Under the pieces are notes generated by a model. It was not told where the DNA came from, did no database searches, and saw nothing but the letters and a program-made list of their open reading frames with translations. A stretch of DNA of 64,000 nt from Naegleria gruberi. Lineage: Eukaryota. Where the stretch lies: the NCBI GenBank assembly GCA_000004985.1, contig GG738922.1; one strand, written 5' to 3'. Shown in pieces: positions 1 to 64,000 of this stretch (its first letter is position 1; each line of letters begins with the position of its first letter). Both the position numbers and the translations under genes were made by a program.

Positions 1-429
1 TCTTGTAAGTATCCACCATTGATTGAATTACTTAACTCAATTTCAAGATATCCAATATTGGTAGTCATTTCACCTATTGTTGAGATAAGCCAATTTCACT
101 TAGATGTTTGTAAAGAGATTGAACAGGGCAAAAAACCAAGAAAATCTACTATTAAAACATCTTCAGGACAGGTTTTAACCTTTGATTATTTTAACGTGCT
201 TGAGAAGGATTTACGTGCTATGGAGATGTTAAACAAAAGGTACAAAAGAGTATCTATGTTTCATGGGGAAATGATTTCTGAAATGCGAGATATTATCAAT
301 AGAAACAAAGATGTTATTTCATATCCAGAAATATTTATGGTACCAATCCCAAATTATCCTCAACATGATGAAATACTTGCCAAACAATTAGAAGAATTTG
401 AAAATGATGATTTTGATTGGCTACAATAA
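1..429 (+). CDS. 3'-terminal portion of a protein-coding gene that starts upstream of the window (hypothetical protein, no recognisable domain)
   Basis: The reading frame containing track ORF 19..429 is open from nt 1 to the TAA at 427-429. GTAAGT at 5-10 followed by ...TAG at 63-65 could be a ~61-nt intron at the window edge, but this cannot be tested with 4 nt of upstream exon. Confidence 0.3.
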   Translation, partial: SCKYPPLIELLNSISRYPILVVISPIVEISQFHLDVCKEIEQGKKPRKSTIKTSSGQVLTFDYFNVLEKDLRAMEMLNKRYKRVSMFHGEMISEMRDIINRNKDVISYPEIFMVPIPNYPQHDEILAKQLEEFENDDFDWLQ

Positions 430-740
430 TTTTTTCTTACTCATTATTTATTGCCTTTTTCTAATAATCTTGCTTTAATTTTAGAATTGTTAGTTTGCCA
501 TGGTTATTCAACAACAATATCCACAACATTCATCTATTGACCAATTATTTGAATTATTTACGTTCTATTGGTTTTTTCATTCATCCAAGACATTTATTAT
601 CTCTATTCCCTCCTGTTTTCCTAGTCCTAGCCCATTGTTCACACAGCAAAGGAATCAATAATTCAAGATGATTGCATGATAAAATGCAGCTTACAATTCA
701 TTTTATTTGAAAAACTTTTTAGAAATTATGTACAAATTGC

Positions 741-1640
741 TTATTTCAAAAAGAGTTGGCTATTCTTTTTAACGTATTGCTCAAAAGTCAACAAATCAGG
801 GAACAACTTTCTTGCTTCTTTTACAGCTTCTTGTTCGTTATCTTGATAGTAACCACATTCATTGAAATAGGTGAACATATTCTTGGCTTCTGAACCCATT
901 CTTTGTCCAACAGTTTCAGCATCCATTGCAAAGTATTGAGTTGGGATATTTAAAACTTGAGTACAAATATCAGCCATTTCCTTAAGGGTGACATAATCAC
1001 CAGCTGTAAGAATCTTTCTTCCATTATAAGTGGTTGGATTTTTGAATACTTCTGAGACTACAATGCCCAAATCATCAACGGCAAATACTGGAATCTTTCT
1101 GTCAGTATTGATACCAGCAAAGATCATGGCACTAGCTCTGTCTTCATTCAATCTAAACATCATTCCTGGAAGATTATCAGCGAAAAATGGTGGATAAACA
1201 AAGGTCTTGAATGGAATATTAGTTTTTCTTGCTTCTTGCTCAACCTTATTCTTGTTAGTGAAATGAGGAACTGAAATTTTGCCACCAGATGCCTTTGTAA
1301 CATCATCCAAAGAGCTGAAAACAAAATGTTGGACATTATTCTTAACAGCTGCTTCAACTAAATTCAACCCTTCGTGCAATTCCTTTTCGTGATCGGTGGA
1401 TCCAAAACCTCCTGGAGTTGTTAAGCCAAAAACACCATAAGCACCTTTGAATGCTTCTTCGAGTCCATTCTTATCACTCATATTGCATGATACAATTTCA
1501 ACTCCTTGCTCTGAAAGCTCTTTGGCTCTGGCTGACTACAAATTCCTCTCAATTTCCAATCGCCTGCCTTTTGAAGATGTTTAATGACACTTCCTCCTTG
1601 TTTTCCAGTAGCTCCAACGACAACAATTAACTTGCTCATA
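741..1640 (-). CDS. NmrA-like family NAD(P)-binding protein (isoflavone-reductase/NmrA fold); the reading frame is interrupted by an apparent 1-nt frameshift near 1530-1545
   Basis: Track ORF 741..1481 matches the NmrA family. The missing Rossmann N-terminus MSKLIVVVGATGKQGGSVIKHLQKAGDWKLRGI... is encoded at 1640..~1545 (ATG = revcomp of 1638-1640) in a different frame and stops at TGA. The downstream frame, after a TAG, reads ARAKELSEQGVEIVSCNMSDKNG..., so a single-base indel (e.g. a lost G in cagag|ccaaag) joins them. There is no room for an intron. Confidence 0.7.
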
Positions 1641-1780
1641 TTGTTTTGTTTGTTTTGATTTGTTTTTTTGAATTGGACAATACCCCATTTTGAAGTTTGG
1701 CTTTTATTGAAAACTATTTCATCCGGTTAGTGTCTCTGGCCTACAAATGACCGTATTTCTTCCGTCAGGAATTGCAGAAT

Positions 1781-4708
1781 TTATTCACAATGCATTTCTT
1801 CCAATTCAATTTTAATATGAGGTGCATAGCCTATTATCTTTTGCTTTTCCATACTCATTCTTTGGTGATACAATTGCTGAGTATCATTTTGATCTCTTTG
1901 TTGGTGGAACAGGCAGCAACATTCCACAACAATTGTACGAATACTAGTTAGGGAAGATACTATTTCTTTCATATAATTGGCATTGAGTTCATAAGCAATC
2001 TTTAAGAATCTTAATTTTTTGAATACTTTCAAATGTTCCAATTGTTTTTCTGTTAATTGCTGTCTTTCTAACTTGAGAATTTCCAAACTGTTTGCTCTAA
2101 CCCTAATAGCTTTTGTAATTTCCTCTAAATAATTATTAACTGTTGATCTGCTTGTTGTCAAACATCTCGATCTACAATAAGCTCTCCTATCTATTGAACC
2201 AATGACTAAAACTCTGAGTTTTTCTAATGGGCGTAGTGCTTGCTCTAACAAGGAAGACAAATTCATGTATGTAAAATCTTGATAATAGATGAACAGTTTT
2301 GTCAAATTTTCTGATGGGAATTTGATCATTACATTGAACATTGAGAGGCTTAATGTTAAGCTTTTGAGGTTTGATAATTTTGGTAGAATGTACATTTGAT
2401 CTTCTCCTAACATTTGACTGTGAAGAGATAGTTGGGAAATTTTGCTTGGTTGTGCTGAAATTCCAGAAACAAATGGTATGACATTCTTCATTGTAGAAGT
2501 GAATCCTGAAATGGAAAGCTTCTCAAGGTGAGGGAAGAACAGGGCGCTTCCAAGGAATGATAAATCAATATCATTAGAAGGCGATCCAATATCAAGATTT
2601 GAAAGAAGTACTGTGAGATCAATATCAATTTCCTTGGACATGTGTAATTTTCTCAAGAACATTTCCATTTCATCAAAAGAACACGTATTCGCCTCCACAT
2701 TACGAATTGCCATATCTGATTGTTCTTTTGATACTCCATGAGGAAGGTCCTTGTTAGTAAATATATCACCGTTAATTATTGAGAATCTGTGCAATTCTAA
2801 TAGTGAATTTCCATTTAACCTTAAAACTTTTAAACGACTTGGCATATCGCACTTAATCCAATAATTCAAAGTTCTATTCGTTAAAATTGGATTAGTAAGA
2901 TCCAGATGGGTCAAATTTTTCAAATTTCCAATAATCTCCAATGCATGTATTTCATTCGACTCGTCATGATTAATAACTGTTGAACCATTAACCACATGAG
3001 TCTGGTGATGCGTCAACGAGCAAGCAATCTTTAAACTCTCCAAATTTGGACAACATGTCACTACAAGCTTCATGTTCTCTACAGAAACTGTTGAGACAAC
3101 AAATGCGAGATGTTTCAAATGCGATGGCATCCAGCATCCTTTGTAAAGTTCTTTCTTACTACACTCTTTAAGCAGTGGAATTAAATCGTCATCAAATTGA
3201 GCAAGGAATGTAAATTCCAAGCTCTCAAGATTTTTACAAGCTGCCAAATATTGAACCAATTCTCTTCTCGACTTTTCAACATTTGTACAGTTGGTAATGA
3301 GGTATCTGGTAATACTCTTAGCTTTTAGAGACTTTAAATGTGCGAGTGATTTTGTCTGTTTTAAAAGTTCAAAGAATGCTTGATCTAGATGACAATCTAT
3401 ATCAATCTTTTCCAGCTTGATATCATTCTCCAAAAGCTCCCTCAAGCAAACTTCCTTAATGTCCTCATAGGTAATCAATTCTGAGTTCAGTTTTGAGATT
3501 ATCAACTCGTTCAAATTTGGTAATTTGATTAAATTATGAATAGTTAATCTTTTAAGCTCTTCTCTATCCAAAAGATCATGTTTCACAACAAAAGATGTCT
3601 TGTATAATCTTTCATAGGCAAACGAATATGTACAAAATAAATTACAAGTTGGTCTAATATTCCACAGAACTTCATATTCCTCCAAAAAGGACAAGATGTT
3701 TGTCCACACTTTTAAATTATTCAAAAAACCATCTTTCAAACCTTGCTCCAACTCAAATACACTACTATCATACGTTTGATTAGAAACATGATGTGATTGT
3801 GAATGATTCTTCATAGCTTCCATATCATACGGAACAGAAATTGATTGTTTTACCATGAGTGTGAGCACTGATGTTGTTGGAGAGTTTCTACAATTAATAT
3901 TGGTTGGACAGGATTGAAACATCTTGTAGGGTTGTTTGTTTCTAGTAGTGAGGGGGAAGGCTTTTCGTTGCTTGGAATTGGACTTATCCATAAAATCAGG
4001 AGATGATTCTTCTTGGATCGTTTCTTCATCATTTAAATTACCAATACTTGTTGTAGTACACTTGTTGTTTTGCGGATGATTGGGTATTGCTTTGGTGAAT
4101 TTTAGATTTGTATTCTGTTGTGGTATTTGTTGTTGTTGATGCTTGTTTGTTTCTGATGATAGACAACTATTCTTGTAGGCTTTTGGAGGTTTTGTACAAA
4201 GTAAATCCTTTGAATCTTGTCTTTGGAGAGCAAATCTACCAAATCCCATCGTTCCATTCATTCTATTAGCAACACCTTCTCTCATTGGAGGAAGACAACC
4301 AGGGGAAGATGAATCCTCTTGACTATTTACACTACTAATTCCACTGTATGATGAATCCTCTGCATACTCTTCATTAATATGATGTTCGGAGGAAGAAGAG
4401 GAATGAGGTTCCAATGTTCTACGTAAAAAGGTAGTTGTTGTTTGCTGATTTTGGACATTAAATTTGTTATTATTCGTATCATTGTTGGCTTCACAATTAT
4501 TATTATCGGGTGAGGAAACATAACTACTATCATCATCTGTTGTTGATCCGTGATGATTCACCATAGAGTCGGTACTCTTGAAAGGTGGTTTAATGTTCTT
4601 TTGTTGTTGGTGCTGGGAAGTTATGTCATCATGTTGCTCTTGTTTTTTGTGGGTGAATGATGCTTCCGAAGGGAACTTTTTATTATTTGAAGTGGGCAAT
4701 TGGTTCAT
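1781..4708 (-). CDS. F-box/LRR-repeat protein with a long S/N/Q-rich low-complexity N-terminal half
   Basis: 975-aa ORF with ATG at 4706-4708. It has an F-box-like segment (VWTNILSFLEEYEVLWNIRPTCNLFCTYSFAY) followed by cysteine-containing LRRs (LTIHNLIKLPNLNELIIS..., CCPNLESLKIACS...). Confidence 0.7.
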   Translation of the reverse strand: MNQLPTSNNKKFPSEASFTHKKQEQHDDITSQHQQQKNIKPPFKSTDSMVNHHGSTTDDDSSYVSSPDNNNCEANNDTNNNKFNVQNQQTTTTFLRRTLEPHSSSSSEHHINEEYAEDSSYSGISSVNSQEDSSSPGCLPPMREGVANRMNGTMGFGRFALQRQDSKDLLCTKPPKAYKNSCLSSETNKHQQQQIPQQNTNLKFTKAIPNHPQNNKCTTTSIGNLNDEETIQEESSPDFMDKSNSKQRKAFPLTTRNKQPYKMFQSCPTNINCRNSPTTSVLTLMVKQSISVPYDMEAMKNHSQSHHVSNQTYDSSVFELEQGLKDGFLNNLKVWTNILSFLEEYEVLWNIRPTCNLFCTYSFAYERLYKTSFVVKHDLLDREELKRLTIHNLIKLPNLNELIISKLNSELITYEDIKEVCLRELLENDIKLEKIDIDCHLDQAFFELLKQTKSLAHLKSLKAKSITRYLITNCTNVEKSRRELVQYLAACKNLESLEFTFLAQFDDDLIPLLKECSKKELYKGCWMPSHLKHLAFVVSTVSVENMKLVVTCCPNLESLKIACSLTHHQTHVVNGSTVINHDESNEIHALEIIGNLKNLTHLDLTNPILTNRTLNYWIKCDMPSRLKVLRLNGNSLLELHRFSIINGDIFTNKDLPHGVSKEQSDMAIRNVEANTCSFDEMEMFLRKLHMSKEIDIDLTVLLSNLDIGSPSNDIDLSFLGSALFFPHLEKLSISGFTSTMKNVIPFVSGISAQPSKISQLSLHSQMLGEDQMYILPKLSNLKSLTLSLSMFNVMIKFPSENLTKLFIYYQDFTYMNLSSLLEQALRPLEKLRVLVIGSIDRRAYCRSRCLTTSRSTVNNYLEEITKAIRVRANSLEILKLERQQLTEKQLEHLKVFKKLRFLKIAYELNANYMKEIVSSLTSIRTIVVECCCLFHQQRDQNDTQQLYHQRMSMEKQKIIGYAPHIKIELEEMHCE

Positions 4709-4885
4709 TTCTTGTCCAGCTTACTAATAGCCACACTAGTTGATGATGCTGTTTTATTTGGTAGTAAAAAGCTATGATCTTCAACGTGCACTAAAAAGAG
4801 AGTATATTGTTAGAGGTCTTAAAAAGTAGAAAGTACATAAATGCCAAAAATAATGGTTTGTTAAAAAAAGAAGATTTAAAATTGT

Positions 4886-4957
4886 AGGGGGCGAGGGGGA
4901 ATCGAACCCCCGGCCACAGCTTTGGAGGCTGCGATGTTACCATTACACCACCGCCCC
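4886..4957 (-). tRNA. tRNA-Trp (anticodon CCA)
   Basis: The reverse complement GGGGCGGTGGTGTAATGGTAACATCGCAGCCTCCAAAGCTGTGGCCGGGGGTTCGATTCCCCCTCGCCCCT folds as a cloverleaf: acceptor GGGGCGG/TCGCCCC, anticodon stem GCAGC/GCTGT with loop CTCCAAA, T-arm GGGGG-TTCGATT-CCCCC. A TTTT run lies downstream. Confidence 0.9.
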
Positions 4958-6856
4958 TACACATTAAATTTCAATTAATTCAGTATTATGTATAAAGGAC
5001 TGTGATTTAAATCTATGGAGCAAGAAAACAATCTTTCAAATTTTTGGATGGAGTTTGCAATTGATTCGTAGCATGTTCATTGATAAACTTCCTTTTAACA
5101 GACAACAAACTGGGGGAAGATAATCAGTGGTACTTACATAATTCGCTTGGTTTGTGAAAAAGCATCTGTTGTTTGCATGAAAATCGAAGATACCATCTCT
5201 CGAGATCCAAATGGGAGATTTAACATAGAGATGACTGTCTCCATTTTCTCAATGAAAATGTATGCTACTTACTCATATTAATAGAGATAGCTATCTGTTG
5301 CTTTATTGTGTAACTTTCTTTAATTGTAACATTATGGATTCCACACAAATAAGACAACTGGCGAATTATCTAATTATCTTTTTGAATATTTTGCATCAAA
5401 TCCAATGCAACTTTACAGCCACAACAACCACAACAAAATTGGCTAATGCTACAGAAGAATACAACTCTATACAATGCTTGTCAATAGATGCCAAACTTGT
5501 AAATAAAGTTGCATCATTCAACATCTTGAATCTACAACTCTCTTTTTTGAAAATTATTCACTTGAAATATGTTGACGAGCTGTTAGTGAGGTTTTCAAAC
5601 CAATTTCGAAAGATCTCTCTAATTTGGACTGGGCCCTAAAACAGTATTTTTGAAACTAAACCAGAGATAGTTTACAAATTGTGTAATATTTGGGTGTTAA
5701 TACAAATAGATGTCATATTTACATCCGTCCCTGTCAATCAGCAATACAAAATATTGATACTATAACAGAAATATATTCTGCAAACCATTGTTGTTTGTTG
5801 TGTATTGTTGATAACGTCTCTAACAGCTTGGATGGATTGCATTTATTTGTCTTAAAGTTTCATCAACAGTTCGTCGAATTGTCCACATGCTTTACGAAAA
5901 CACCTTAATATGTTATTAAAAACCTTCAACAAACCTAAAATACTCTCTCGCCAAATTAGAGCTGCACTACAGAAACCTTAATTTAATTTTAATGCTCATA
6001 TTTTGCATCACCAATAACCAAGAGTAGATGCCATCCTTTTTGGACCGTTCTTTTTGCTTCTTCACACTCTCTTTATTTGTTGAATAATTGAGTAGGGACA
6101 AAAAGCATCAACAGACTTTTAAGGAAGGAAAGTTTAATTGTGCTCGGTAAGCATATTTTTTAACAAGTTCAAAGAGGTCAATTCAATGCCTTAACATGTG
6201 CAACGATTTCCCAAAGTTAATACAACATGCATATTTACCAGATTCCAACTAACACTAACCTACGGATCCAAGTGTAGGCATGGTTGAAAAACTGTGTCTT
6301 TTGTTTACAGGAGCCACAATGATCAAATTGTTAGTGTTTGCCTCTCTTGGCAACCAACACGATAGTTGTTTGACTGCCGATAAATAGGTGTTTTTGTTGT
6401 CTAGGTAATCACAAAGCATGAAATCTCCATCACTGATAGGAACAAACATGAAGTTATATTTACGTAAATCGATTCCAGTCGCCTTTTGCGTTTTCTATTC
6501 ATCATCAATCGCTTTACTTTTACGTCACAACTTGCCACCTTATCTCACAACCGTTACGAATAAGACCAAGTTATCAAAATTCTAGCATCATGTTGTTGTG
6601 CCTGTTCCATCTTGAAGGCTTTTAAACATCACAAAAAAAAACAACAACAGAATTAAATCCTCAGCAGAGTATACTTGCTATCTTGATATACTACCTATCT
6701 GCACATTCCTCCTCACCCTCTACAATATTCCACTCACAACAAGACACTCTAATTGCAAGTTGTTTTGCAGGTTTTTCCAACTCCACACTCTTATTTTGAA
6801 AGAATTCAACCTTTCTAATATTACTCACTATTCAATACAATACGATAATCAAGAAG

Positions 6857-8512
6857 ATGGAATCTTTTGCATTGAACACCCAACTTAATGGATATAACAA
6901 TGACAATAATTATGTAGTGTTACAAGAGTCTGATCTTTCAACATTTGATTCAATGCTTTTCAATACCACCACTCCTCCTCAACAAATTTCAGAAGATCAT
7001 TTTCTTACACCTTCTCCATTGCAATCACAACAACATCTCTTTACTCCAAACTCTGCAACTCCTGAAGGTCAACAAATTTTCAATCAATACATGTTTACCT
7101 TCCTTCACCAATTACAATCCCAACAACAAAACAATACATGTGTAAACTACCATATGCCAGTCTTTGATGCATGCCAACGATCTCAACAAGAATTGTTTGA
7201 CCCAGCCACATTTAATTTAAATGGTGATACCATGTTACGTTTAGACTCTGAAGAAATATTTCTTAATGAAGAAGATGTCACTGTCAACCAAAATATACAA
7301 CATAATTTCGATTTCAATGAAAATCACCTCAATTTAGATTCCAAACCAATTATGCCTCACCAACTCCAAAATAATCAACATAGCTTTCTTTCCCCACCAT
7401 TTAATCACCACTTTATCAATGAATCGAATGCTATTGGCACTCCTTCTGATTTGAAGGAAGAAGAATTCTTCTCTGGTTTTATTCCAGAGATGTATCATGC
7501 TGATGTTGATGTCATACCAAAGAATGAAACTTGCGGTTCTCCTTTGAGTTCCTCTTCAGCATCAAACTCGGCAGCCAATAGCATCAATAACAGTAGCACC
7601 AATAATGTAAATAACACATCCAACAATAATTCAAACAATTTGGGACCAATTATTCAAGTACCAGGTCTTACCTCTAATTTCTCACCTAAAGAAGCAACTC
7701 TTTCTTCATGGTTCAACAGTATTTCAAAACTGCCCGAAAGCAGTATTGTGTTAAAATGTGATCCATACGGATTTACTGAAAATAATGGTACATGTAGACC
7801 AAGAGGTTCTCAATACTCAGTATTTGTCAATGACAATATTCGTATTGACTTTTCCTTCAAGATTCCAAGCAATCTTGATTTATATTTCGAGCAAGATGGT
7901 GTCAACAAATCAATCTTTGATTTATTCATTGAAGAATGCAAGTTTGAATTATGTTCCTTCTTGGATGACGATGACACAAACACTGAGGTTGTTATTGAAA
8001 GCAGCGAGTCCATTTCAAATATCAAAAAGACTGATGATCTCATTCAAATATCATTGACTACAGTCATTAAGCGAGATACAAACAATAAGAGAGCCTCAAG
8101 ATCAAAGGCCAAGCCAACCACTGAAGAAAAGAAGGGAAGAAAGAAAAAGAAGAATGAATCTTGTGCATCAAAAAAGGTTTGCTTTTTGAGAATAGTTACT
8201 CCTGATTCAAGTTTTGTACTTGTCAGAAGTGATAATCTCTGGGTCAGATCCAAGACAAGACAAGAAATGGAAAGAAAGAAGGATAGAGCTATGGCTCAAA
8301 AGAGAAAGAAGGAAGAATCCAAACCAGTTGAAGATTATCAAGAGGAAAAGGAGTCTCCAAAAAAAAAGAAGAAGACTTCTTCAAAATCGAAATCCAAAAA
8401 GTCCAAATCCAAGTCCCAAACAGTCAATAGTTTTTCCTATGAACAAAGCCCATTGAAAGGAGGTGCCAACAGTGCAACCTATGGTGTTGTGTTTAATCTT
8501 GATTCAATGTAA
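6857..8512 (+). CDS. hypothetical Q/N-rich protein with an extremely Lys-rich basic C-terminus (probable nuclear protein)
   Basis: 551-aa ORF with ATG at 6857 behind an A-rich context. It has a Q/N-rich N-terminus and a Cys-containing central region (CDPYGFTENNGTCRPRG...CKFELC). The C-terminus (KKGRKKKKNE...KSKSKKSKSKS) is NLS-like. Confidence 0.55.
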   Translation: MESFALNTQLNGYNNDNNYVVLQESDLSTFDSMLFNTTTPPQQISEDHFLTPSPLQSQQHLFTPNSATPEGQQIFNQYMFTFLHQLQSQQQNNTCVNYHMPVFDACQRSQQELFDPATFNLNGDTMLRLDSEEIFLNEEDVTVNQNIQHNFDFNENHLNLDSKPIMPHQLQNNQHSFLSPPFNHHFINESNAIGTPSDLKEEEFFSGFIPEMYHADVDVIPKNETCGSPLSSSSASNSAANSINNSSTNNVNNTSNNNSNNLGPIIQVPGLTSNFSPKEATLSSWFNSISKLPESSIVLKCDPYGFTENNGTCRPRGSQYSVFVNDNIRIDFSFKIPSNLDLYFEQDGVNKSIFDLFIEECKFELCSFLDDDDTNTEVVIESSESISNIKKTDDLIQISLTTVIKRDTNNKRASRSKAKPTTEEKKGRKKKKNESCASKKVCFLRIVTPDSSFVLVRSDNLWVRSKTRQEMERKKDRAMAQKRKKEESKPVEDYQEEKESPKKKKKTSSKSKSKKSKSKSQTVNSFSYEQSPLKGGANSATYGVVFNLDSM

Positions 8513-8712
8513 TTTGAATATAAACTCAATAAATTGTCTCATTGGTTTCAATTAATTTATTTTCTGCAATGTTTCTATTATTCTTATTATCGTTCAGAAT
8601 TGAAACAATTATGACAGTACTTAGAGATTTGAACAACCTTTGAGACCTTACCGTTGCACTGTAAATTTTGGCGCCCAATGTTCTACTGATTAAATTTTCA
8701 AATTTAAAAAAA

Positions 8713-10975
8713 ATGCCGAACATTAATAACAATGCCACTTCTGCACTACCCCGTAGAAGGCATCAACAGAATGAAAAATTGATGGAAAAGAAGAGTGAGG
8801 AAAAGTATAAGGATGCTAAAACAAAGTTAACAAAAAAGTTGTTTAAGGAAGCCGCCGAGGATTTGACGGAAGCCATTAATTTTAGACCTCTTCCAAAGTT
8901 TCATTTTCTCAGAGGAAATTGTTATAGACACACTCAGGATTATGACAGAGCAATATTGGATTACACTATTGCTATTGATACACAAGAGGAAGCAGCCTTT
9001 TATTTGGCAAGAGGAAAATGTTTTAGAACAATTGGAAAAATCAACAAATCAATAGCTGACTTTGATAGAGGTATTGATATTCTTTCTAGACCTTCAGCTC
9101 TTCAACCAACAGTCAATGTATCATCACTAAACAACTCGAGAGTGGTGGTGGACACTGCATCATCAACAAATCTCGGATCTGAAAATCAATCAATCCTGTT
9201 TCAACTCTATGTAGATAGAGGTTTAAGTTATTATGAAAAAGGAGAAAAGAAATTAGCTATTGAAAATTATGGAAAAGCTATCCTAATGAATGTTACAAAA
9301 CAGCAAAGTTTGTTTAAGGCATACTTCCACAGAGGTAATACTCTCAGAGAATGTGGAGAGCTCGATGCCTCCATCGAAGATCTCACTAAGGCCGCAGACT
9401 TAGATCCTAAAAATGCAGCAGTTCACAACAATTTAGGTTTAAGTTTCTTTGAAAAGAGAAACTTTCCAGGAGCAGAAAAGCGTTTTACTCTTTCTATTGA
9501 AAACGATCCAACAAAGGGAATGTAAGTGTTTTATTTTTGGGTTCAAAAGTACTAATTCAATGAATAGATATCACAACAATCGAGGTCTTGCATACTACAA
9601 GCTGAAAGCATTTGAAAAGGCAATAGAAGACTTTTCTTGTGCTCTCAATCTCGATCCAGATGATGGTAATATTTACTTCAACAGAGGTAACACATTGTTG
9701 GCAATGAAGAGGTATGAAGAAGCCTTACAAGATTTTAACCTTGCTATCAATAAGGTTGATACCGATGAAAACTATTTCCATTGTAAAGGTATTGCTTATC
9801 AGGAAATGAATGATATTCCTCAAGCCATTCAAATGTTCAAAAAAGCTCTTGAAATTAATGAAAAGAGTGTTCAAAGCTTGTACCATCTTGGTTTAATGTA
9901 CCATATTAATAATCAACTGTTTGAAGCCAAAAAACAATTTACCAAGGCGCTAGAACTAGTTCATGACCATAGAATTTACGAGAGCAGAGGTTTAGTTTAC
10001 ATGGATCTGCTGTATTACGAGTTGGCAATTCAAGATTTTTCAGCCGCAATAAGAATTGTTCCCGATTCTCCAAATAATTTCTTCCACAGAGGTAAATGCT
10101 TCCTGTGGTTGGAAAGATATACTGAAGCTGTTGAGGATTTTAATACAGCATTCAAACAACACTGTGACGACCCACAAGTGTTTAATGCAAGAGCTATGGC
10201 TTATAAGCATTTGAAAAAGCATGATGAAGCTATTTCTGATTTATCCTCTGCAATTAAGTCTGATGAGAACAATGTTGAATATTACTTTAACAGATCTCAA
10301 TGTTTTTTCGATTTGAAGAATTATAGACAAGCTTTGAAAGACTTGGATACAAGTTTAGAAATTGAAAAATCAGAACCAAAGCTATACTATCTCAGAGGGT
10401 TGACTTATTATGAAATGAAGAATTATAAGATGGCTATCAAGGATTTCAAAGGTGCTCTAAGGTTGAAGAATCCTCAAACTGGCGCGCTGATTTCTTCATT
10501 TGTTCAAGGTGAGCCAACCTTTGGTCATGATTGTTTCTATCACATGGGATTGTGTTATTGTTTCCTTGAGAAGTATGAATACGCTGTAGAATCATTTTCA
10601 AAAGCTGTCGACCTCATATCAGATAAGGAGAATGTTCATACCAAAGAGTCGTCTGCTGCTTTAATAATCGATGATAACATGTTACATGCAGTTTATCACC
10701 ACGAAAGAGCCAAAGCATACCAAATAATAGGAATGAACGAAAGAGCATTGGAGGATTTCACAACAGTTATCAAATATCAACCAGACAATGCACATGCATA
10801 CTTTAGGCGAGCTTTTGCATGGAAAGCTCTTGAGAGATTTGAGGAGGCTGCTGAAGATTTTGAGAAGGCAAAATCTCTGCAACCCAATAACCCTAATTTA
10901 GTAGTCAACTACAAGAAGATATACGATATTGCATTTGTAGAGCTATGTAAACCAGGTTCAGAGCACCTTTATTAA
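8713..10975 (+). CDS. TPR-repeat protein, two exons (8713..9521, 9568..10975)
   Basis: Track ORFs 8668..9525 and 9449..10975 join through a 46-nt intron at 9522..9567 (GTAAGT...tactaat...AG), giving ...DPTKG|IYHNNRGLAYYKLKAFEKAIEDF.... About 18 TPR units (AYFHRGN, AIxDFxxAL) run throughout. The track start at 8668 is TTG; the first ATG is 8713 behind aaaaaaaATG. Confidence 0.8.
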
Positions 10976-11162
10976 TATTTTTTAAGGTGTCGATATCAGA
11001 TCTTATCATCTTGCTTGAGTAGAAACTTATTTGATTGTAGAATAGTACTTCACCATTTCTATTAACGAAAATGAATGTTGTACTACCAGAAACATTCAAA
11101 TAACCAATATTGGAAAACAGAATTTAGTAAACTAAAAAGTAGAGTTGTGGAAACTTTACTAC

Positions 11163-12350
11163 TTAATTATATAAACTCAACTGGTTTTGTCTCGAAACAC
11201 ATAGCGATTCTAATTTGTCTGCCAAAAGTACATTACTAGTAGAGCTAAATCTGAATCTAATAAGTTTGGAGCTGTTCTCTATCAATGAAGAAACATCGTA
11301 CATGCTTTCTATACATAAAACAGTCAGTTCTTCCAAGTAAGGTGAGCTCAAACCAGTGAAATCAATAACACAGTTTGGATCTTTGATAAACTCTCCCTTT
11401 CTTGTTGGTGGTGTATAAACAGCATTGGTGAACTGACATGTGGATATGTATAATGATTTCAGATTAGGGAAATGACCCAAAAATCTGTTCATAGTCTCGT
11501 TATCAATATTTTTAACACAGCTTAATTGAAGTGTGTGAACATTTCTATAACTATCAATAAATCTTGGATTTGCAGAAAAGGCATCCTTATCATCATTCGT
11601 TACAATAATCTTACCATATTGTGGAAATCTTTCCAAAAATTTATGCTCCAAACATCTATTATTAATTAATTTCAAGCTCGTTAGTGGAGACAGGTCACCT
11701 CTCACATCAAAATGTTGATTTAAAATATACAGTTGAGGAATTTGAACTATAGTAAGTTTTGGAAATGTGGCAAGAATAGGTTCCCAATACCATGAAAAAG
11801 CATGTTTTGGTGGAAAGATTATTTTTGGCTTTTCTTGAGTTTGTTGTTTTGGTTTTTTGTGGTCTTCTGGGAAGTAACTATCATCTAATTCGCCATCACC
11901 ATCCTCATCAATCACCATTGGAACAAAGAAAAAGTGAGTTAAATTATCTTGTAAATCCTTATATATCTTTCTATTAGTTCCTCGCATTAAATATATTACA
12001 CTTCTAATATCCAAAAATTGACAAATAGATGAAGCAATTAATTCTGTTGGTAGAGTAAATAATTGATCAGTTTTAGTATTTGATCTATTGTTCTTTGATA
12101 CTTTATAGGCAGAATCTACCAGTTTATCCCTCCATAAATTTTCATTTGGCCATTTGATTCTTTCATTGATGGCTTGTATTGGTTTTTGCTCGTCTGATGA
12201 CATTTTAGTTTGAGTTGTTAACTCCTTTCTGCCACCACTATTCTTTGTGCTACCTCTATGTTTCTTACTTGTTGTTTGTGGTTCATAGTCATCGTCTAAC
12301 ATTCCCAAATGATGTTCATCATTCTCACAAGTTGTTGATGATTGTCCCAT
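11163..12350 (-). CDS. F-box domain protein with an LRR-like C-terminal region
   Basis: 395-aa ORF with ATG at 12348-12350. F-box-like LPTELIASSICQFLDIRSVIYLMRGTNRKIYKDL; the C-terminal half has leucine-rich repeats (LKSLYISTCQF...LEELTVLCIES). Confidence 0.6.
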   Translation of the reverse strand: MGQSSTTCENDEHHLGMLDDDYEPQTTSKKHRGSTKNSGGRKELTTQTKMSSDEQKPIQAINERIKWPNENLWRDKLVDSAYKVSKNNRSNTKTDQLFTLPTELIASSICQFLDIRSVIYLMRGTNRKIYKDLQDNLTHFFFVPMVIDEDGDGELDDSYFPEDHKKPKQQTQEKPKIIFPPKHAFSWYWEPILATFPKLTIVQIPQLYILNQHFDVRGDLSPLTSLKLINNRCLEHKFLERFPQYGKIIVTNDDKDAFSANPRFIDSYRNVHTLQLSCVKNIDNETMNRFLGHFPNLKSLYISTCQFTNAVYTPPTRKGEFIKDPNCVIDFTGLSSPYLEELTVLCIESMYDVSSLIENSSKLIRFRFSSTSNVLLADKLESLCVSRQNQLSLYN

Positions 12351-12928
12351 ATTGATGATGATCTAATTATTATTATTATTCAATGATCCGAATATTTAAA
12401 TAATATATAATACAAATAATATATTTATAATAATCACAACAGTAAAATATTTGCAAATAATATTATTGATGATAAAAACGAATATGTACACTCTTTAACA
12501 CTCTCCAAAAAATCCTCTTGTGATTAAAAAGAACTCTCTGTTGATAACTGCTCTTGCAATCGTCGAAATGGGGAGAGGAGAATTTTTTTGCGTTTATTTT
12601 TTATTGAGCGCCAACTTTCCAACTCATGGAGTTTGCTTTACAATTAGTGGTTTGATAGAACTTTGCTTTCCTACTCTGTGAATTGTTGATAATTTGGATA
12701 ATTTGAAGGATGAATGGAGGGTCATTCGAAAGGCTTTCAATGGTTGGCAGTAAATTGGAAACAAGTTCCTTCCTTTCCTTCAATCTAGCTCACCAAAAGA
12801 TTGTGAACCAACAAGTTCACACGTCCCAACAAGACAAAAGAAACAGCATTCTTTTCTAGGATGGTTTATTTACAGTGCTCATTAGAGCTTAATGATGAAT
12901 TTAAGACAGAGTTCAAGTTCAACATAAA

Positions 12929-13801
12929 ATGTCTACAGAGCAAATCTATGTGAATGCGTACAATCATCAAACTCCTCAACAACATGCAATGATGATGAAT
13001 AATGCAAATGGTTATCCTCAACAAGTCAAGAGTCCATCACATCAAATGGAGCAGCCAGGAATTTACAATCCTCCTCAAATGATGATGAATACTTCATTAG
13101 CAAATAATTCACAACACTCGGTGAGCCTTATTGATCAGATATTCGGACCCAATTCCAAAGCAAAGGTGAAGCAAAGAATAGAACCATTTGAATTATTAAC
13201 TGGATTCGAGACTGAGAATAAGTATGATATAAATTTTGACAATGGATATATGGCTGTCGCTTTGGAAGAATCAGATTGTTGTGCTAGACAATATTGTGGG
13301 CCAAAGAGACCTTTCAAGATGCATATTGCTTTGAAAGTAAGTTGCTTTATGATTCTTATTCCGATTATTAATATCCAAAATTAGCAAAACAAGCAAGAAT
13401 TTCTAACACTTGATAGACCCTATTGTCACTTCTTTCATGAAGTTAATGTGTATGATACAGCCACGAATCAGGTTCTGGGACAAGTTGAATTAAGGTTTAC
13501 GTTATTTTCAAGGGAGCTTAATGTTTTTGATCCGGAAGGAGTGAAAATGTTTGAAATTGTTTCATCTTGTTGTGAATGTTGGACCTTTCACATTGAAAAA
13601 GATGGTGAACGAGTGGGTAAGATTAGCAAGAAGTGGAGTGGTTTTGTGAAGGAAGCATTTACAGATGCCGATAACTTTGGAATTGAATTCCCAGACAGGG
13701 CAACTCCAAAGCAAAAAGCAGTCTTGTTGGGAGCTCTCTTCCTCATTGACTTTCTATACTTTGAATCAAATGAGGACAACAATAAAAATGATCACTACTA
13801 A
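12929..13801 (+). CDS. phospholipid scramblase family protein, two exons (12929..13336, 13385..13801)
   Basis: Exon 1 ends ...CCARQYCGPKRPFKMHIALK. A 48-nt intron at 13337..13384 (GTAAGT...TTAG) joins in phase 0 to QNKQEFLTLDRPYCHFFHEVNVYDTATNQVLGQV...ISKKWSGFVKEAFTDADNFGIEFP...LGALFLIDFLYFE. This matches the scramblase signature (EAFTDADNFGI, palmitoylation-type Cys cluster, C-terminal helix). Confidence 0.85.
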
Positions 13802-13831
13802 CTCGAGATTCAAAAAGACACAAACGTTTAT

Positions 13832-15241
13832 TTACATCAAATATTCAAAGGAAAATGGCTCAGTTGTTGGATTAGAGGCATCATCGTTGAATTCCCCAAC
13901 ATGAGACGACACTTGAGAGTTTAATTTTTCAAGTTGTTCGATTGGGTTGAGCTTTTTCTTTTGAGGAGAAGGATTGCTGTTTGAAGAGCTAGCACCTGCT
14001 GCGTTATTGGAATTACTGGAAGGTGTAGGTGTGGAAGAGGATGAAGAACTGCCGGAGGAAGCATTGGTTGAGTTACTAGAAGCTTGACTTGCACTAGAAG
14101 CTTGTGCTGGTTGTTGGCTGCTCACATCTGCTCCCTTAGCTACAGCAACTTGTTGAACTGGTTGTCTGTATTGAGCAGGATAATAAGAGGAAGGATAACC
14201 ACCATATCCATAGGTTGTAGCTGCAGGATAACCACCATATGCTCCATAGCCAGTTGCAGCAGGAGCAGCAGGATAACCGCCATATGCTCCATAGCCATTG
14301 TAATAATTTGCTGGAGCTGCTCCATATCCATAACCACCGTAATTGGATGGATAATTGGCTGGATAATAAGATGGATTGACTGGAGCAACAGCTGTAGCAG
14401 TAACAGCACCAGCAGGAGGAGCACCATTGGAATAGTAAGCTGTTGGAGTTCCACCAGCTCCATAGTAAGTAGCAACGGGAGTTGTTTGGACATAGTTTGT
14501 GCCAGCATAACCAGTTTGTTCCAAAACATCAATCTTTCTATAGTATTCAATTGTGATACTCAAATAGTACATGTAACCATTCCAGTTTTGAACCTTGGCA
14601 ACTTCAACCACTCTCTTTGAGTATTCATAGACTTGTAAAATGTACTTTCTATAGGTGGATGGAGCAAATGTTCTGTACTTGTAGAGGTACTTGGCATGGT
14701 TGGCTAAATTGTTAGCATACTTTTTGGCAATTTGAGGGTATTGAGAATCCTCCCCATGAGTATTCACCTTATCACCATAGAATTTAACATAATTCAAATC
14801 ATTGTCTAATAAGCTCTTATAGTATGAATAGGGATTGAATGATAATTGTTGTGATGGTTGTTCTTGTTGTGCTTGTTGTGTTGAAGAGTCAGGTTGTTTT
14901 GAATCAGGAGGAGGAACAGGAGTTGGAGCAGCATGACTACTACCACTACTTTTATCACCTCTATGAGGAGTGTAGGTTTCTTTATGACCACCTTGATATT
15001 CAATGCAATTCTCATATTCTACATCCTGGTCGTCATCCTTAAATTCATTCTCGTCGACTGGAATGTCATCAACGAATTCATCATCTTCTGCTCTTATGAT
15101 ATCATCATAGATTTCTGATTCTTCAAATCTTCTCACTTTCTTGATTCGATTCTTGTTCTGAGCAAAGCAAAAGCAGCATAGCAAAACTAGTATAAAGAGT
15201 GCGAATAATAGAATTCGAATGAGTGAGTGATTGGATTTCAT
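13832..15241 (-). CDS. secreted low-complexity G/Y/A/P-rich protein (extracellular-matrix or cell-wall-like)
   Basis: 469-aa ORF with ATG at 15239-15241. It has an N-terminal signal peptide (LIRILLFALFILVLLCCFCFA), a long YG/AG repetitive core and an S-rich tail. Nested ORFs on both strands are low-complexity artefacts. Confidence 0.6.
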   Translation of the reverse strand: MKSNHSLIRILLFALFILVLLCCFCFAQNKNRIKKVRRFEESEIYDDIIRAEDDEFVDDIPVDENEFKDDDQDVEYENCIEYQGGHKETYTPHRGDKSSGSSHAAPTPVPPPDSKQPDSSTQQAQQEQPSQQLSFNPYSYYKSLLDNDLNYVKFYGDKVNTHGEDSQYPQIAKKYANNLANHAKYLYKYRTFAPSTYRKYILQVYEYSKRVVEVAKVQNWNGYMYYLSITIEYYRKIDVLEQTGYAGTNYVQTTPVATYYGAGGTPTAYYSNGAPPAGAVTATAVAPVNPSYYPANYPSNYGGYGYGAAPANYYNGYGAYGGYPAAPAATGYGAYGGYPAATTYGYGGYPSSYYPAQYRQPVQQVAVAKGADVSSQQPAQASSASQASSNSTNASSGSSSSSSTPTPSSNSNNAAGASSSNSNPSPQKKKLNPIEQLEKLNSQVSSHVGEFNDDASNPTTEPFSFEYLM

Positions 15242-15426
15242 TTTTCAATGAAGTTATCTAATCACTGTTTTGTTTTAAGAATGTATTTGTTGGGTATATA
15301 TTAATTTGATAAAATGTATGGTGATTAGCCAAAATGGATAATTAGAGTATTAAGAAACTTCCTATAAACTTGAAAACTTTCCATTTTCTAATAAAGGAAT
15401 GCTACATTTAAAGAAATTTACAATTT

Positions 15427-15986
15427 TCACAAAACGCTGTTTACTAATTTACAAAAGACTTGTTACCCCAGTTCCTCTTTGATATATGACTTGAAAAGAT
15501 TAATTACAATATTTGTAAAAATAACTTACGATAGCCCCAGAAAATTGACCAAATCCAACCTATTTGTTCATAATTAACAATAACATTATTTTGACACATT
15601 ATATTCCTCATTGTGATCTACTTACCAACAATAATAAAAGCAGTAATGAATTGCAATAAGGCAGATACACCATTAAATGTTAATACATCATCATCCTCAC
15701 AATAGAAAGCAGCAACCTAATAAATTGTATTAATAATAAATAATAAACAAATTATTGATCTAATAATCAACGTACCAAAGTACCAATACCTGGCAAGAAA
15801 ATATTCAAAATTAAAACAATGAGTGGTAAATTGCCCTTCAATTTTGGTACATTTTTCATGAAGAAGGCCATTCCTCCAGCTGTTCCCTAATCACTCCGAT
15901 CACAAAATTATTTAATTTTCAATAACTATTGAACAATATTTAATTAAACCTACAGAGGCTCCAAACATTCCGATAAGTGCAGACAT
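15427..15986 (-). CDS. small (~95 aa) multi-pass membrane protein with PGIGT motif (possibly SPEC3/stum-like), five exons: 15954..15986, 15776..15886, 15626..15716, 15530..15559, 15427..15443
   Basis: Not in the ORF track. Manual model: MSALIGMFGAS|GTAGGMAFFMKNVPKLKGNLPLIVLILNIFLPGIGTL|VAAFYCEDDDVLTFNGVSALLQFITAFIIVG|WIWSIFWGY|LNSVL*. Donors are GTAGGT, GTACGT, GTAAGT and GTAAGT; all acceptors are (T)TAG. Introns are 67, 59, 66 and 80 nt and phases are consistent. The family assignment is tentative. Confidence 0.5.
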
Positions 15987-16094
15987 TGTTGATGAGATTG
16001 TTTATTCGTTGTTGAATATTTTTTCTGTTGATGGGTTTTATGAAAAGGACTTTTTCAAATTAGATTCGTTTTGGAATAATTTCGTAAAGCAGCT

Positions 16095-19004
16095 TCAAAC
16101 AGTTGGTTGCACTTTTACATGTAATGAGGTAGTTTTTCTAAGGACACAACAACATATGCAAGCGCCTAAACACAGAACAGACAACAAGCAAAATGCAACA
16201 AATCCAATAGTGAGGAGTACTCCAATAGTTACGATGGAAATACTGCTGTTTGTCTTGTCTAAGAGCATACAAACTGAGGAATCCTCAAGTTTCATACTCT
16301 TTGATCTGGTGAGAACAAGACCATACTTTTGAGTCTGTGTTGTTGCTTCAGCAGTTACTTTTACCATTATAATGGAAGAAGAGTCGAATCCTGTAATTGT
16401 AACTCTCTCAACATTATTTTGGCTGTCTTTTTCTGTTAAACCATTTGCAAACACTCTCTTACTCATTTTCCCATCTTCAAATACAGTTACAATCATATCC
16501 AAATCTGAGTATAGAGTAGGAACACTATTTGCTTGATTTGGAGCATCGTACCATGCAATAGTTGCTTTCAGGAATGAGTTTGCATCCCTTGAGTTTGTGG
16601 AATAGCAATGCACATTTACACCTCCTCCTGTAATCTCTTGACGATCAAAAAGATCCAATATGAATGTTGAATCGTCGAACTCTAGAATATTTGACAACCC
16701 TATTGCCCCAAAACCTTCGTACTTATTGGGGGTGTCTTTGTTTCCAAGAGCAACAACAAAACTATCACTTCCATCCAAACTTACAGCTCCATTCAAAGAT
16801 GTGCAGCTATTTATAAGAGCTGCTTTAATTAATGGACCAGAAGGATTTGCAAGACCTTTCAACTTTCGCATGTATTCTCTAATTAAGGCTATTGACCCAG
16901 AAACCTAATTGAACGTAAAGTTAGAATTGAATCAATAGAAGACTTACTATTGGTGTTGACATGGATGTTCCAGTAGATACCTTTAGAGCAGCATCATTTG
17001 TGGCATTGGGATATATGTTTCCACACTGATTTGTTGACAAGCTACCGTCGGATCTAGTCGAAACAACTCGATCTCCAACAGCAACACCTTTTTGGGTTAA
17101 TTGATAAATTTCAATAAACTTACAATCTGGTTTCATTCTATTACCAGTTGCCGGGCCTCTAGCAGAAAAGAAAGCAACATTATTCTGATTATAGGAGGTT
17201 TTCAACACTTTCAATTGAGATTCCATTCTCGAAGGACAACAAGAGAAAGAGCAAGAATAATCGGAACAACAAGTATCTGATGTGACACCACAAATCTCTG
17301 ACTCTTCATCGAGGTTAAGGTACTGAATAGAATCTACAAATCCTTGATTGCTTGTCATTGAAGCTCCCACAACAATAGCATTCTTTGAAGTAGTGGCAAT
17401 CGTTCCATCAACAGCAATATTACCCTCGTTTCCAGCAGCAAATACTACCACTGCATCTTGATTCTCATATAAAAAATCATCAATTTGCATGTCTCTCTTT
17501 CCATAGCTATTGCACAATCTGCAACAATCCAATCCGTAGGCAGATTTACATTTTTCATTAGCAACTAATGAGAATTTCTTTCCCAATGAATCATCATCTA
17601 TGAGCAGATAGCACTGACAATCATAAGAGCACGAGAATAATGAAGCATAGGAGCAGGTGTAACTATTGGAGAATATCCGTGAATTAAGATTGTATCCTTG
17701 TAAGAACATTGTTCTAATATCGGATGGTACCAAAAGATCAGATTCGTTTTCATTCTCAATATCTAACATGATAATCTTCGATTTGTAAGCTATACCATTA
17801 TATTCACTCATTGTATTGTTATCTTCCGATTCAAGATTTCCTGCCACAGATCCACACACATGACTAGAATATTAAGAATAAAGCACCAGAAAAAAACTTA
17901 CGTCCCATGTCCATCCAAAGAATCCTTTCCATCCGCTTGTTTACCATTATTACTCATGTTTATGTAGGCTAAAACTTTTCTATGGTCCTTATTAACTTGA
18001 CCTGTTGTAACTGGAAGAGAAGGATCCGAAAAAAAGCAACTATCCCAATCTAGGCCGGTATCTGCCACCGTTATGACTTCTCCCTCTCCTGTGATATTTC
18101 TTTCCCATATTGGATTGGAATTGGTATTTAGCTCACCATCTGTACGAAGACCTTGTGCATGTTTTGTTGCTACTTTGTTAGATGTTCTCATTGGTTCTCT
18201 TCTCTGTATCCACTTTACACTTGGGTTGTCCAAAAGAAATTCGGCTATTCTATCCAAAAACTTAAAAGGGACTTGAATATCTATCATACCATCACCAACA
18301 ATTTCAATTTGATAATTATCTGAATGATATTTCATAAAGGCATTAAAATTAGTTTGAAATCTCTCTGTAACTTTCAGAAGTGAATTGATATCCGTAAGGG
18401 AAGGAATCAGAAGAAGTTCAAGTGCTATTCTACTATCCCTTGTACTGTTTTTAGCTTGTTCATAAATATAAAACATATCAATACTAGTTTTCAGCTCGTT
18501 TTCGAATGATCGTATCCACACAATTTCATTCTCCATCTCTTTGAGCATGTATTGATCTGCTCTAATAAGGTAAATGTTTCCGCTCTTCAATAAATAGGTT
18601 TTTTCAAAATTGTAATGGGTTGTCAGGGTCGAATTTCTGTTCATTCTCTCAACTAATTTGACAATAAATAATTGATCCGTCGTTATTGATCGTTTCATGT
18701 TCAAAATTTCACTTTTCATGTTGTCTTTGTGTGATATTACAACTGTTTTCCTTTTAAATTCAATCAAGTCCACTTGATTGAATGAATCATCTCTAAATAT
18801 TCGATAAGCCTTCTCCATCATCACATCATTCAACACAAATCCATGTTCAAACTTTATCAAGAACACAATCTCAATCATCAATCCGATGATTATCAAACCC
18901 AACACTGCAACAAATAATCTGCTCCACCACGATGAAAATAGCGAGTATATTTTCTTCATATGAGTTGTTCTTTCAATGTTATTATTATTATTATTATTAA
19001 TCAT
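16095..19004 (-). CDS. subtilisin-like serine protease (peptidase S8) with N-terminal signal-anchor and C-terminal TM segment, three exons: 17902..19004, 16948..17863, 16095..16904
   Basis: Three track ORFs join through two tiny introns. The first runs 17864..17901 (GTAAGT..CTAG) inside the His motif: DGHGT|HVCGSVAG. The second runs 16905..16947 (GTAAGT..TTAG) just after the Ser motif: GTSMSTPI|VSGSIALIREY. The catalytic triad Asp (VADTGLD), His (DGHGTHV), Asn (AAGNEG) and Ser (GTSMSTP) is intact. Confidence 0.85.
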
Positions 19005-19700
19005 TCTGTCTTTTGCGCTGCGACCTCATTAAGGCTATTTTTTTTGACACTTTCTAAATTTCGTTAGGGCAGTTTAATGCTTCCCGCCAAAAAAATCCTT
19101 AATAAGTAGCTGTGAAGTGAAGACTTTTTCAAACTCAATGTCCTCTGAGAATATACATTATTCAGCACGAGGTTTTTTGTGAAACCTGGCCAAACAATTC
19201 AAATAGCCAAAAAAATAATTGTTTTGGGTTAATATCGAGTTTCCTGATTGGAAACATACCTCGACTTTCAACGTCTTTTTTAATCTTCATGATCGACCCA
19301 TTGTTGCATTGTGAGAGGTGTGAATGAATACGATTCATACTGGTTTGATCTGTTATCATTCGAACAAATGATTTAAAAGTACATTGAGAAAATATCTTAA
19401 TTGCAATCAGCTAGGGGGTGATATAAATGAAAGGAAAGTTTCAAGGAATGTCGCCTCAAAGGACAATCTGTTATAAAATGTTAACTACTCTTTGGGTAGC
19501 ATAAAATTATGGTAATTACCCAAATTTGTAGTTGTGTGATAGCCAGATTGTGAGTTTTTGGGAATTGAGTGTGTGTTCATGTTTAAATTGAATCGATTGC
19601 ACAATTGATTCATCAAAACAAAGACAAAATATGAAGTAGAATGCTAGATAATGCTTCGATTTGGTTCTTGTCATGCATACTTTGATCGAAAAAAAACAAA

Positions 19701-21218
19701 ATGACTACTTCCCCAAATCATACGAAACTCAAGTTTATCGATTTAACCAAAGAGATTGAAGATTGTAGCAAGGATCAAAATCTATCCGTGTACCACTATC
19801 AAGCTGCAAACAGTGGTGGTCAATCAATGCATTCTGGTTCTCAGAGAAAGAAAATTAATAAGAGATTTAGAAATAATCCTGGCTTTGCATCCAATTTCTT
19901 CTTCTTTCCTTCAAGTGTTGCAGTGAATGGGAATACCTCAGCTAATATGGCCATCAACAAGGATGGATCTTGTGCTTCATCATCATCATCATCATCATGT
20001 TGTGATAACACTTCAACTGTTTCAACACCAACCCCAAGAAGGTGGAGTTTGCAAACTAAACAAAACGAAAAGATGGCAGCTGCCAATCCATGTGAAGGAG
20101 CTCCAGTAGTTGCATCACAACAAGATGAGAAGGGAAATGAAATGATAATGAATGAGGATACATGCCACCCTTCATCCATCCCTCCACAAAAGAAGAGTCC
20201 TCAATCTGCAACATCAAGAGGAAAGAGGCCACCTAAAGGTCGATTACAACGTAGATTTTCATGTAGTGATTATTTACCAACTAAAGGAAGCATGATGACA
20301 GAGCAAGATCTTGCCAGTATCGAAAGTATTTATTCACCAATGAGTTCCTATTGTATTACTCCAAACAGTCAATTTGTAAACTTTACATTCAGCTCTCCAG
20401 ATGCTCCATCCCAACCTTCTCCTCCAACTACTACAAATACAACAACAACATGTACAACAGTAATTAATGGCAGGTATGAGGGTACCTCCTCTGATGCTAT
20501 TGGAAACAATGATTTGGAGAAGGTGATAGAGTTTGAAGAAGAATGGGACTTTCTCGATCCAAACTCAAAGAAGAGAAGACCAAGCTTTGATATAAATCAA
20601 GATGAGATGGATAAACTATTCCACGCCTTCTCATTTGAACCTATTCAAGAGAATGATCATACTCCTCAATCTTCGTCAGGTGGTGCTGAATTCGATGGAA
20701 GTGAAATTCCAGCAACAGTTGATGAGATTAATCGTAATTGTATTGTAAAGAATTCTGAAGATCAACTCATGACAGATCAAGCACTAGTGCAAGATGGCTA
20801 TGTCAATTTATTGCAAGACATGTCAACTGGTAATGATCAAATAACAAGTGAAACTGAGCTCCTTTTCAATTCTCTGCCAGAAGAAATGAAACAACAATTA
20901 GTTTCCTTCTTTTTACTTCAAAGTAACAATGGTGAACAACCTTCTGCTGTTGTTTCCAATACAACTGAAGTTTCTTCTGATGAGCCAACTCAAGATTCTA
21001 CTGCAGAAACCAAAGAGAATGAAAAGAGATCCACCAGTACCACTCAAGAAATTGACAATATGCTGGAAAATGTTTCAGATCAACCACTATTTGAACCAAT
21101 CACTGAAATTGGATTATCAGAATTGAAAGAATTTGGTTTATTTGAAGATTTGGAAGAAGCTACTCTAAGAGCATCCAACTCTAACGACGATTTTGAGAAT
21201 TTCTTAAATAACTTGTAA
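19701..21218 (+). CDS. hypothetical S/T-rich acidic protein
   Basis: 505-aa single ORF with ATG at 19701 behind aaaacaaaATG. It has a Ser run (SSSSSSSCC), a T-rich tract and an acidic C-terminus. No recognised domain. Confidence 0.5.
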   Translation: MTTSPNHTKLKFIDLTKEIEDCSKDQNLSVYHYQAANSGGQSMHSGSQRKKINKRFRNNPGFASNFFFFPSSVAVNGNTSANMAINKDGSCASSSSSSSCCDNTSTVSTPTPRRWSLQTKQNEKMAAANPCEGAPVVASQQDEKGNEMIMNEDTCHPSSIPPQKKSPQSATSRGKRPPKGRLQRRFSCSDYLPTKGSMMTEQDLASIESIYSPMSSYCITPNSQFVNFTFSSPDAPSQPSPPTTTNTTTTCTTVINGRYEGTSSDAIGNNDLEKVIEFEEEWDFLDPNSKKRRPSFDINQDEMDKLFHAFSFEPIQENDHTPQSSSGGAEFDGSEIPATVDEINRNCIVKNSEDQLMTDQALVQDGYVNLLQDMSTGNDQITSETELLFNSLPEEMKQQLVSFFLLQSNNGEQPSAVVSNTTEVSSDEPTQDSTAETKENEKRSTSTTQEIDNMLENVSDQPLFEPITEIGLSELKEFGLFEDLEEATLRASNSNDDFENFLNNL

Positions 21219-21500
21219 ATAATAAACCTTGTAAAATAATAATCACCATCATACCACACCAATCAAATACTAATATCTGAATTTATTTCTAATAAAACTT
21301 TGTTCCTTCTTTTCCTCAATAGAACGTTGTTCCACTTCAATTACTTCTTCCATTAGCCTTCTAAAATAAAGCCACTTATCAACCATCGCACAGTAATCAT
21401 TAAAAAAAACTCACGACGCAATTTTTCTCAAGTCAAGTTGCTTGATGAAGTAAAAACAAGAAGAAAAGATAGAGATCATCATACAACAATAACAATCATT

Positions 21501-22521
21501 ATGGAACAACAATCAACCTCTGCTACACCTGGCAAACGTCAAGATTATGTACAATATACTCCTCAAATTGTAACTAATTATAATCAACAATATGGCCAAC
21601 AGCAAGAACAAGGTTTGGCATCACCATCACAAGAACACTATGAAGACTCGATGCTTGAATTGAAAGATGTCGATACACTTCCATCAAATTATGCCTTTGT
21701 CTCTCATCAAATTCCTCCTAATACTATGTACAACAATCAACAACCACCACAGCAAGTACCACAACAAGTCATCTATTTGCCTGCTGAAACTCAACAACGA
21801 GTCTATGAAACACCTTCTAACAATAATTATATTCACTCTGGAATGATTATGAATCCTAACGTTGTTCCTAACCATCATTTATCTCCATCATCATCAGCAG
21901 AACCTTCTTCCTTTATTATCAGCAAGTATACATCTTGGACAAGAGTTGTTATGGTATTTGCTATCCTCTTGGGTATCTATGGGTGTTTTGGTTTGGTATC
22001 ACAGTTGATATTGGTTTTCTCTTATTCAACCTTCTCTAGTGTTGAAGGTATTTCTGTGAACACATCTGTTATATCAATTATTGCTTCCTGTGTTAATTCA
22101 TTGATTGAAATTGGTGCTGGATCTGTTGGTGTTTGGTCAACTATTACAAAGAATCCAAAGCATAGAAAGAATACCACTATTGCTCATTTGGTTCTTCTTT
22201 CGTAAGTATTTGAATGATATTGATTTGTTAACCTTTGAAAGAATCGTTGTTCTTTACAATATCATCTATGGTATTATTGGTACTCTTGAAATGTTTTTCG
22301 GTGAGCAAACACAGGAAATTGCCAGTGCTGGACTTAACCCACAAAATTTAATAATTTTCTTAGTTTTTTCACTTTTATTATTTGTTTTAATGATTTTTGC
22401 TTGTTGTGGAAGTTGTATTGGATGTCAAGCTTATCGTTTCAGAATTATGTCAAAATTACAAGATGCTCAACCAGAAATAGCTCAAGGAGAAGGATTTATG
22501 GTCATGCGTGATGAAGTTTAA
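21501..22521 (+). CDS. four-TM membrane protein with Q/P-rich N-terminal region, two exons (21501..22201, 22242..22521)
   Basis: The track start at 21438 is TTG; the first ATG is 21501 (MEQQSTSATPGKRQDY...). Exon 1 ends ...AHLVLL(S) and a 40-nt intron at 22202..22241 (GTAAGT...AAAG) runs in phase 2 into IVVLYNIIYGIIGTLEMFFG.... There are four hydrophobic helices and a CCGSCIGC motif near the C-terminus. Confidence 0.6.
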
Positions 22522-22526
22522 ATAAA

Positions 22527-24272
22527 TTACTGAATTAGTGAGGATAATCTTAATTTCATTTTGAGAGCCTCTTCCTTTGATTTTTGAGTCATTGGATTGG
22601 TCTGTAAATTTAAATGTTTAAGACTTGGAAAATTGGAACTAAGCGTTTCAATTAAAACACTAACCCTGGTAATGGCATTCATACCACAATTCAAGGTGGA
22701 AAGGAGAGGAAATTTTTGTTGTGAAAAACAAGCAAATTCTTCTGTTCCAATATCATTGTTTGACAAATCTAACAATCCCAATTTTGGTAATGCATTAAAC
22801 GAAACTCCTTTCAAATATTTTCCTATTTGATTGGATCTCAATAGGAGAAATGTTAAACCTTTGAGTGTTGTATTATTAAGGTAAGTGATTCCTTCTCCAA
22901 TTTGATTAAAGTTCATTATTAAAATGTGCAATTTTGTAGTATTTCCTAAGAATAAAGCCTTTGCTCCTTCTGCTCCAACGTTGTTACTACTAATATTAAG
23001 TGTTTTCAATTTAAGAAGAGATCCACTAGAAATATATTCCATTGATTGGTATGTTAATTCGTTACCAGCAACACTAAGGTTAGTTAAATTGGAAAGTTTG
23101 GTAGTTATGGTTTTTACATTTGTATCACACAACTTATTATTAGCCACATCTAGAGAGGTTAATTGAGTTCTTGTGGAAATTAGCTCAATACTCTCTGTTG
23201 TAAGATTTGAGAGAGCTACGTGCAACGTTTTGAGATTATTATTCAACACCAGAGAAATGAGGTCATTAGTCAAGATATTTCTTGCAGAGAAATGAGTCAC
23301 CTTGCTAATCGGTAGAGTTGAAGAAAGTATTGTATGACCATGGTTCGAGTTTTTTTCAATGTTAATAGATTCAATATTGTCCATAAATAGTAGGGACAAA
23401 ATTCCAAGAGTTTCAAGAGAATTGTGTGCTATATTCAATACTTTCAAATGGGCATTCATAGACTTGGCAATCATATCGGCACCTTCATTTGTAACTTGAT
23501 TTATGCGAATATCAAGTGAAGAGAGTTTGAAATTGGCTAATTTACACAAACATTCAATGGCTCCATCATTCAGGTTTGAATTATCTACTCTTAGTTTTGT
23601 CAAATTTTCCAACTTTCCCTTGCATATATTCTCCATAGCAGCAACTGACACATCAATATCAGATAGATTAAGACTGGTTAGAGAGCTCAATAGTGCAACA
23701 TTTTTACAACCCTCCACAGAAATATTATTTCCACCCAAATTCAAATGAGCTAATTTTCCACAAGTCGTAGCAGCAAAGCACATTGTTCCTTCATCATTAA
23801 TCTTTACATTGGTACACTCCAATCTTTCCAATTCCACCAAATTCCCACTCATCAAATATTCCAATCCTTCATTCCCAATCGAATTGTGACTCACATTAAG
23901 AATCCTCAAAAACCTCAATTCCTTCGCCAAGTAATAACAAGCTCCCGAATCAATTCTATTACTACTAATATTCAATTCTTTCAAATTGACTAATCCTGCA
24001 GACAATAACTCTATACTCTTCCTACCAATTTTATTTCCTTCCAAATCCAAACGATGAATATTAGAAGCATACTCTGTACAAGCCTTCATAATCTTTGTGC
24101 CCATGTAATCATCAAGATCCATCCGAGGACTCACCAAGTCAATATCTAATTCTGTTTGATTAATGATGGATTGCCAATATTTGCAAACTAGTAGACAATT
24201 TGACAATACTTGGATGGACGGAAGGTATTGGAAAATGTGGTGCTTGAATATTTCATCGGGTAATTGTTGCAT
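22527..24272 (-). CDS. F-box/LRR protein with ribonuclease-inhibitor-type leucine-rich repeats
   Basis: 581-aa ORF with ATG at 24270-24272 behind a T-run on the plus strand. Clear F-box (MQQLPDEIFKHHIFQYLPSIQVLSNCLLVCKYWQSIIN) followed by about 18 RI-like LRRs (LxxLxLxxNxIGxEGAxxL). Confidence 0.75.
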   Translation of the reverse strand: MQQLPDEIFKHHIFQYLPSIQVLSNCLLVCKYWQSIINQTELDIDLVSPRMDLDDYMGTKIMKACTEYASNIHRLDLEGNKIGRKSIELLSAGLVNLKELNISSNRIDSGACYYLAKELRFLRILNVSHNSIGNEGLEYLMSGNLVELERLECTNVKINDEGTMCFAATTCGKLAHLNLGGNNISVEGCKNVALLSSLTSLNLSDIDVSVAAMENICKGKLENLTKLRVDNSNLNDGAIECLCKLANFKLSSLDIRINQVTNEGADMIAKSMNAHLKVLNIAHNSLETLGILSLLFMDNIESINIEKNSNHGHTILSSTLPISKVTHFSARNILTNDLISLVLNNNLKTLHVALSNLTTESIELISTRTQLTSLDVANNKLCDTNVKTITTKLSNLTNLSVAGNELTYQSMEYISSGSLLKLKTLNISSNNVGAEGAKALFLGNTTKLHILIMNFNQIGEGITYLNNTTLKGLTFLLLRSNQIGKYLKGVSFNALPKLGLLDLSNNDIGTEEFACFSQQKFPLLSTLNCGMNAITRVSVLIETLSSNFPSLKHLNLQTNPMTQKSKEEALKMKLRLSSLIQ

Positions 24273-24322
24273 TTTTTTTTAAATATTAAATTTAAATATT
24301 TAAATAATTGTAAATTTTTGAA

Positions 24323-25279
24323 TTATTCAAGTTTGATGAATTGAATTCTCTTATTTTCCCAATCAGCAATAAGAATTTCACTTCTTTCCGAATTGAAACA
24401 AATTCCTTCTGGTAAAGCAAATCGTTCATTACAATTTCCCTTCTCTAAACTTCCAATTGATTGCAGTAATTGACCATTTTCAGAGTTAAATAATTGAATT
24501 CGATGATTATCTGTCACGAGACACATATTTTCAATGGCACATATTCCTCTAGGACAGTTCAATTCACTTTTTGAAGAGAATTGTCTTTTGAATTGACCAT
24601 CCAAAGTGAGAACTTGAACTAGACCGTTATTGTGATCTGCAATGAATAGTTCATTGGAGAATTTGGAAATTCCAACAGGTCTATCAAATTTTCCATCACC
24701 TTTTTCAGAGCCAAAACTCTTTGTAAATTGCCCATTTTCTGGATTTAAACAGTCAATTCTGTTATTTCCTGAATTACAGACAAGTAATTGCTTTCCTAAA
24801 TTTGAATTTTCATCCGAATCGATTAATATCAAACCACGAGGAAAGTAAAATTTATCAGTTCCGTATTTTTCCTTTGGTGATCCAGCTGTCCAAACCAATT
24901 TCATTCCATCATATTTGTTTTTTGAATTTTCCACAATTTTCACTTGATTTTCAATTGCTAATGATGATTGAATTAAATCATCGAGAGAAATTACAAATTT
25001 ATGAACGGTATTACTTCTACATGTTACATAAATTTCACATGATTCCAAAGTTGTTTCTACTGACGATGATAATTGATTAATTTCCACATAGTAGGGAATG
25101 CTCGGAGTCTTACATGATGAAAGTAAAATCCTTGAATTTAAATCATAAATACGAATGCAAGATTTATCATAATCAGTGATGAATAGGAATGATTTTTGCT
25201 GATGAGGAGGACGGCAGTGCATTATTTTCACATCTGTTGGTCGGAATGTGAGAGAAAACGTATCAATGTGTGAAATCAT
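24323..25279 (-). CDS. NHL-repeat beta-propeller protein
   Basis: 318 aa with repeated NHL-type units (F.RP.GI....e.lIaDw.NkRIQ.f, e.g. RFALPEGICFNSERSEILIADWENKRIQFI and FDRPVGISKFSNELFIADHNNGLVQVL). Confidence 0.65.
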   Translation of the reverse strand: MISHIDTFSLTFRPTDVKIMHCRPPHQQKSFLFITDYDKSCIRIYDLNSRILLSSCKTPSIPYYVEINQLSSSVETTLESCEIYVTCRSNTVHKFVISLDDLIQSSLAIENQVKIVENSKNKYDGMKLVWTAGSPKEKYGTDKFYFPRGLILIDSDENSNLGKQLLVCNSGNNRIDCLNPENGQFTKSFGSEKGDGKFDRPVGISKFSNELFIADHNNGLVQVLTLDGQFKRQFSSKSELNCPRGICAIENMCLVTDNHRIQLFNSENGQLLQSIGSLEKGNCNERFALPEGICFNSERSEILIADWENKRIQFIKLE

Positions 25280-25352
25280 TTTTTTCTATTCGATTTTTTC
25301 AATTTTTCTTAAATTTCCAATTCTTCTTGAATTTCAAGCGAGTTGTTCTCCC

Positions 25353-26441
25353 TTATTTTCGCTGAATGGTTTGTAGGAGCTGTTCAAGGACCCTTCTCTT
25401 CACAAGAAAAGCATCTCCTGCTTTTGCCATATATTTCAATATATTCTGCTGATGTTCTTGTTCATTGTTGAGAATGTATGCTTCGGGATGCCACTGAATT
25501 CCAATGATGGGAACTCCAAATTTTGTTTCAAATGCCTCTATGGAATAATCTGGAATGGAAAGTGCTGAAATATCGACTATATTCTCAAGTGGGCTGTTTT
25601 TTGGCAGTTGAGGAGCCATCCAATGGATTGAATTTACAGAAATTGCATGACTTTCATCGACTATTTTTTCATTCGCTGATTTTCCATACATTGAGGATTT
25701 CAATATGGTACACTCAGGTATTCTAATATCTAAATCAATATCATTAGCTTCATGTTGCAAAATAATGCCATGACCAACTTGCTGATGTTTTATCGTTCCA
25801 TTAGAATCCAAATTAATCATTCCACTGGCATGTTGAACATCCGAATTGATGTTTGAAACTGAACCACCCAAGAATTCCCACAATCTCCAACTCCCAGAAC
25901 AAATACATAACACTGGTTGACCAATCAACATGGCCTTTCTAATAACATTTCTCTCAAATTCAAATCTAAATATCATTGAAGGATCATTTTCCATAATCTT
26001 CAAATGTCCTACAACAACCAACAACCCAATTTCATGATCTATTTCCTTCAACCTTAATGAAAAATCACGAATCATTGGCAATCCATGTCTCCTCTTATTT
26101 TCCGAATGATATTTCAATGTCAAATTTTCATTCTTCTCCAAATAGTCCATCATGATTTTTCTAATTCCCTCCGAATAATTAACTACCTTACCATTCATTG
26201 GTTTTATCATAGTGGCTACATATTTTACATTTCTATTATTATTATTATTCATATTATTATTATTATTATTAATATTTTGATTCGGATTAGAAAAATTTTG
26301 TAATAATTCGTAAATTAATTTCGCGTCGTGTGATGAAGGTTTAAGGGAACAAGTGGCTCGTTTTGTAGCATGTTGTATGGTGTAGTGATCGTAGAACATG
26401 CCCTTTCCGTGCCCATCATCACGATAGCAAATACCAATCAT
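25353..26441 (-). CDS. class-I glutamine amidotransferase-like / peptidase C26 (gamma-glutamyl hydrolase-like) family protein with poly-Asn insert
   Basis: 362 aa. It has a nucleophile elbow (PVLCICSGSW) and an IQWHPE motif (His of the Cys-His-Glu triad), with an N-run NNNNNNMNNNNN near the N-terminus. Confidence 0.65.
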   Translation of the reverse strand: MIGICYRDDGHGKGMFYDHYTIQHATKRATCSLKPSSHDAKLIYELLQNFSNPNQNINNNNNNMNNNNNRNVKYVATMIKPMNGKVVNYSEGIRKIMMDYLEKNENLTLKYHSENKRRHGLPMIRDFSLRLKEIDHEIGLLVVVGHLKIMENDPSMIFRFEFERNVIRKAMLIGQPVLCICSGSWRLWEFLGGSVSNINSDVQHASGMINLDSNGTIKHQQVGHGIILQHEANDIDLDIRIPECTILKSSMYGKSANEKIVDESHAISVNSIHWMAPQLPKNSPLENIVDISALSIPDYSIEAFETKFGVPIIGIQWHPEAYILNNEQEHQQNILKYMAKAGDAFLVKRRVLEQLLQTIQRK

Positions 26442-26576
26442 TTTTTTTTAAAATTTCAAATTTGAAATTGAAAATGTTTACAAAAATTGAAACCCATTCC
26501 AAGAAGAATTGAGAATAAATTGAGAATTTTATTCTCTCAATGACACTGTACAAATAATAATTATTGGTGTTGTAAC

Positions 26577-27820
26577 TTAATTACGAATGGCATCCAAATC
26601 ATAATCAGTAGCAGCCAATGGAATGGTCTTTTCTTCAGTCAAAAAGTGTTGAACTTCTCTGAATAAAGCCATTCTATTCTTTTCCAATAAAACTTGATGG
26701 GTTCCTTCTGGAATTTGGACGAATTTCTTATATGGAACTTGAGTAAGATTCTTGAAATATCCAAGAGACATGTCAATGTTCAAATCAGCATCCCATTCAG
26801 CACGGATAACCAAAACTGGCATATTGAGCTTGGTTGAGTTGTAAATATTAATACTGTTGAACCAATATTCATTGTTATCATAAACTAACAAGTTTCTAAC
26901 AAACTTTCTAATAAAAATCAAACTTACCAATACCAGTTGGAGTAGAGAGATATTTCACACCCTTTTCATTAACCAAAGCTTTAGCAAAAGTGACACTTTC
27001 CCAAATTTCATACCAACCAGCTGGGATGATTGAATTTTGCTTATCAGCAGCGACACCAGTCAACCAAGAGGCACGTCTTCCTTCAATGGTTGTGTTACGA
27101 TAACTTCCAGAAACTTTAGTTTGGAAATTTCTGTACCATTGAGGAGCATAGATAACCAAACGATTGGTCAATTCTGGATAGTTGGTGGCAAAGGTGGTGG
27201 CAATGGAAGTTCCCCAGGACCAACCCATAATGTTCATCTTGGAAATATCTGAATAACGGATTAGAAAATCTGTTTCTGTCAGAATTCAACTTACTTCTAC
27301 GTCTCAAAATATATTTGACAGCTGTGGCATAATCATCAGCAGCAGTTGTGGTTCTGACAATTGGCTCACCAGTATTAGCTGGTCTGGTAGAATCACCATA
27401 ACCTCTAACATTAATAAAGTAAGTATCATAACCTTGCATAGCCATGAAATCCATCTTTTCAAATTGGTAAATAATATGAAATAAAGGATTTTAACATACC
27501 CAGCTCATACCACCAAGAACCAAATCATAACTAGTTTCAGATGGATAAGTAGCACCATGAACAAACAAGACAACGTTATCTGGTGAATACTTTTTAGTAC
27601 TTGGCTTTCTCTTATTTCTCATTTGCAAGAGAATATTCGAATCATCTTGAGCACGAATAAAGAAATCAGCTTGAATGACCTTTTCGTTATTGAAAGCAGC
27701 AACAGGAACCCTCTTTTCAACATAGTTGACTTCTTCTCTTGGTTTGCTTGAAGTAGCAAGAACCAAAGATGCCAAAACCAACACAACTGTCAAGGCAACA
27801 AATTGTGGACGAGAAAACAT
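26577..27820 (-). CDS. secreted alpha/beta-hydrolase fold protein (prolyl-aminopeptidase/S33-like), four exons: 27500..27820, 27295..27454, 26928..27248, 26577..26884
   Basis: Four track ORFs are stitched through introns at 27455..27499 (GTATGT..AAAG), 27249..27288 (GTAAGT..TCAG) and 26885..26927 (GTAAGT..GTTAG). The product has a signal peptide, ...VLFVHG...GGMSW|MDFMAMQGYDTYFINVRGYGDS...YILRRR|NISKMNIMGWSWGTSIA (the GxSxG nucleophile) ...TPTGIG|VYDNNEYW...IPEGTHQ (His). Phases are consistent. Confidence 0.75.
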
Positions 27821-28715
27821 TTTTTTTTATGAATGATGACTGGAAGGTGAAATGTTGCACATGTTAAAAAGTGGATCTTTGGTGATGGGTATGAGCAAGA
27901 GATCTGACCATTTATTGTCCTTCCCTACTAAATTATGAAGAGTTCTCCAAATATGGTTGTATTGTAAAAATGTGAAATGGAAAAAATGTACGAAATTGAA
28001 TTTGAGTGCAACCAATCAATACTAGCGCAAATATTGAAGAATTATTGTTTTGGAAGTTGGTAAACATTATGAGTAGCAACTGCTCGAATAGTTTGAAAAA
28101 TAAATTCAGAAAAAGAAAGAGATGGAAATTGTAAAGTTTTAAAGATCATTTGCTATTGAATTGGCAACTGTAGACAGTGCTAATGATTGTTAGTGTTGGT
28201 TTGGCACGTTTACAATTAAGTTTTATTATTGGAAACAACAGAACACAATATTGAATTTGGTGGTGACTTCTTTAATGAGAAGGAGCACCAGTATGAGAAA
28301 AAGTGGCTAAATGCATGGAATGCACACTCAAAAGTATGAAGAACTTACATCTCTTAAATAGATTTCATAGTAAAAGAATCTTTAGAAAATTATTTGATAG
28401 AGTTTACAATTAGAAGAAAAAAGATGTTAAAATTTTTTTATTGGTCAGACGATATTATTTGCTATGTTGTCTTGCATTGAATCTTCGCTTTTTCCAACTC
28501 AGATGCTTCCTAGTTCAAATGATGAATCAATAGCGACTGTTTATCCAACTACACCAATCTTGTAAACCATCAATGAATTACCATTTTGCTTACTAGAAAA
28601 GTATCGTTCCATAATTGCCAAAAAGGTATTCCAGTCCGAGTGTTCAATGTTAATTGAAACAAGGCCAACTTTAAGGAAATAAAACCTATTAAGGTTCGTT
28701 TTTAATGATTGTGTA

Positions 28716-28788
28716 GCCCGTCTAGCTCAGTCGGTAGAGCGCAAGGCTCTTAACCTTGTGGTCGTGGGTTCGACCCCCACGGTGGGCG
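28716..28788 (+). tRNA. tRNA-Lys (anticodon CTT)
   Basis: GCCCGTCTAGCTCAGTCGGTAGAGCGCAAGGCTCTTAACCTTGTGGTCGTGGGTTCGACCCCCACGGTGGGCG is a near-canonical eukaryotic tRNA-Lys-CTT. Anticodon stem CAAGG/CCTTG with loop CTCTTAA, acceptor GCCCGTC/GGTGGGC, T-rich 3' flank. Confidence 0.9.
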
Positions 28789-28824
28789 AATTACATTTTA
28801 GTTTTACAAAATCTACGTTTAATC

Positions 28825-30168
28825 TTAAATTATTTTAATATCTGAAAATGAAAAGAACTCTCGATTTCCATTATTTTTCTTCAAATTTTCATAGAAATAT
28901 TTGAGACACTTGCTTTCCAAAATCTTTTTCTTGTAAAGAACAAAGTGCCATCCTCCACATTCAATACTATTGGTTTCCAATGTTGGTAGTAGCTCCTCTG
29001 GTCCAAACTTATGATAAATGCAATAGATTGTGTTTGGTTTAGAACTATCTGTAAATGGAGTCTTGACAGCAAAGGAAGAGACAGGATCACCAACTATTAC
29101 AAAAGCATCCTTATTAATGAATACAGTGGCAATGGATGAGCATGTAATTCTTGTGGGCTGAAAGATTTTACTATTCTGGGAGTCATATGGAAGTAATGGA
29201 AAGTCAATCTTGATGAAATACTGATCTGAACCGACAACTCCACATTGGAAATAACCATTATAACCTGAAAATATATTCCATATTACAAATTAATTAATAA
29301 ACTAATACCTACCACACATGTAAACCTCTCCACTCTCCAATAAAACACTCGTATGGAAATATCCACATTTAATTTGATCAATTCTTTTGCCTTGAAATGG
29401 AGTTTTAAGTTGACTGAAAACTTCACTTGGTTGTCCACTTTGAGATAAAAATTGATCATCACCATGACATAGAATTTGGTGAGATCCATCTTGTTCTTCA
29501 TAAACAACAAATGAAGATCTTCCACTTAGTGCAGAGGTCACATATTTCTTATCTTTGAAATCTAAATTCAATTTCAATTCTTCCGAATAAATGGTTGAAT
29601 CTGTTGAGAAATAATAAATCACATCATCTGTTCCACGAATAAGGAAATGAAAAGATAGAGGTCCACATATAATTTCTCTAATTCCAATTTGATTTTCCAC
29701 AAACTTTTTGAGATGGAAAACCCTTTCTGATGAAGTATCAAATCTAATGACCAAATTATTCTTCATTTGCAATAGTACACCTACTTGATTGCAATATACA
29801 TCTTCCACCTGATAACAATTTCCCAATTTCAATTCATCAATTGTCGACTTGTAATCCAACCAAAATGTGGAATGGCACTCGCTTTCTGTTGAACTGTTTT
29901 TGATGGGTTTGAAATAATTGCATTGATTTGACTTGGCTGTTGCAAACTTGATGTACAATTTCTCTACGTGTGATTCATGAAAATTGAGTTTTGGCCACAA
30001 TCTCACCACAAAAAAATTTCCACCACAACTAATTTTCCTCACCTCTGTTGAATAATTGCTATTCGGAATAGGATGAAGAAAATAGGGTTCCCATTTAGGC
30101 ATAGGTACATGAATACCACTGGTTGGTTGGATGCCCAAAGTTAGCAAAGGAATAGTATTGTTCATCAT
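28825..30168 (-). CDS. RCC1-like repeat protein, two exons (29313..30168, 28825..29264)
   Basis: Track ORF 29302..30168 ends ...GEVYMCG(RY*). A GTAGGT donor at 29307-29312 and a TTTTCAG acceptor (intron 29265..29312, 48 nt, phase 1) continue GYNGYFQCGVVGSDQYFIKI...TRITCSSIATVFINKDAFVIVGD...ECGGWHFVLYKK..., with stop TAA at 28825-28827. RCC1/BLIP-type repeats (CGxxHTxxLxxxGxVYxxG) are present. Confidence 0.6.
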
Positions 30169-31181
30169 CTTTAATCATGATAAATAAATGGATGATAAAA
30201 TTGTGATTTTTTTTTTGCTGTTCGAAACGGACGAAAGCTGAGTAACAGTTCTATTGGTTGTAATAATTACAGGAATAAAGTTTTAACAACATTGTTGCTT
30301 TTCATTGTCAAATTCCACTGGAATGAACATGATCAGGAAATGATAGTAGAGGAACAATGTATAAATTCCTTGTGGAAGCTATCTAGCGATACCATTGTAA
30401 TTCACACATCGTCTTTAATCCAATTTTGCGCATTCAAACCATTTACCTTAGTAGCTATTTACCCCAAGTTCATTCAATTCATTTATTCTACGATTCATAA
30501 TACCTAATAAAATACGCGTAATAAGATAAGACTCAACAAATGATTAGTGATCGCTCTTTCAAATTTCAAGAAACATGAAGTTCTCAACTGTAGTCCTTAA
30601 TTATAATAATAACAAGAAAAAAAAGGATTCGCCAATGCAGTCCATACTTCTTTCTAATTTCGTAATCGAAAGGCCTTGTTACTAATCTTCTGGATTAGAG
30701 CAATGAAATATTTGAATAGCATTTGGTTAAAATGAGCAAACAGATGAAATATTGCTTTCATGAAGAGTACATGTCTTTCTTTTCAATATTTTGTTTCGTA
30801 TTTCACCAGACTATTCTTGAGTTTTAACACAATCTCAAAGAACCAGGTCTACGTACAATGCAGTCCGTGATCCTCAATTCACCGATTGCATTGACCAGAT
30901 AAGGCCTGTCAGTGTCTTCGAAAATGTGTCAAGTCACGACAAGCGAAAAAATCCTCACCTTTTTTGCATGAGGTTGTTCCTTATCTTGAAGAAGAATGAA
31001 TAGTGGAAAGTGATTAATTCATTAAAGGGGCATGGGTTGAAAGTAATGATGCAGTCAGTACTCAGTAGTAGGTAGTATTATCTACGCATCGATGCCATCC
31101 ATCATTCTACCTTTTAAAAAAAACGACAACAAATCCCATCAACAAACATAAACCTCGTTACGAGTAGTATTCAAGGAAAAT

Positions 31182-34100
31182 ATGAAACAAACCATCTTCT
31201 TTTTCATATTACTATCATTTATTTTGCTGCTGCTGTCAATCTCTTCAACTGATGCCTGCAACTGCAATGGACGAGGACTTTGTAATATTCTTGCTAATAC
31301 TTGCGTTTGTAAAGATATTAATGCAGTGAATTCTCTATCTGGAGGTCAGACGCTAGCTGCTGGATCAGCACTCGTCTCATCGAATGGTTTATTCAGAGCA
31401 GAGATGCGAACAGATGGCACTTTCATTGTAATTGGAGGTGATGGACAGAATTATACGAGAACTGGAACAGCTGGTTCTGGATTGTTATTTACCACAAATG
31501 GAGTATTACAGATTGGACTCTCTATTATATCGACAGTGTTGAGTTTATTGAATTCTTCACCCATGTTAGTATTGAGAAATGATGGAGAATTGGCCATTTA
31601 TTCACAACCATTGCTTGGATCAGTTACTTTGGAATGGGGAAGTGGAACTGGAGCTGCTATTGCTCCAACAAGTGATGATTATTTATATGGAGGATCAAAT
31701 TGTGAAATTGCAAAATGTGGAGGTTTATTACCAAGTGCTCCACTTGTTTGTTCCAGTAAGGGAACATGTAATGGTTTGGGAGAGTGCATTTGTAGTGATG
31801 GATATTTTGGAGGATTGTGTAATGTATTGTCGTGTGCTGGGATTTCTCAATTGAATGGTTCGGTTTGTTCTGGAAAGGGAACTTGTGATGGTATGAATTT
31901 GTGTAATTGTCAAAATGGATTTTTGGGATCGACATGTGAAGCTTTTAAATGTTTCGACAAGTTTATGAATGATACTAATGTCTGTAATTTGGGATCTTGT
32001 TTGGGTCCTGATTTGTGTCAGTGTCCTTTAGGATATTTTGGTTTGAATTGCTCAATTCCTAAATGTTTCGGCTTACTGGGAAATGAAACTAATGTTTGTG
32101 GAGCAAAGGGTTCTTGCATTGCTCCAGATAAGTGCTTGTGCCAATCTGATATTCTTGGAGATGTTTGTAATGTTTTCAAATGTTTCAACAAACTTTCGAA
32201 TGAAACTAATGTCTGTGGAGGAAATGGGTCATGCATTGGATTAGACAAATGTTTGTGCAAAGATGGATTTTTTGGTGAGCTATGTGATAAGGTGAAATGT
32301 TTCGGCAAGCTTTCGAATGAAACTGGAGTGTGTGGTTTGGGTCAATGTATTGGAACTGATTTGTGTCAGTGTCCTTTAGGATACTTTGGTTTGAATTGTT
32401 CAATTCCTAAATGTTTCGGCTTACTGGGAAATGACACTAATGTTTGTGGAGGAAACGGTTCGTGTATTTCTCCTGATCAGTGTTTATGTAAAAGTGGCTT
32501 ATTTGGAGATTTATGTGATAAGGTGAAGTGTTTCGGCAAGCTTTCGAATGAATCAGGTGTCTGTGGTTTCGGTCAATGTATTGGAACTGACCTATGTCAA
32601 TGCTTACCTGGATACAGCGGAGAGAAATGTAATTTATTCAAATGTTTCAACAAATTCATGAACGATACCAATGTCTGCAACTTGGGAACTTGTTTGGGTC
32701 CTGATGTGTGTCAATGTCCATTGAATAAGTTTGGTCTTGATTGTTCCCTTTCGAATTGTTTCGGCATTCTCTCAAACGAAACCAATGTTTGTGGAGGAAA
32801 GGGCATTTGTACAGGACTAGATCAATGTCTATGTCAACCAGATGCCTTAGGTCCAGTTTGTAATGTTTTCAAGTGTTTCGGCCATTTATCCAACGAAACT
32901 AATGTATGTGGTTTCGGCCAATGTGTAGGAGCTGATATCTGTAGCTGTTTACCAGGTTATGGTGGTGAAAGATGTGACATTCTCAAATGTGGCAATTTCC
33001 TAGCAAACGAAACTGGTGTCTGTAATGGATTAGGTTTATGTACTCAACCTGGAAAGTGTCTCTGTAATCAAGTTGGTGTTTTGGGAGATTTATGTAATGT
33101 ATTCGATTGTTTTGGAAAGTTATCGAATCAATCAGGAGTTTGTGGTTTAGGTTCATGTATTTTACCAAATATTTGTAATTGTCCACTTGATGTATTTGGT
33201 TTCGAATGCAATGACTTTAAATGTGGTTTATTATGGAAAAACGAAAGTTCTGTATGTAATTCGAAAGGTTCATGTATTGGCCCTAATTTGTGTCAATGTT
33301 TGAATGGATATGGTGGTCAATTCTGCCAAGATTTTTCATGTTTTGGAAAAGTAGCTGGTGCTTGTTCCAATCAAGGTCAATGTATTGGACCTAATCAATG
33401 TCTTTGTAATGACAATTACTTTGGAAGTTTTTGTAACATTACAACATGTTTTACAAAATGGTCAAATTCAAGTAATCCTGCAGAGGTTTGTTCTGGAAGA
33501 GGACAATGTGTTGGTCTTGATTTATGTCAATGTATTGATGGGTTTGATGGACAAAATTGTCAGGTTGATTTGAGAATGTTTGGAGTTCAATTGAATTCTT
33601 CACAAAATGTGAATGTCATGTGGAATGACAAGTCAGATGTCAATTTGGTATTTTCCACACTTCCTGAACTGATTATTGAGCCACCTGTGTCAAATCCTCG
33701 ATTGAGATTTGAAGTAACTTGTTTGACTAATTGTGTGGGTAAAGATTCCTTCCTAGTTTCATCCAGTGTCATTAACCAATTGACTGGTCAATTCAACGTC
33801 CAGCTCAATACTTCCTTCTTGTTAGATTTGGGACTTCCAAACTTCCAATTCAAAGTTAAAGCATATTATGCTAACAATGCTCCATACGCCGAAAGATTTT
33901 CCAATTATCTCTACTTTAACATCAATGTTTCAGGAGGTTTACAAAAGATGAGATCTTTGGGAATTCCACAATATTTCATCAAGTCAAGTTTCCAATCAAC
34001 TGAGATAATTAACATTGATTCGACGATATTCGGCATGTATTTGGATAGAATTACTTATTACAACTTGGTCAAAAGTGTTTGCTCTTGGGGTTCTTGTTTA

Positions 34101-37100
34101 ACTCCTAGTCAACCGTTGAAGTTTAGTTTCATAGTTGATGAGGAAAAGACAAATTCAACATTTTCCAATATTTTAAATCAATCTGGTGATTTAATCATCA
34201 ATTCTCTTTCTCCAATAATTAATAATGATGGATTCACTCTTGTTGAAATTACTTTCCATAAGAGAAATATTGAACTTTCCAGAGATTTGACTCTTTATCA
34301 GGAAACTAAACAATTTAATCTTGGATTGAATATTTCCAATACAGATGGAATGAATCTAGATAGTTGGTTCATATCCATTCCAGTTTATTCCTTTTCAATT
34401 CCGACAAGTCCGTTATTCCAAGTTTCTCCATCAAGTGGTTTGGCATTGGATGTAGAATTTGATATTCAAATTAAACCTTGGTCAGTACCATCAGGATCTG
34501 GTATTCAATTGCAATATGCTATTGGATTTAGAGATGGATTGACAAGTGTCAGATTGTCAGAGTTCAGTACAAATACTTCACTTGACACTTACTTGCCATT
34601 CATTAGGCAAACTGAATCCAAGCAATCAACATTAGCTATGGTTCTGTTTGTTAAAGATTCTATTGGAAATGTCAGAACATTTACCGAAATTTCACAACAA
34701 GTTTCCATTACTGCCTTTAATGGAAATATTGAACAATTATTGGAAAAACTGAATACCATTGATGTTGCTTCCTATGATGAATCTTTCTCCTTCTTTAGTT
34801 CCATTTCAGATAAGAGAGAATTTATTAAGGGAGTTTTGAATAACGGACTTGAAATTGATACAACGTATCCTTCGTCTAGTTTAGTCAGATTGAGAAAACT
34901 TTCTCAAAATCAAACTCTATTGGATGAAGGAATAGTTTCATCTGTTTCCAAGAAAGTTGAATCGTTTGTTAATTCAACAAGTTTGAGTTATTTGAATGAA
35001 AAGAAATTATTGGGAAGAGTTCTAAACAAATTGTCAAGTGACAATTTGAATTCAACCTTGACAGTTACATCAAATATTTTGTCAAGCAAGTTGAATTATA
35101 AGAAATCAATTCAAGTTACAGAAGAATTATCAAGTATGGTACTTTTGGGTGAGGAAGCTATTTCAGTTTCGAATAATGCATCTTTACCAATTGTGGAATA
35201 TTCTCTTCCATCATTTACAATTTCAGTTTCAAGCTTTAGATTGGAATCAAAATCCAATTCAACAACTTCCTTCTCATTCCAAAATAGTATTTCACTCAAT
35301 TTGAATGATATTTTAACCTCTTACAATGGATTTACAAAAGATTCAGGTGTTTCTCTACTTGTTTACAATGATAATCCAGTTTCTGAGGAAAATTCCACTC
35401 AAAGTTCTCACATTAAGAACTTTAAATTCTTTATCGATAACTCTTTAACCATTTTACAAAATTTGAAAGAACCAATCGTCTTGTCTTTCCCAATTTTGGT
35501 AACCAACACTACAGGTTTCAACTTTTCATGCAAATATCTGGATGAAGTTGCCAATTTATGGAAATCTGATGGTTGCTCTTTGATTGGATCTGATTCATCC
35601 AATGCCTATTGTGCATGTACTCACACAACCATGTTTTCTACATTTTTGGAAAGAACCACAACCACAACAATTACACCAGGAAAACCACTCGATAGTAATA
35701 CTGCTCTCCTGTTAGCTCAAATTGCCTTTGGTGTTGTATTTTCCATAATTTCACTTGTTGGTCTTGTTTTCATTTCGATTAATAGAAACAAGCAACCAAT
35801 TAAGAGTAGATTTGTAACTCCATATTTGGGATTGAGTGCCTTGTTGATTGAATGTGTTTTGGCGTTTATTGTGCAGAGAAGTGTCTTGGTTGCTAACTTG
35901 TACGAAACTGATTCGAATGCCAAGAAGAATAATGATTATGCAGCAAACATTTTGGCTAATATTGTTACAATTATTGTAAACACGATCAACCTGACAGCAA
36001 TTTTGAGCTATTTGATCCAAGTAAGCAGATTCCAAATATTGAAATACCTCTACCATATTATGAGATCTCGTTCTGATCAGGAAATGGCAAAACAAATCAA
36101 GCATGTGAGAAGAATTTCATCCAACAAATTATTTGCAACAATTCTCTCAATCTTTGCCGTATTGAATGTTATTTATTGGACAGTGCTAGTTATTTTGTTA
36201 AGAACTGGAGTGTTGACTGCTGAAATTTACACCTACATTGTCTCAATTTCCTATTCTGCAATTATCATTCTTTTAGGAATTTGCATTAGTTCAGTAATTT
36301 TATTTGATGGAATTTCCTACATGTCCATTGAAAAGAAGAGAAGAAATTTGATCGATGCAGCAATGAGTAGAATTATGGGAAATTTGGGTTCAGAAAATGG
36401 TCAAAAAACCACCAGAGAATTCTTCCTTGTTAGACTAAAGAATTGGTTCACTAGTTTGGATGGTCCACTCTACTTTAGAGCTGAAATGATTTGTTTCTTG
36501 ATTAGTTTCTTCTTCCTTTTGGCTAATCAAATTATTGGATTGTCAACACTTTCACTCAGAAATCTTTCGAATAGTTCACAGACAGCTATTACCAATATTT
36601 CCATTGATACTTCTTTAATTGTCACAGATTCCTTAATATTTGCCTTTGAAATTTTATATGCCATTTGGTATGTGTTAGTGTTTGGAGGTTTGGCTTCCTT
36701 TATTTTCACCAAGATGAATATTCGTGCTCTATTGGAAGGCAAACTAAACTCCAAGAAGAAACAAAATCAAGGAAATCAGGTTGCTCTTGAGGAGTCTTCA
36801 GAATTGGGAGAAGATATGAAACGTGTCTTTGACGACCAAGATGGATACAACTTGTTTGAAGTGTATTGTATTAAGGAAATGGCCTCGGAGAATTTATATC
36901 TCTTCAAGGAATTACAATCTTCAGTCAGCTTAACCAGATCAGCAACCATTTCAGTACCAGACTTGTATGATCTCTTAACCAATGTCAGGAAAGTTTATAT
37001 TGCTTCTGGAGCCACTTGCGAAGTTAATATTTCTGCAAAATGTAGAAAGGAATTTGAAGCATTCTATTTTAGAGTTGAAAGAATGAAGAAATCAGAAATT

Positions 37101-37457
37101 CATGAAATTTTCAACTCAAATTCTTCAACTCCTCCAAAATCTGCAAACAATAAGAAGTATGTTCTCACATCATGGATCCACAAATCTCCAAGAGAAACTC
37201 ATCATTCCATAAGTTCAGAAACTGCTCTTGTTAATGGTCCTCCATCACCAAAGAGTACTGACTCAATTGATACACTCAAGGAAGGTGAGATGTTGACAAG
37301 TAGACAAGTGACTGAAGGTATTGAAACATTGAAACAGGAGGTGATTATTAATCTTGGAGATACCTTCTCTCGTTTCATTTTCACAAAGGAGTATAAGTTG
37401 CTTCAACAAACTTCCTTACAAAAAACTCAATTATTAGAAACAACAAACTTGGTTTAA
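31182..37457 (+). CDS. giant receptor: signal peptide - ~20 tandem EGF-like repeats - large extracellular region - GPS (GAIN-type) motif - 7TM - C-terminal RGS domain (adhesion-GPCR-like 7TM-RGS fusion)
   Basis: 2091-aa single exon with ATG at 31182. Signal peptide FFFILLSFILLLLSISS. EGF-like six-Cys units (CFGKLSNETNVCGGNGSCIGLDKCLCKDGFFGELC) run from about aa 170 to 790. GPS motif NFSCKYLDEVANLWKSDGCSLIGSDSSNAYCACTHTTMFSTF lies about 25 aa before the first of seven hydrophobic helices. The RGS-like domain is ...GYNLFEVYCIKEMASENLYLFKELQ...EVNISAKCRKEFEAFYFRVE. Confidence 0.8.
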   Translation: MKQTIFFFILLSFILLLLSISSTDACNCNGRGLCNILANTCVCKDINAVNSLSGGQTLAAGSALVSSNGLFRAEMRTDGTFIVIGGDGQNYTRTGTAGSGLLFTTNGVLQIGLSIISTVLSLLNSSPMLVLRNDGELAIYSQPLLGSVTLEWGSGTGAAIAPTSDDYLYGGSNCEIAKCGGLLPSAPLVCSSKGTCNGLGECICSDGYFGGLCNVLSCAGISQLNGSVCSGKGTCDGMNLCNCQNGFLGSTCEAFKCFDKFMNDTNVCNLGSCLGPDLCQCPLGYFGLNCSIPKCFGLLGNETNVCGAKGSCIAPDKCLCQSDILGDVCNVFKCFNKLSNETNVCGGNGSCIGLDKCLCKDGFFGELCDKVKCFGKLSNETGVCGLGQCIGTDLCQCPLGYFGLNCSIPKCFGLLGNDTNVCGGNGSCISPDQCLCKSGLFGDLCDKVKCFGKLSNESGVCGFGQCIGTDLCQCLPGYSGEKCNLFKCFNKFMNDTNVCNLGTCLGPDVCQCPLNKFGLDCSLSNCFGILSNETNVCGGKGICTGLDQCLCQPDALGPVCNVFKCFGHLSNETNVCGFGQCVGADICSCLPGYGGERCDILKCGNFLANETGVCNGLGLCTQPGKCLCNQVGVLGDLCNVFDCFGKLSNQSGVCGLGSCILPNICNCPLDVFGFECNDFKCGLLWKNESSVCNSKGSCIGPNLCQCLNGYGGQFCQDFSCFGKVAGACSNQGQCIGPNQCLCNDNYFGSFCNITTCFTKWSNSSNPAEVCSGRGQCVGLDLCQCIDGFDGQNCQVDLRMFGVQLNSSQNVNVMWNDKSDVNLVFSTLPELIIEPPVSNPRLRFEVTCLTNCVGKDSFLVSSSVINQLTGQFNVQLNTSFLLDLGLPNFQFKVKAYYANNAPYAERFSNYLYFNINVSGGLQKMRSLGIPQYFIKSSFQSTEIINIDSTIFGMYLDRITYYNLVKSVCSWGSCLTPSQPLKFSFIVDEEKTNSTFSNILNQSGDLIINSLSPIINNDGFTLVEITFHKRNIELSRDLTLYQETKQFNLGLNISNTDGMNLDSWFISIPVYSFSIPTSPLFQVSPSSGLALDVEFDIQIKPWSVPSGSGIQLQYAIGFRDGLTSVRLSEFSTNTSLDTYLPFIRQTESKQSTLAMVLFVKDSIGNVRTFTEISQQVSITAFNGNIEQLLEKLNTIDVASYDESFSFFSSISDKREFIKGVLNNGLEIDTTYPSSSLVRLRKLSQNQTLLDEGIVSSVSKKVESFVNSTSLSYLNEKKLLGRVLNKLSSDNLNSTLTVTSNILSSKLNYKKSIQVTEELSSMVLLGEEAISVSNNASLPIVEYSLPSFTISVSSFRLESKSNSTTSFSFQNSISLNLNDILTSYNGFTKDSGVSLLVYNDNPVSEENSTQSSHIKNFKFFIDNSLTILQNLKEPIVLSFPILVTNTTGFNFSCKYLDEVANLWKSDGCSLIGSDSSNAYCACTHTTMFSTFLERTTTTTITPGKPLDSNTALLLAQIAFGVVFSIISLVGLVFISINRNKQPIKSRFVTPYLGLSALLIECVLAFIVQRSVLVANLYETDSNAKKNNDYAANILANIVTIIVNTINLTAILSYLIQVSRFQILKYLYHIMRSRSDQEMAKQIKHVRRISSNKLFATILSIFAVLNVIYWTVLVILLRTGVLTAEIYTYIVSISYSAIIILLGICISSVILFDGISYMSIEKKRRNLIDAAMSRIMGNLGSENGQKTTREFFLVRLKNWFTSLDGPLYFRAEMICFLISFFFLLANQIIGLSTLSLRNLSNSSQTAITNISIDTSLIVTDSLIFAFEILYAIWYVLVFGGLASFIFTKMNIRALLEGKLNSKKKQNQGNQVALEESSELGEDMKRVFDDQDGYNLFEVYCIKEMASENLYLFKELQSSVSLTRSATISVPDLYDLLTNVRKVYIASGATCEVNISAKCRKEFEAFYFRVERMKKSEIHEIFNSNSSTPPKSANNKKYVLTSWIHKSPRETHHSISSETALVNGPPSPKSTDSIDTLKEGEMLTSRQVTEGIETLKQEVIINLGDTFSRFIFTKEYKLLQQTSLQKTQLLETTNLV
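31690..33552 (+). repeat. intragenic tandem array of EGF-like repeat codons (~114 nt unit, with a ~345-nt three-EGF block duplicated almost exactly)
   Basis: For example 31940-32100 and 32290-32460 are near-identical (CQCPLGYFGLNCSIPKCFGLLGNE/DTNVCG occurs twice). The unit is CF[GNK]KLSNETNVCGxGxCxGxDxCxCxxGxxGxxC. Confidence 0.6.
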
Positions 37458-37499
37458 ATACCAAATATACGAATAATAAATAATTACAATATTTACAAG

Positions 37500-38726
37500 T
37501 TAGTCTCTCAAACGTTTTACATTCTCGTGGAACCATTCCAAATCTAATGAATTGATTGAAGTTTTCCAAACATCTGCCCAATCCTCTCCAGTTAACATAT
37601 CACTAATTTCAATTTTCAAATTAAATAGAGAATCAAAGCTAAAGCTTTCAGATCCAAGAATGTCAAAACTTCTAACCACGCCATCATAGATGAGGTTTTT
37701 GTGATTTTGATCCAGCACTATACCAGTTATGGACTCCAAGTATTTAGCCAGACTATCAATGTGAGTGTATTCCCCAGCACTGATTGCTTTTTTGAAAATT
37801 CCAACTCTTTCCAAATAATTATCTCTATATTCTTGTCCTGAAATTACTGGGAATAGAGTTTGATCGATACAGACCAGTGATTTGTGAGTTTTAGAGAAGA
37901 GAACATTACCAGCATTTCCAGTATGTTCCCAAACATCCTTCAATGGAATTCTGTCACAATTATTACATAATAAATCCAAAACAAGCATTCTTCCTAATTC
38001 TTTCAATACAGTCTCCGAAGTTAACAATTCTCTTGAGAGCTCTGGTTGACCCATCAAATCCTCCAAAGTAATAGCTCCTTCCACAAATTCCATTATTAAA
38101 AAGAAAGCTCTATCTAATTGTTTGTTCACTTTCATTTCAATAATTTGATGATTTTTTTCCTTTGCAATTCTAACCATATTATCTTTCATAGCCCACCATT
38201 CTCTATCTGAGTATGAAAATAGCTTGGACTTGTCTCGTTTCGGGCAATATTCAACTAATCTTGTTGCAGGAGCTTTCAATTCCAACAATTGTGCAATTCT
38301 AGATCCAAAAATCTCTGCTGCAATTGATGAGGTTGCCTTAACCACAATAACCTTTCCAGATTCCTGTGTTTCCACAAAGAAAACTCCACTCGAAGTATTT
38401 TCACTAATTCCAATATTCCTTACACTATTCCAATCAATTTTCTCATCTAATGGCCAAGCCTTAGCATTTGCCATATCAATTTTTTCCTCAGTTTCAACAG
38501 TCCACTTTTTCTTGACCCTTCCCGATGCTGGTGGTTGTTGAATTATATGATTACCTCCTGGAGGAGGTGGAGGAACAGAAACACTCGAAGGTGGAGGAGG
38601 TGGTGGAACATTCTTCCTATTTATACAAGCAGCAATCATCGATGACGATGGAGGAAGAGGAACAGTCGATCCCGAAGGTGGTGGTGGAACATTGGTAGGT
38701 TCGTTTGGAGGTGGTGGCGGAATCAT
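37500..38726 (-). CDS. proline-rich protein with a C-terminal atypical kinase-like domain (actin-fragmin-kinase-like; tentative)
   Basis: The track start at 38729 is TTG; the ATG is at 38724-38726 (MIPPPPPNEPTNVPPPP...). After polyproline tracts come GVFFVETQESGKVIVVK...LIMEFVEG...LVLDLLCNNCDRIP, which resembles a nucleotide-binding lobe and catalytic-loop-like D..NxDR. The family call is from memory only. Confidence 0.45.
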   Translation of the reverse strand: MIPPPPPNEPTNVPPPPSGSTVPLPPSSSMIAACINRKNVPPPPPPSSVSVPPPPPGGNHIIQQPPASGRVKKKWTVETEEKIDMANAKAWPLDEKIDWNSVRNIGISENTSSGVFFVETQESGKVIVVKATSSIAAEIFGSRIAQLLELKAPATRLVEYCPKRDKSKLFSYSDREWWAMKDNMVRIAKEKNHQIIEMKVNKQLDRAFFLIMEFVEGAITLEDLMGQPELSRELLTSETVLKELGRMLVLDLLCNNCDRIPLKDVWEHTGNAGNVLFSKTHKSLVCIDQTLFPVISGQEYRDNYLERVGIFKKAISAGEYTHIDSLAKYLESITGIVLDQNHKNLIYDGVVRSFDILGSESFSFDSLFNLKIEISDMLTGEDWADVWKTSINSLDLEWFHENVKRLRD

Positions 38727-38925
38727 CAAGTATTTATATTCTTATTTTTTTTAATATTTGTTATTTAATTTTGGATGAACTTGGCAAATATTTGTAAATT
38801 ACTATCATGTTCCAAGTTCTTTCTAACACGAATTGGCTCACCTTTATAATTTGGTGTTCTTATTAATTTTTTGTTCAATAAGCATTGAGGTGTATCGATC
38901 TTTCTTGGAGGTGCAATTTCAAATT

Positions 38926-41523
38926 ATGAAATGTTGCAGAAAGTTTACAAAAAAAATGAGAGAAGTGGGGCTGGCAAATCTTCCTTCAGAAATTCATCAC
39001 GAAATTTTATCGTGGCTTGATTATGTTCGGGATATTTGTGCTCATCCCTTGTTATTCGTTCCTAATTATCCAAGAATATCATCGAGTGAAGAATTGGAAA
39101 AATTGATGGATTCTGATGAATATTTAGAATTTGATCTTCCGAGTCGTCCTCTCTTTCTTGTATGCAAATCTTTTTTAGAGTCTTTTAAGAGTTACAAGCC
39201 ATCAGTAATTAATATAACTTATTTTGAAACAAGCAATGAAGCCTATCGTTCAATGTTTACTCTGGATTTGAAATATTCTTATAAGATTGTAAGATATCCT
39301 TGGGTTGAGTTGCCCAAAGCTAGAATGCACAAATATTGGAAACAAGATTCAATGGAAGTATTCTTTGATTTTTCAAAGAAGATGAAGAGATTGTGTAGAT
39401 GTAATCCCTTTAATCGAGTAGAGCTGGTGTCATTTTCCAAACATTTTGGTAAAAACTATTACATTGATTGTTTGGGTATTGGATTTACAATGAGTTTGCC
39501 TAAATTAAGGCGTATAATGCCGAGCGTAAAATATTATCACACAAATTTTAGAACAGGAATGAAACCTGTCATGTTAAGTAATGAATTCATGACTAATGTT
39601 TACGATAGTTTTCCTCATAAGCCACAACCAGCAAGAAATGAAAATGTTTTTTGGATATCTACCCAATATGAAAATCCAGCCAACAAGATTTCTATGGAAA
39701 GTTTTATTACTTCTTTACCTAAAATTTTCCTAAGAAACATTGAATTATTGCTATTTTGTTATATAGCTAATGGTAATGTAAACGATTGTAAGATGATTAT
39801 TGAAAATTTCCATTTTGATATAGATTATTTTTCTCACATATGGCATGAAAATATCTCTCAGAACCATATGTTCAAGTATGTCAGTATTTCAGTAACTACT
39901 GATATGCTCAAGTGCATTTATGAAAAGTATCCAAACTTTAAGATTTTCAAATTTCCTATTCATAGTGTAGCTTGTTTGAAAATTATTGAAAAACTTCCAT
40001 TTATACACATTAACGTAGCAAGGAACATAACAACCGAATTCATAGAATGCTCTCTTGAAAAGAATGACATTGCTTCGTTTTGTACACAGCACAGCATAGA
40101 CTTATCAGGGTTGGGAAAGTACAAATTTTCTGCTGCAAGTTTTGATAGAGATACTTTTCAGAAATGCAAGTTGGCATCCATTTCTCTCGACTTTAATATT
40201 GGAGATTTGATGGGTATTACACCATGCATGATTCATGTTGATGATTATTCCAAAGCTAAATGTAATATAGACACGCGAGACGTATACGGAAATAATATCT
40301 TACATTACTATCTTAGCAATAGCTATACTTATAATCGCTGGATGGATTCTCCTTATCACACAATTCCTTGTCTGTCTCATAACTCAGAAAAAGAATTGTC
40401 TAATTTATTAGATGAAGAAAATGTATTCGGTTTTACACCAAAAGAAATTGGCTTTTCAAAATGTTGTAATAGAGTATTTGAAAATTCTGAAAAGAAACTA
40501 TTCAATTATTACAATTTTGCTAGAACGTGTGTTGAGGATGCTAAATTGAGATTATTAGATGGACAACTGGTTGATTTAAGGATACTCTATGCCACAAGAA
40601 ATGAATTACTGAAAAATTGTAGTTATGATGAATTCAAAGACATTAATTACCGAGATGAAAACGGCAAGCATTTAGTTCACTACCTAAGTAATTGTTTGAC
40701 TAGTTTTTCTTCAAGTTTTCAATCCAAAATCAACAGTACCATAGTGGAAACAGTTCGAGAAGGATTAGGATTATCTTTGAAAGATATTGTATATTGCAAA
40801 GATATTAATGAAACAATGCCCATCCAAAAATGCTATTTACCATATTTTTCAATTCTTAAAGAATTGGCACCCTTAGGATTATTGAATATTAATTTCTTCT
40901 CCTACAGTGACAATTTTGGAATGTATAGATTTATGTATCTATTATTAAGTTATTCTAATTTGGACATCATTTTCAATGAATTGCATACAATTGCATTTGA
41001 TTATTCACAAAAGAAACCTCAACTTATATCCTTGTGCTGTGAATCCGATAATGAATTTTTTTACTTTTCATTAGAACAAAGTGATTTGACTCAGTTAACA
41101 AATGTATCTTATTTAGGATCTTGTTATGGAGATGATTTTTCCCATTGGATTATAAGATATTGCCTATTCATAATTGAAAATGATTATTATTATTACAATA
41201 GTCTTTTAGATTCTTTATTGCATTCACTTATCAAAAAAGGATTAAGGTTTGATGTGGTAAGAAATTGTTTTGGAAAAACTGCTTTCGACATTTTGAACGA
41301 GTATTCATGTGCCAAAACAGTAGAAAATTTCGAATCCATCAAAGAACTCAAAGATATTTGTAGAAAGGGTCTGCAAAACAACTCAAAAGCTTTACCACAT
41401 TTTATTCTCAAATATAACAAGTCTCAGAAACATTCAATCGTAGAAGAATCTGAAACTAAAATAATATCAACTGATTGTCCAAGAGTGAAAGTTGTAAGAG
41501 CACTCTACTTTCCAAAGCAGTAA
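38926..41523 (+). CDS. large hypothetical protein with F-box-like N-terminal motif
   Basis: The track start at 38833 is TTG; the first ATG is 38926 (MKCCRKFTKKMREVGLANLPSEIHHEILSWLDYVRDICAHPLLFV, F-box-like). 866-aa ORF, single exon, no other recognised domain. Confidence 0.5.
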   Translation: MKCCRKFTKKMREVGLANLPSEIHHEILSWLDYVRDICAHPLLFVPNYPRISSSEELEKLMDSDEYLEFDLPSRPLFLVCKSFLESFKSYKPSVINITYFETSNEAYRSMFTLDLKYSYKIVRYPWVELPKARMHKYWKQDSMEVFFDFSKKMKRLCRCNPFNRVELVSFSKHFGKNYYIDCLGIGFTMSLPKLRRIMPSVKYYHTNFRTGMKPVMLSNEFMTNVYDSFPHKPQPARNENVFWISTQYENPANKISMESFITSLPKIFLRNIELLLFCYIANGNVNDCKMIIENFHFDIDYFSHIWHENISQNHMFKYVSISVTTDMLKCIYEKYPNFKIFKFPIHSVACLKIIEKLPFIHINVARNITTEFIECSLEKNDIASFCTQHSIDLSGLGKYKFSAASFDRDTFQKCKLASISLDFNIGDLMGITPCMIHVDDYSKAKCNIDTRDVYGNNILHYYLSNSYTYNRWMDSPYHTIPCLSHNSEKELSNLLDEENVFGFTPKEIGFSKCCNRVFENSEKKLFNYYNFARTCVEDAKLRLLDGQLVDLRILYATRNELLKNCSYDEFKDINYRDENGKHLVHYLSNCLTSFSSSFQSKINSTIVETVREGLGLSLKDIVYCKDINETMPIQKCYLPYFSILKELAPLGLLNINFFSYSDNFGMYRFMYLLLSYSNLDIIFNELHTIAFDYSQKKPQLISLCCESDNEFFYFSLEQSDLTQLTNVSYLGSCYGDDFSHWIIRYCLFIIENDYYYYNSLLDSLLHSLIKKGLRFDVVRNCFGKTAFDILNEYSCAKTVENFESIKELKDICRKGLQNNSKALPHFILKYNKSQKHSIVEESETKIISTDCPRVKVVRALYFPKQ

Positions 41524-41570
41524 TTTAATTCAATTTGTATTAATATATAGAACAATTTATAGAAAATTAA

Positions 41571-41885
41571 TTAACAAAGGGACAACCACTTGAAAACATT
41601 TCCCTCAATATTCAAACTACAACTACAAACATGCTGTCCTGTCAAATCATATGTAATACTTTCATAAATATTACCAGGAGATATGTGTTGAATAGGATGT
41701 AAGCATAACCAGGACCAACTGTTTCTGAAACCAATATTGGAGTTTAACACCGTATTGAGTATTAGCCACGTTCTCAGAACATTGTTGAATTGCTTCCATG
41801 TTGCATCTGCATCATGTCTGATAACTATGACTGTTGTAGTTCCGTAACGAAATTGTACCCACATGAATTTATATCCAACACTCAC
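41571..41885 (-). other. open frame (104 codons, no ATG) that looks protein-like (…YGTTTVIVIRHDADATWKQFNNVLRTWLILN…YDLTGQHVCSCS) - probably terminal exon(s) of an unresolved spliced gene
   Basis: The frame is open from a TAA at ~41930 to a TAA at 41571. A candidate first exon lies at ~42040-42120 on the minus strand (ATG GAT AAT GAA... MDNEVMGSKTVNDGLVCLMEDCRSANV followed by GTAAGT). I could not find a phase-consistent acceptor. Confidence 0.25.
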
Positions 41886-42231
41886 AATACTTTGGTCAAT
41901 AGCAATTGTACCACTCCCGATTCCAAAAGGATGATGTGGTTACATAGAAGATTTTGACGAATGAAACAATTGTATTATTTAATTTTCTATTGTAAAGCAT
42001 TTTGTAATAAAGTGCTCAGCAATGCTTGGTAATTTCCTTCTTCAGTTTCGTTCACACTTACCACATTCGCACTCCTACAATCTTCCATTAAGCAAACCAA
42101 CCCATCATTGACTGTTTTGCTTCCCATTACTTCATTATCCATTGAAAATGCATCCTCTGGTTGTCCAAATTACACACTTCTTCAATAGTTCCGTTGTGCA
42201 AAGTTGAATATTTGCTGAAAATTAAATAAAA

Positions 42232-43123
42232 ATGATGCAACCAACAAATCTATTGAAACCCATCTCGATAGTAGTGCTCATTGCTGCTTCCTTGCTGGTC
42301 TTGTGTGGAGTTTTCTTTTCTGTTCTGACAACTTTGTAAGTTTTTGTTGAACATTTTCATTTTGGACTTAATCCGAAAAAACAATGTTATTATTCGTTCA
42401 CTTTTTTGTGTTCACAATTTTCATCAAATCACCATCTACAATGATGACAATGAAAATCACACAATACATTCGGAATTTTAATAATATTTAATTAAATTCA
42501 AAAAAAGAGATGTCGATGAACATCCCTATAATATAGCCAATAATTGTACCATTATTCATCCGACATTGTCATGTAAACAAGTGACCAATGTTGGGGATAC
42601 CTGTTCGGCACTTGTTTGTTTATGGAATGTTAATGGTACTGTTGCTAACAATGTTTCGTCCACTTCTGAGGTTGTGGTATCAGTTGGAGAAATTCAATGT
42701 CCAAAGTCTAATTTGAGAACTGTTTTGGATTTTCCAAATGTTGATCCATATATTTCCTATTCATCAGGTGATAATGTCACTTGTTATACGAGTGATAATA
42801 ATTCGTACTTTGTTTCGTATTTAGTTTATTATAAGTCAAATGGAGCTCCTTGGATGGTACTTTCTGGATTGAGTTGGGGAGCACTTGTTGGAATAATTGG
42901 ACCAATTACAATTGTTGTCATAGTTTATTGGATTATGATTAGTTTTGGTGTGATAAAGAAGGATGTTTTCGTACAACAATTCGATAGCATTACTGAATCA
43001 AAACCAATTTCAAAACAACAATCAAATAATCATCATCACAATGGTCACATTCATTCCAAGAAATATGAAGGAGCTACTTATGAAGAAGAGCAAGATGAAG
43101 ACGAAGTTGTCATTCAAATTTAA
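42232..43123 (+). CDS. type-I membrane glycoprotein (signal peptide, Cys-containing ectodomain, one TM, acidic His-rich tail), two exons (42232..42335, 42508..43123)
   Basis: Exon 1 MMQPTNLLKPISIVVLIAASLLVLCGVFFSVLTT ends at the GTAAGT donor (42336-42341). The only phase-compatible acceptor is the AG at 42506-42507 (172-nt intron). Exon 2 continues LDVDEHPYNIANNCTIIHPTLSCKQVTNVGDTCSALVCLWNVNG... with TM helix MVLSGLSWGALVGIIGPITIVVIVYWIMISFGVI. The track ORF 42566..43123 starts at TTG with no ATG. Confidence 0.55.
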
Positions 43124-43465
43124 TGTTATTGATATGATTTCAATACAATTTTGAATAAAATCAATTGTTGAACAACAATTTATCAGAAAATGCATTGCTA
43201 CGAAATCGAACAATCTTTTCATCTTTCCTTTCTTGTTCCGCTCCTTCCATATTTATTCGCTTAAAGAAGATGACTATTCACTTTACAGTTTTCCTTAATA
43301 TCCCACAACTTTCCCTTAATTCAATTATTCCTCTTTCAACAAATATCAACCAAATCTATTAATGAAATATCTCACTTTTCATTGTCCATCAAAACTTCCA
43401 TCAATTCCCATCAAATTTAAATTTACCTCCAAAACAGTAGTCGGTTTTTTCCTTACTTTAAAAAA

Positions 43466-44956
43466 ATGAGCAAACAATCAACGCCCCGAAGTGGTGGTGG
43501 CAGTAGTAGTAGTGGTTATAATTTAATTAATTCGGGTAACCCTAATCATTCAATATCGTCACCATCGTTAGCATCATCCTCATCAGCACTAAGGAGGAGT
43601 GGTGTGGAGAGTCCGGCAGGTTTGAGGTCACCTCCTGGTTCTGCCTTATCGAGAAAGAGTCGTTCGTCGACTGTTCATGTTTCTAGTAGTAGTAATGGAA
43701 GTTTTCAAGAAATGATGATGAATGGAAGTGTTGTTGGTTCCGGCAGTGGCAGTGTTGGACAAAAGAGTAAATTAACTGCATCTAATTTGAATGCTCATAA
43801 TGAACAAATTGCTGAGGATGAAAAGATGCAATCAAGGACAAAGAAAACAAGTTCGATAATGTCCCCTGGTTCTGTTGCTCCATCGAGTAATAGCAACAGT
43901 AGTAACAATTCAAGAAATAGAACCAACTCGGTAATGTCCAATACAAATAGACATATTTATCATCCAATTCCTTTGGAATTGAGTTCTAGAAATCTTTTAT
44001 ATTACCTTTACAATACTCAAAATGAAGAAGAGAAGGAGTTGATGGAACAACATTTTATTGACTCGAAATATATTGTTGCCATTGGAGATTTACATGGACA
44101 TTTGAGTGCATTGAAATTGTTAATGCTTAAATTGGAAGAAGCTCTAGGAAATGATTTACATCAAAAGTATCATTTAGTTTTTCTAGGAGATTATGTTGAT
44201 AGAGGACCTAAGATTAAGGAGACAATTGAATATTTAATACAATTGGAAAAGAGTAGAAAACCTGGAACTACTCACTTTTTGATGGGAAATCATGACTTTG
44301 CAATGGCAATGTTTTTAGGACTGTTTGATGATCAAGTTAAAGAAGGAGAATCACTAGGATCAACCTGTAAGGGGTATTTCAAAAATTATGAGTTATGGAA
44401 AGGAAACGGATCTGAACATATGCATTTACAAGGAAGAAGATGGGGACCTGGATTTACCTATTCCTCATTTAACACATTTTACAGTTATTGTACAAAGGAT
44501 GGACGCAAGGACAATGATGTTATTGGAGATCGAGACCTTCTCCTTAGAAGGATGCCAGAGTCTCACAAACAATTCTTTAGGAATATGCCTTGGATGCTGT
44601 ACAATGAGAAGAATATCTTTGTTCATGGAGGGTTTCAAACATCTTCATCCCTCAAAGAGCAAATGTTGCCACTCATGAGAAGAGACATCATGGTTCCAAG
44701 GATTAAGCCAATCTCAGAAAGAAACTTTTCCAGTATGGATGGACATGAAGATTCAACTCGAAGAATTGTCTCTGGCCACATGCAAGTGGATAGAGTTAAA
44801 GTTAGTCAAAAGAGAGCTCTAGTTGATGTAAGTGGAGGACTTACTGGAGAATTAGCTTGCGTAGTTCTTCCATCCTGCAAGGTTATCACAACTCAACCGC
44901 CAGTTGCAGCTCATGAAGAAGAAGAAGAATTCGACAGATTATTAAATAGTGATTAG
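43466..44956 (+). CDS. calcineurin-like metallophosphoesterase (ApaH/Shewanella-like PPP-family phosphatase) with Ser-rich N-terminal extension
   Basis: 496 aa with ATG at 43466 behind aaaaaATG. Metallophosphatase motifs GDLHG, GDYVDRG and GNHD are in the correct order. The first ~190 aa are S/N-rich low complexity. Confidence 0.8.
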   Translation: MSKQSTPRSGGGSSSSGYNLINSGNPNHSISSPSLASSSSALRRSGVESPAGLRSPPGSALSRKSRSSTVHVSSSSNGSFQEMMMNGSVVGSGSGSVGQKSKLTASNLNAHNEQIAEDEKMQSRTKKTSSIMSPGSVAPSSNSNSSNNSRNRTNSVMSNTNRHIYHPIPLELSSRNLLYYLYNTQNEEEKELMEQHFIDSKYIVAIGDLHGHLSALKLLMLKLEEALGNDLHQKYHLVFLGDYVDRGPKIKETIEYLIQLEKSRKPGTTHFLMGNHDFAMAMFLGLFDDQVKEGESLGSTCKGYFKNYELWKGNGSEHMHLQGRRWGPGFTYSSFNTFYSYCTKDGRKDNDVIGDRDLLLRRMPESHKQFFRNMPWMLYNEKNIFVHGGFQTSSSLKEQMLPLMRRDIMVPRIKPISERNFSSMDGHEDSTRRIVSGHMQVDRVKVSQKRALVDVSGGLTGELACVVLPSCKVITTQPPVAAHEEEEEFDRLLNSD

Positions 44957-44979
44957 GTCATTATCAAAAATATTCAAAT

Positions 44980-46533
44980 TTACTCGTTAACCTTTAAGAA
45001 TCTCTTTCTCATTGTCTTGACCTTTTCAATCTTGGCAGACATTGAGTTCTTCTTATCATCCTTCTTCTTTGTGAATCTTTCTCTGACCTTTTCTCTTCTT
45101 TCTTCTGCTTCACGTTCCTTTTGCATTTCCTTTGATTGAGTCTTGATTCTGTGAGGTAAATGTCTGTGTGCGGCAATCTTTCTGACATCTTCAACATTCT
45201 TGTAACGTTCAATAAGCTTTTGGTTGTATTCAATTTGTGCTTGTTCCTTCTTTGATAAACCACCTCCTCTGAGTGGAGCACTTCTTTCATTCTTCCAAAT
45301 ACGAATAGATTGATCGTCACTTCCACTATAAATATATCTACCATCACCAGAATATTTAACAGTGAATACACGTTGCATTCTCTTTGTGTGATAAACTTCA
45401 CGAGCCTTATAACTTGTACTATCTGTTTTGAAAATACGAACGGACTTATCATAACCAGCAGTTACAATTTCTGTACCTGAAGGATTATAGTCAACATCCA
45501 AAACTGCATTAATGTGACCAGAATGCATCATCAATGGTCCCTTTTCTAAAATTCTCATATCAAAAGTATATACATTACCATCTTCATTGGCAGCAGAGAA
45601 ATGGAATGGATTCATTGGATTCCAACAAACCTTATTTGATTTAGTTTGCATTGTCACAGCACGAATCATTTGATTAGTTCTCATATCATATAAACCAACA
45701 GTTCTATCTCTGGCACAATAAGCAATCAAATTCTTTTCAACCTTATTAAATTTAACACTGTAAATAGTTTCAGTAGATGTTGAAAGTTCATATTCTTGTT
45801 TACAGATCAATCTCGATGTACCTCCAGGAATTAAACTAGATGAAGAATGTCCAGAACAATCCCAAATGTGAATATATTCGTGACCACTAGTAACTACAAT
45901 AGGATCAGAATAGTGATGGTCAATACAGAGTAAAGCATTATGTGCCACAACATCTTGTAAAGGCGTTGCATATGATGGTAATTTCACACCACTATTTGAT
46001 TTTCCAATATAATCAGCTGTTGTGTATCCAATACTTCCTAATTGTGTACTTGCTTGGAAAGCATTTACATTAGCAACTTTCAAATTCAATTCCCATCGTT
46101 TCAAATGTTTATCAGTTCCTACAGAGAAATAATATGAATTTTCTGATGAATCAGATGAATGTCTATATGGTGGAATAACAATTCCATTAACAAATCCATT
46201 GTGAGCTCTATCAATTGCATAAATTGTTTTACGTTCAGTCAAATCCCAAACACGAATTTGCCCATCACAACTTCCCGAAAGAATGTGAATAAGTGAATTA
46301 GGATCTGTACAAATAGTTGTTGGTGTATCAGCATGTCCAGATAAATCTGCAAGAAAAGGTTTAGCATAAATATTATCAATCTTGGCAGCATTCATAGCTC
46401 TCATATATTCTCTTGGTTTTTCAAAACGATGAATAAGTTCCGGATTTGGATCGGAAAAGTGTCTTGTAGTTTCATAACTTGTCTGACGAGTGTGAGTATC
46501 GTCATCTCTTGATATTGTCTTTATTTTGACCAT
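44980..46533 (-). CDS. SOF1: Sof1/DCAF13-type WD40 protein (U3 snoRNP / small-subunit processome component)
   Basis: 517 aa. The N-terminus MVKIKTISRDDD...NPELIHRFEKPREYMRAMNAAKIDNIYAKPFLADLSGHADTPT is the conserved Sof1 N-terminus, followed by WD40 repeats and a K/R/E-rich Sof1 C-terminal domain. Confidence 0.85.
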   Translation of the reverse strand: MVKIKTISRDDDTHTRQTSYETTRHFSDPNPELIHRFEKPREYMRAMNAAKIDNIYAKPFLADLSGHADTPTTICTDPNSLIHILSGSCDGQIRVWDLTERKTIYAIDRAHNGFVNGIVIPPYRHSSDSSENSYYFSVGTDKHLKRWELNLKVANVNAFQASTQLGSIGYTTADYIGKSNSGVKLPSYATPLQDVVAHNALLCIDHHYSDPIVVTSGHEYIHIWDCSGHSSSSLIPGGTSRLICKQEYELSTSTETIYSVKFNKVEKNLIAYCARDRTVGLYDMRTNQMIRAVTMQTKSNKVCWNPMNPFHFSAANEDGNVYTFDMRILEKGPLMMHSGHINAVLDVDYNPSGTEIVTAGYDKSVRIFKTDSTSYKAREVYHTKRMQRVFTVKYSGDGRYIYSGSDDQSIRIWKNERSAPLRGGGLSKKEQAQIEYNQKLIERYKNVEDVRKIAAHRHLPHRIKTQSKEMQKEREAEERREKVRERFTKKKDDKKNSMSAKIEKVKTMRKRFLKVNE

Positions 46534-46853
46534 TTCAATTAAAGAGTTGTTGAATGGGAAAAGTTCTTGTTGTTATTGTGCTATTTTTTTAGCTTTTGGT
46601 TTTTTTGTTGTTTTAGCAAATAATTTCAATATTTTTGATGAAAGCTTTTTTGTCATCACCACAGGATTTTGAATTAATAATTAAATTATTTTCTAATTGA
46701 GAGTGATCATTCTTATTGTGAGTACTAAGGATTGGTGAGCAATTGTGTTTTTCTTCTGGATGTGAGGAGGCAAGCGGTATATGGAGATCTGTCTGTTCCG
46801 AAAATTATATAATATTTGTAAAAAGTCTTTGGATGTTTAAAGCAACAAATAAA

Positions 46854-47336
46854 CTACAAGTTGGAATAACGTTCATTGCTATGGGTGGATTCCTGCAAAA
46901 TAGACTGATGTAATTCTACAAAGTACCAATTGTCAGCAAAGAATTCATCATCCAACTTGTTTGTATTTCTATTGGGATTCGATGATGCTGAAGAAGAAGG
47001 ATTTGAAGAGTTTCCATGATTGCGTAGATAGATATCCTTCGCAGAGGCTGGCAATGGATTCAACAAATCAGCCCCAGCACTCTTATAATCATAATTTGGA
47101 GTGGAAGGCATTACTATAAGAGAGGCATTGCCGTTCACTTTGCAAATACCATTCTCTACCAAGAGACCCAAGCTTGCTCTCATATCACCAGATAGTTTGG
47201 CAAATTCGGAGAGTCCTATCTGTGGCATGAATTTTCCTCCATTGTTGTTATTATTCATTGCACTACTTCCGTTATTGCTTGTTGTTGTGCTTCTTCTGTT
47301 GGTGTTTGATGATGGTGAAAAGCCTTGTTGTTGCAT
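46854..47336 (-). CDS. hypothetical N/S-rich protein
   Basis: 160-aa ORF with ATG at 47334-47336; low-complexity ends, no recognised domain. Confidence 0.4.
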   Translation of the reverse strand: MQQQGFSPSSNTNRRSTTTSNNGSSAMNNNNNGGKFMPQIGLSEFAKLSGDMRASLGLLVENGICKVNGNASLIVMPSTPNYDYKSAGADLLNPLPASAKDIYLRNHGNSSNPSSSASSNPNRNTNKLDDEFFADNWYFVELHQSILQESTHSNERYSNL

Positions 47337-47366
47337 TTTTCGACCGTTACATATTTTAATTGTTTT

Positions 47367-47398
47367 TTAAATTATTAAATATTATTTTAATAATTTAA
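47367..47398. repeat. perfect 13-bp inverted repeat with 6-bp spacer (ttaaattattaaa-tattat-tttaataatttaa)
   Basis: Seen directly between the 3' end of the PWI-protein gene (47424) and the start of gene 46854..47336. It is AT-rich, so significance is modest. Confidence 0.5.
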
Positions 47399-47423
47399 TA
47401 GTTTGGTTTTTAATTGTTGTTAT

Positions 47424-48620
47424 TTATCGTTCTTCTTCTTGACTGGATGATGATTTACTCTTGGACATGGACTCGAGAGCTTTCTTTCTCAGTGTTTCCG
47501 AAGTGGAATTTTCATTGGATTTTCTTCTTGAACTAATATAATTGTGACCATCAGAGTCAGAGTCATCGGATGATGAAGGAGGTGGTGTCGGCTCTGATCT
47601 CTCAGATGATGGTTTCCTAGAGTTGTAAGAATATTTAGAGTGCTTTCTTGGTGGTGATCTGTTTCTATCAGATGAATAGTATTGACGGTCGGAAGAGTTA
47701 TAATAATCATCATAGGAGGATGATTTACCAGAGGAACGATCATTGTATCTGCTGCTGTTATTGGTAGGGCTTGGATAAGATCTCTTTGAATAGTCCTTAG
47801 AGTAGTCCTTTCTGTAGGATTGATTAGATGATGATCCTCTAGAATCATAGGAAGAGGATGGTTTGTTCGTACTGATCTGGCTACTTGTAGAGGAACCTCT
47901 GCTACTGTTGTTATAATCAGATCCATTTCTTCCACTATTATTATTATCATTGTCACTTCTCTTGTTAAATCTTCTCTCTGATTTATCATCTTCATAGGAT
48001 TTAAAAGACTCAATTCCTCTTCTTTCTCCACTATTAGTTGATGATGAAGATTCAGAATTATGCTTAGGGTAGGATTGTTTGTTGTAATTTCTGTTATTAT
48101 TATTATTACTATAATTATCATTGGAATAGTCACGGCCATTATTATTACGAGAATAATATCTGTTATTGCCGTGTTGATTTGGAATAATCTTTTCATTGAT
48201 TTTTCTTCCGATTTTCTCTTGTTCTTCCTCTTGTTTCTTTCTAATCTCCATTTCAATTTCTAACAATCCCTCTGGTACACCACTTGTAGTGGATTGTGCT
48301 TCAACTAGTAATTTCCACAGCTCCTTCATAAAGATGGCCGATTTATCAATAGTCATAAACCCAGCCAACTGTATTTGCATTTGCTTCGGATCACAATCCT
48401 TCTCCATCAAAAGGCTATTTGCATATTCAGCAATCATGTCATCATCTGTTCCAGTCAATTCTTCAATTGTTTTATGAATCCATAATGTAAAAACTTCTAG
48501 ATTTACCTTGCTTATATCGACTTTGATATCGAAGCCTTTAGGAAATTTTGTTGATTGAACGAGAAGTTTGTCCTTGTTGGCAAATCGGACATCTTGCTCC
48601 AGCGAAGCTGTTCCTCTCAT
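47424..48620 (-). CDS. PWI-domain, RS-rich nuclear matrix protein (SRRM1/SRm160-like splicing coactivator)
   Basis: The N-terminal 130 aa align convincingly to the SRRM1 PWI domain (RGTASLEQDVRFANKDKLL...KVNLEVFTLWIHKTIEELTG.DDDMIAEYANSLL...QIQLAGFM...ELWKLLVEAQ). The C-terminus is R/S/Y/D-rich low complexity. Confidence 0.8.
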   Translation of the reverse strand: MRGTASLEQDVRFANKDKLLVQSTKFPKGFDIKVDISKVNLEVFTLWIHKTIEELTGTDDDMIAEYANSLLMEKDCDPKQMQIQLAGFMTIDKSAIFMKELWKLLVEAQSTTSGVPEGLLEIEMEIRKKQEEEQEKIGRKINEKIIPNQHGNNRYYSRNNNGRDYSNDNYSNNNNNRNYNKQSYPKHNSESSSSTNSGERRGIESFKSYEDDKSERRFNKRSDNDNNNSGRNGSDYNNSSRGSSTSSQISTNKPSSSYDSRGSSSNQSYRKDYSKDYSKRSYPSPTNNSSRYNDRSSGKSSSYDDYYNSSDRQYYSSDRNRSPPRKHSKYSYNSRKPSSERSEPTPPPSSSDDSDSDGHNYISSRRKSNENSTSETLRKKALESMSKSKSSSSQEEER

Positions 48621-48781
48621 TTTTTTTGATTTTAAAAAATAAATTTAAATATTCAAAATAACTATTAAAATTGAAATTGAATCGAATTGAAAGAGAGTAA
48701 CCACAAGATGATAGATATAACCCAATATTTACACTACTAGTATTAAATCTGATAATAGACAATTTTAAAACCTGATCACAA

Positions 48782-48862
48782 GTTGAGGTGGCCGAGTGGT
48801 TAAGGCGCCAGCCTGCTAAGTTGGTGGAGTAATCCGCGTGGGTTCGAATCCCATCCTCAACG
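48782..48862 (+). tRNA. tRNA-Ser (anticodon GCT)
   Basis: GTTGAGGTGGCCGAGTGGTTAAGGCGCCAGCCTGCTAAGTTGGTGGAGTAATCCGCGTGGGTTCGAATCCCATCCTCAACG is a type-II tRNA with a long variable arm. Anticodon loop CTGCTAA, acceptor GTTGAGG/CCTCAAC, TTTT immediately 3'. Confidence 0.9.
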
Positions 48863-49003
48863 TTTTGTCTTGTTAACTTTTTCATTAATACACTAAATTA
48901 TCAGAATTTTGCTTGAAAATCTGGTCTCTGGGATACATGTCTATTCCAAATATTAAAATAGTAAGATACCTGATAACCGTTCAATTGTCAGAAATCAAAA
49001 AAA

Positions 49004-49321
49004 ATGTCTCAACTCTCAACCACTGTTGTCTACACAGTCATCACCTTTATTGTATTATGCCCTCCGCTTGCCATTTTGCTCATGAGATTCTACCCAAAGG
49101 ATCACTATGATGATTTGAAGAGTTTCAATCTACACATCCTAATTAGTTTTGTTTTATTGACAATTTGTTATTTTATTCCGGAAATTGATGGTGGATTCAG
49201 AACACAACTGAAACAATTTTACTTTTATCTCTTTCTGAAAGGGATTGTTTATATTCCTGCAATATTACATGCATCATTCATGTTCTTTGCTTGGGGACTC
49301 ACTGTTGAGAATCACAAGTGA
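49004..49321 (+). CDS. small (105 aa) multi-pass membrane protein, hypothetical
   Basis: ATG at 49004 behind aaaaaaaATG, with 2-3 hydrophobic helices. No homology recognised. Confidence 0.4.
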   Translation: MSQLSTTVVYTVITFIVLCPPLAILLMRFYPKDHYDDLKSFNLHILISFVLLTICYFIPEIDGGFRTQLKQFYFYLFLKGIVYIPAILHASFMFFAWGLTVENHK

Positions 49322-49720
49322 TAACAAGAAGTTTTAATTTTAATTAATTTAATTTTGGGTTGGCAATGTGAATTTACATTGCTTTGAGAATAATGGTTGG
49401 TTGAGTAGCAAGGGTGAAATAATTTGTGGAGATCGATGGGCACAGCGGAAGTGAGATTTACTTGTTCTAGAGCTATCAATATGCTTATCTTGGATCTGAA
49501 CTTGATTCTCAAATTCATGTAGAAAGTGAAACGTTACTAAAGGAATACGTTATAGGCTAAGAATTCTGTAATGTTGAGACCATGAGGAACGTGTTTCGCC
49601 ATTTTTTTTAACATGTTCGATAATTGACAGGATGGTATTACTTGTTAATAGTAGAATAGGTATTTTTAATAATTTAATGTTGGATGAAAATTTACAAAGA
49701 ATTGTGGCTGTTTTGTGACT

Positions 49721-50731
49721 CTATATTGCTTTGAAAATAACGACTGGTTGAGGAATGGTTGAATAATTTGTAGAGGATGACTTTCTTTTCATTAATTTGG
49801 AGAATGAATAATTGACAAACTTGGTGAAACAATTTGCAAACAAGTTGACCATTCTTCTTGGGATACTAATTTGTTCCAACATGCTGACATCTCTCTTTGG
49901 GAAAATATGATGATTGTCATGCTCATTGACATGATGAACGTGATATCCAATCAAAATTTCAAGAACAAGATTAATATCCACAGTTTGTTGGAAAGGATAA
50001 AAGTTGTCAACCAATGAATCGAACCATCCTTCTTCATGAGCTAATGTTGTGAAAACCATAAAAATTACAGTCATGACAAGTCTACACATTACCAAGTGAA
50101 TTAAATAAGCAATAGGATTCATTAACAAGAATGGAGCCAAGAGCAAAACCAATCTAGCAAAGGTCATTGGAGCATGCTTCCACTTCATGTCTCTCTTCTT
50201 CTTCAAATAAAAGCTGATATAATTAAAATCAAAGAGTGAACTTCTCATGAATAATACCCAACGATTTGGTGATGATTTACACCAATAATCAGCATCTCTT
50301 TGCATGATTTGCTTATGTCTGTAGAGAATATCTGATGGTGTCAAGTAATCTTGTGCAATGTCCATTGAGTACTTTCTGCTATCTTGGCCATAATTGAAAT
50401 GATGATGAGAATCGTGGCCAATTTTTCCTGGCTTGAAGGTTAACAAGTGACCGAAACCAACTCCAAGCAAGAGGTCAACAATTGGATTCAATGACTTTTC
50501 TTGGTGAAGTAAATTGTGATAGCACAATGTCCATCTTCCACCACAAATAAGATAGACTAGTGGTAAGATCAACATTTGAGCAGGAATGTTAACATTAAAG
50601 TGGCTCATTGCGAGCATGGTACCAAGAGGGATGAATTGAGTGATCATGTTGAAAAAGAGGGAGGCATATTTGCTGTAAGGAACTTCGGTTCCATGGACTG
50701 GATGTCTTCCGTGAATCAATTGTCTGGTCAT
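49721..50731 (-). CDS. membrane fatty-acid desaturase family protein (three His boxes)
   Basis: 336 aa with His boxes HNLLHQ (HX3H), HDSHHH (HX2HH) and HVHHVNEH, separated by hydrophobic segments. Confidence 0.7.
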   Translation of the reverse strand: MTRQLIHGRHPVHGTEVPYSKYASLFFNMITQFIPLGTMLAMSHFNVNIPAQMLILPLVYLICGGRWTLCYHNLLHQEKSLNPIVDLLLGVGFGHLLTFKPGKIGHDSHHHFNYGQDSRKYSMDIAQDYLTPSDILYRHKQIMQRDADYWCKSSPNRWVLFMRSSLFDFNYISFYLKKKRDMKWKHAPMTFARLVLLLAPFLLMNPIAYLIHLVMCRLVMTVIFMVFTTLAHEEGWFDSLVDNFYPFQQTVDINLVLEILIGYHVHHVNEHDNHHIFPKRDVSMLEQISIPRRMVNLFANCFTKFVNYSFSKLMKRKSSSTNYSTIPQPVVIFKAI

Positions 50732-51191
50732 TTGTAGTTTTGATGTTGTTGTTTGTTTTTTTTTGTTGTGGAAAAGAAAAACATTTTACCAGCGAGCTAA
50801 ATACTGTTTGCAAAGCAGAATTTTTTGCAGCAGCTATTTTTATTTTTTGTTGCAACAAAACTTGTTTTGCACAGAAACAAACAGATTTGCTCTAAAACAA
50901 ACGGAACCAACCGTATTGTAGATCCAGGTTTTGTAATAGGTTAGAAAATACTTTACAGTTTTCAAGGAATGATGAAGCGAATGAGAAAATTCATTATTTT
51001 ACCATGTTTTAAATAAAAAAAATCAAATTTCACAACTATTTCCAACATTATATATTTTGATAATGCAAAATCACTGAATGAAATAATACTATTCGTTCGC
51101 ACAATATTTAAACACAATCCAATAATTGGATATTAATAATTATTTGTAAAAAAATCTTAAAGAATGAAGTTGTTGAAAAAAAAAGTAAAAA

Positions 51192-52577
51192 ATGATAAAT
51201 AGGAGGAAGATCATCATCTTTGGAGGAGCTGTTGTTTTATTTATTTTAATGACCACGTTTTTGTATTATTCCGTATTTTCCACACCACATAAATACGAAA
51301 CATATCAACTTGAAAAACGAAACCAAACTAAACATAATAGTTCGGAGAAGGATCTTTTCATCATCAATTTACCAAAAGATGTCAATTTAGTACCTGTCAA
51401 ACCTGTAGGCCAAATCACTTTCAACACCATGCAAAATATGCAAAATAGTCAATGTAGTGCAACACGTGGAAATTTGAATCCTCCGAGAAGTTTCATTACG
51501 AAACCAGAAAATAGTCCATGGCCAAACTTCTCACCTTCAACATTTTCCATAGAAACTGATTTTATTCAGTGGAAAAATAATAATTCTGATTATTGGAATC
51601 GTATTTCTCGTGGATTGGATGGAGAAGCATTAAATAGTGAAAAATTAAAGATGAACGAAATGGGATTGACATTGAATTTACATTTGAAACCAAAGGAAGG
51701 GCATTTACCCATCTGGCTAAAAACATTCAAGAGAAGAACTCCTCTTGATATTGTTCTGGATGCAGTATGTAGAATTGATGACATTTCACACACGATTTTA
51801 TATGTTACCATTGATGGTGGAGATTTTGATCAAGTGGTAGAGGAATTAATCAAAGTCAAGTGTGTGAAAGTTAAAATTTATTTCCATCCAATTCTTAGTG
51901 ATTTGAGAAATTTAGGTTTAGACAAGAGAAATTTAGATACTGGATTGGTTTTAAATTCTCATTATGTGTATGGATTGTATTTGCTGACTCACAAATTGGA
52001 TTATCCCTATGTTATTACATTGGAGGACGATTTGGAACCAACTCCTGATTTTTATAGATTCCACTATAGTTTATATCATTTTGTGTTTGGGAAACAAGCA
52101 TCTTATTACAATAGTAAGAAAATATTTGCAATTGGTGCATTTTCTCATGGTCCAATTGTTGATTGCATTTCATTGGCTGCCAAATTATCAAACGATGAAA
52201 CACATAAATGTGGAAATAAGGCAGTCCATCAACTTGTGGAAGAAGATTATTTCCCTGGATGGGGCAGTGGTATTCCAAAGGAAAGCTTTTTAGAATATTG
52301 GGGTGATTGGAAGAGTAATAGACATATTTATGATTATGGAATGAGTATGCTTAGATCTGGAGAAAATCGATACACTCTCGTTCCATGTTCTCCTAGAGTT
52401 AGAACTGTTGCAAATGCTGGCATTAATGGTCAAAATTCTGGTAGATGGGATCATTACATTAGTCAATTTGCTCAGTGGAATGAAAAACCACTGAATAGAA
52501 TTTATTATGTTGATAGAAGAGATGGCGTTGTGAAGGCAGACGAAAAGGGAAAATTTTTATACAACAAGTTGACTTGA
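51192..52577 (+). CDS. GT13-family glycosyltransferase (N-acetylglucosaminyltransferase I / POMGNT1-like), type-II membrane topology
   Basis: 461 aa with an N-terminal signal-anchor (IIIFGGAVVLFILMTTFLYY). The conserved GT13 motif VITLEDDLEPTPDFYRFH (the EDD/DxD region) and C-terminal catalytic-domain Cys/His positions are present. Confidence 0.7.
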   Translation: MINRRKIIIFGGAVVLFILMTTFLYYSVFSTPHKYETYQLEKRNQTKHNSSEKDLFIINLPKDVNLVPVKPVGQITFNTMQNMQNSQCSATRGNLNPPRSFITKPENSPWPNFSPSTFSIETDFIQWKNNNSDYWNRISRGLDGEALNSEKLKMNEMGLTLNLHLKPKEGHLPIWLKTFKRRTPLDIVLDAVCRIDDISHTILYVTIDGGDFDQVVEELIKVKCVKVKIYFHPILSDLRNLGLDKRNLDTGLVLNSHYVYGLYLLTHKLDYPYVITLEDDLEPTPDFYRFHYSLYHFVFGKQASYYNSKKIFAIGAFSHGPIVDCISLAAKLSNDETHKCGNKAVHQLVEEDYFPGWGSGIPKESFLEYWGDWKSNRHIYDYGMSMLRSGENRYTLVPCSPRVRTVANAGINGQNSGRWDHYISQFAQWNEKPLNRIYYVDRRDGVVKADEKGKFLYNKLT

Positions 52578-52747
52578 TTAATGAGGGTAAACTTCCACCA
52601 TCAAACAACAAGCAAGAAGCTTCTCAGGATGCTGATGATTGTTTCCATTTTTCAAACTCTCAAGTTCGAATGCTGACTGGAGGGCATGGTTCTGAGCGGT
52701 TGCTGTAACTATTGAAACAACACCCTTAATAAAAGTAGAACAAAAAA

Positions 52748-53128
52748 ATGACCAAAAATCATGACCGTTTCAACGATCTCATGTTTGAAAGTATAGAGAT
52801 TACATTGCGTGAAGATTTAGTTATGGATGACGAAGCCAAAGTATCTTTTGGAAAATCTTCAAGTATTCCTTATTTCCACGCTTTTAATGGAAGAATTATT
52901 TGTCATGCTACTCCAAAAGAACCATTAAAGTTATACCCCAAATATGATTGGGCAATCGTTGAGCTAGACATCACAAGTAGAGAACTCGACTCATTATTCG
53001 CAGAGAGTTGTCACTTTCCACCAATCCCCAAGTTTATCATTCCAACACCTTCCAAAGTTGAAACATCCATTCAATCTGATATATATAAATATTTTTCGGT
53101 ACTTTGGTTTACAATTATTGAAGAATGA
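52748..53128 (+). CDS. hypothetical protein (126 aa)
   Basis: ATG at 52748 behind caaaaaaATG; no recognised domain. It could alternatively be the 5' part of the next gene, but no phase-compatible intron was found. Confidence 0.4.
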   Translation: MTKNHDRFNDLMFESIEITLREDLVMDDEAKVSFGKSSSIPYFHAFNGRIICHATPKEPLKLYPKYDWAIVELDITSRELDSLFAESCHFPPIPKFIIPTPSKVETSIQSDIYKYFSVLWFTIIEE

Positions 53129-53232
53129 AGTTTTGATATTTAAGTTTCCAAAAACATTAAAATTCCGAAACGTGATAGAGTGTAAAAATAATAAATGTAA
53201 CAGTTCACACAATCAAGCACAAGTCAAAAAAA

Positions 53233-53733
53233 ATGTCAAATTCAAATCTGCTTTCAGAATTCAAAACCAAAGTTATTGTTGACAAGATTGCTCATATTTT
53301 TCTTGTAGGACCTCCTCCTCACTCCAGAAGTTGGGGATTTCCAGCCATTCTATTGATGAATGAGCAAATAATGGCATCTATTCTCAAAGATTCGTATGAA
53401 CCCTATTCTAAAATGAATAACCAAGAGAAGAAGGAGGCAAGAGATTGGTATGAAACATGTGGAGCTATTGTCAATAAAATGATTGGTATGATCGATTGGG
53501 AGGATTGGGATGGTCATTCTGCTGTTGAATGTGATGTCTTATCCTTTGAAATTGACCATCCACATCTGTATCAACTCGTTGTTGATGATATGATCAAAAA
53601 AGCATTTTCCAGTCAGAGTGAGGAAGAAAGAGAAGTTGTTAAGAGTACAGTCTTTTCAGATCCACCAACTTTTGCCTATTACTTGTCTCAGAATTTACCT
53701 ACTCTCATTGTAAAGCATGTTCCCACAAATTAG
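53233..53733 (+). CDS. hypothetical protein (166 aa)
   Basis: ATG at 53233 behind aaaaaaaATG; no recognised domain. Confidence 0.45.
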   Translation: MSNSNLLSEFKTKVIVDKIAHIFLVGPPPHSRSWGFPAILLMNEQIMASILKDSYEPYSKMNNQEKKEARDWYETCGAIVNKMIGMIDWEDWDGHSAVECDVLSFEIDHPHLYQLVVDDMIKKAFSSQSEEEREVVKSTVFSDPPTFAYYLSQNLPTLIVKHVPTN

Positions 53734-53940
53734 TAAAAGATCAAGTTGTGGCCATATCTCAACGACAATATAAATAGATCCATTTTGTAATTTTTGGTCT
53801 AAATATTCTCAATTCTTGTTTTTCCTTTTCAGTGTTCAAAACTGGAATACTATCATCAATGAAATCGTCCCTGTCTGCAATGGTGTAGCTGCACTAATAG
53901 AGTTGTAAAGTAGTTCAATCAATATATAGTTCAAATGTAA

Positions 53941-54829
53941 CTATAGTCCTTTACTTGTTTCGATGTAAATGTCTCCTCTCCAAACATGTTTACCAAATAC
54001 ATTACTTTCCAAAGTTTTAAATAGTGTAATAGTTTTGCGTAATAGGATTGATTCAATATCTATATCCATTTCCTGAGCTGCCTCTTCGCATTTTTCATCC
54101 ACAAGTGCACCATTATAAAGTAAACATTCAATTATCTCAATATAATTTCCCATAATTGCAGCGTAGAGAGGAGAAACCTCCCCTTCATTGACACTAATAT
54201 TTCTGAATTGCAATAATAATTTGACAATTTCCAAATATCCTCTTTTGCATGCTGCATAAAGTGGCGTAGTTAAATAAGGATAATCACTACTATCGTGCTC
54301 TAAAGTACTATAAACATATTCATTATTCGTTGGTTCCTGACACAATGAAAAAATTACTAAAAAGGAACTATCCACTTACATCATAATTGAAAATAGCTCT
54401 GTTAACTTCAATATCCTCAAATTTCAATAACCATTTAACCATTTCATAATCACCTATTTTACAAGCATAATACAGTGGAAAATCTTGTTTATCATAATGT
54501 TGAAATGAAGTACTCATTAGATAACAACCATCATTAACATTTATGCCATCAATTGTTAATAATAACTTTACAATATCTCTAAAACCCCGCGTATAGGCAG
54601 CAAATAGATTTGAACAATAATCTGTATAGCAGTGCACTCCCTTGTTGATATTGACTCGTCGTCCCGTAGCTAATAATAATTCAACAATTGCAATATTTCC
54701 GAGTTTACAAGCAGCATATAATGGAGAGGAATAGGAATATTGATCATTAATATCAACTACTTCATCACCTGATAATATTAATTGAACTTGCGAAACATCA
54801 CCATTCATACAGGCTTTGTTGAGAGACAT
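53941..54829 (-). CDS. ankyrin-repeat protein, two exons (54380..54829, 53941..54336)
   Basis: The track start at 54871 is GTG; the ATG is at 54827-54829 (MSLNKACMNGDVSQ...). Exon 1 ends ...AIFNYD with a GTAAGT donor (54374-54379). A 43-nt intron at 54337..54379 (..TGTGTCAG) joins in phase 0 to EPTNNEYVYSTLEHD... There are about 7 ankyrin units (SPLYAACKLGNIAIVELLL, TPLYAACKRGYLEIVKLLL...). Confidence 0.8.
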
Positions 54830-55002
54830 TTTTTTAATTAGTAATTTTACTGCAAATTTGAGACTTAACACTCGATAACTGAACCTTTAGTTTGGGTTTT
54901 TTGTACTTGTGGCACTAACAAGTTCAGCATTGACTGGTTTTGTTTTGCTTGAACTTAACATACATTAATTTATTAAGAACTAATAGAATTACTGAATAAG
55001 AT

Positions 55003-55075
55003 GCCGACATAGCTCAGTTGGGAGAGCGTAAGACTGAAGATCTTAAGGTCCCTGGTTCGATCCCTGGTGTCGGCA
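55003..55075 (+). tRNA. tRNA-Phe (anticodon GAA)
   Basis: GCCGACATAGCTCAGTTGGGAGAGCGTAAGACTGAAGATCTTAAGGTCCCTGGTTCGATCCCTGGTGTCGGCA is near-identical to canonical eukaryotic tRNA-Phe-GAA. TTTT lies 3'. Confidence 0.9.
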
Positions 55076-55169
55076 AATTTTAGTGTCTTTGATAACAGGA
55101 TTCAATTTGCAATAAATCAAATCTGAAATGAAAAGTTGAATATTTATTAATTTTTAAAAAAATAGCACG

Positions 55170-56075
55170 ATGAGTCCTTGCTTGTTAACCGATAACGAAT
55201 TGATGTGTTCCGATACATTGATGCACTCATTTCTATTTCTTGATTTATCAACCATGATTGCTTCATGCTCTCTAGTTTCCAAACAATTCAATCGAGTGGC
55301 AAAGAGCAATCCAATATGGCAAATATTATATGACAAGTGGATGTTTGATAATATGAATGAATTTTACTGGACTTTTAATCATGAGGAATTTATTAATTGT
55401 TTTAAATTATCAAGTGATCAGGAAAATCGGGAAAATCTAGAAGATTGGACTGAACCAAATGACATGGGCCCTTTTTATTGGTTTCGTAAATGTATGGAAA
55501 TATTAGAATGTTTGCCAAGATTGGATTTGAAAGATGAGGAAGGTGAATATGAAACATTTTACTACCAACTGAATAATCGTAATGCAGCAACTGAATCCCA
55601 CTTAAAGTTGGCTACCATTTTGGCAATAATTTATGGTGACTATTCTTTTTCACTTCTTTCAGATTCTGTTGTGATTGCATTGAGAGGTTATTTGACAGAG
55701 AGTGAACAGGAGATTGTTTGTCCTCTTGCGACCTTTTGCATTATGATTTTGAAATCGTCCTATCTGGATTGCTTGGAACTACGAGAAACAGAGAATACTA
55801 ATCTTTGTGTGGCTCCATTTGTGAGTGGAATGTGGATGAATGGATTGATTGATGTTAAGGAATGTTGTTTCTTCAATGTTATGGACGCATGTGGCTATTA
55901 TAATCCATTAAATGGAGAGCTTTCCTATACAAATGAATCAGATGAAGGAGGATTTTCATGGTGTCCCAGATTCTTCAATGCAGGTGGTAGATATTATATC
56001 AACACGATTTGTGCATCCAATATTGGACCTAGTTCTATTAAAGTGGAGAAATCAGAACGTTTCGACTATTACTAG
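55170..56075 (+). CDS. F-box domain protein
   Basis: 301 aa with ATG at 55170. F-box-like N-terminus (DTLMHSFLFLDLSTMIASCSLVSKQFNRVAKSNPIWQILYDKW); the rest is unassigned. Confidence 0.55.
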   Translation: MSPCLLTDNELMCSDTLMHSFLFLDLSTMIASCSLVSKQFNRVAKSNPIWQILYDKWMFDNMNEFYWTFNHEEFINCFKLSSDQENRENLEDWTEPNDMGPFYWFRKCMEILECLPRLDLKDEEGEYETFYYQLNNRNAATESHLKLATILAIIYGDYSFSLLSDSVVIALRGYLTESEQEIVCPLATFCIMILKSSYLDCLELRETENTNLCVAPFVSGMWMNGLIDVKECCFFNVMDACGYYNPLNGELSYTNESDEGGFSWCPRFFNAGGRYYINTICASNIGPSSIKVEKSERFDYY

Positions 56076-56333
56076 ATATGGATGCACCAATATTTGAAGA
56101 TCTTTGAAAATTGAGTTCTGCATCAAGTAACAGATCCTTTCATTAGATTAAATTCACATTTATTTGAAAAATTAGTTTACAATGAACTTTAGGAGAGAAC
56201 TCTATCGGAAGAATTTGTCATCATTACCGATAATAGAACGATACGATTCGAGTCGAATATTAAAAATTTATGTAATTTTGAATTAATTTCCAAGCAATTA
56301 AAGGTTCGGGAATATTTGGAGAAGTATTGGAAG

Positions 56334-57198
56334 ATGGTCTTGTATCAATTTATTCATATTAGATTGGAAATTAATGAGGATGGAAAGGAGATGATTCAAC
56401 CAATCAATCCTTGGGATGTTTGGAAGAAAAAGGATCAAACATTACAGGAATTTGTGGAGAGGAAGAGGTCGTTTAAGAGAAGTTTTGCAATTTTGAATGA
56501 AATGGAAAGGAGAAACTATTTGAATACCAATAAGGCTAATTTTAAACTTTGCATAACTGGACCTGGTGGATCAGGAATTCATAGTTTCATTCATAGATAT
56601 TTAAATGATGTATTTTATGATCAATATGATTATTCAATAGATGACATATTTTACAAAACTATCCTATTTAATGAGAGAAAAGTTGAATTAGAAATTTGGG
56701 AGACTGGTTTTAGGAGTTCTGATTATTACTTGTTCCTGGAATGTAAGTTTCTATAATGTTGTGCAGTATTTACATGAATTAGCAAAACTAAAAGGAGCAA
56801 GGGGATATATTGTGCTTTTACCGATACATGCAGATGTTGACAAGTATGGGGTTTTTGAAAGAATTATTAAATCTATTGTATACATGCATGATGACGAATC
56901 AGTACCTTTATTAATAGGTATCACTCAAATTGATAAGTTGGAGACCAATAGCTCACTAAATTTGGATCAAGTTAAACAAAAAGTTACTGATATAATGAAT
57001 ATGTACTCGTGTTTGGATTTTGAAATTATTGAAACAAGTTCCAAGAGTAATATTAATATTCGTACAGTCATAGAAAAAGCCCTTCTAAAAGGATATTTCT
57101 TCGAAGGATCCAAATATTGCAATAGAAGATTATTATTGGAGAGGGTTATTAAATTAGATACCAAAGTATTCAATTCAAAAAAATGTTTAATTTCGTGA
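56334..57198 (+). CDS. divergent Ras-superfamily small-GTPase-like protein with degenerate G-motifs, two exons (56334..56742, 56783..57198)
   Basis: The track start at 56316 is TTG; the in-frame ATG is 56334. G1-like CITGPGGSGIHS, G3-like ELEIWETG, G4-like LLIGITQIDK (the NKxD position) and G5-like ETSSKSN. A 40-nt intron at 56743..56782 (GTAAGT...TTAG, phase 1) joins ...DYYLFLE|SKLKGARGYIVLL.... The choice of acceptor is uncertain. Confidence 0.5.
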
Positions 57199-57245
57199 TT
57201 ATACTCCAATACCAGCTCTATAATTATTAATTCAGACTGTTGTTT

Positions 57246-58499
57246 CTAAAATTGAATTGAAATATCAGAAAAATAAATGTCACCCAACTTATTTCTGAAT
57301 GCATAGGATGGCACACTGTAATCCAATTTCAAGATAAACAAGACATCATTGTTGGTAATATATACTATTTGATTTTCGTCCTTTCTTGTCTTGAAGAAGG
57401 CCATGAATGGAGGAAATAATTTGTGATGTTTCATTATAATTGCAGATTTCGAACATTTCAATAATTTTGTCTTTCTATCAACAATATTGCACTTGTAAAA
57501 CGAACCAGATGTGGAAACTAATAGTTGTTGCTTTGATTTGAATTCCCTCAAATGAGGTGGAATTTCCAAAATGTATGAATTTTCTGGATATTCAAATTGA
57601 ATAAACTGTCTCTTGTCAATATTTTCTGCAAAATCCATAATGTGAATCTTTTGACAATCGTAAAATGTCGAACCATAAAGAGCTACCTTATTTCCATCTG
57701 AAATAGGAGCTGCCATTTTTGACTGAATCTCACTATTTTCCACTAGAATAGGTTCCTCAATACTGATCAAGCCCACTCTCACCTCTTCATCCATGAACAT
57801 ATTTTCCAAATCTCTAAAACTGCACAATGAAATATAGAATGGTCCATAGTATTGAGAGGCAGAATGGCAAATTAGAAATTGATCATCATTTTGAGAAATT
57901 GCAAATTTCACTTGATCGTAATGATGATTGATGGAAACATCTTTCATTTTCCAAGAAAGAGTTTTTAAACTTAGACTGGCAACCCATGATTTGGACCATC
58001 CTCTTCCAAAAACATAGATTGCTTGGTTTCGTTTAGAATAGATCATATTTCCAAATATGCATGTGAAATTTTCCTTCTCAAAAACTTGATTATTTGTTGT
58101 CTGAATCGGTTTCCAATCATATTCAAAACTTGTATCTAATCCTCCATCTTTTGAATATTTGGTGGCAGGATCCAAGTCAAGCATTAACAATGTTTTCTGA
58201 TATCCCAATTCGAAACTCGATCCACCAAACGAAACTAATGTAGGACTCTTTGTAAGAATGTTTTCTCTGTCCAATAACGTCAAAACTGTCAAATTTCTAT
58301 TCAATCCGTAATGAATATATGGAACTAGGAGCATATCATTGGCAAGACTCATCAACGGAGGTTTTGGAATGAAAGGATTATTATACGAATCTTGATCCGA
58401 TTGTTGCGAAGATTCAACAGGAGCCAATTCGAATCTTTTCTTTCGTTTACGTTGTTCAGACAATGTGATAGAGGCCTGTGGGGGAGGTGGTGGAATCAT
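57246..58499 (-). CDS. hypothetical protein with polyproline N-terminus (MIPPPPPQ...)
   Basis: The track start at 58517 is TTG; the ATG is at 58497-58499. 417 aa, single exon, no recognised domain. Confidence 0.5.
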   Translation of the reverse strand: MIPPPPPQASITLSEQRKRKKRFELAPVESSQQSDQDSYNNPFIPKPPLMSLANDMLLVPYIHYGLNRNLTVLTLLDRENILTKSPTLVSFGGSSFELGYQKTLLMLDLDPATKYSKDGGLDTSFEYDWKPIQTTNNQVFEKENFTCIFGNMIYSKRNQAIYVFGRGWSKSWVASLSLKTLSWKMKDVSINHHYDQVKFAISQNDDQFLICHSASQYYGPFYISLCSFRDLENMFMDEEVRVGLISIEEPILVENSEIQSKMAAPISDGNKVALYGSTFYDCQKIHIMDFAENIDKRQFIQFEYPENSYILEIPPHLREFKSKQQLLVSTSGSFYKCNIVDRKTKLLKCSKSAIIMKHHKLFPPFMAFFKTRKDENQIVYITNNDVLFILKLDYSVPSYAFRNKLGDIYFSDISIQF

Positions 58500-58618
58500 T
58501 TTTTTTAATATTTTCAAAGTTCTTTAGTTCATTTACTTTCAATGGTTGACTTTTGACGTGTGTTTTATTACAAATTTAATGGCCAAACATTTACAAAGAA
58601 ACCTGTGGGATGCATCAA

Positions 58619-59668
58619 TTAATCACTAGTCGATGCACTTGCAACAATGAAAACTTCCTTATCATAATTATAACTAGTCATTGCATGACAGCCCCAAAAT
58701 TCCATTCCTGTACACCAATATCTCGACCATGTTTCATCACCATTTTGTAAGTAATGATTCCATGAATAGTGTTCTGAATTATTTCCATACAAGTATTCTA
58801 TTAAATTTTGAGTTTCTTTGGATGCATCTTGCATTCCATAAGGTGGTGATGAACAATCTTTGAAAATGTTTTCCCATCCTTCTTCTGGTTCAGCATTTTG
58901 TAAAGTTTCATTAAATGAAATTACAATTTCATTGTTGAATGATAATGAAACATATTTTGGCAATTTCCGATTTGAAGTTAGTTGTTTAAAGTTATTTAAC
59001 ATGGATAGAAATGCATTTCCAATATTCATCCTTTTTGAATGTCTAAAATCAGAAATTTTGTAAACAATTGTTGATTTCCAATCGAAAGAAACCTCTGATT
59101 TGGAAAGTAAAATCAAAACTTGACTAGCATCATAATAATTATATGGATTACCAAGTTGTGAACAGACGTGTTTCATTAGCATGAATTTGTGTAAGGAAAT
59201 TATCAAATTTTCCTTCACAATTCCTTTCTCATTATTACAATGATAGAATTTCAATAATTTTTTCAATAGCTCACATGGAGAATAAAGTGAAATTCCAACA
59301 ACACCTCCCTTTTCAGAATATTTAGTATAATCTTCATGAATAAATTCCTCCTCACTCAATAATTTCAATACAAAATCCTTCATTAATGCTTTACAATGAG
59401 TCTCATTATTTTTTGAACAATTGTCGTAAATTAGTGAATTGAATAATTCATCATCACCAGCACGATCGGAAGGAAAATTCAATAAATTATTTAAAAATTG
59501 TTTAAAGTGATAAGAAAATAATAATTTATCCAATTTTGGATTTGTTACTAGTTCATTAAAGGTTCTACACGTCAACGGAATGGAATTTAGCAATGATCTT
59601 AAATCTAGATATGAAAATATAAGAATAAATAGGTCGGCATTCAAGTTGTTATAAAGCGATGGCGACAT
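58619..59668 (-). CDS. F-box domain protein
   Basis: 349 aa with ATG at 59666-59668. Strong F-box at aa 10-50 (LNADLFILIFSYLDLRSLLNSIPLTCRTFNELV). Confidence 0.6.
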   Translation of the reverse strand: MSPSLYNNLNADLFILIFSYLDLRSLLNSIPLTCRTFNELVTNPKLDKLLFSYHFKQFLNNLLNFPSDRAGDDELFNSLIYDNCSKNNETHCKALMKDFVLKLLSEEEFIHEDYTKYSEKGGVVGISLYSPCELLKKLLKFYHCNNEKGIVKENLIISLHKFMLMKHVCSQLGNPYNYYDASQVLILLSKSEVSFDWKSTIVYKISDFRHSKRMNIGNAFLSMLNNFKQLTSNRKLPKYVSLSFNNEIVISFNETLQNAEPEEGWENIFKDCSSPPYGMQDASKETQNLIEYLYGNNSEHYSWNHYLQNGDETWSRYWCTGMEFWGCHAMTSYNYDKEVFIVASASTSD

Positions 59669-59732
59669 TTTTTTAAAGATCAGATTTGTTCTGAAAATGC
59701 ACGAATAAAAATTTCATGGCTCGCCACGTTTA

Positions 59733-59803
59733 CCGTCTCGGGAGGAATCGAACCTCCGTCAATGGATTCAAAGTCCACTATGCTACCATTACACCACGAG
59801 ACG
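59733..59803 (-). tRNA. tRNA-Gln (anticodon TTG)
   Basis: The reverse complement CGTCTCGTGGTGTAATGGTAGCATAGTGGACTTTGAATCCATTGACGGAGGTTCGATTCCTCCCGAGACGG resembles eukaryotic tRNA-Gln-TTG. Acceptor CGTCTCG/CGAGACG, anticodon loop CTTTGAA, T-arm GGAGG-TTCGATT-CCTCC. Confidence 0.85.
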
Positions 59804-59906
59804 AGCTCATTGATCTGAAATTGTATGTTATGAAAAATACTTTACCATAGCTGGAATAAAAATATATTTGTTTGTTTTCTCTTTTATCTTGTTTCAATAT
59901 GATTTG

Positions 59907-61188
59907 TTACCACTCAAGAGAAAGGTCAATCAACTGTGGCATACTTTCGAATAATTGATAATCATCTTCTATTAGCTGATTATCCCTAATTTCAAGCGTT
60001 GCTAAATGACTCAAATTAGCAGAGCATAATGATTTGACACCCTCAACTCCAATATTATTCTCTTCCAAATGCAAACTAGTCAATGATTTCAATTCACACA
60101 AATACTTTACACCCTCATCTCCAATATCATTTTCATTAATCCACAACTCTTTCAACTGCTTCATTCCACTAACAATCTTACAACCTTCAACACCAAATAA
60201 ATTAGTATTGACGTTGAGCTTTGTTAATTGTTTCAATTCTGTTAAGTATGAAAGCCCTTCAATATCTAAATAAATTTCGTATACTTCAAGTGCCGTCAAC
60301 TGTTTCATTTCAGATAAATACTTTGCACCTTCGTTTCTAATATCATTATACGATATATTGAGATACGTCAATTTAGGTAACTCGTTAGAAATCAATTCTG
60401 CACTTTTTTTTGTTATTCCAGTATTCCGCAAGTCAAGATGGGTTAACTGTTTCATTTTACATAAATGAACTAAGCCTTCATCAGTAATTATATTATTACT
60501 AATGCACAACAATGTTAAATTTTTCAATTTGGTTAGTGAGATACCACCTTCAACTGTCAAATTGTTGTTTTGTATGTGTAATTCTCTTAAATTATCCAAT
60601 TCACTAATAATTTTAGCTCCTTCATTTCCAATTTAATTGTAACCAACTTCGAGTGTTGTTAATTTTTTCAAATTTCCTAAATATCTAGCTCCTTCAAGAC
60701 CTATATCAGGGCCATGGAATACATAGTGCTCATTATAATGCAAATCTAGAAACGCTAATGTATCTTACTCCTTCACCTCGAATATTATTCCCAGAAATAT
60801 CAAGATAGGTCAATTGATCCATTTTCCCAATAAATACAGCTCCTTCAGCTCCAATATTATTGAAATCAATATCAAGCTTGGTTAAATGTTTCAATTGACT
60901 AATGAATCTAGCACCTGCAGTACCAATTTCACTACTTGTAATATCCAAACTTTTCAACTGTTCAAATTGAGTAATATTTGTTAATTCCGTAATATTCTTA
61001 TAATCAATTTTCAAATCTACGACACAATTCTTAAATTTACTCTTGCTCATCAAGTGCAATTTTTGATCATTGAATTGTATTTTGTTAAAATCGATTGATA
61101 ATTTTATCATGTCAATAATCAATTCGTTCCACTCCTTGGAAATTAATGAACATTTAGAAATAATGATATGTGAATCGAGGAAGGACAT
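59907..61188 (-). pseudogene. ribonuclease-inhibitor-type LRR protein gene disrupted by a frameshift (~60736-60764) and an in-frame TAA (60633-60635); probable pseudogene or sequence error
   Basis: Track ORFs 60733..61188 (ATG at 61188) and 59907..60599 belong to one LRR series. Reading the downstream ORF frame upstream gives perfect LRRs, AFLDLHYNEHYVFHGPDIGLEGARYLGNLKKLTTLEVGYN*IGNEGAKIISELDNLRELHIQNNNLTVEGG..., with TAA exactly where a residue of the LxxLxLxxNxIGxEGA unit is expected. The upstream ORF ends ...GEGVRYISVSRFAL* in the other frame. Confidence 0.6.
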
Positions 61189-61729
61189 GATTTCACATAC
61201 ATATCATTTGGCAATCGGAGAGGTGGTAGTGTATTCATCATTATTTTTTTTAAATTTTTAAAAATTATAATTTTTTAAAAAATACTGGATTAAATTCTTC
61301 CTCCGATTCAATATGATGTTGAGACAAATGAGGTGATGAACCTCCATTCACCTGTTAGTTATTGTAAGGAATGAGGTTGCGGACTAGATTCTTGTAGAGA
61401 TGAGGTGCTGTCATCATTGAATTGTTTATGGATAAATACCATCAAAATCTTTTAGCCTGATTCCTGGCCAATTTTGTGGTTTCTGTACGGATTCGGAAGT
61501 AGCTGTTGTTGATAAAGTTGTCTCCCATTTTCCAGCTCTACAAGGCAACTTGCATTTTCTGAACACGTTTGGGGTAATTACCAATCTACTAATTGCTAAT
61601 GTGCCAAAGACTTTAGGCTAATTGAGAGGACTATTTATTTTGTTGGCTTGGACCACACGATAATGTGTATGAATCACTCACTTTGTGTGTTGTAAATAAT
61701 GAAAAAACAAACAAATTTACTTTATAGAA

Positions 61730-64000
61730 ATGTCAAACAAGTTTATAAGAGATTGGTTGGCTTGTGTGGTGATTCTATTCCTTCTTTGTTCTGTTTCAAA
61801 TGCTGGTAGCTTGGCAATTGTTTGTATTCCTGGCGAGTACATTAGTGGTAGTGCTTGTCTAGATTGTCCAGGAGGCACCTATTCAAGTGGCATGACGACA
61901 TCTTGCTCTGATTGTTCAGCTGGTTATTATTCTGAAGTAGGCTCAACAAGTTCTGACTGCTCTATATGTGCTGCTGGAACTTACTCAAATAATAGAGCCT
62001 CAAGTTGTACTAACTGTGCAGGTGGAACATATTCAGCTGGTGGAGCTTCGAGTTGTACCAGTTGCTCAGCAGGTTATTATTCAAGTGCTGGCTCGTCATC
62101 ATGTTATCAATGTGGAGCTGGAACTTATTCAACTGGTGGAGCTTCAAGTTGTACTAACTGTGCAGCTGGTTATTATTCATCGACTGTTGGAGCAACAAGT
62201 TCCTCAGTTTGTTTGATGTGCAGTGCAGGAACATATTCCACAATATCAGTTGCTGGTGGAGCTTCGAGTTGTACTAGTTGCTCAGCTGGTTACTATTCAA
62301 GTGCTGGAGCATCATCATGTTCTCAATGTGGAGCTGGTACTTATTCAGCTGTTAGCTCATCAAGTTGTACCAATTGTGCAGCTGGTTCATATTCAAGTGC
62401 TGGCTCATCCAGCTGTACTAGTTGTTCAGCTGGTTATCGTTCAAGTGCTGGGTCTTCTTCTTGCTCCCAATGTGGTGCTGGTACTTACTCAGCTGGTGGA
62501 GCTTCGAGTTGTACCAGTTGTTCAGCAGGTTATTATTCAAGTGCTGGCTCGTCATCATGTTCTCAATGTGGAGCTGGAACATACTCAGCTGGTGGAGCTT
62601 CAAGTTGCACTAATTGTGGAGCAGGTACTTATTCTTCGACAGTTGGAGGAACAAGCTCCTCAGTTTGCTTAAATTGTGTAGCTGGTACTTATTCCACAAT
62701 TTCAGGAGCAACTAGTGCCACAGTGTGTCAAAATTGTAATGCAGGAAGTTTTTCAACTGGTGGCTCATCCAGTTGTACCAATTGTGCAGCAGGTTATTAT
62801 TCAGCTTCAGGTTCCTCATCATGTTCTCAATGTGGAGCTGGAACATATTCAACTGGTGGTTCATCAAGTTGTGCAAGTTGTGCAGCTGGTTCATATTCAA
62901 GTGCTGGTTCTTCCAGCTGCACTAGTTGTTCAGCAGGTTACTATTCAAATCCTGGTTCGTCATCATGTTCCCAATGTGGAGCTGGTACTTATTCAAGTAC
63001 TGGCTCATCTAGTTGTACTAGTTGCTCAGCAGGTTATTATTCAAACTCAGGTTCTTCATCATGTTCTCAATGCGGAGCTGGAACATATTCGACTGGAGGG
63101 TCCTCAGGTTGTACCAGTTGCTCTGCAGGTTATTATTCAAGCGCTGGTTCTTCTTCTTGCTCTCAATGTGGAGCTGGTACTTATTCAACTGGTGGAGCTT
63201 CCAGCTGTACTAGTTGCTTAGCTGGTTATTATTCAAGTGCTGGCTCTTCCTCTTGCTCCCAATGTGGAGCTGGAACTTACTCAACTGGTGGCTCATCCAG
63301 TTGCACTAATTGTGGAGCAGGTACTTATTCATCAACACCTGGCGCCACAAACGCTGGAGTTTGCTTGACATGTTCTGCTGGTTACTATTCAAGCGTTGGT
63401 GCCTCGTCTTGCTCTAAATGTTCTGCTGGTACTTATTCAAGTAGTGGCTCATCAAGTTGTACTAATTGTGCAGCTGGATATTATTCAACCTCAGGTTCTT
63501 CATCATGTTCTCAATGTGGGGCAGGAACATATTCGACTGGAGGGTCCTCAAGTTGTACCAGTTGCTCAGCTGGTTATTATTCAAGTGCTGGCTCGTCATC
63601 ATGTTCTCAATGTGGAGCTGGTACTTATTCAAGTACTGGCTCATCTAGTTGTACTAGTTGCTCAGCAGGTTATTATTCAACTTCAGGTTCTTCATCATGT
63701 TCTCAATGCGGAGCTGGAACATATTCGACTGGAGGGTCCTCGAGTTGTACCATTTGCTCAGCTGGTTATCGTTCAAGTGCTGGGTCTTCTTCTTGCTCTC
63801 AATGTGGAGCTGGAACATTTTCGACTGGTGGCTCTTCAAGTTGTGCAAATTGTACAGCTGGTTCATATTCAAGTGTGGGCTCTTCCAACTGTACTAGCTG
63901 CTTAGCAGGTTATTATTCAAGCACTGGTTCGTCATCATGTTCTCAATGTGGAGCTGGTACTTATTCAACTAGTGCCTCATCAAACTGTTCCAGTTGTGGA
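61730..64000 (+). CDS. secreted cysteine-rich tandem-repeat protein with ephrin-receptor-like (GCC2/GCC3-type) CxxC...AGxYS modules; 3' end lies beyond the window
   Basis: ATG at 61730 then signal peptide MSNKFIRDWLACVVILFLLCSVSNA. The same frame stays open for more than 750 codons to the window end. Over 35 consecutive ~19-aa modules of the form C[TS][NS]C[SA]AG[YS]YSSAGSSSC / SQCGAGTYSTGG[AS]SSC. The track omits it because there is no stop in the window. Confidence 0.75.
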   Translation, partial: MSNKFIRDWLACVVILFLLCSVSNAGSLAIVCIPGEYISGSACLDCPGGTYSSGMTTSCSDCSAGYYSEVGSTSSDCSICAAGTYSNNRASSCTNCAGGTYSAGGASSCTSCSAGYYSSAGSSSCYQCGAGTYSTGGASSCTNCAAGYYSSTVGATSSSVCLMCSAGTYSTISVAGGASSCTSCSAGYYSSAGASSCSQCGAGTYSAVSSSSCTNCAAGSYSSAGSSSCTSCSAGYRSSAGSSSCSQCGAGTYSAGGASSCTSCSAGYYSSAGSSSCSQCGAGTYSAGGASSCTNCGAGTYSSTVGGTSSSVCLNCVAGTYSTISGATSATVCQNCNAGSFSTGGSSSCTNCAAGYYSASGSSSCSQCGAGTYSTGGSSSCASCAAGSYSSAGSSSCTSCSAGYYSNPGSSSCSQCGAGTYSSTGSSSCTSCSAGYYSNSGSSSCSQCGAGTYSTGGSSGCTSCSAGYYSSAGSSSCSQCGAGTYSTGGASSCTSCLAGYYSSAGSSSCSQCGAGTYSTGGSSSCTNCGAGTYSSTPGATNAGVCLTCSAGYYSSVGASSCSKCSAGTYSSSGSSSCTNCAAGYYSTSGSSSCSQCGAGTYSTGGSSSCTSCSAGYYSSAGSSSCSQCGAGTYSSTGSSSCTSCSAGYYSTSGSSSCSQCGAGTYSTGGSSSCTICSAGYRSSAGSSSCSQCGAGTFSTGGSSSCANCTAGSYSSVGSSNCTSCLAGYYSSTGSSSCSQCGAGTYSTSASSNCSSCG
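61900..64000 (+). repeat. near-identical 114-nt (2 x 57) coding tandem repeats
   Basis: Example: tgtaccagttgctcagcaggttattattcaagtgctggctcgtcatcatgttctcaatgtggagctgg.acttattca recurs with 90-100% identity at ~62040, 62270, 62510, 62930, 63060, 63540 and 63650. Other-frame and antisense track ORFs here (QVVLTVQLV..., MFSWLSFKCW...) are artefacts of the repeat. Confidence 0.8.

What the first reader, a model, noticed from the sequence alone, without database searches (positions are those of the whole stretch)
59907..61188. Ribonuclease-inhibitor-type LRR gene with an in-frame TAA inside a perfect repeat unit plus a frame jump - pseudogene, error, or programmed recoding?
The TAA at 60633-60635 falls exactly where an LRR unit needs a residue: ...LEVGYN[TAA]IGNEGAKII.... 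The flanking repeats are intact, which suggests a very recent CAA/GAA-to-TAA change or a sequencing error. About 110 nt upstream the reading frame also shifts by +1 between ...GEGVRYIS and TLAFLDLHYNEH.... Elsewhere in the window TAA is a genuine stop (e.g. scramblase, TPR and Sof1 genes), so a global ciliate-like reassignment is unlikely.
Basis: seen in the sequence. Interest (0 to 1): 0.5.

Follow-up and report, generated by a model that had tools for sequence, protein, structure and literature searches.

The report
Recently broken F-box/LRR pseudogene in Naegleria
The interrupted leucine-rich-repeat gene is an ordinary, recently inactivated copy (pseudogene) of a large amoeba gene family, broken by a stop mutation and two small deletions rather than read by any unusual decoding mechanism.

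Summary
On the minus strand, an LRR reading frame carries an in-frame TAA at 60633-60635 and changes frame at 60754/60755. The window is Naegleria gruberi NEG-M, and the 151-aa N-terminal fragment is annotated there as NAEGRDRAFT_75240. A syntenic contig from an environmental metagenome, about 97% identical, resolves both lesions. It has CAA (Gln) where the window has TAA. It also has 17 extra bases (CCAATTGACTAATTTAA) at the frame jump, which restore a perfect 24-residue repeat (YISQLTNLTFLDLHYN). A third lesion went unnoticed: one base is missing at 61197/61198. This cuts off the first half of an F-box whose true start is the ATG at 61241. With all three repaired, the gene encodes a 450-aa protein with an F-box and 14 LRR units. 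The other lineage is broken too, but at different places: its own CAA-to-TAA change, a 2-nt deletion at the start, and a 6-nt deletion in a repeat. TAA ends 23 of 36 long ORFs in the window, and the stop and shift are not conserved. Recoding and code reassignment are therefore rejected. The verdict is an ordinary, recent pseudogene in a fast-evolving family. I could not check reads or transcripts of NEG-M itself.

The parts
59907..61241 (-). Whole decayed gene. It is an F-box plus 14 LRR units of about 24 residues each (RI-type, Pfam LRR_6). With three repairs it reads as one 450-codon ORF.
   Evidence: The reconstruction is 1353 nt and in frame. LRR_6 scores E=3.9e-43.
61143..61241 (-). Ancestral start (ATGATG at 61241-61236) and first half of the F-box (MMNTLPPLRLPNDMY...). 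In the window it runs out of frame into a 32-aa dead-end ORF.
   Evidence: Joining it to the main frame raises Pfam F-box-like from 13.2 bits (E=0.077) to 25.0 bits (cutoff 24.3) and gives F-box 23.6 bits (cutoff 20.5).
61197..61198 (-). Lesion 1: one T is missing. The window reads GATATGTA-TGTGAAATC and the orthologue reads GATATGTATTGTGAAATC. The frameshift falls inside the F-box.
   Evidence: Alignment.
60733..61188 (-). 151-aa ORF annotated in the reference genome as predicted protein NAEGRDRAFT_75240 (XP_002669845.1). It is the N-terminal fragment of the decayed gene. Its last 6 codons (VSRFAL) are out-of-frame readings.
   Evidence: Exact look-up.
60754..60755 (-). Lesion 2: a 17-nt deletion between these two bases. 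The orthologue has CCAATTGACTAATTTAA here, which encodes part of YISQLTNLTFLDL.
   Evidence: Alignment. The repaired unit is in register with its neighbours.
60633..60635 (-). Lesion 3: an in-frame TAA where the orthologue has CAA (Gln), in ...LEVGYN[Q]IGNEGAK... The next base is A.
60814..60816 (-). An intact CAA codon in the window (GKMD-Q-LTYLD). The orthologous contig L001 has TAA here, an independent nonsense mutation in the other lineage.
60217..60222 (-). Six bases (AAAGCT on the minus strand) present in the window and deleted in L001. The deletion removes K-L from the LTKLNV core of one repeat.
59732..59804 (-). tRNA-Gln (anticodon UUG) just downstream of the gene. It is conserved in L001 and serves as a synteny anchor. 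It is a normal Gln tRNA, not a suppressor.

Best explanation
This is a recently inactivated (unitary) pseudogene in Naegleria gruberi NEG-M. It belongs to the large family of F-box proteins with RI-type leucine-rich repeats. The ancestral gene encoded a protein of about 450 aa. An N-terminal F-box would dock it to Skp1 in an SCF ubiquitin ligase, and a solenoid of about 14 repeats of 24 residues would recruit substrates. That function is inferred from domain content only. In the NEG-M lineage three mutations destroyed the reading frame. One is a 1-nt deletion in the F-box. One is a 17-nt deletion in the fourth repeat. One is a C-to-T change that turned a CAA Gln codon into TAA. The same locus in a related environmental lineage carries three different lesions, so the gene has lost its constraint in both lineages and is decaying independently. 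No special decoding is involved. A ribosome starting at 61188 would end after 151 residues, which is the fragment the reference annotation lists as a gene.
For: Source. ORFs in the window match annotated N. gruberi proteins exactly, on a 209,908-bp scaffold. The 151-aa fragment is XP_002669845.1.

Orthologue. ENA metagenome contig L001 (2981 bp) has the same flanking genes: the Cys-rich repeat gene upstream and tRNA-Gln downstream. It is 96.7% identical across the 1535-nt blastn segment that spans the gene.

Window lesions. L001 has CAA at the window's TAA, +17 nt at the frame jump and +1 nt in the F-box. Applying the three repairs gives an uninterrupted 1353-nt ORF. Every repeat is then in register and the F-box passes the Pfam cut-offs when scanned as the N-terminal 70 residues.

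L001 lesions. They are a TAA at a different Gln codon, a 2-nt deletion that puts the ATGATG out of frame, and a 6-nt deletion in a repeat core.

Control gene. A second contig from the same sample (L004) covers an intact window gene. It has the same synonymous divergence (pS 0.025 against 0.027) and no frame-breaking change in 1383 nt: 7 synonymous and 4 non-synonymous substitutions and one 3-nt indel. The LRR gene has 7 synonymous, 9 non-synonymous and 2 nonsense substitutions, 3 frameshifting indels and 1 in-frame indel.

Nonsense count. By computation, 4-6% of random point changes in this ORF create stops. Two nonsense changes among 18 substitutions is about what neutral decay predicts.

Stop usage. 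TAA is the normal terminator here, ending 23 of 36 long ORFs.
Against: pN/pS between the two alleles is about 0.31, or 0.38 counting the nonsense changes. It is not 1, so most of the divergence accumulated under purifying selection and the loss of function must be recent. The counts are too small to separate 0.3 from 1 with any confidence.

I could not examine NEG-M reads, a second NEG-M haplotype or any transcript data. Some of the three lesions could in principle be reference errors, or heterozygous with an intact allele.

The polarity of the 1-nt and 2-nt indels at the 5' end rests on two sequences plus the F-box profile, not on an outgroup.
Confidence: 0.85

Rival explanations
1. Errors in the NEG-M reference assembly: the gene is intact in the organism, and the TAA and the indels are sequencing or assembly artefacts.
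For: The related lineage has the 'correct' sequence at all three sites. A single missing T next to another T (61197/61198) is a plausible base-calling error. No reads could be inspected.
Against: A 17-nt deletion with only 1 nt of flanking microhomology is not a typical sequencing error. Three errors in 1.35 kb would imply an error rate that the rest of the window contradicts. About 42 kb of the window lies in long intact ORFs, including ones of 2091, 975 and 896 aa. The control gene shows no frame-breaking difference from its orthologue over 1383 nt. The independent lineage also carries disabling lesions, so the locus is dispensable anyway.
Confidence: 0.07
2. The gene is still functional in a reduced form. 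One option is that the 151-aa product (half an F-box plus three repeats) or a downstream-initiated LRR-only product is made and used. Another is that NEG-M is heterozygous with an intact second allele that the assembly does not show.
For: The 151-aa ORF is an annotated gene model. pN/pS below 1 shows past constraint. Naegleria is described as mainly a heterozygous diploid (PMC9928731).
Against: The 151-aa product lacks the first half of the F-box: 13.2 bits, E=0.077, below the cut-off. It ends in six out-of-frame residues. The first ATG after the TAA lies 59 codons downstream, in the middle of a repeat. The related lineage is truncated at a different place, so no shared shortened product is conserved.
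Confidence: 0.05
3. Programmed recoding (UAA read-through plus a +1 ribosomal frameshift), or a local or global reassignment of TAA to Gln.
For: Both lineages have a TAA exactly where the other has CAA (Gln). In L001 that TAA is the only interruption of an otherwise open run of 431 codons. A tRNA-Gln(UUG) gene sits next to the gene. From general knowledge, near-cognate Gln tRNAs can misread UAA at low level.
Against: Neither the stop nor the shift site is conserved in the orthologue, and the shift is explained by a 17-nt deletion. A second frameshift lies in the F-box. There is no X_XXY_YYZ slippery heptamer at the junction (read from the sequence). The TAA is followed by A, which from general knowledge is an efficient termination context. 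There is no Rfam recoding element. TAA terminates 23 of 36 long ORFs, including exact matches to annotated proteins. None of the five tRNAs in the window has a UUA anticodon.
Confidence: 0.02
4. An intron spans the stop and/or the frame jump, so the mature mRNA is intact.
For: N. gruberi genes can have introns. A GTAAGA...TAG string lies at the frame jump (60773-60751 on the minus strand).
Against: Removing that 23-nt string does not restore the LRR frame, and it deletes the conserved VRYIS of the repeat (read by hand). The TAA sits inside a canonical repeat (GYN-x-IGNEGA), with coding sequence in register on both sides. In L001 the whole stretch is continuous, in-register coding sequence, so it is exon, not intron.
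Confidence: 0.01

Closest known systems
F-box/LRR proteins (FBXL-type substrate receptors of SCF ubiquitin ligases), including the expanded Naegleria gruberi set annotated 'LRR_RI domain-containing protein' or 'F-box domain-containing protein'
   Same: It has an N-terminal F-box followed by a long run of LRRs with the N-x-I-G-x-E-G-A signature (Pfam LRR_6). The best database relatives are N. gruberi paralogues at 29-35% identity, some with F-box hits. An intact paralogue (581 aa, F-box-like plus LRR_6) lies in the same window at 22527-24272.
   Different: This copy is not intact: it has two frameshifts and a nonsense codon. No close (>40% identical), full-length paralogue or orthologue was found in N. 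fowleri or N. lovaniensis, so it is a lineage-specific family member. The repeats are 24 residues long, not the 28/29 of ribonuclease inhibitor itself.
Unitary (non-processed) pseudogenes in rapidly evolving repeat-protein families
   Same: It has disabling point and indel mutations relative to a syntenic orthologue, and it sits in its original genomic context between the same neighbours. Independent lesions occur in two lineages.
   Different: It is very young. It differs from the orthologue by only 1.3% substitutions, and pN/pS is still about 0.3. Part of it is annotated as a protein-coding gene.
Programmed stop-codon read-through, +1 frameshifting, or stop-to-Gln code variants (ciliate-type)
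   Same: The only resemblance is superficial: an in-frame TAA at a Gln position and a +1 change of frame.
   Different: The site is not conserved, there is no recoding signal, TAA is the main terminator in the same window, and the frame change is a 17-nt deletion.
GALA-type F-box proteins with 24-residue LRRs (Ralstonia effectors). This is recalled from memory and was not tested.
   Same: An F-box followed by 24-residue repeats of the RI/CC-like class.
   Different: No comparison was run, so this is a lead for classifying the repeat subtype only.

Membership tests
F-box/LRR (FBXL-type) protein family | F-box domain at the N-terminus | tested here: met
   This is met only after repairing the 1-nt deletion. 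The N-terminal 70 residues then score F-box-like 25.0 bits (cut-off 24.3) and F-box 23.6 bits (cut-off 20.5). In the context of the whole 450-aa protein the scores are 21.2 and 19.6 bits, just under the cut-offs. The annotated N-terminus alone scores 13.2 bits.
F-box/LRR (FBXL-type) protein family | C-terminal leucine-rich repeat array | tested here: met
   Pfam LRR_6 scores E=3.9e-43, with LRR_8, LRR_4 and LRR_14 also above their cut-offs. There are 14 units in register.
F-box/LRR (FBXL-type) protein family | Binds Skp1 and acts as an SCF substrate receptor | not testable with these tools
   This is biochemical. It is inferred from domain content only.
Pseudogene (unitary, non-processed) | Disabling mutations relative to an intact homologous sequence at the same site | tested here: met
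   The window has TAA against CAA, a 17-nt deletion and a 1-nt deletion relative to the syntenic L001.
Pseudogene (unitary, non-processed) | Relaxed selection (dN/dS approaching 1) | tested here: inconclusive
   pN/pS is 0.31-0.38 (7 synonymous, 9 non-synonymous, 2 nonsense). The intact control gene gives about 0.14 (7 synonymous, 4 non-synonymous). The value is higher but the counts are too small.
Pseudogene (unitary, non-processed) | No full-length functional product (no transcript or protein) | not testable with these tools
   No expression data were accessible. No annotated protein near-identical to the C-terminal part was recovered, but the protein word index also missed known identical fragments.
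Programmed recoding (read-through or ribosomal frameshift) | The stop or shift site is conserved in orthologues | tested here: not met
   L001 has CAA and an unshifted frame at both sites.
Programmed recoding (read-through or ribosomal frameshift) | A recoding signal: slippery sequence, stimulatory RNA element or leaky stop context | tested here: not met
   There is no slippery heptamer at 60733-60760, and the stop is TAA-A. An Rfam E-value scan of 59500-61700 finds only the tRNA.
Variant genetic code (TAA = Gln) | TAA is used as a sense codon genome-wide and is absent as a terminator | tested here: not met
   23 of 36 ORFs of at least 150 aa end in TAA, including ORFs identical to annotated N. 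gruberi proteins. None of the five tRNAs in the window has a UUA anticodon.

The most novel reading that the evidence does not exclude
The locus could be a case of recurrent, lineage-specific knock-out of one F-box/LRR receptor within the N. gruberi species complex. In that reading, different null alleles arise and persist because losing this receptor is neutral or even advantageous, for example if a pathogen effector exploits it. More exotically, the CAA/TAA alternation seen in both lineages might reflect tolerated low-level UAA-to-Gln read-through. In L001 the TAA is the only interruption of an otherwise open run of 431 codons.
Probability: 0.04. Interest if true: 0.45.

Novelty: new member of a known kind. 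Interest (0 to 1): 0.12.

Why it matters
The practical value is for annotation. NAEGRDRAFT_75240, listed as a 151-aa 'predicted protein', is the stump of a decayed 450-codon F-box/LRR gene and should be flagged as a pseudogene. The case also documents birth-and-death turnover in the expanded Naegleria F-box/LRR family, since the same locus was disabled independently in two close lineages. It removes any suggestion of stop-codon recoding in this organism. It does not open a new question.

Tried and rejected
Intron rescue. The only splice-like string at the frame jump (GTAAGA...TAG, 23 nt) does not restore the frame, and L001 shows the region is continuous exon.

Programmed frameshift or read-through. 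Rejected on non-conservation and the absence of signals.

Code reassignment. Rejected on stop usage.

Search for further independent copies or transcripts:
- An exact look-up of nine possible products of the C-terminal ORF and of L001's downstream ORF found nothing in the collection.
- An exact look-up of the 151-aa product in the contig index found nothing.
- Two word-index protein searches returned only paralogues at no more than 45% identity. They did not even return the known identical fragment P0125, so they are uninformative about near-identical sequences.
- A scan of JGI metagenome contigs returned only two relatives at 31% identity.
- A literature search for the ENA project PRJEB11402 gave nothing, so the origin of the comparison sample is unknown.
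- Papers on Naegleria genomes gave no statement about this family's pseudogenes.

Deletion mechanism. I looked for direct repeats flanking the 17-nt deletion and found only 1 nt of microhomology, so no mechanism can be assigned.

Full report
**What is in the sequence**

The feature lies on the minus strand. An ORF starts at the ATG at 61188 and runs 151 codons (...NNIRGEGVRYISVSRFAL) to TAA TAA at 60733-60738. The leucine-rich-repeat (LRR) series then continues in the next frame...FLDLHYNEHYVFHGPDIGLEGARYLGNLKKLTTLEVGYN. A TAA at 60633-60635 interrupts it. It resumes as IGNEGAKIISELDNL... for 241 more codons, to the stop at 59907-59909.

The joined product is an LRR protein beyond doubt. Pfam LRR_6 scores E=5.8e-44, and LRR_8, LRR_4 and LRR_14 are also above their cut-offs.

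One detail needs correcting. The real junction is VRYIS | FLDLHYN at 60755|60754.

**Source**

Several long ORFs in the window are identical to annotated Naegleria gruberi NEG-M proteins on a 209,908-bp scaffold. The 151-aa ORF is itself annotated as predicted protein NAEGRDRAFT_75240 (XP_002669845.1). The window is 34% GC.

**The decisive comparison**

The 90%-identity cluster of the 151-aa protein has a second member, a 98-aa protein. It comes from an ENA metagenome assembly, ERZ929261, contig k127_584615, 2981 bp, here called L001.

L001 is the orthologous locus, not a paralogue. It carries the same divergently transcribed Cys-rich repeat gene upstream and the same tRNA-Gln downstream. The blastn segment that spans the gene is 96.7% identical over 1535 nt.

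The base-by-base alignment shows three things.
- Where the window has TAA (60633-60635), L001 has CAA. The repeat reads GYN-Q-IGNEGAK.
- At the frame jump, L001 has 17 additional bases (CCAATTGACTAATTTAA). These restore the frame and give YISQLTNLTFLDLHYN, in perfect register with the neighbouring units FISQLKHLTKLDIDFN and YLGNLKKLTTLEVGYN.
- 9-10 nt upstream of the annotated ATG, L001 has one more T (GATATGTATTGTGAAATC against GATATGTATGTGAAATC).

**A third lesion and the true gene**

In the window, an ATGATG at 61241 opens a 32-aa dead-end ORF that begins MMNTLPPLRLPNDMY. With the extra T, this joins the main frame as MMNTLPPLRLPNDMYCEIMSFLDSHIIISKCSLISKEWNELI, which is an F-box.

Pfam supports this. 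The repaired N-terminal 70 residues score F-box-like 25.0 bits (cut-off 24.3) and F-box 23.6 bits (cut-off 20.5). The annotated N-terminus alone scores 13.2 bits, E=0.077.

With all three repairs the locus, 59907-61241, reads as one 1353-nt ORF. It encodes a 450-aa protein with an F-box, a linker and 14 repeats. Eleven repeats are 24 residues long, two are 25, and one is 32. The 8-residue irregularity in the 32-residue unit (EHYVFHGPD) is present in both lineages, so it is an old feature and not a lesion.

**The other lineage is broken too, but differently**

L001 has three lesions of its own.
- TAA where the window has CAA, at window 60814-60816 (GKMD-Q-LTYLD).
- A 2-nt deletion just after the ATGATG, which puts the start out of frame with the F-box.
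- A 6-nt in-frame deletion at window 60217-60222, which removes K-L from the LTKLNV core of a repeat.

That makes six lesions, three per lineage, and none is shared.

**Calibration with a control gene**

The same ENA sample yielded a second contig, L004. It is orthologous to the intact window gene at 51192-52577.

| | LRR gene (window vs L001) | Control gene (window vs L004) |
|---|---|---|
| Synonymous substitutions | 7 | 7 |
| Non-synonymous substitutions | 9 | 4 |
| Nonsense substitutions | 2 | 0 |
| Frameshifting indels | 3 | 0 |
| In-frame indels | 1 (6 nt) | 1 (3 nt) |
| pS | 0.027 | 0.025 |
| pN/pS | 0.31 (0.38 with nonsense) | about 0.14 |

Non-coding flanks of the control gene diverge by about 6%.

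By computation, 4-6% of random point substitutions in this ORF create a stop. Two nonsense changes among 18 substitutions is therefore about what neutral decay predicts. Both being CAA-to-TAA is unremarkable: CAA is the commoner Gln codon here (10 of 16), and both changes are C-to-T transitions.

A pN/pS still below 1 implies the gene was constrained for most of the time since the two lineages split, and that the loss is recent. This is an inference, and the counts are small.

**Rivals**

*Programmed recoding or code reassignment* is rejected on five grounds.
- The stop and the shift are not conserved.
- The shift is a 17-nt deletion, and a second frameshift lies upstream.
- No slippery heptamer or known RNA element is present, and the stop context is TAA-A.
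- TAA ends 23 of 36 ORFs of at least 150 aa, including exact matches to annotated proteins.
- The five tRNAs in the window are ordinary.

*Intron rescue* is rejected. The affected stretch is in-register coding sequence in L001.

*Reference error* cannot be formally excluded without reads, but it is unlikely.
- A 17-nt deletion is not a typical sequencing artefact.
- Three errors in 1.35 kb contrast with about 42 kb of long intact ORFs in the same window.
- They also contrast with a control gene free of frame-breaking differences.

*A retained truncated function, or an intact second haplotype,* remains possible but has no support.

**Comparison with the known**

The gene belongs by domain content to the F-box/LRR class of SCF substrate receptors. 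Its nearest relatives are N. gruberi paralogues at 29-35% identity, annotated 'LRR_RI domain-containing protein' or 'predicted protein'. An intact paralogue lies at 22527-24272 in the same window. No close orthologue was found in other Naegleria species or in JGI metagenomes.

**Verdict**

This is an ordinary young pseudogene in an expanded, fast-turning-over family, and part of it is mis-annotated as a short protein-coding gene. Interest is low. The useful outcomes are the corrected gene structure, the third lesion, the exact nature of the 'frame jump', and the exclusion of recoding.

Noticed in passing
window 61285/61286 (about 45 nt upstream of the ancestral ATG at 61241); L001 about 1155-1454: The orthologous contig L001 has about 300 nt of extra sequence here that is absent from the window. 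This is an insertion or deletion in the presumed promoter region of the decayed gene. Polarity is unknown, and the segment has no other copy in the window.
   Followed up: partly
window 61703-64000 (+), running off the window end: There is a long open frame with a signal-peptide-like start at about 61730 (MSNKFIRDWLACVVILFLLCSVSNA). It is followed by dozens of Cys-rich tandem units (CSAGYYSSAGSSSCSQCGAGTYSTGG...). Local GC is 44.7%, against about 34% elsewhere. It is conserved and syntenic in L001. The many 150-180-aa ORFs listed in other frames here are shadows of this repeat.
   Followed up: partly
window 22527-24272 (-) and 58619-59668 (-): Two further F-box genes lie in the same 64 kb. One is an intact 581-aa F-box-like plus LRR_6 paralogue. 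The other is a 349-aa F-box protein without LRRs, immediately next to the tRNA-Gln. This illustrates how expanded the F-box repertoire is.
   Followed up: partly
window 4887-4957, 28716-28788, 48782-48862, 55002-55076, 59732-59804: Five dispersed tRNA genes (Trp-CCA, Lys-CTT, Ser-GCT, Phe-GAA, Gln-TTG) lie in 64 kb. The Gln tRNA is identical in the related environmental lineage, while the adjacent intergenic DNA differs by about 5%.
   Followed up: no
ENA assembly ERZ929261 (run ERR1078381, project PRJEB11402): contigs L001 and L004: This 'metagenome' contains a Naegleria lineage very close to NEG-M: synonymous divergence about 2.5% and intergenic divergence about 5-6%. It could serve as a comparison genome for N. 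gruberi annotation. The sample's origin could not be traced in the literature library.
   Followed up: partly
window 16095-19004 (-) and 8668-10975 (+): There are runs of adjacent or overlapping long ORFs on one strand: 16095-16871 / 16921-17859 / 17898-19004, and 8668-9525 / 9449-10975. They look like exons of single genes split by short introns or frame changes. I did not examine them.
   Followed up: no
tool behaviour: The word-index protein search did not return P0125 (98 aa, 100% identical to the query over its whole length) or P0124. Its silence about near-identical proteins is therefore not evidence of absence.
   Followed up: no

What the first reader, a model, noticed from the sequence alone, without database searches (positions are those of the whole stretch)
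61730..64000. Signal-peptide gene made of more than 35 near-identical 57/114-nt repeats encoding ephrin-receptor-like CxxC modules, truncated by the window edge
The nucleotide identity between repeat units is about 90-100%. That is far higher than protein-level constraint requires, and it points to recent expansion or ongoing concerted evolution (unequal crossing-over or gene conversion). Such arrays are classic for surface-coat or variant-antigen-like proteins, and they are commonly collapsed or mis-sized in assemblies. The gene has no stop before nt 64000, so its true length and any C-terminal anchor or kinase part are unknown. Every alternative-frame ORF across this region in the six-frame track is a by-product of the repeat.
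Basis: seen in the sequence. Interest (0 to 1): 0.65.

Follow-up and report, generated by a model that had tools for sequence, protein, structure and literature searches.

The report
Repeat-rod ectodomain of Naegleria 7TM-RGS receptor
The repeat array is real, but it is the diverged, disulfide-rich outer stalk of an already catalogued Naegleria gruberi surface receptor (seven membrane helices plus a G-protein-silencing domain), not a fast-evolving coat-protein gene, so it is an ordinary new member of a described family.

Summary
The window is Naegleria gruberi NEG-M nuclear DNA. An ORF starts at ATG 61730, encodes a plausible signal peptide, and stays open to base 64000. It holds 43 complete C-x2-C units and the start of a 44th, and matches Pfam Ephrin_rec_like at E=7e-65.

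- The period is 48/96 nt (16/32 aa), not 57/114.
- Unit identity averages 67% (73-77% within each of the two alternating unit types), not 90-100%. Only 1.5% of unit pairs reach 90%.
- Third codon positions match at 0.59 against 0.82-0.87 for positions 1 and 2, and four-fold sites differ in 41-49% of comparisons. The array is old and protein-constrained, not homogenised.

The full product is the GenBank "predicted protein" EFC37054 / NAEGRDRAFT_75241 (2065 aa). Its order is:
- signal peptide
- 51 C-x2-C units
- EGF-like module
- glycosylated stalk
- GAIN/GPS
- seven TM helices
- C-terminal RGS domain

It is therefore an adhesion-GPCR-like 7TM-RGS receptor. Bosch et al. 2022 described this family in N. 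fowleri (28 members, RGS domains shown to be GAPs).

A paralog at 31182-37457 in the same window shares the stalk-GPS-7TM-RGS half but carries EGF repeats instead.

Verdict: new member of a known kind, with low interest.

The parts
61730..64000 (+). First 756 codons (of 2065) of N. gruberi gene NAEGRDRAFT_75241 / EFC37054.1 / D2W1J3. The CDS runs off the window. If it has no introns it would end near 67927 in window-equivalent coordinates.
   Evidence: Open frame with no stop. Residues 1-756 of P0249 match residue for residue. Accession.
61730..61804 (+). Signal peptide coding region (aa 1-25, MSNKFIRDWLACVVILFLLCSVSNA)
   Evidence: Hydrophobic core with KD 2.29. S-x-A before the predicted cleavage site (sequence). 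Inferred; no predictor was run.
61805..61855 (+). N-terminal cap of the cysteine-rich rod (aa 26-42, GSLAIVCIPGEYISGSA)
   Evidence: It is part of the high-confidence AF2 model.
61856..63985 (+). 43 complete C-x2-C units: 37 of 16 aa / 48 nt, five of 20 aa, one of 18 aa. Two unit types alternate (CTSCSAGYYSSAGSSS and CSQCGAGTYSTGGSSS), giving the 96-nt period. A 456-nt super-repeat is marked by the 20-aa unit pairs.
   Evidence: Unit table. TRF periods 48/96/144/192/456. Pfam PF07699 E=7e-65. AF2 pLDDT 90.5. Foldseek best match is MST1.
63986..64000 (+). Start of unit 44 (CSSCG...), cut by the window edge. Seven more units follow in the full protein, 51 in all, ending near aa 893.
63479..63766 (+). 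Youngest internal duplication seen. 96-nt blocks 192 nt apart are 93.8% identical, inside the TRF 192-nt period 63377-63872 (83% matches).
31182..37457 (+). Paralogous 7TM-RGS receptor gene NAEGRDRAFT_59845 / EFC37047.1 (2091 aa, one uninterrupted ORF). It has the same stalk-GPS-7TM-RGS half, but its N-terminal array is made of EGF / teneurin-EGF repeats.
   Evidence: ORF. Pfam EGF_TEN, EGF_2 and weak RGS. BLASTP 29% identity over about 1070 aligned columns (about 930 residues of P0249), E=2e-110. GPS 28.3 bits. Accession.

Best explanation
The array encodes the membrane-distal part of the ectodomain of a Naegleria gruberi adhesion-type 7TM-RGS receptor (NAEGRDRAFT_75241, 2065 aa).

Shown:
- After a signal peptide, 51 C-x2-C units of the Ephrin_rec_like / GCC2-GCC3 type are predicted to fold into a long, thin, disulfide-laddered rod. 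Its closest solved relative is the cysteine-rich tandem of the Chlamydomonas mastigoneme protein MST1.
- The chain continues through an EGF-like module, an N-glycosylation-rich stalk of about 600 aa, a GAIN-like domain ending in a GPS motif just before TM1, seven TM helices, and a cytoplasmic RGS domain that keeps the Galpha-contact residues.

Inferred mechanism:
- The rod holds a binding or force-bearing surface roughly 50 nm from the membrane, if the ~11 A rung spacing of MST1 applies.
- Contact with prey, substrate or another cell is passed through GAIN/GPS and the 7TM bundle.
- That changes the access or activity of the RGS GAP towards Naegleria Galpha subunits, some of which self-activate. 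Signalling is thus tuned by GTP hydrolysis rather than by nucleotide exchange, as proposed for AtRGS1 and the N. fowleri 7TM RGS proteins.

At the DNA level the array is an old tandem expansion with a few later block duplications. It is held by purifying selection on Cys, Gly and Tyr positions, not by ongoing homogenisation.
For: Organism: four neighbouring ORFs are exact matches to N. gruberi NEG-M proteins on one 209,908-bp scaffold.

Full-length product: P0249 aligns 1-756 to 1-756 at 1450 bits. Sequence, accession.

Domains:
- Ephrin_rec_like in 21 stretches, and RGS PF00615 at 37.8 bits against a cut-off of 23.9.
- GPS PF01825 at 38.3 bits against a cut-off of 22.5 when the region is scanned alone. 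The paralog scores 28.3 and the Willaertia relative 29.6.
- Seven hydrophobic helices between aa 1588 and 1896. AF2 secondary structure shows seven long helices.

GAIN domain:
- A four-sequence profile hits the GAIN regions of ADGRG2 (5.5e-8), ADGRF1, ADGRL3, ADGRG1 and latrophilin-1.
- The top 11 Foldseek hits of the model are all adhesion-GPCR GAIN structures (CD97 at 2.5e-8, BAI3, CL1 and others).

RGS domain: the SxENL and EVN motifs align to RGS4 and RGS5.

Rod:
- AF2 pLDDT is 90.5.
- Foldseek gives MST1 8wa2 at E=7.6e-16 and TMq up to 0.64, then ELAPOR1. By sequence, phmmer gives MST1 8tx1 at E=8e-39.
- MST1 has a disulfide ladder with ~11 A spacing (PMC10602792).

Family precedent: N. 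fowleri has 28 7TM RGS proteins, many with GPS plus EGF or lectin ectodomains, and their RGS domains are GAPs for Nf Galpha subunits (PMC9283941).

Same chassis in relatives: the window paralog is a single 2091-aa ORF, and Willaertia P0399 has the same layout.

Array age.
Against: - DNA beyond base 64000 could not be fetched. The C-terminal 1309 aa therefore rest on the deposited gene model, not on sequence I read.
- The AF2 model of the GAIN-7TM-RGS part is low confidence (pLDDT 50.8, pTM 0.33, four-sequence alignment).
- The 7TM region matches no Pfam family, so its GPCR class is unknown.
- The GPS has H-T-T where the canonical autoproteolysis site is H-L|T/S, so cleavage is uncertain.
- No ligand, expression, localisation or GAP data exist for this protein.
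- The signalling direction and the mechanosensing idea are inference from relatives.
- No ortholog in N. fowleri or N. lovaniensis was retrieved, though search sensitivity was limited.
Confidence: 0.8

Rival explanations
1. One reading: a surface-coat or variant-antigen-like gene whose near-identical repeats are kept uniform by recent expansion or concerted evolution, with copy number likely variable and possibly mis-assembled.
For: - A secreted, Ser/Gly/Cys-rich C-x2-C array superficially resembles Giardia VSPs and ciliate surface antigens.
- Identical amino acids share the same codon more often than array-wide codon usage predicts (0.54-0.63 against 0.43).
- A few younger block duplications exist (93.8% over 96 nt).
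Against: - Mean unit identity is 67-77%, and only 1.5% of pairs reach 90%.
- Four-fold sites differ in 41-49% of comparisons, and identity does not decay with distance.
- The protein continues into GPS-7TM-RGS, not a single-pass anchor or GPI signal.
- No second array of this type lies elsewhere in the 64-kb window.
Confidence: 0.04
2. Gene-model fusion artefact: the array is a separate secreted repeat protein, and the deposited 2065-aa model wrongly joins it to a downstream GPS-7TM-RGS gene.
For: I could not read the DNA beyond 64000. N. gruberi models are automated 'predicted proteins'. Relative P0398 looks like a truncated model.
Against: - The in-window paralog has the same order (Cys-rich array, stalk, GPS, 7TM, RGS) in one uninterrupted 6.3-kb ORF.
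- Willaertia P0399 has the same layout.
- The array-to-EGF-to-stalk junction of P0249 aligns with the corresponding junction of the paralog (second HSP).
Confidence: 0.08
3. Structural filament or extracellular-matrix protein of the mastigoneme (MST1) type, used as a building block of a surface fibre rather than as a receptor.
For: MST1 is the best solved match by both sequence and fold. Naegleria has a flagellate stage.
Against: - The match covers only MST1's cysteine-rich tandem.
- The Ig-like domains and polyproline-II helix that define MST1 (PMC10602792) are absent.
- This protein has seven TM helices and an RGS domain.
Confidence: 0.03
4. Assembly artefact: the array length in the scaffold is collapsed or inflated.
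For: Tandem arrays are a known source of mis-assembly. No read data were available to me.
Against: - Units differ by 23-33% on average, and the longest exact internal repeat is 73 nt. Reads of a few hundred bases place uniquely.
- The frame stays open through all 43 units.
- The 152-aa super-repeat structure is regular.
Confidence: 0.05

Closest known systems
Naegleria fowleri 7TM RGS proteins (Bosch et al. 2022, J Biol Chem 298:102167; 28 genes, e.g. Nf 7TM RGS2-4)
   Same: - Same genus.
- Same layout: a large modular ectodomain, a GPS motif, seven TM helices and a C-terminal RGS domain.
- Their RGS domains were shown to be GAPs for Nf Galpha subunits.
   Different: - The ectodomains described there are EGF-like repeats and lectin domains. 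An Ephrin_rec_like array of about 850 aa is not mentioned.
- No direct ortholog was identified here.
- Nothing has been tested for the N. gruberi protein.
Arabidopsis AtRGS1 and other 7TM-RGS proteins of 'bikonts' (Urano 2012; Bradford 2013; de Mendoza 2014, PMC3971589)
   Same: A seven-TM domain fused to a cytoplasmic RGS domain. The receptor is thought to act as a regulated GAP on self-activating Galpha.
   Different: AtRGS1 has essentially no ectodomain and no GPS/GAIN (my knowledge). There is no detectable sequence similarity in the 7TM part.
Metazoan adhesion GPCRs (ADGRL/latrophilin, ADGRB/BAI, ADGRE5/CD97, ADGRG)
   Same: A long repeat-built ectodomain, with a GAIN domain and GPS immediately before TM1. 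Pfam GPS is above cut-off, and both profile and fold hits go to GAIN structures.
   Different: - The 7TM bundle does not match 7tm_2.
- The output is a fused RGS (GAP), not G-protein activation.
- The GPS reads H-T-T instead of H-L-T/S.
Chlamydomonas mastigoneme protein MST1 (PDB 8tx1, 8wa2, 9b4h), cysteine-rich 'ephrin-receptor-like' tandem
   Same: It is the best solved homolog of the repeat rod (phmmer E=8e-39, Foldseek E=7.6e-16, TMq up to 0.64). It has the same disulfide-ladder architecture.
   Different: MST1 is a filament subunit with Ig-like domains and a polyproline-II helix. It has no TM, GPS or RGS.
ELAPOR1 and the Eph receptor cysteine-rich domain (Pfam PF07699 founders), TNFR-type CRDs
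   Same: The same Pfam repeat family. ELAPOR1 is hit by sequence (E=4e-10) and by fold (E=2e-4).
   Different: - Those proteins carry only one or a few modules, against 51 tandem units here.
- Eph CRD and TNFR fold matches are weak (E about 0.1-0.3).
- There is no ephrin-binding domain, FN3 domain or kinase.
Giardia VSPs / high-cysteine membrane proteins
   Same: Secreted, C-x2-C-rich extracellular arrays in a protist (my knowledge).
   Different: VSPs are single-pass proteins with a conserved CRGKA tail and belong to a large variant family. This protein has seven TM helices plus an RGS domain, and its repeats are diverged.

Membership tests
Ephrin_rec_like / GCC2_GCC3 repeat (Pfam PF07699) | Score above Pfam's gathering threshold | tested here: met
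   215 bits against 23.1, E=7e-65, 15 stretches in the window part. 21 stretches in the full protein.
Ephrin_rec_like / GCC2_GCC3 repeat (Pfam PF07699) | Regular C-x2-C ... G-x-[YF] spacing, with cysteines invariant across homologs | tested here: met
   Unit table. Cys and Gly columns are invariant in a 13-sequence alignment.
Ephrin_rec_like / GCC2_GCC3 repeat (Pfam PF07699) | Fold like solved members (disulfide-laddered beta-hairpin stack) | tested here: met
   AF2 pLDDT 90.5. Foldseek gives MST1 at 7.6e-16 and ELAPOR1 at 2e-4. The Eph CRD matches only at E about 0.1-0.4.
Eph receptor tyrosine kinases | Ephrin-binding domain, FN3 repeats, single TM and cytoplasmic kinase | tested here: not met
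   The Pfam scan of the full protein finds none of these. The C-terminus is 7TM plus RGS.
7TM-RGS receptors | C-terminal RGS domain (PF00615) above threshold | tested here: met
   37.8 bits against 23.9, aa 1911-2046. PDB RGS5/RGS2/RGS4 hits at E about 1e-4. Profile hit to RGS5 at 2.8e-8.
7TM-RGS receptors | Seven transmembrane helices N-terminal to the RGS domain | tested here: met
   Seven hydropathy peaks between aa 1588 and 1896. Seven long helices in the AF2 secondary structure, from a low-confidence model. They are conserved in the paralog and in Willaertia.
7TM-RGS receptors | Galpha-contact residues of the RGS box conserved (RGS4 E87/N88, N128) | tested here: met
   'SEFSTENL' aligns with RGS4 'SEYSEENI', and 'EVNI' aligns with RGS4 'EVNL'. 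The residue roles come from the RGS4-Gialpha1 structure 1AGR (my knowledge).
7TM-RGS receptors | GAP activity on a cognate Galpha | not testable with these tools
   Shown only for N. fowleri relatives (PMC9283941).
Adhesion GPCRs (class B2) | GPS motif (PF01825) immediately before TM1 | tested here: met
   38.3 bits against 22.5, four Cys at 1524/1539/1551/1553, about 35 aa before TM1.
Adhesion GPCRs (class B2) | GAIN domain fold (helical subdomain A plus beta-sandwich subdomain B) | tested here: inconclusive
   Profile hits reach 130-230 residues of ADGRG2 and ADGRL3 GAIN. All top-11 Foldseek hits are GAIN structures. The model itself has pLDDT of only about 55-80 in that part and 50.8 overall.
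Adhesion GPCRs (class B2) | Canonical autoproteolysis triad H-L|T/S | tested here: not met
   The sequence is C-G-C-N-H-T-T-S-F. All four heterolobosean relatives have H-T-T. Cleavage cannot be judged from sequence.
Adhesion GPCRs (class B2) | Secretin-like 7TM domain (Pfam 7tm_2) | tested here: not met
   The 7TM region has no Pfam family even at E<=10. PDB profile matches stop after TM1.
Variant surface antigens (Giardia VSP type) | Single C-terminal TM with a short conserved tail; large family of near-identical variants | tested here: not met
   The protein has 7TM plus RGS. Its 90%-identity cluster has one member. Only three relatives of the non-repeat half were found.

The most novel reading that the evidence does not exclude
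Heteroloboseans may carry a GAIN/GPS-gated receptor family whose output is a fused GAP (RGS) rather than G-protein activation. It would have a conserved non-canonical H-T-T GPS and interchangeable rod-like ectodomains (Ephrin_rec_like, EGF, NHL, RCC1-like). If the roughly 50-nm disulfide-ladder rod works as a force-bearing lever on a tethered-agonist-type GAIN switch, that would show that adhesion-GPCR-style mechanosensing predates, or arose independently of, metazoan class B2 receptors. It would also show that such a switch can be wired to switch G proteins off rather than on.
Probability: 0.2. Interest if true: 0.6.

Novelty: new member of a known kind. Interest (0 to 1): 0.25.

Why it matters
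The result gives a functional reading to an unannotated N. gruberi "predicted protein". It also shows that the modular ectodomain repertoire of Naegleria 7TM-RGS receptors includes a very long Ephrin_rec_like rod, alongside the EGF and lectin modules described for N. fowleri.

It corrects a tempting misreading. High amino-acid regularity in C-x2-C arrays does not imply near-identical DNA or concerted evolution.

The two paralogs 24 kb apart, with swapped ectodomains on one chassis, are a neat case of domain shuffling in a receptor family. That is an incremental point and does not answer any open question.

Tried and rejected
- Extending the contig failed. The look-up of encoding contigs found no record for three look-ups of two neighbouring genes. 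N. gruberi DNA does not seem to be in that index.
- The search for homologous proteins with the 756-aa fragment and with the N-terminal 184 aa did not return the self protein. The listed subject lengths stop at about 1.75x the query, which looks like an undocumented length cap. The exhaustive HMMER search then found the self protein.
- The third homology search, with aa 861-2065, found only three proteins and missed the in-window paralog. The family size in Naegleria could therefore not be estimated.
- The whole-protein Pfam scan missed the GPS motif. It appeared only when the region was scanned alone.
- Literature searches for 'Naegleria + ephrin' and 'Naegleria gruberi + cysteine-rich repeat surface' returned nothing relevant.
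- A relationship to Eph receptors proper, to TNFR CRDs and to the NCD3G domain was considered. I rejected these as overlapping matches to the same Cys pattern.
- Mastigoneme function was considered and rejected on architecture.
- I did not use the prokaryotic, viral or metagenome contig scans, because they cannot contain the Naegleria scaffold.
Full report
**Source of the window.** Four ORFs next to the finding are exact matches to Naegleria gruberi NEG-M proteins that all sit on one 209,908-bp scaffold:
- 44980-46533(-): EFC37093, Sof1/DCAF13
- 49721-50731(-): EFC37096
- 51192-52577(+): EFC37050
- 55170-56075(+): EFC37053

The neighbourhood is typical intron-poor eukaryotic DNA at about 33% GC, with F-box/LRR, WD40, PWI and TPR genes. 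The last 2 kb rise to 44.7% GC, which coincides with the repeat array.

**Checking the observation.** The gene start and the open frame hold up.
- ATG 61730 follows in-frame stops about 10 codons upstream. The frame is open for 756 codons to the window edge.
- The N-terminus (MSNKFIRDWLACVVILFLLCSVSNA|GS) looks like a signal peptide. No predictor was available, so this is a reading of the sequence.
- Splitting the product at each C-x2-C gives 43 complete units plus the start of a 44th. Thirty-seven are 16 aa, five are 20 aa and one is 18 aa.
- Two unit types alternate (CTSCSAGYYSSAGSSS and CSQCGAGTYSTGGSSS).

The DNA period is 48 nt, with a stronger 96-nt period. TRF also sees 144-, 192- and 456-nt periods. 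Self-identity by offset is 0.61 at 96 and 0.55 at 48, against 0.33 at 57 and 0.38 at 114.

The claimed 90-100% identity is also wrong.
- The 666 pairs of 16-aa units average 67%. Within unit types the means are 77% and 73%. Only 1.5% of pairs reach 90%.
- The best 96-nt block pair is 93.8% (63479 vs 63671). The longest exact internal repeat is 73 nt.

**Age of the array.**
- Within unit types, identity by codon position is 0.82-0.87 at position 1, 0.84-0.85 at position 2, and 0.59 at position 3.
- Chance identity at third positions, given their composition, is 0.39. Four-fold sites differ in 41-49% of comparisons, a Jukes-Cantor distance of about 0.6-0.8.
- Identity does not fall with distance between units.
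- Identical residues share the same codon somewhat more often than array-wide codon usage predicts (0.54-0.63 against 0.43). That fits common ancestry plus a few later block duplications.

Overall this is an old array under purifying selection on the protein, not one being homogenised. The four alternative ORFs in the region all lie in one shifted frame inside the CDS, and that frame has 11 stops.

**What the repeats are.**
- Pfam gives Ephrin_rec_like PF07699 at E=7e-65 in 15 stretches. The NCD3G and ELAPOR1-TNFR matches overlap it on the same cysteine pattern.
- An AlphaFold2 model of aa 26-345, built with a 13-sequence alignment, is confident (pLDDT 90.5). It shows a strictly periodic stack of tiny beta-bridges.
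- Its best solved matches are the cysteine-rich tandem of the Chlamydomonas mastigoneme protein MST1 (Foldseek E=7.6e-16, TMq up to 0.64) and then ELAPOR1. Eph-receptor CRDs and TNFR CRDs match only weakly.
- Sequence search of the PDB agrees: MST1 at E=8e-39 and ELAPOR1 at E=4e-10.
- In MST1 this tandem carries a ladder of disulfides spaced about 11 A apart (PMC10602792). By analogy, 51 units would make a rod of roughly 50 nm. This is inference.
- Such arrays are very common. 25,127 cluster representatives match at E<=1e-3 and 2,581 at E<=1e-30, many of them 2,000-7,900 aa long.

**The rest of the gene.** I could not fetch DNA beyond base 64000. The exhaustive HMMER search returned a 2065-aa protein whose first 756 residues are those of the window ORF. 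It is EFC37054.1 / XP_002669798.1 / D2W1J3 / NAEGRDRAFT_75241, a "predicted protein".

| Region of the protein | Evidence |
|---|---|
| Array ends after 51 units, near aa 893 | |
| EGF-like module | |
| About 600 aa with 20 N-glycosylation sequons | |
| Four-cysteine motif CMYWDETFSIWSTEGCTLVGWSNSSVFCGCNHTTSF | |
| Seven hydrophobic helices, aa 1588-1896 | |
| RGS domain, PF00615, 37.8 bits against 23.9 | |

- Scanned alone, the four-cysteine motif is a Pfam GPS at 38.3 bits against a cut-off of 22.5.
- A profile of the four available relatives hits the GAIN regions of ADGRG2, ADGRL3, ADGRF1, ADGRG1 and latrophilin-1, as well as RGS5/3/16/4.
- An AlphaFold2 model of aa 1280-2065 is of low confidence (pLDDT 50.8). 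Its secondary structure is a helical subdomain, then about 13 strands, then seven long helices, then a helical bundle.
- The top 11 Foldseek hits of that model are all adhesion-GPCR GAIN structures. RGS domains follow.
- The RGS box keeps the SxENL and EVN motifs that align to RGS4 and RGS5.
- The 7TM bundle matches no Pfam family.
- The GPS reads H-T-T rather than the canonical H-L-T/S, in all four relatives.

**Relatives.**
- The window itself holds a paralog at 31182-37457(+): EFC37047, 2091 aa, one uninterrupted ORF. It shares the stalk-GPS-7TM-RGS half (29% identity, E=2e-110). Its distal array is built of EGF/teneurin-EGF repeats.
- Another N. gruberi protein has NHL plus EGF modules and looks like a truncated model.
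- A Willaertia magna protein has RCC1-like plus EGF modules on the same chassis.
- The paralog's single ORF argues against the idea that the focal 2065-aa model is a fusion of two genes.

**Comparison with the literature.**
- 7TM-RGS proteins are known in plants and many protists (PMC3971589).
- Bosch et al. 2022 (PMC9283941) listed 28 of them in N. fowleri.
- They noted GPS motifs and EGF or lectin ectodomains "reminiscent of adhesion GPCRs".
- They showed that several of the RGS domains are GAPs for Nf Galpha subunits, including self-activating ones.

The present gene is therefore a new member of a described family. Its particular feature is an Ephrin_rec_like rod of about 850 aa, which is not mentioned in that paper.

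**Mechanism.**
- Shown: a secreted N-terminus, the rod fold, the GPS/GAIN-like region, seven helices and the RGS domain.
- Inferred: the rod presents a binding or force-bearing surface far from the membrane. GAIN and the 7TM bundle pass the event inward. The RGS domain's GAP action on Galpha is modulated as a result.
- Unknown: whether the H-T-T GPS cleaves, and what the ligand is.

**Verdict.** The array, the signal peptide, the module type and the truncation are correct, while the period and the identity are wrong. The module family is right, but concerted evolution, the coat-antigen reading and a kinase part are not supported. Novelty is "new member of a known kind", and interest is low at about 0.25.

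Noticed in passing
window 31182-37457 (+): A second giant 7TM-RGS receptor gene (EFC37047 / NAEGRDRAFT_59845, 2091 aa, a single ORF) lies 24 kb upstream on the same strand. It shares the stalk-GPS-7TM-RGS half with the focal gene (29% identity, E=2e-110), but its distal array is made of EGF/teneurin-EGF repeats. This looks like ectodomain swapping on one chassis.
   Followed up: partly
P0249 aa 1551-1559; window paralog product aa ~1477-1485 (within window 31182-37457); P0398, P0399: All four heterolobosean relatives have C-x-C-[NTS]-H-T-T-[SM]-F at the GPS, so Thr sits at the -1 position where adhesion GPCRs have Leu. The motif is conserved but non-canonical, and its cleavage competence is unknown.
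   Followed up: partly
window 55170-61188 and 22527-24272: A cluster of F-box and F-box/LRR genes: 55170-56075, 58619-59668, 59907-60599 with 60733-61188, and 22527-24272. The two LRR ORFs at 59907-60599 and 60733-61188 (-) look like exons of one gene split by an intron of about 130 nt.
   Followed up: no
window 49721-50731 (-): The fatty-acid desaturase-like protein EFC37096 shares a >=90%-identity cluster with a second N. gruberi protein (EFC35901) on a separate 12.5-kb contig. This could be a recent duplicate or an unmerged haplotig.
   Followed up: no
window 62001-64000: GC content jumps to 0.447 from a background of about 0.33, with strong negative AT skew (-0.23). The jump coincides with the repeat array. 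Gly, Ala and Cys together make up about 40% of the mature product, and third codon positions are 53% T.
   Followed up: yes
homologs (e.g. P0015, P0078, P0126, P0138, P0170): The hits most identical to the repeat region (50-57%) are metagenome proteins. Many of them also carry PF09479 (Listeria-Bacteroides repeat), and two carry the source name 'MAG... [bacterium]'. The same 16-aa module therefore seems to occur in bacterial surface proteins too. I did not examine direction or convergence.
   Followed up: no
tool behaviour: The subjects listed by the search for homologous proteins never exceeded about 1.75x the query length. This hid the 2065-aa self protein when I queried with the 756-aa fragment. 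It matters for anyone extending truncated ORFs with this tool.
   Followed up: partly
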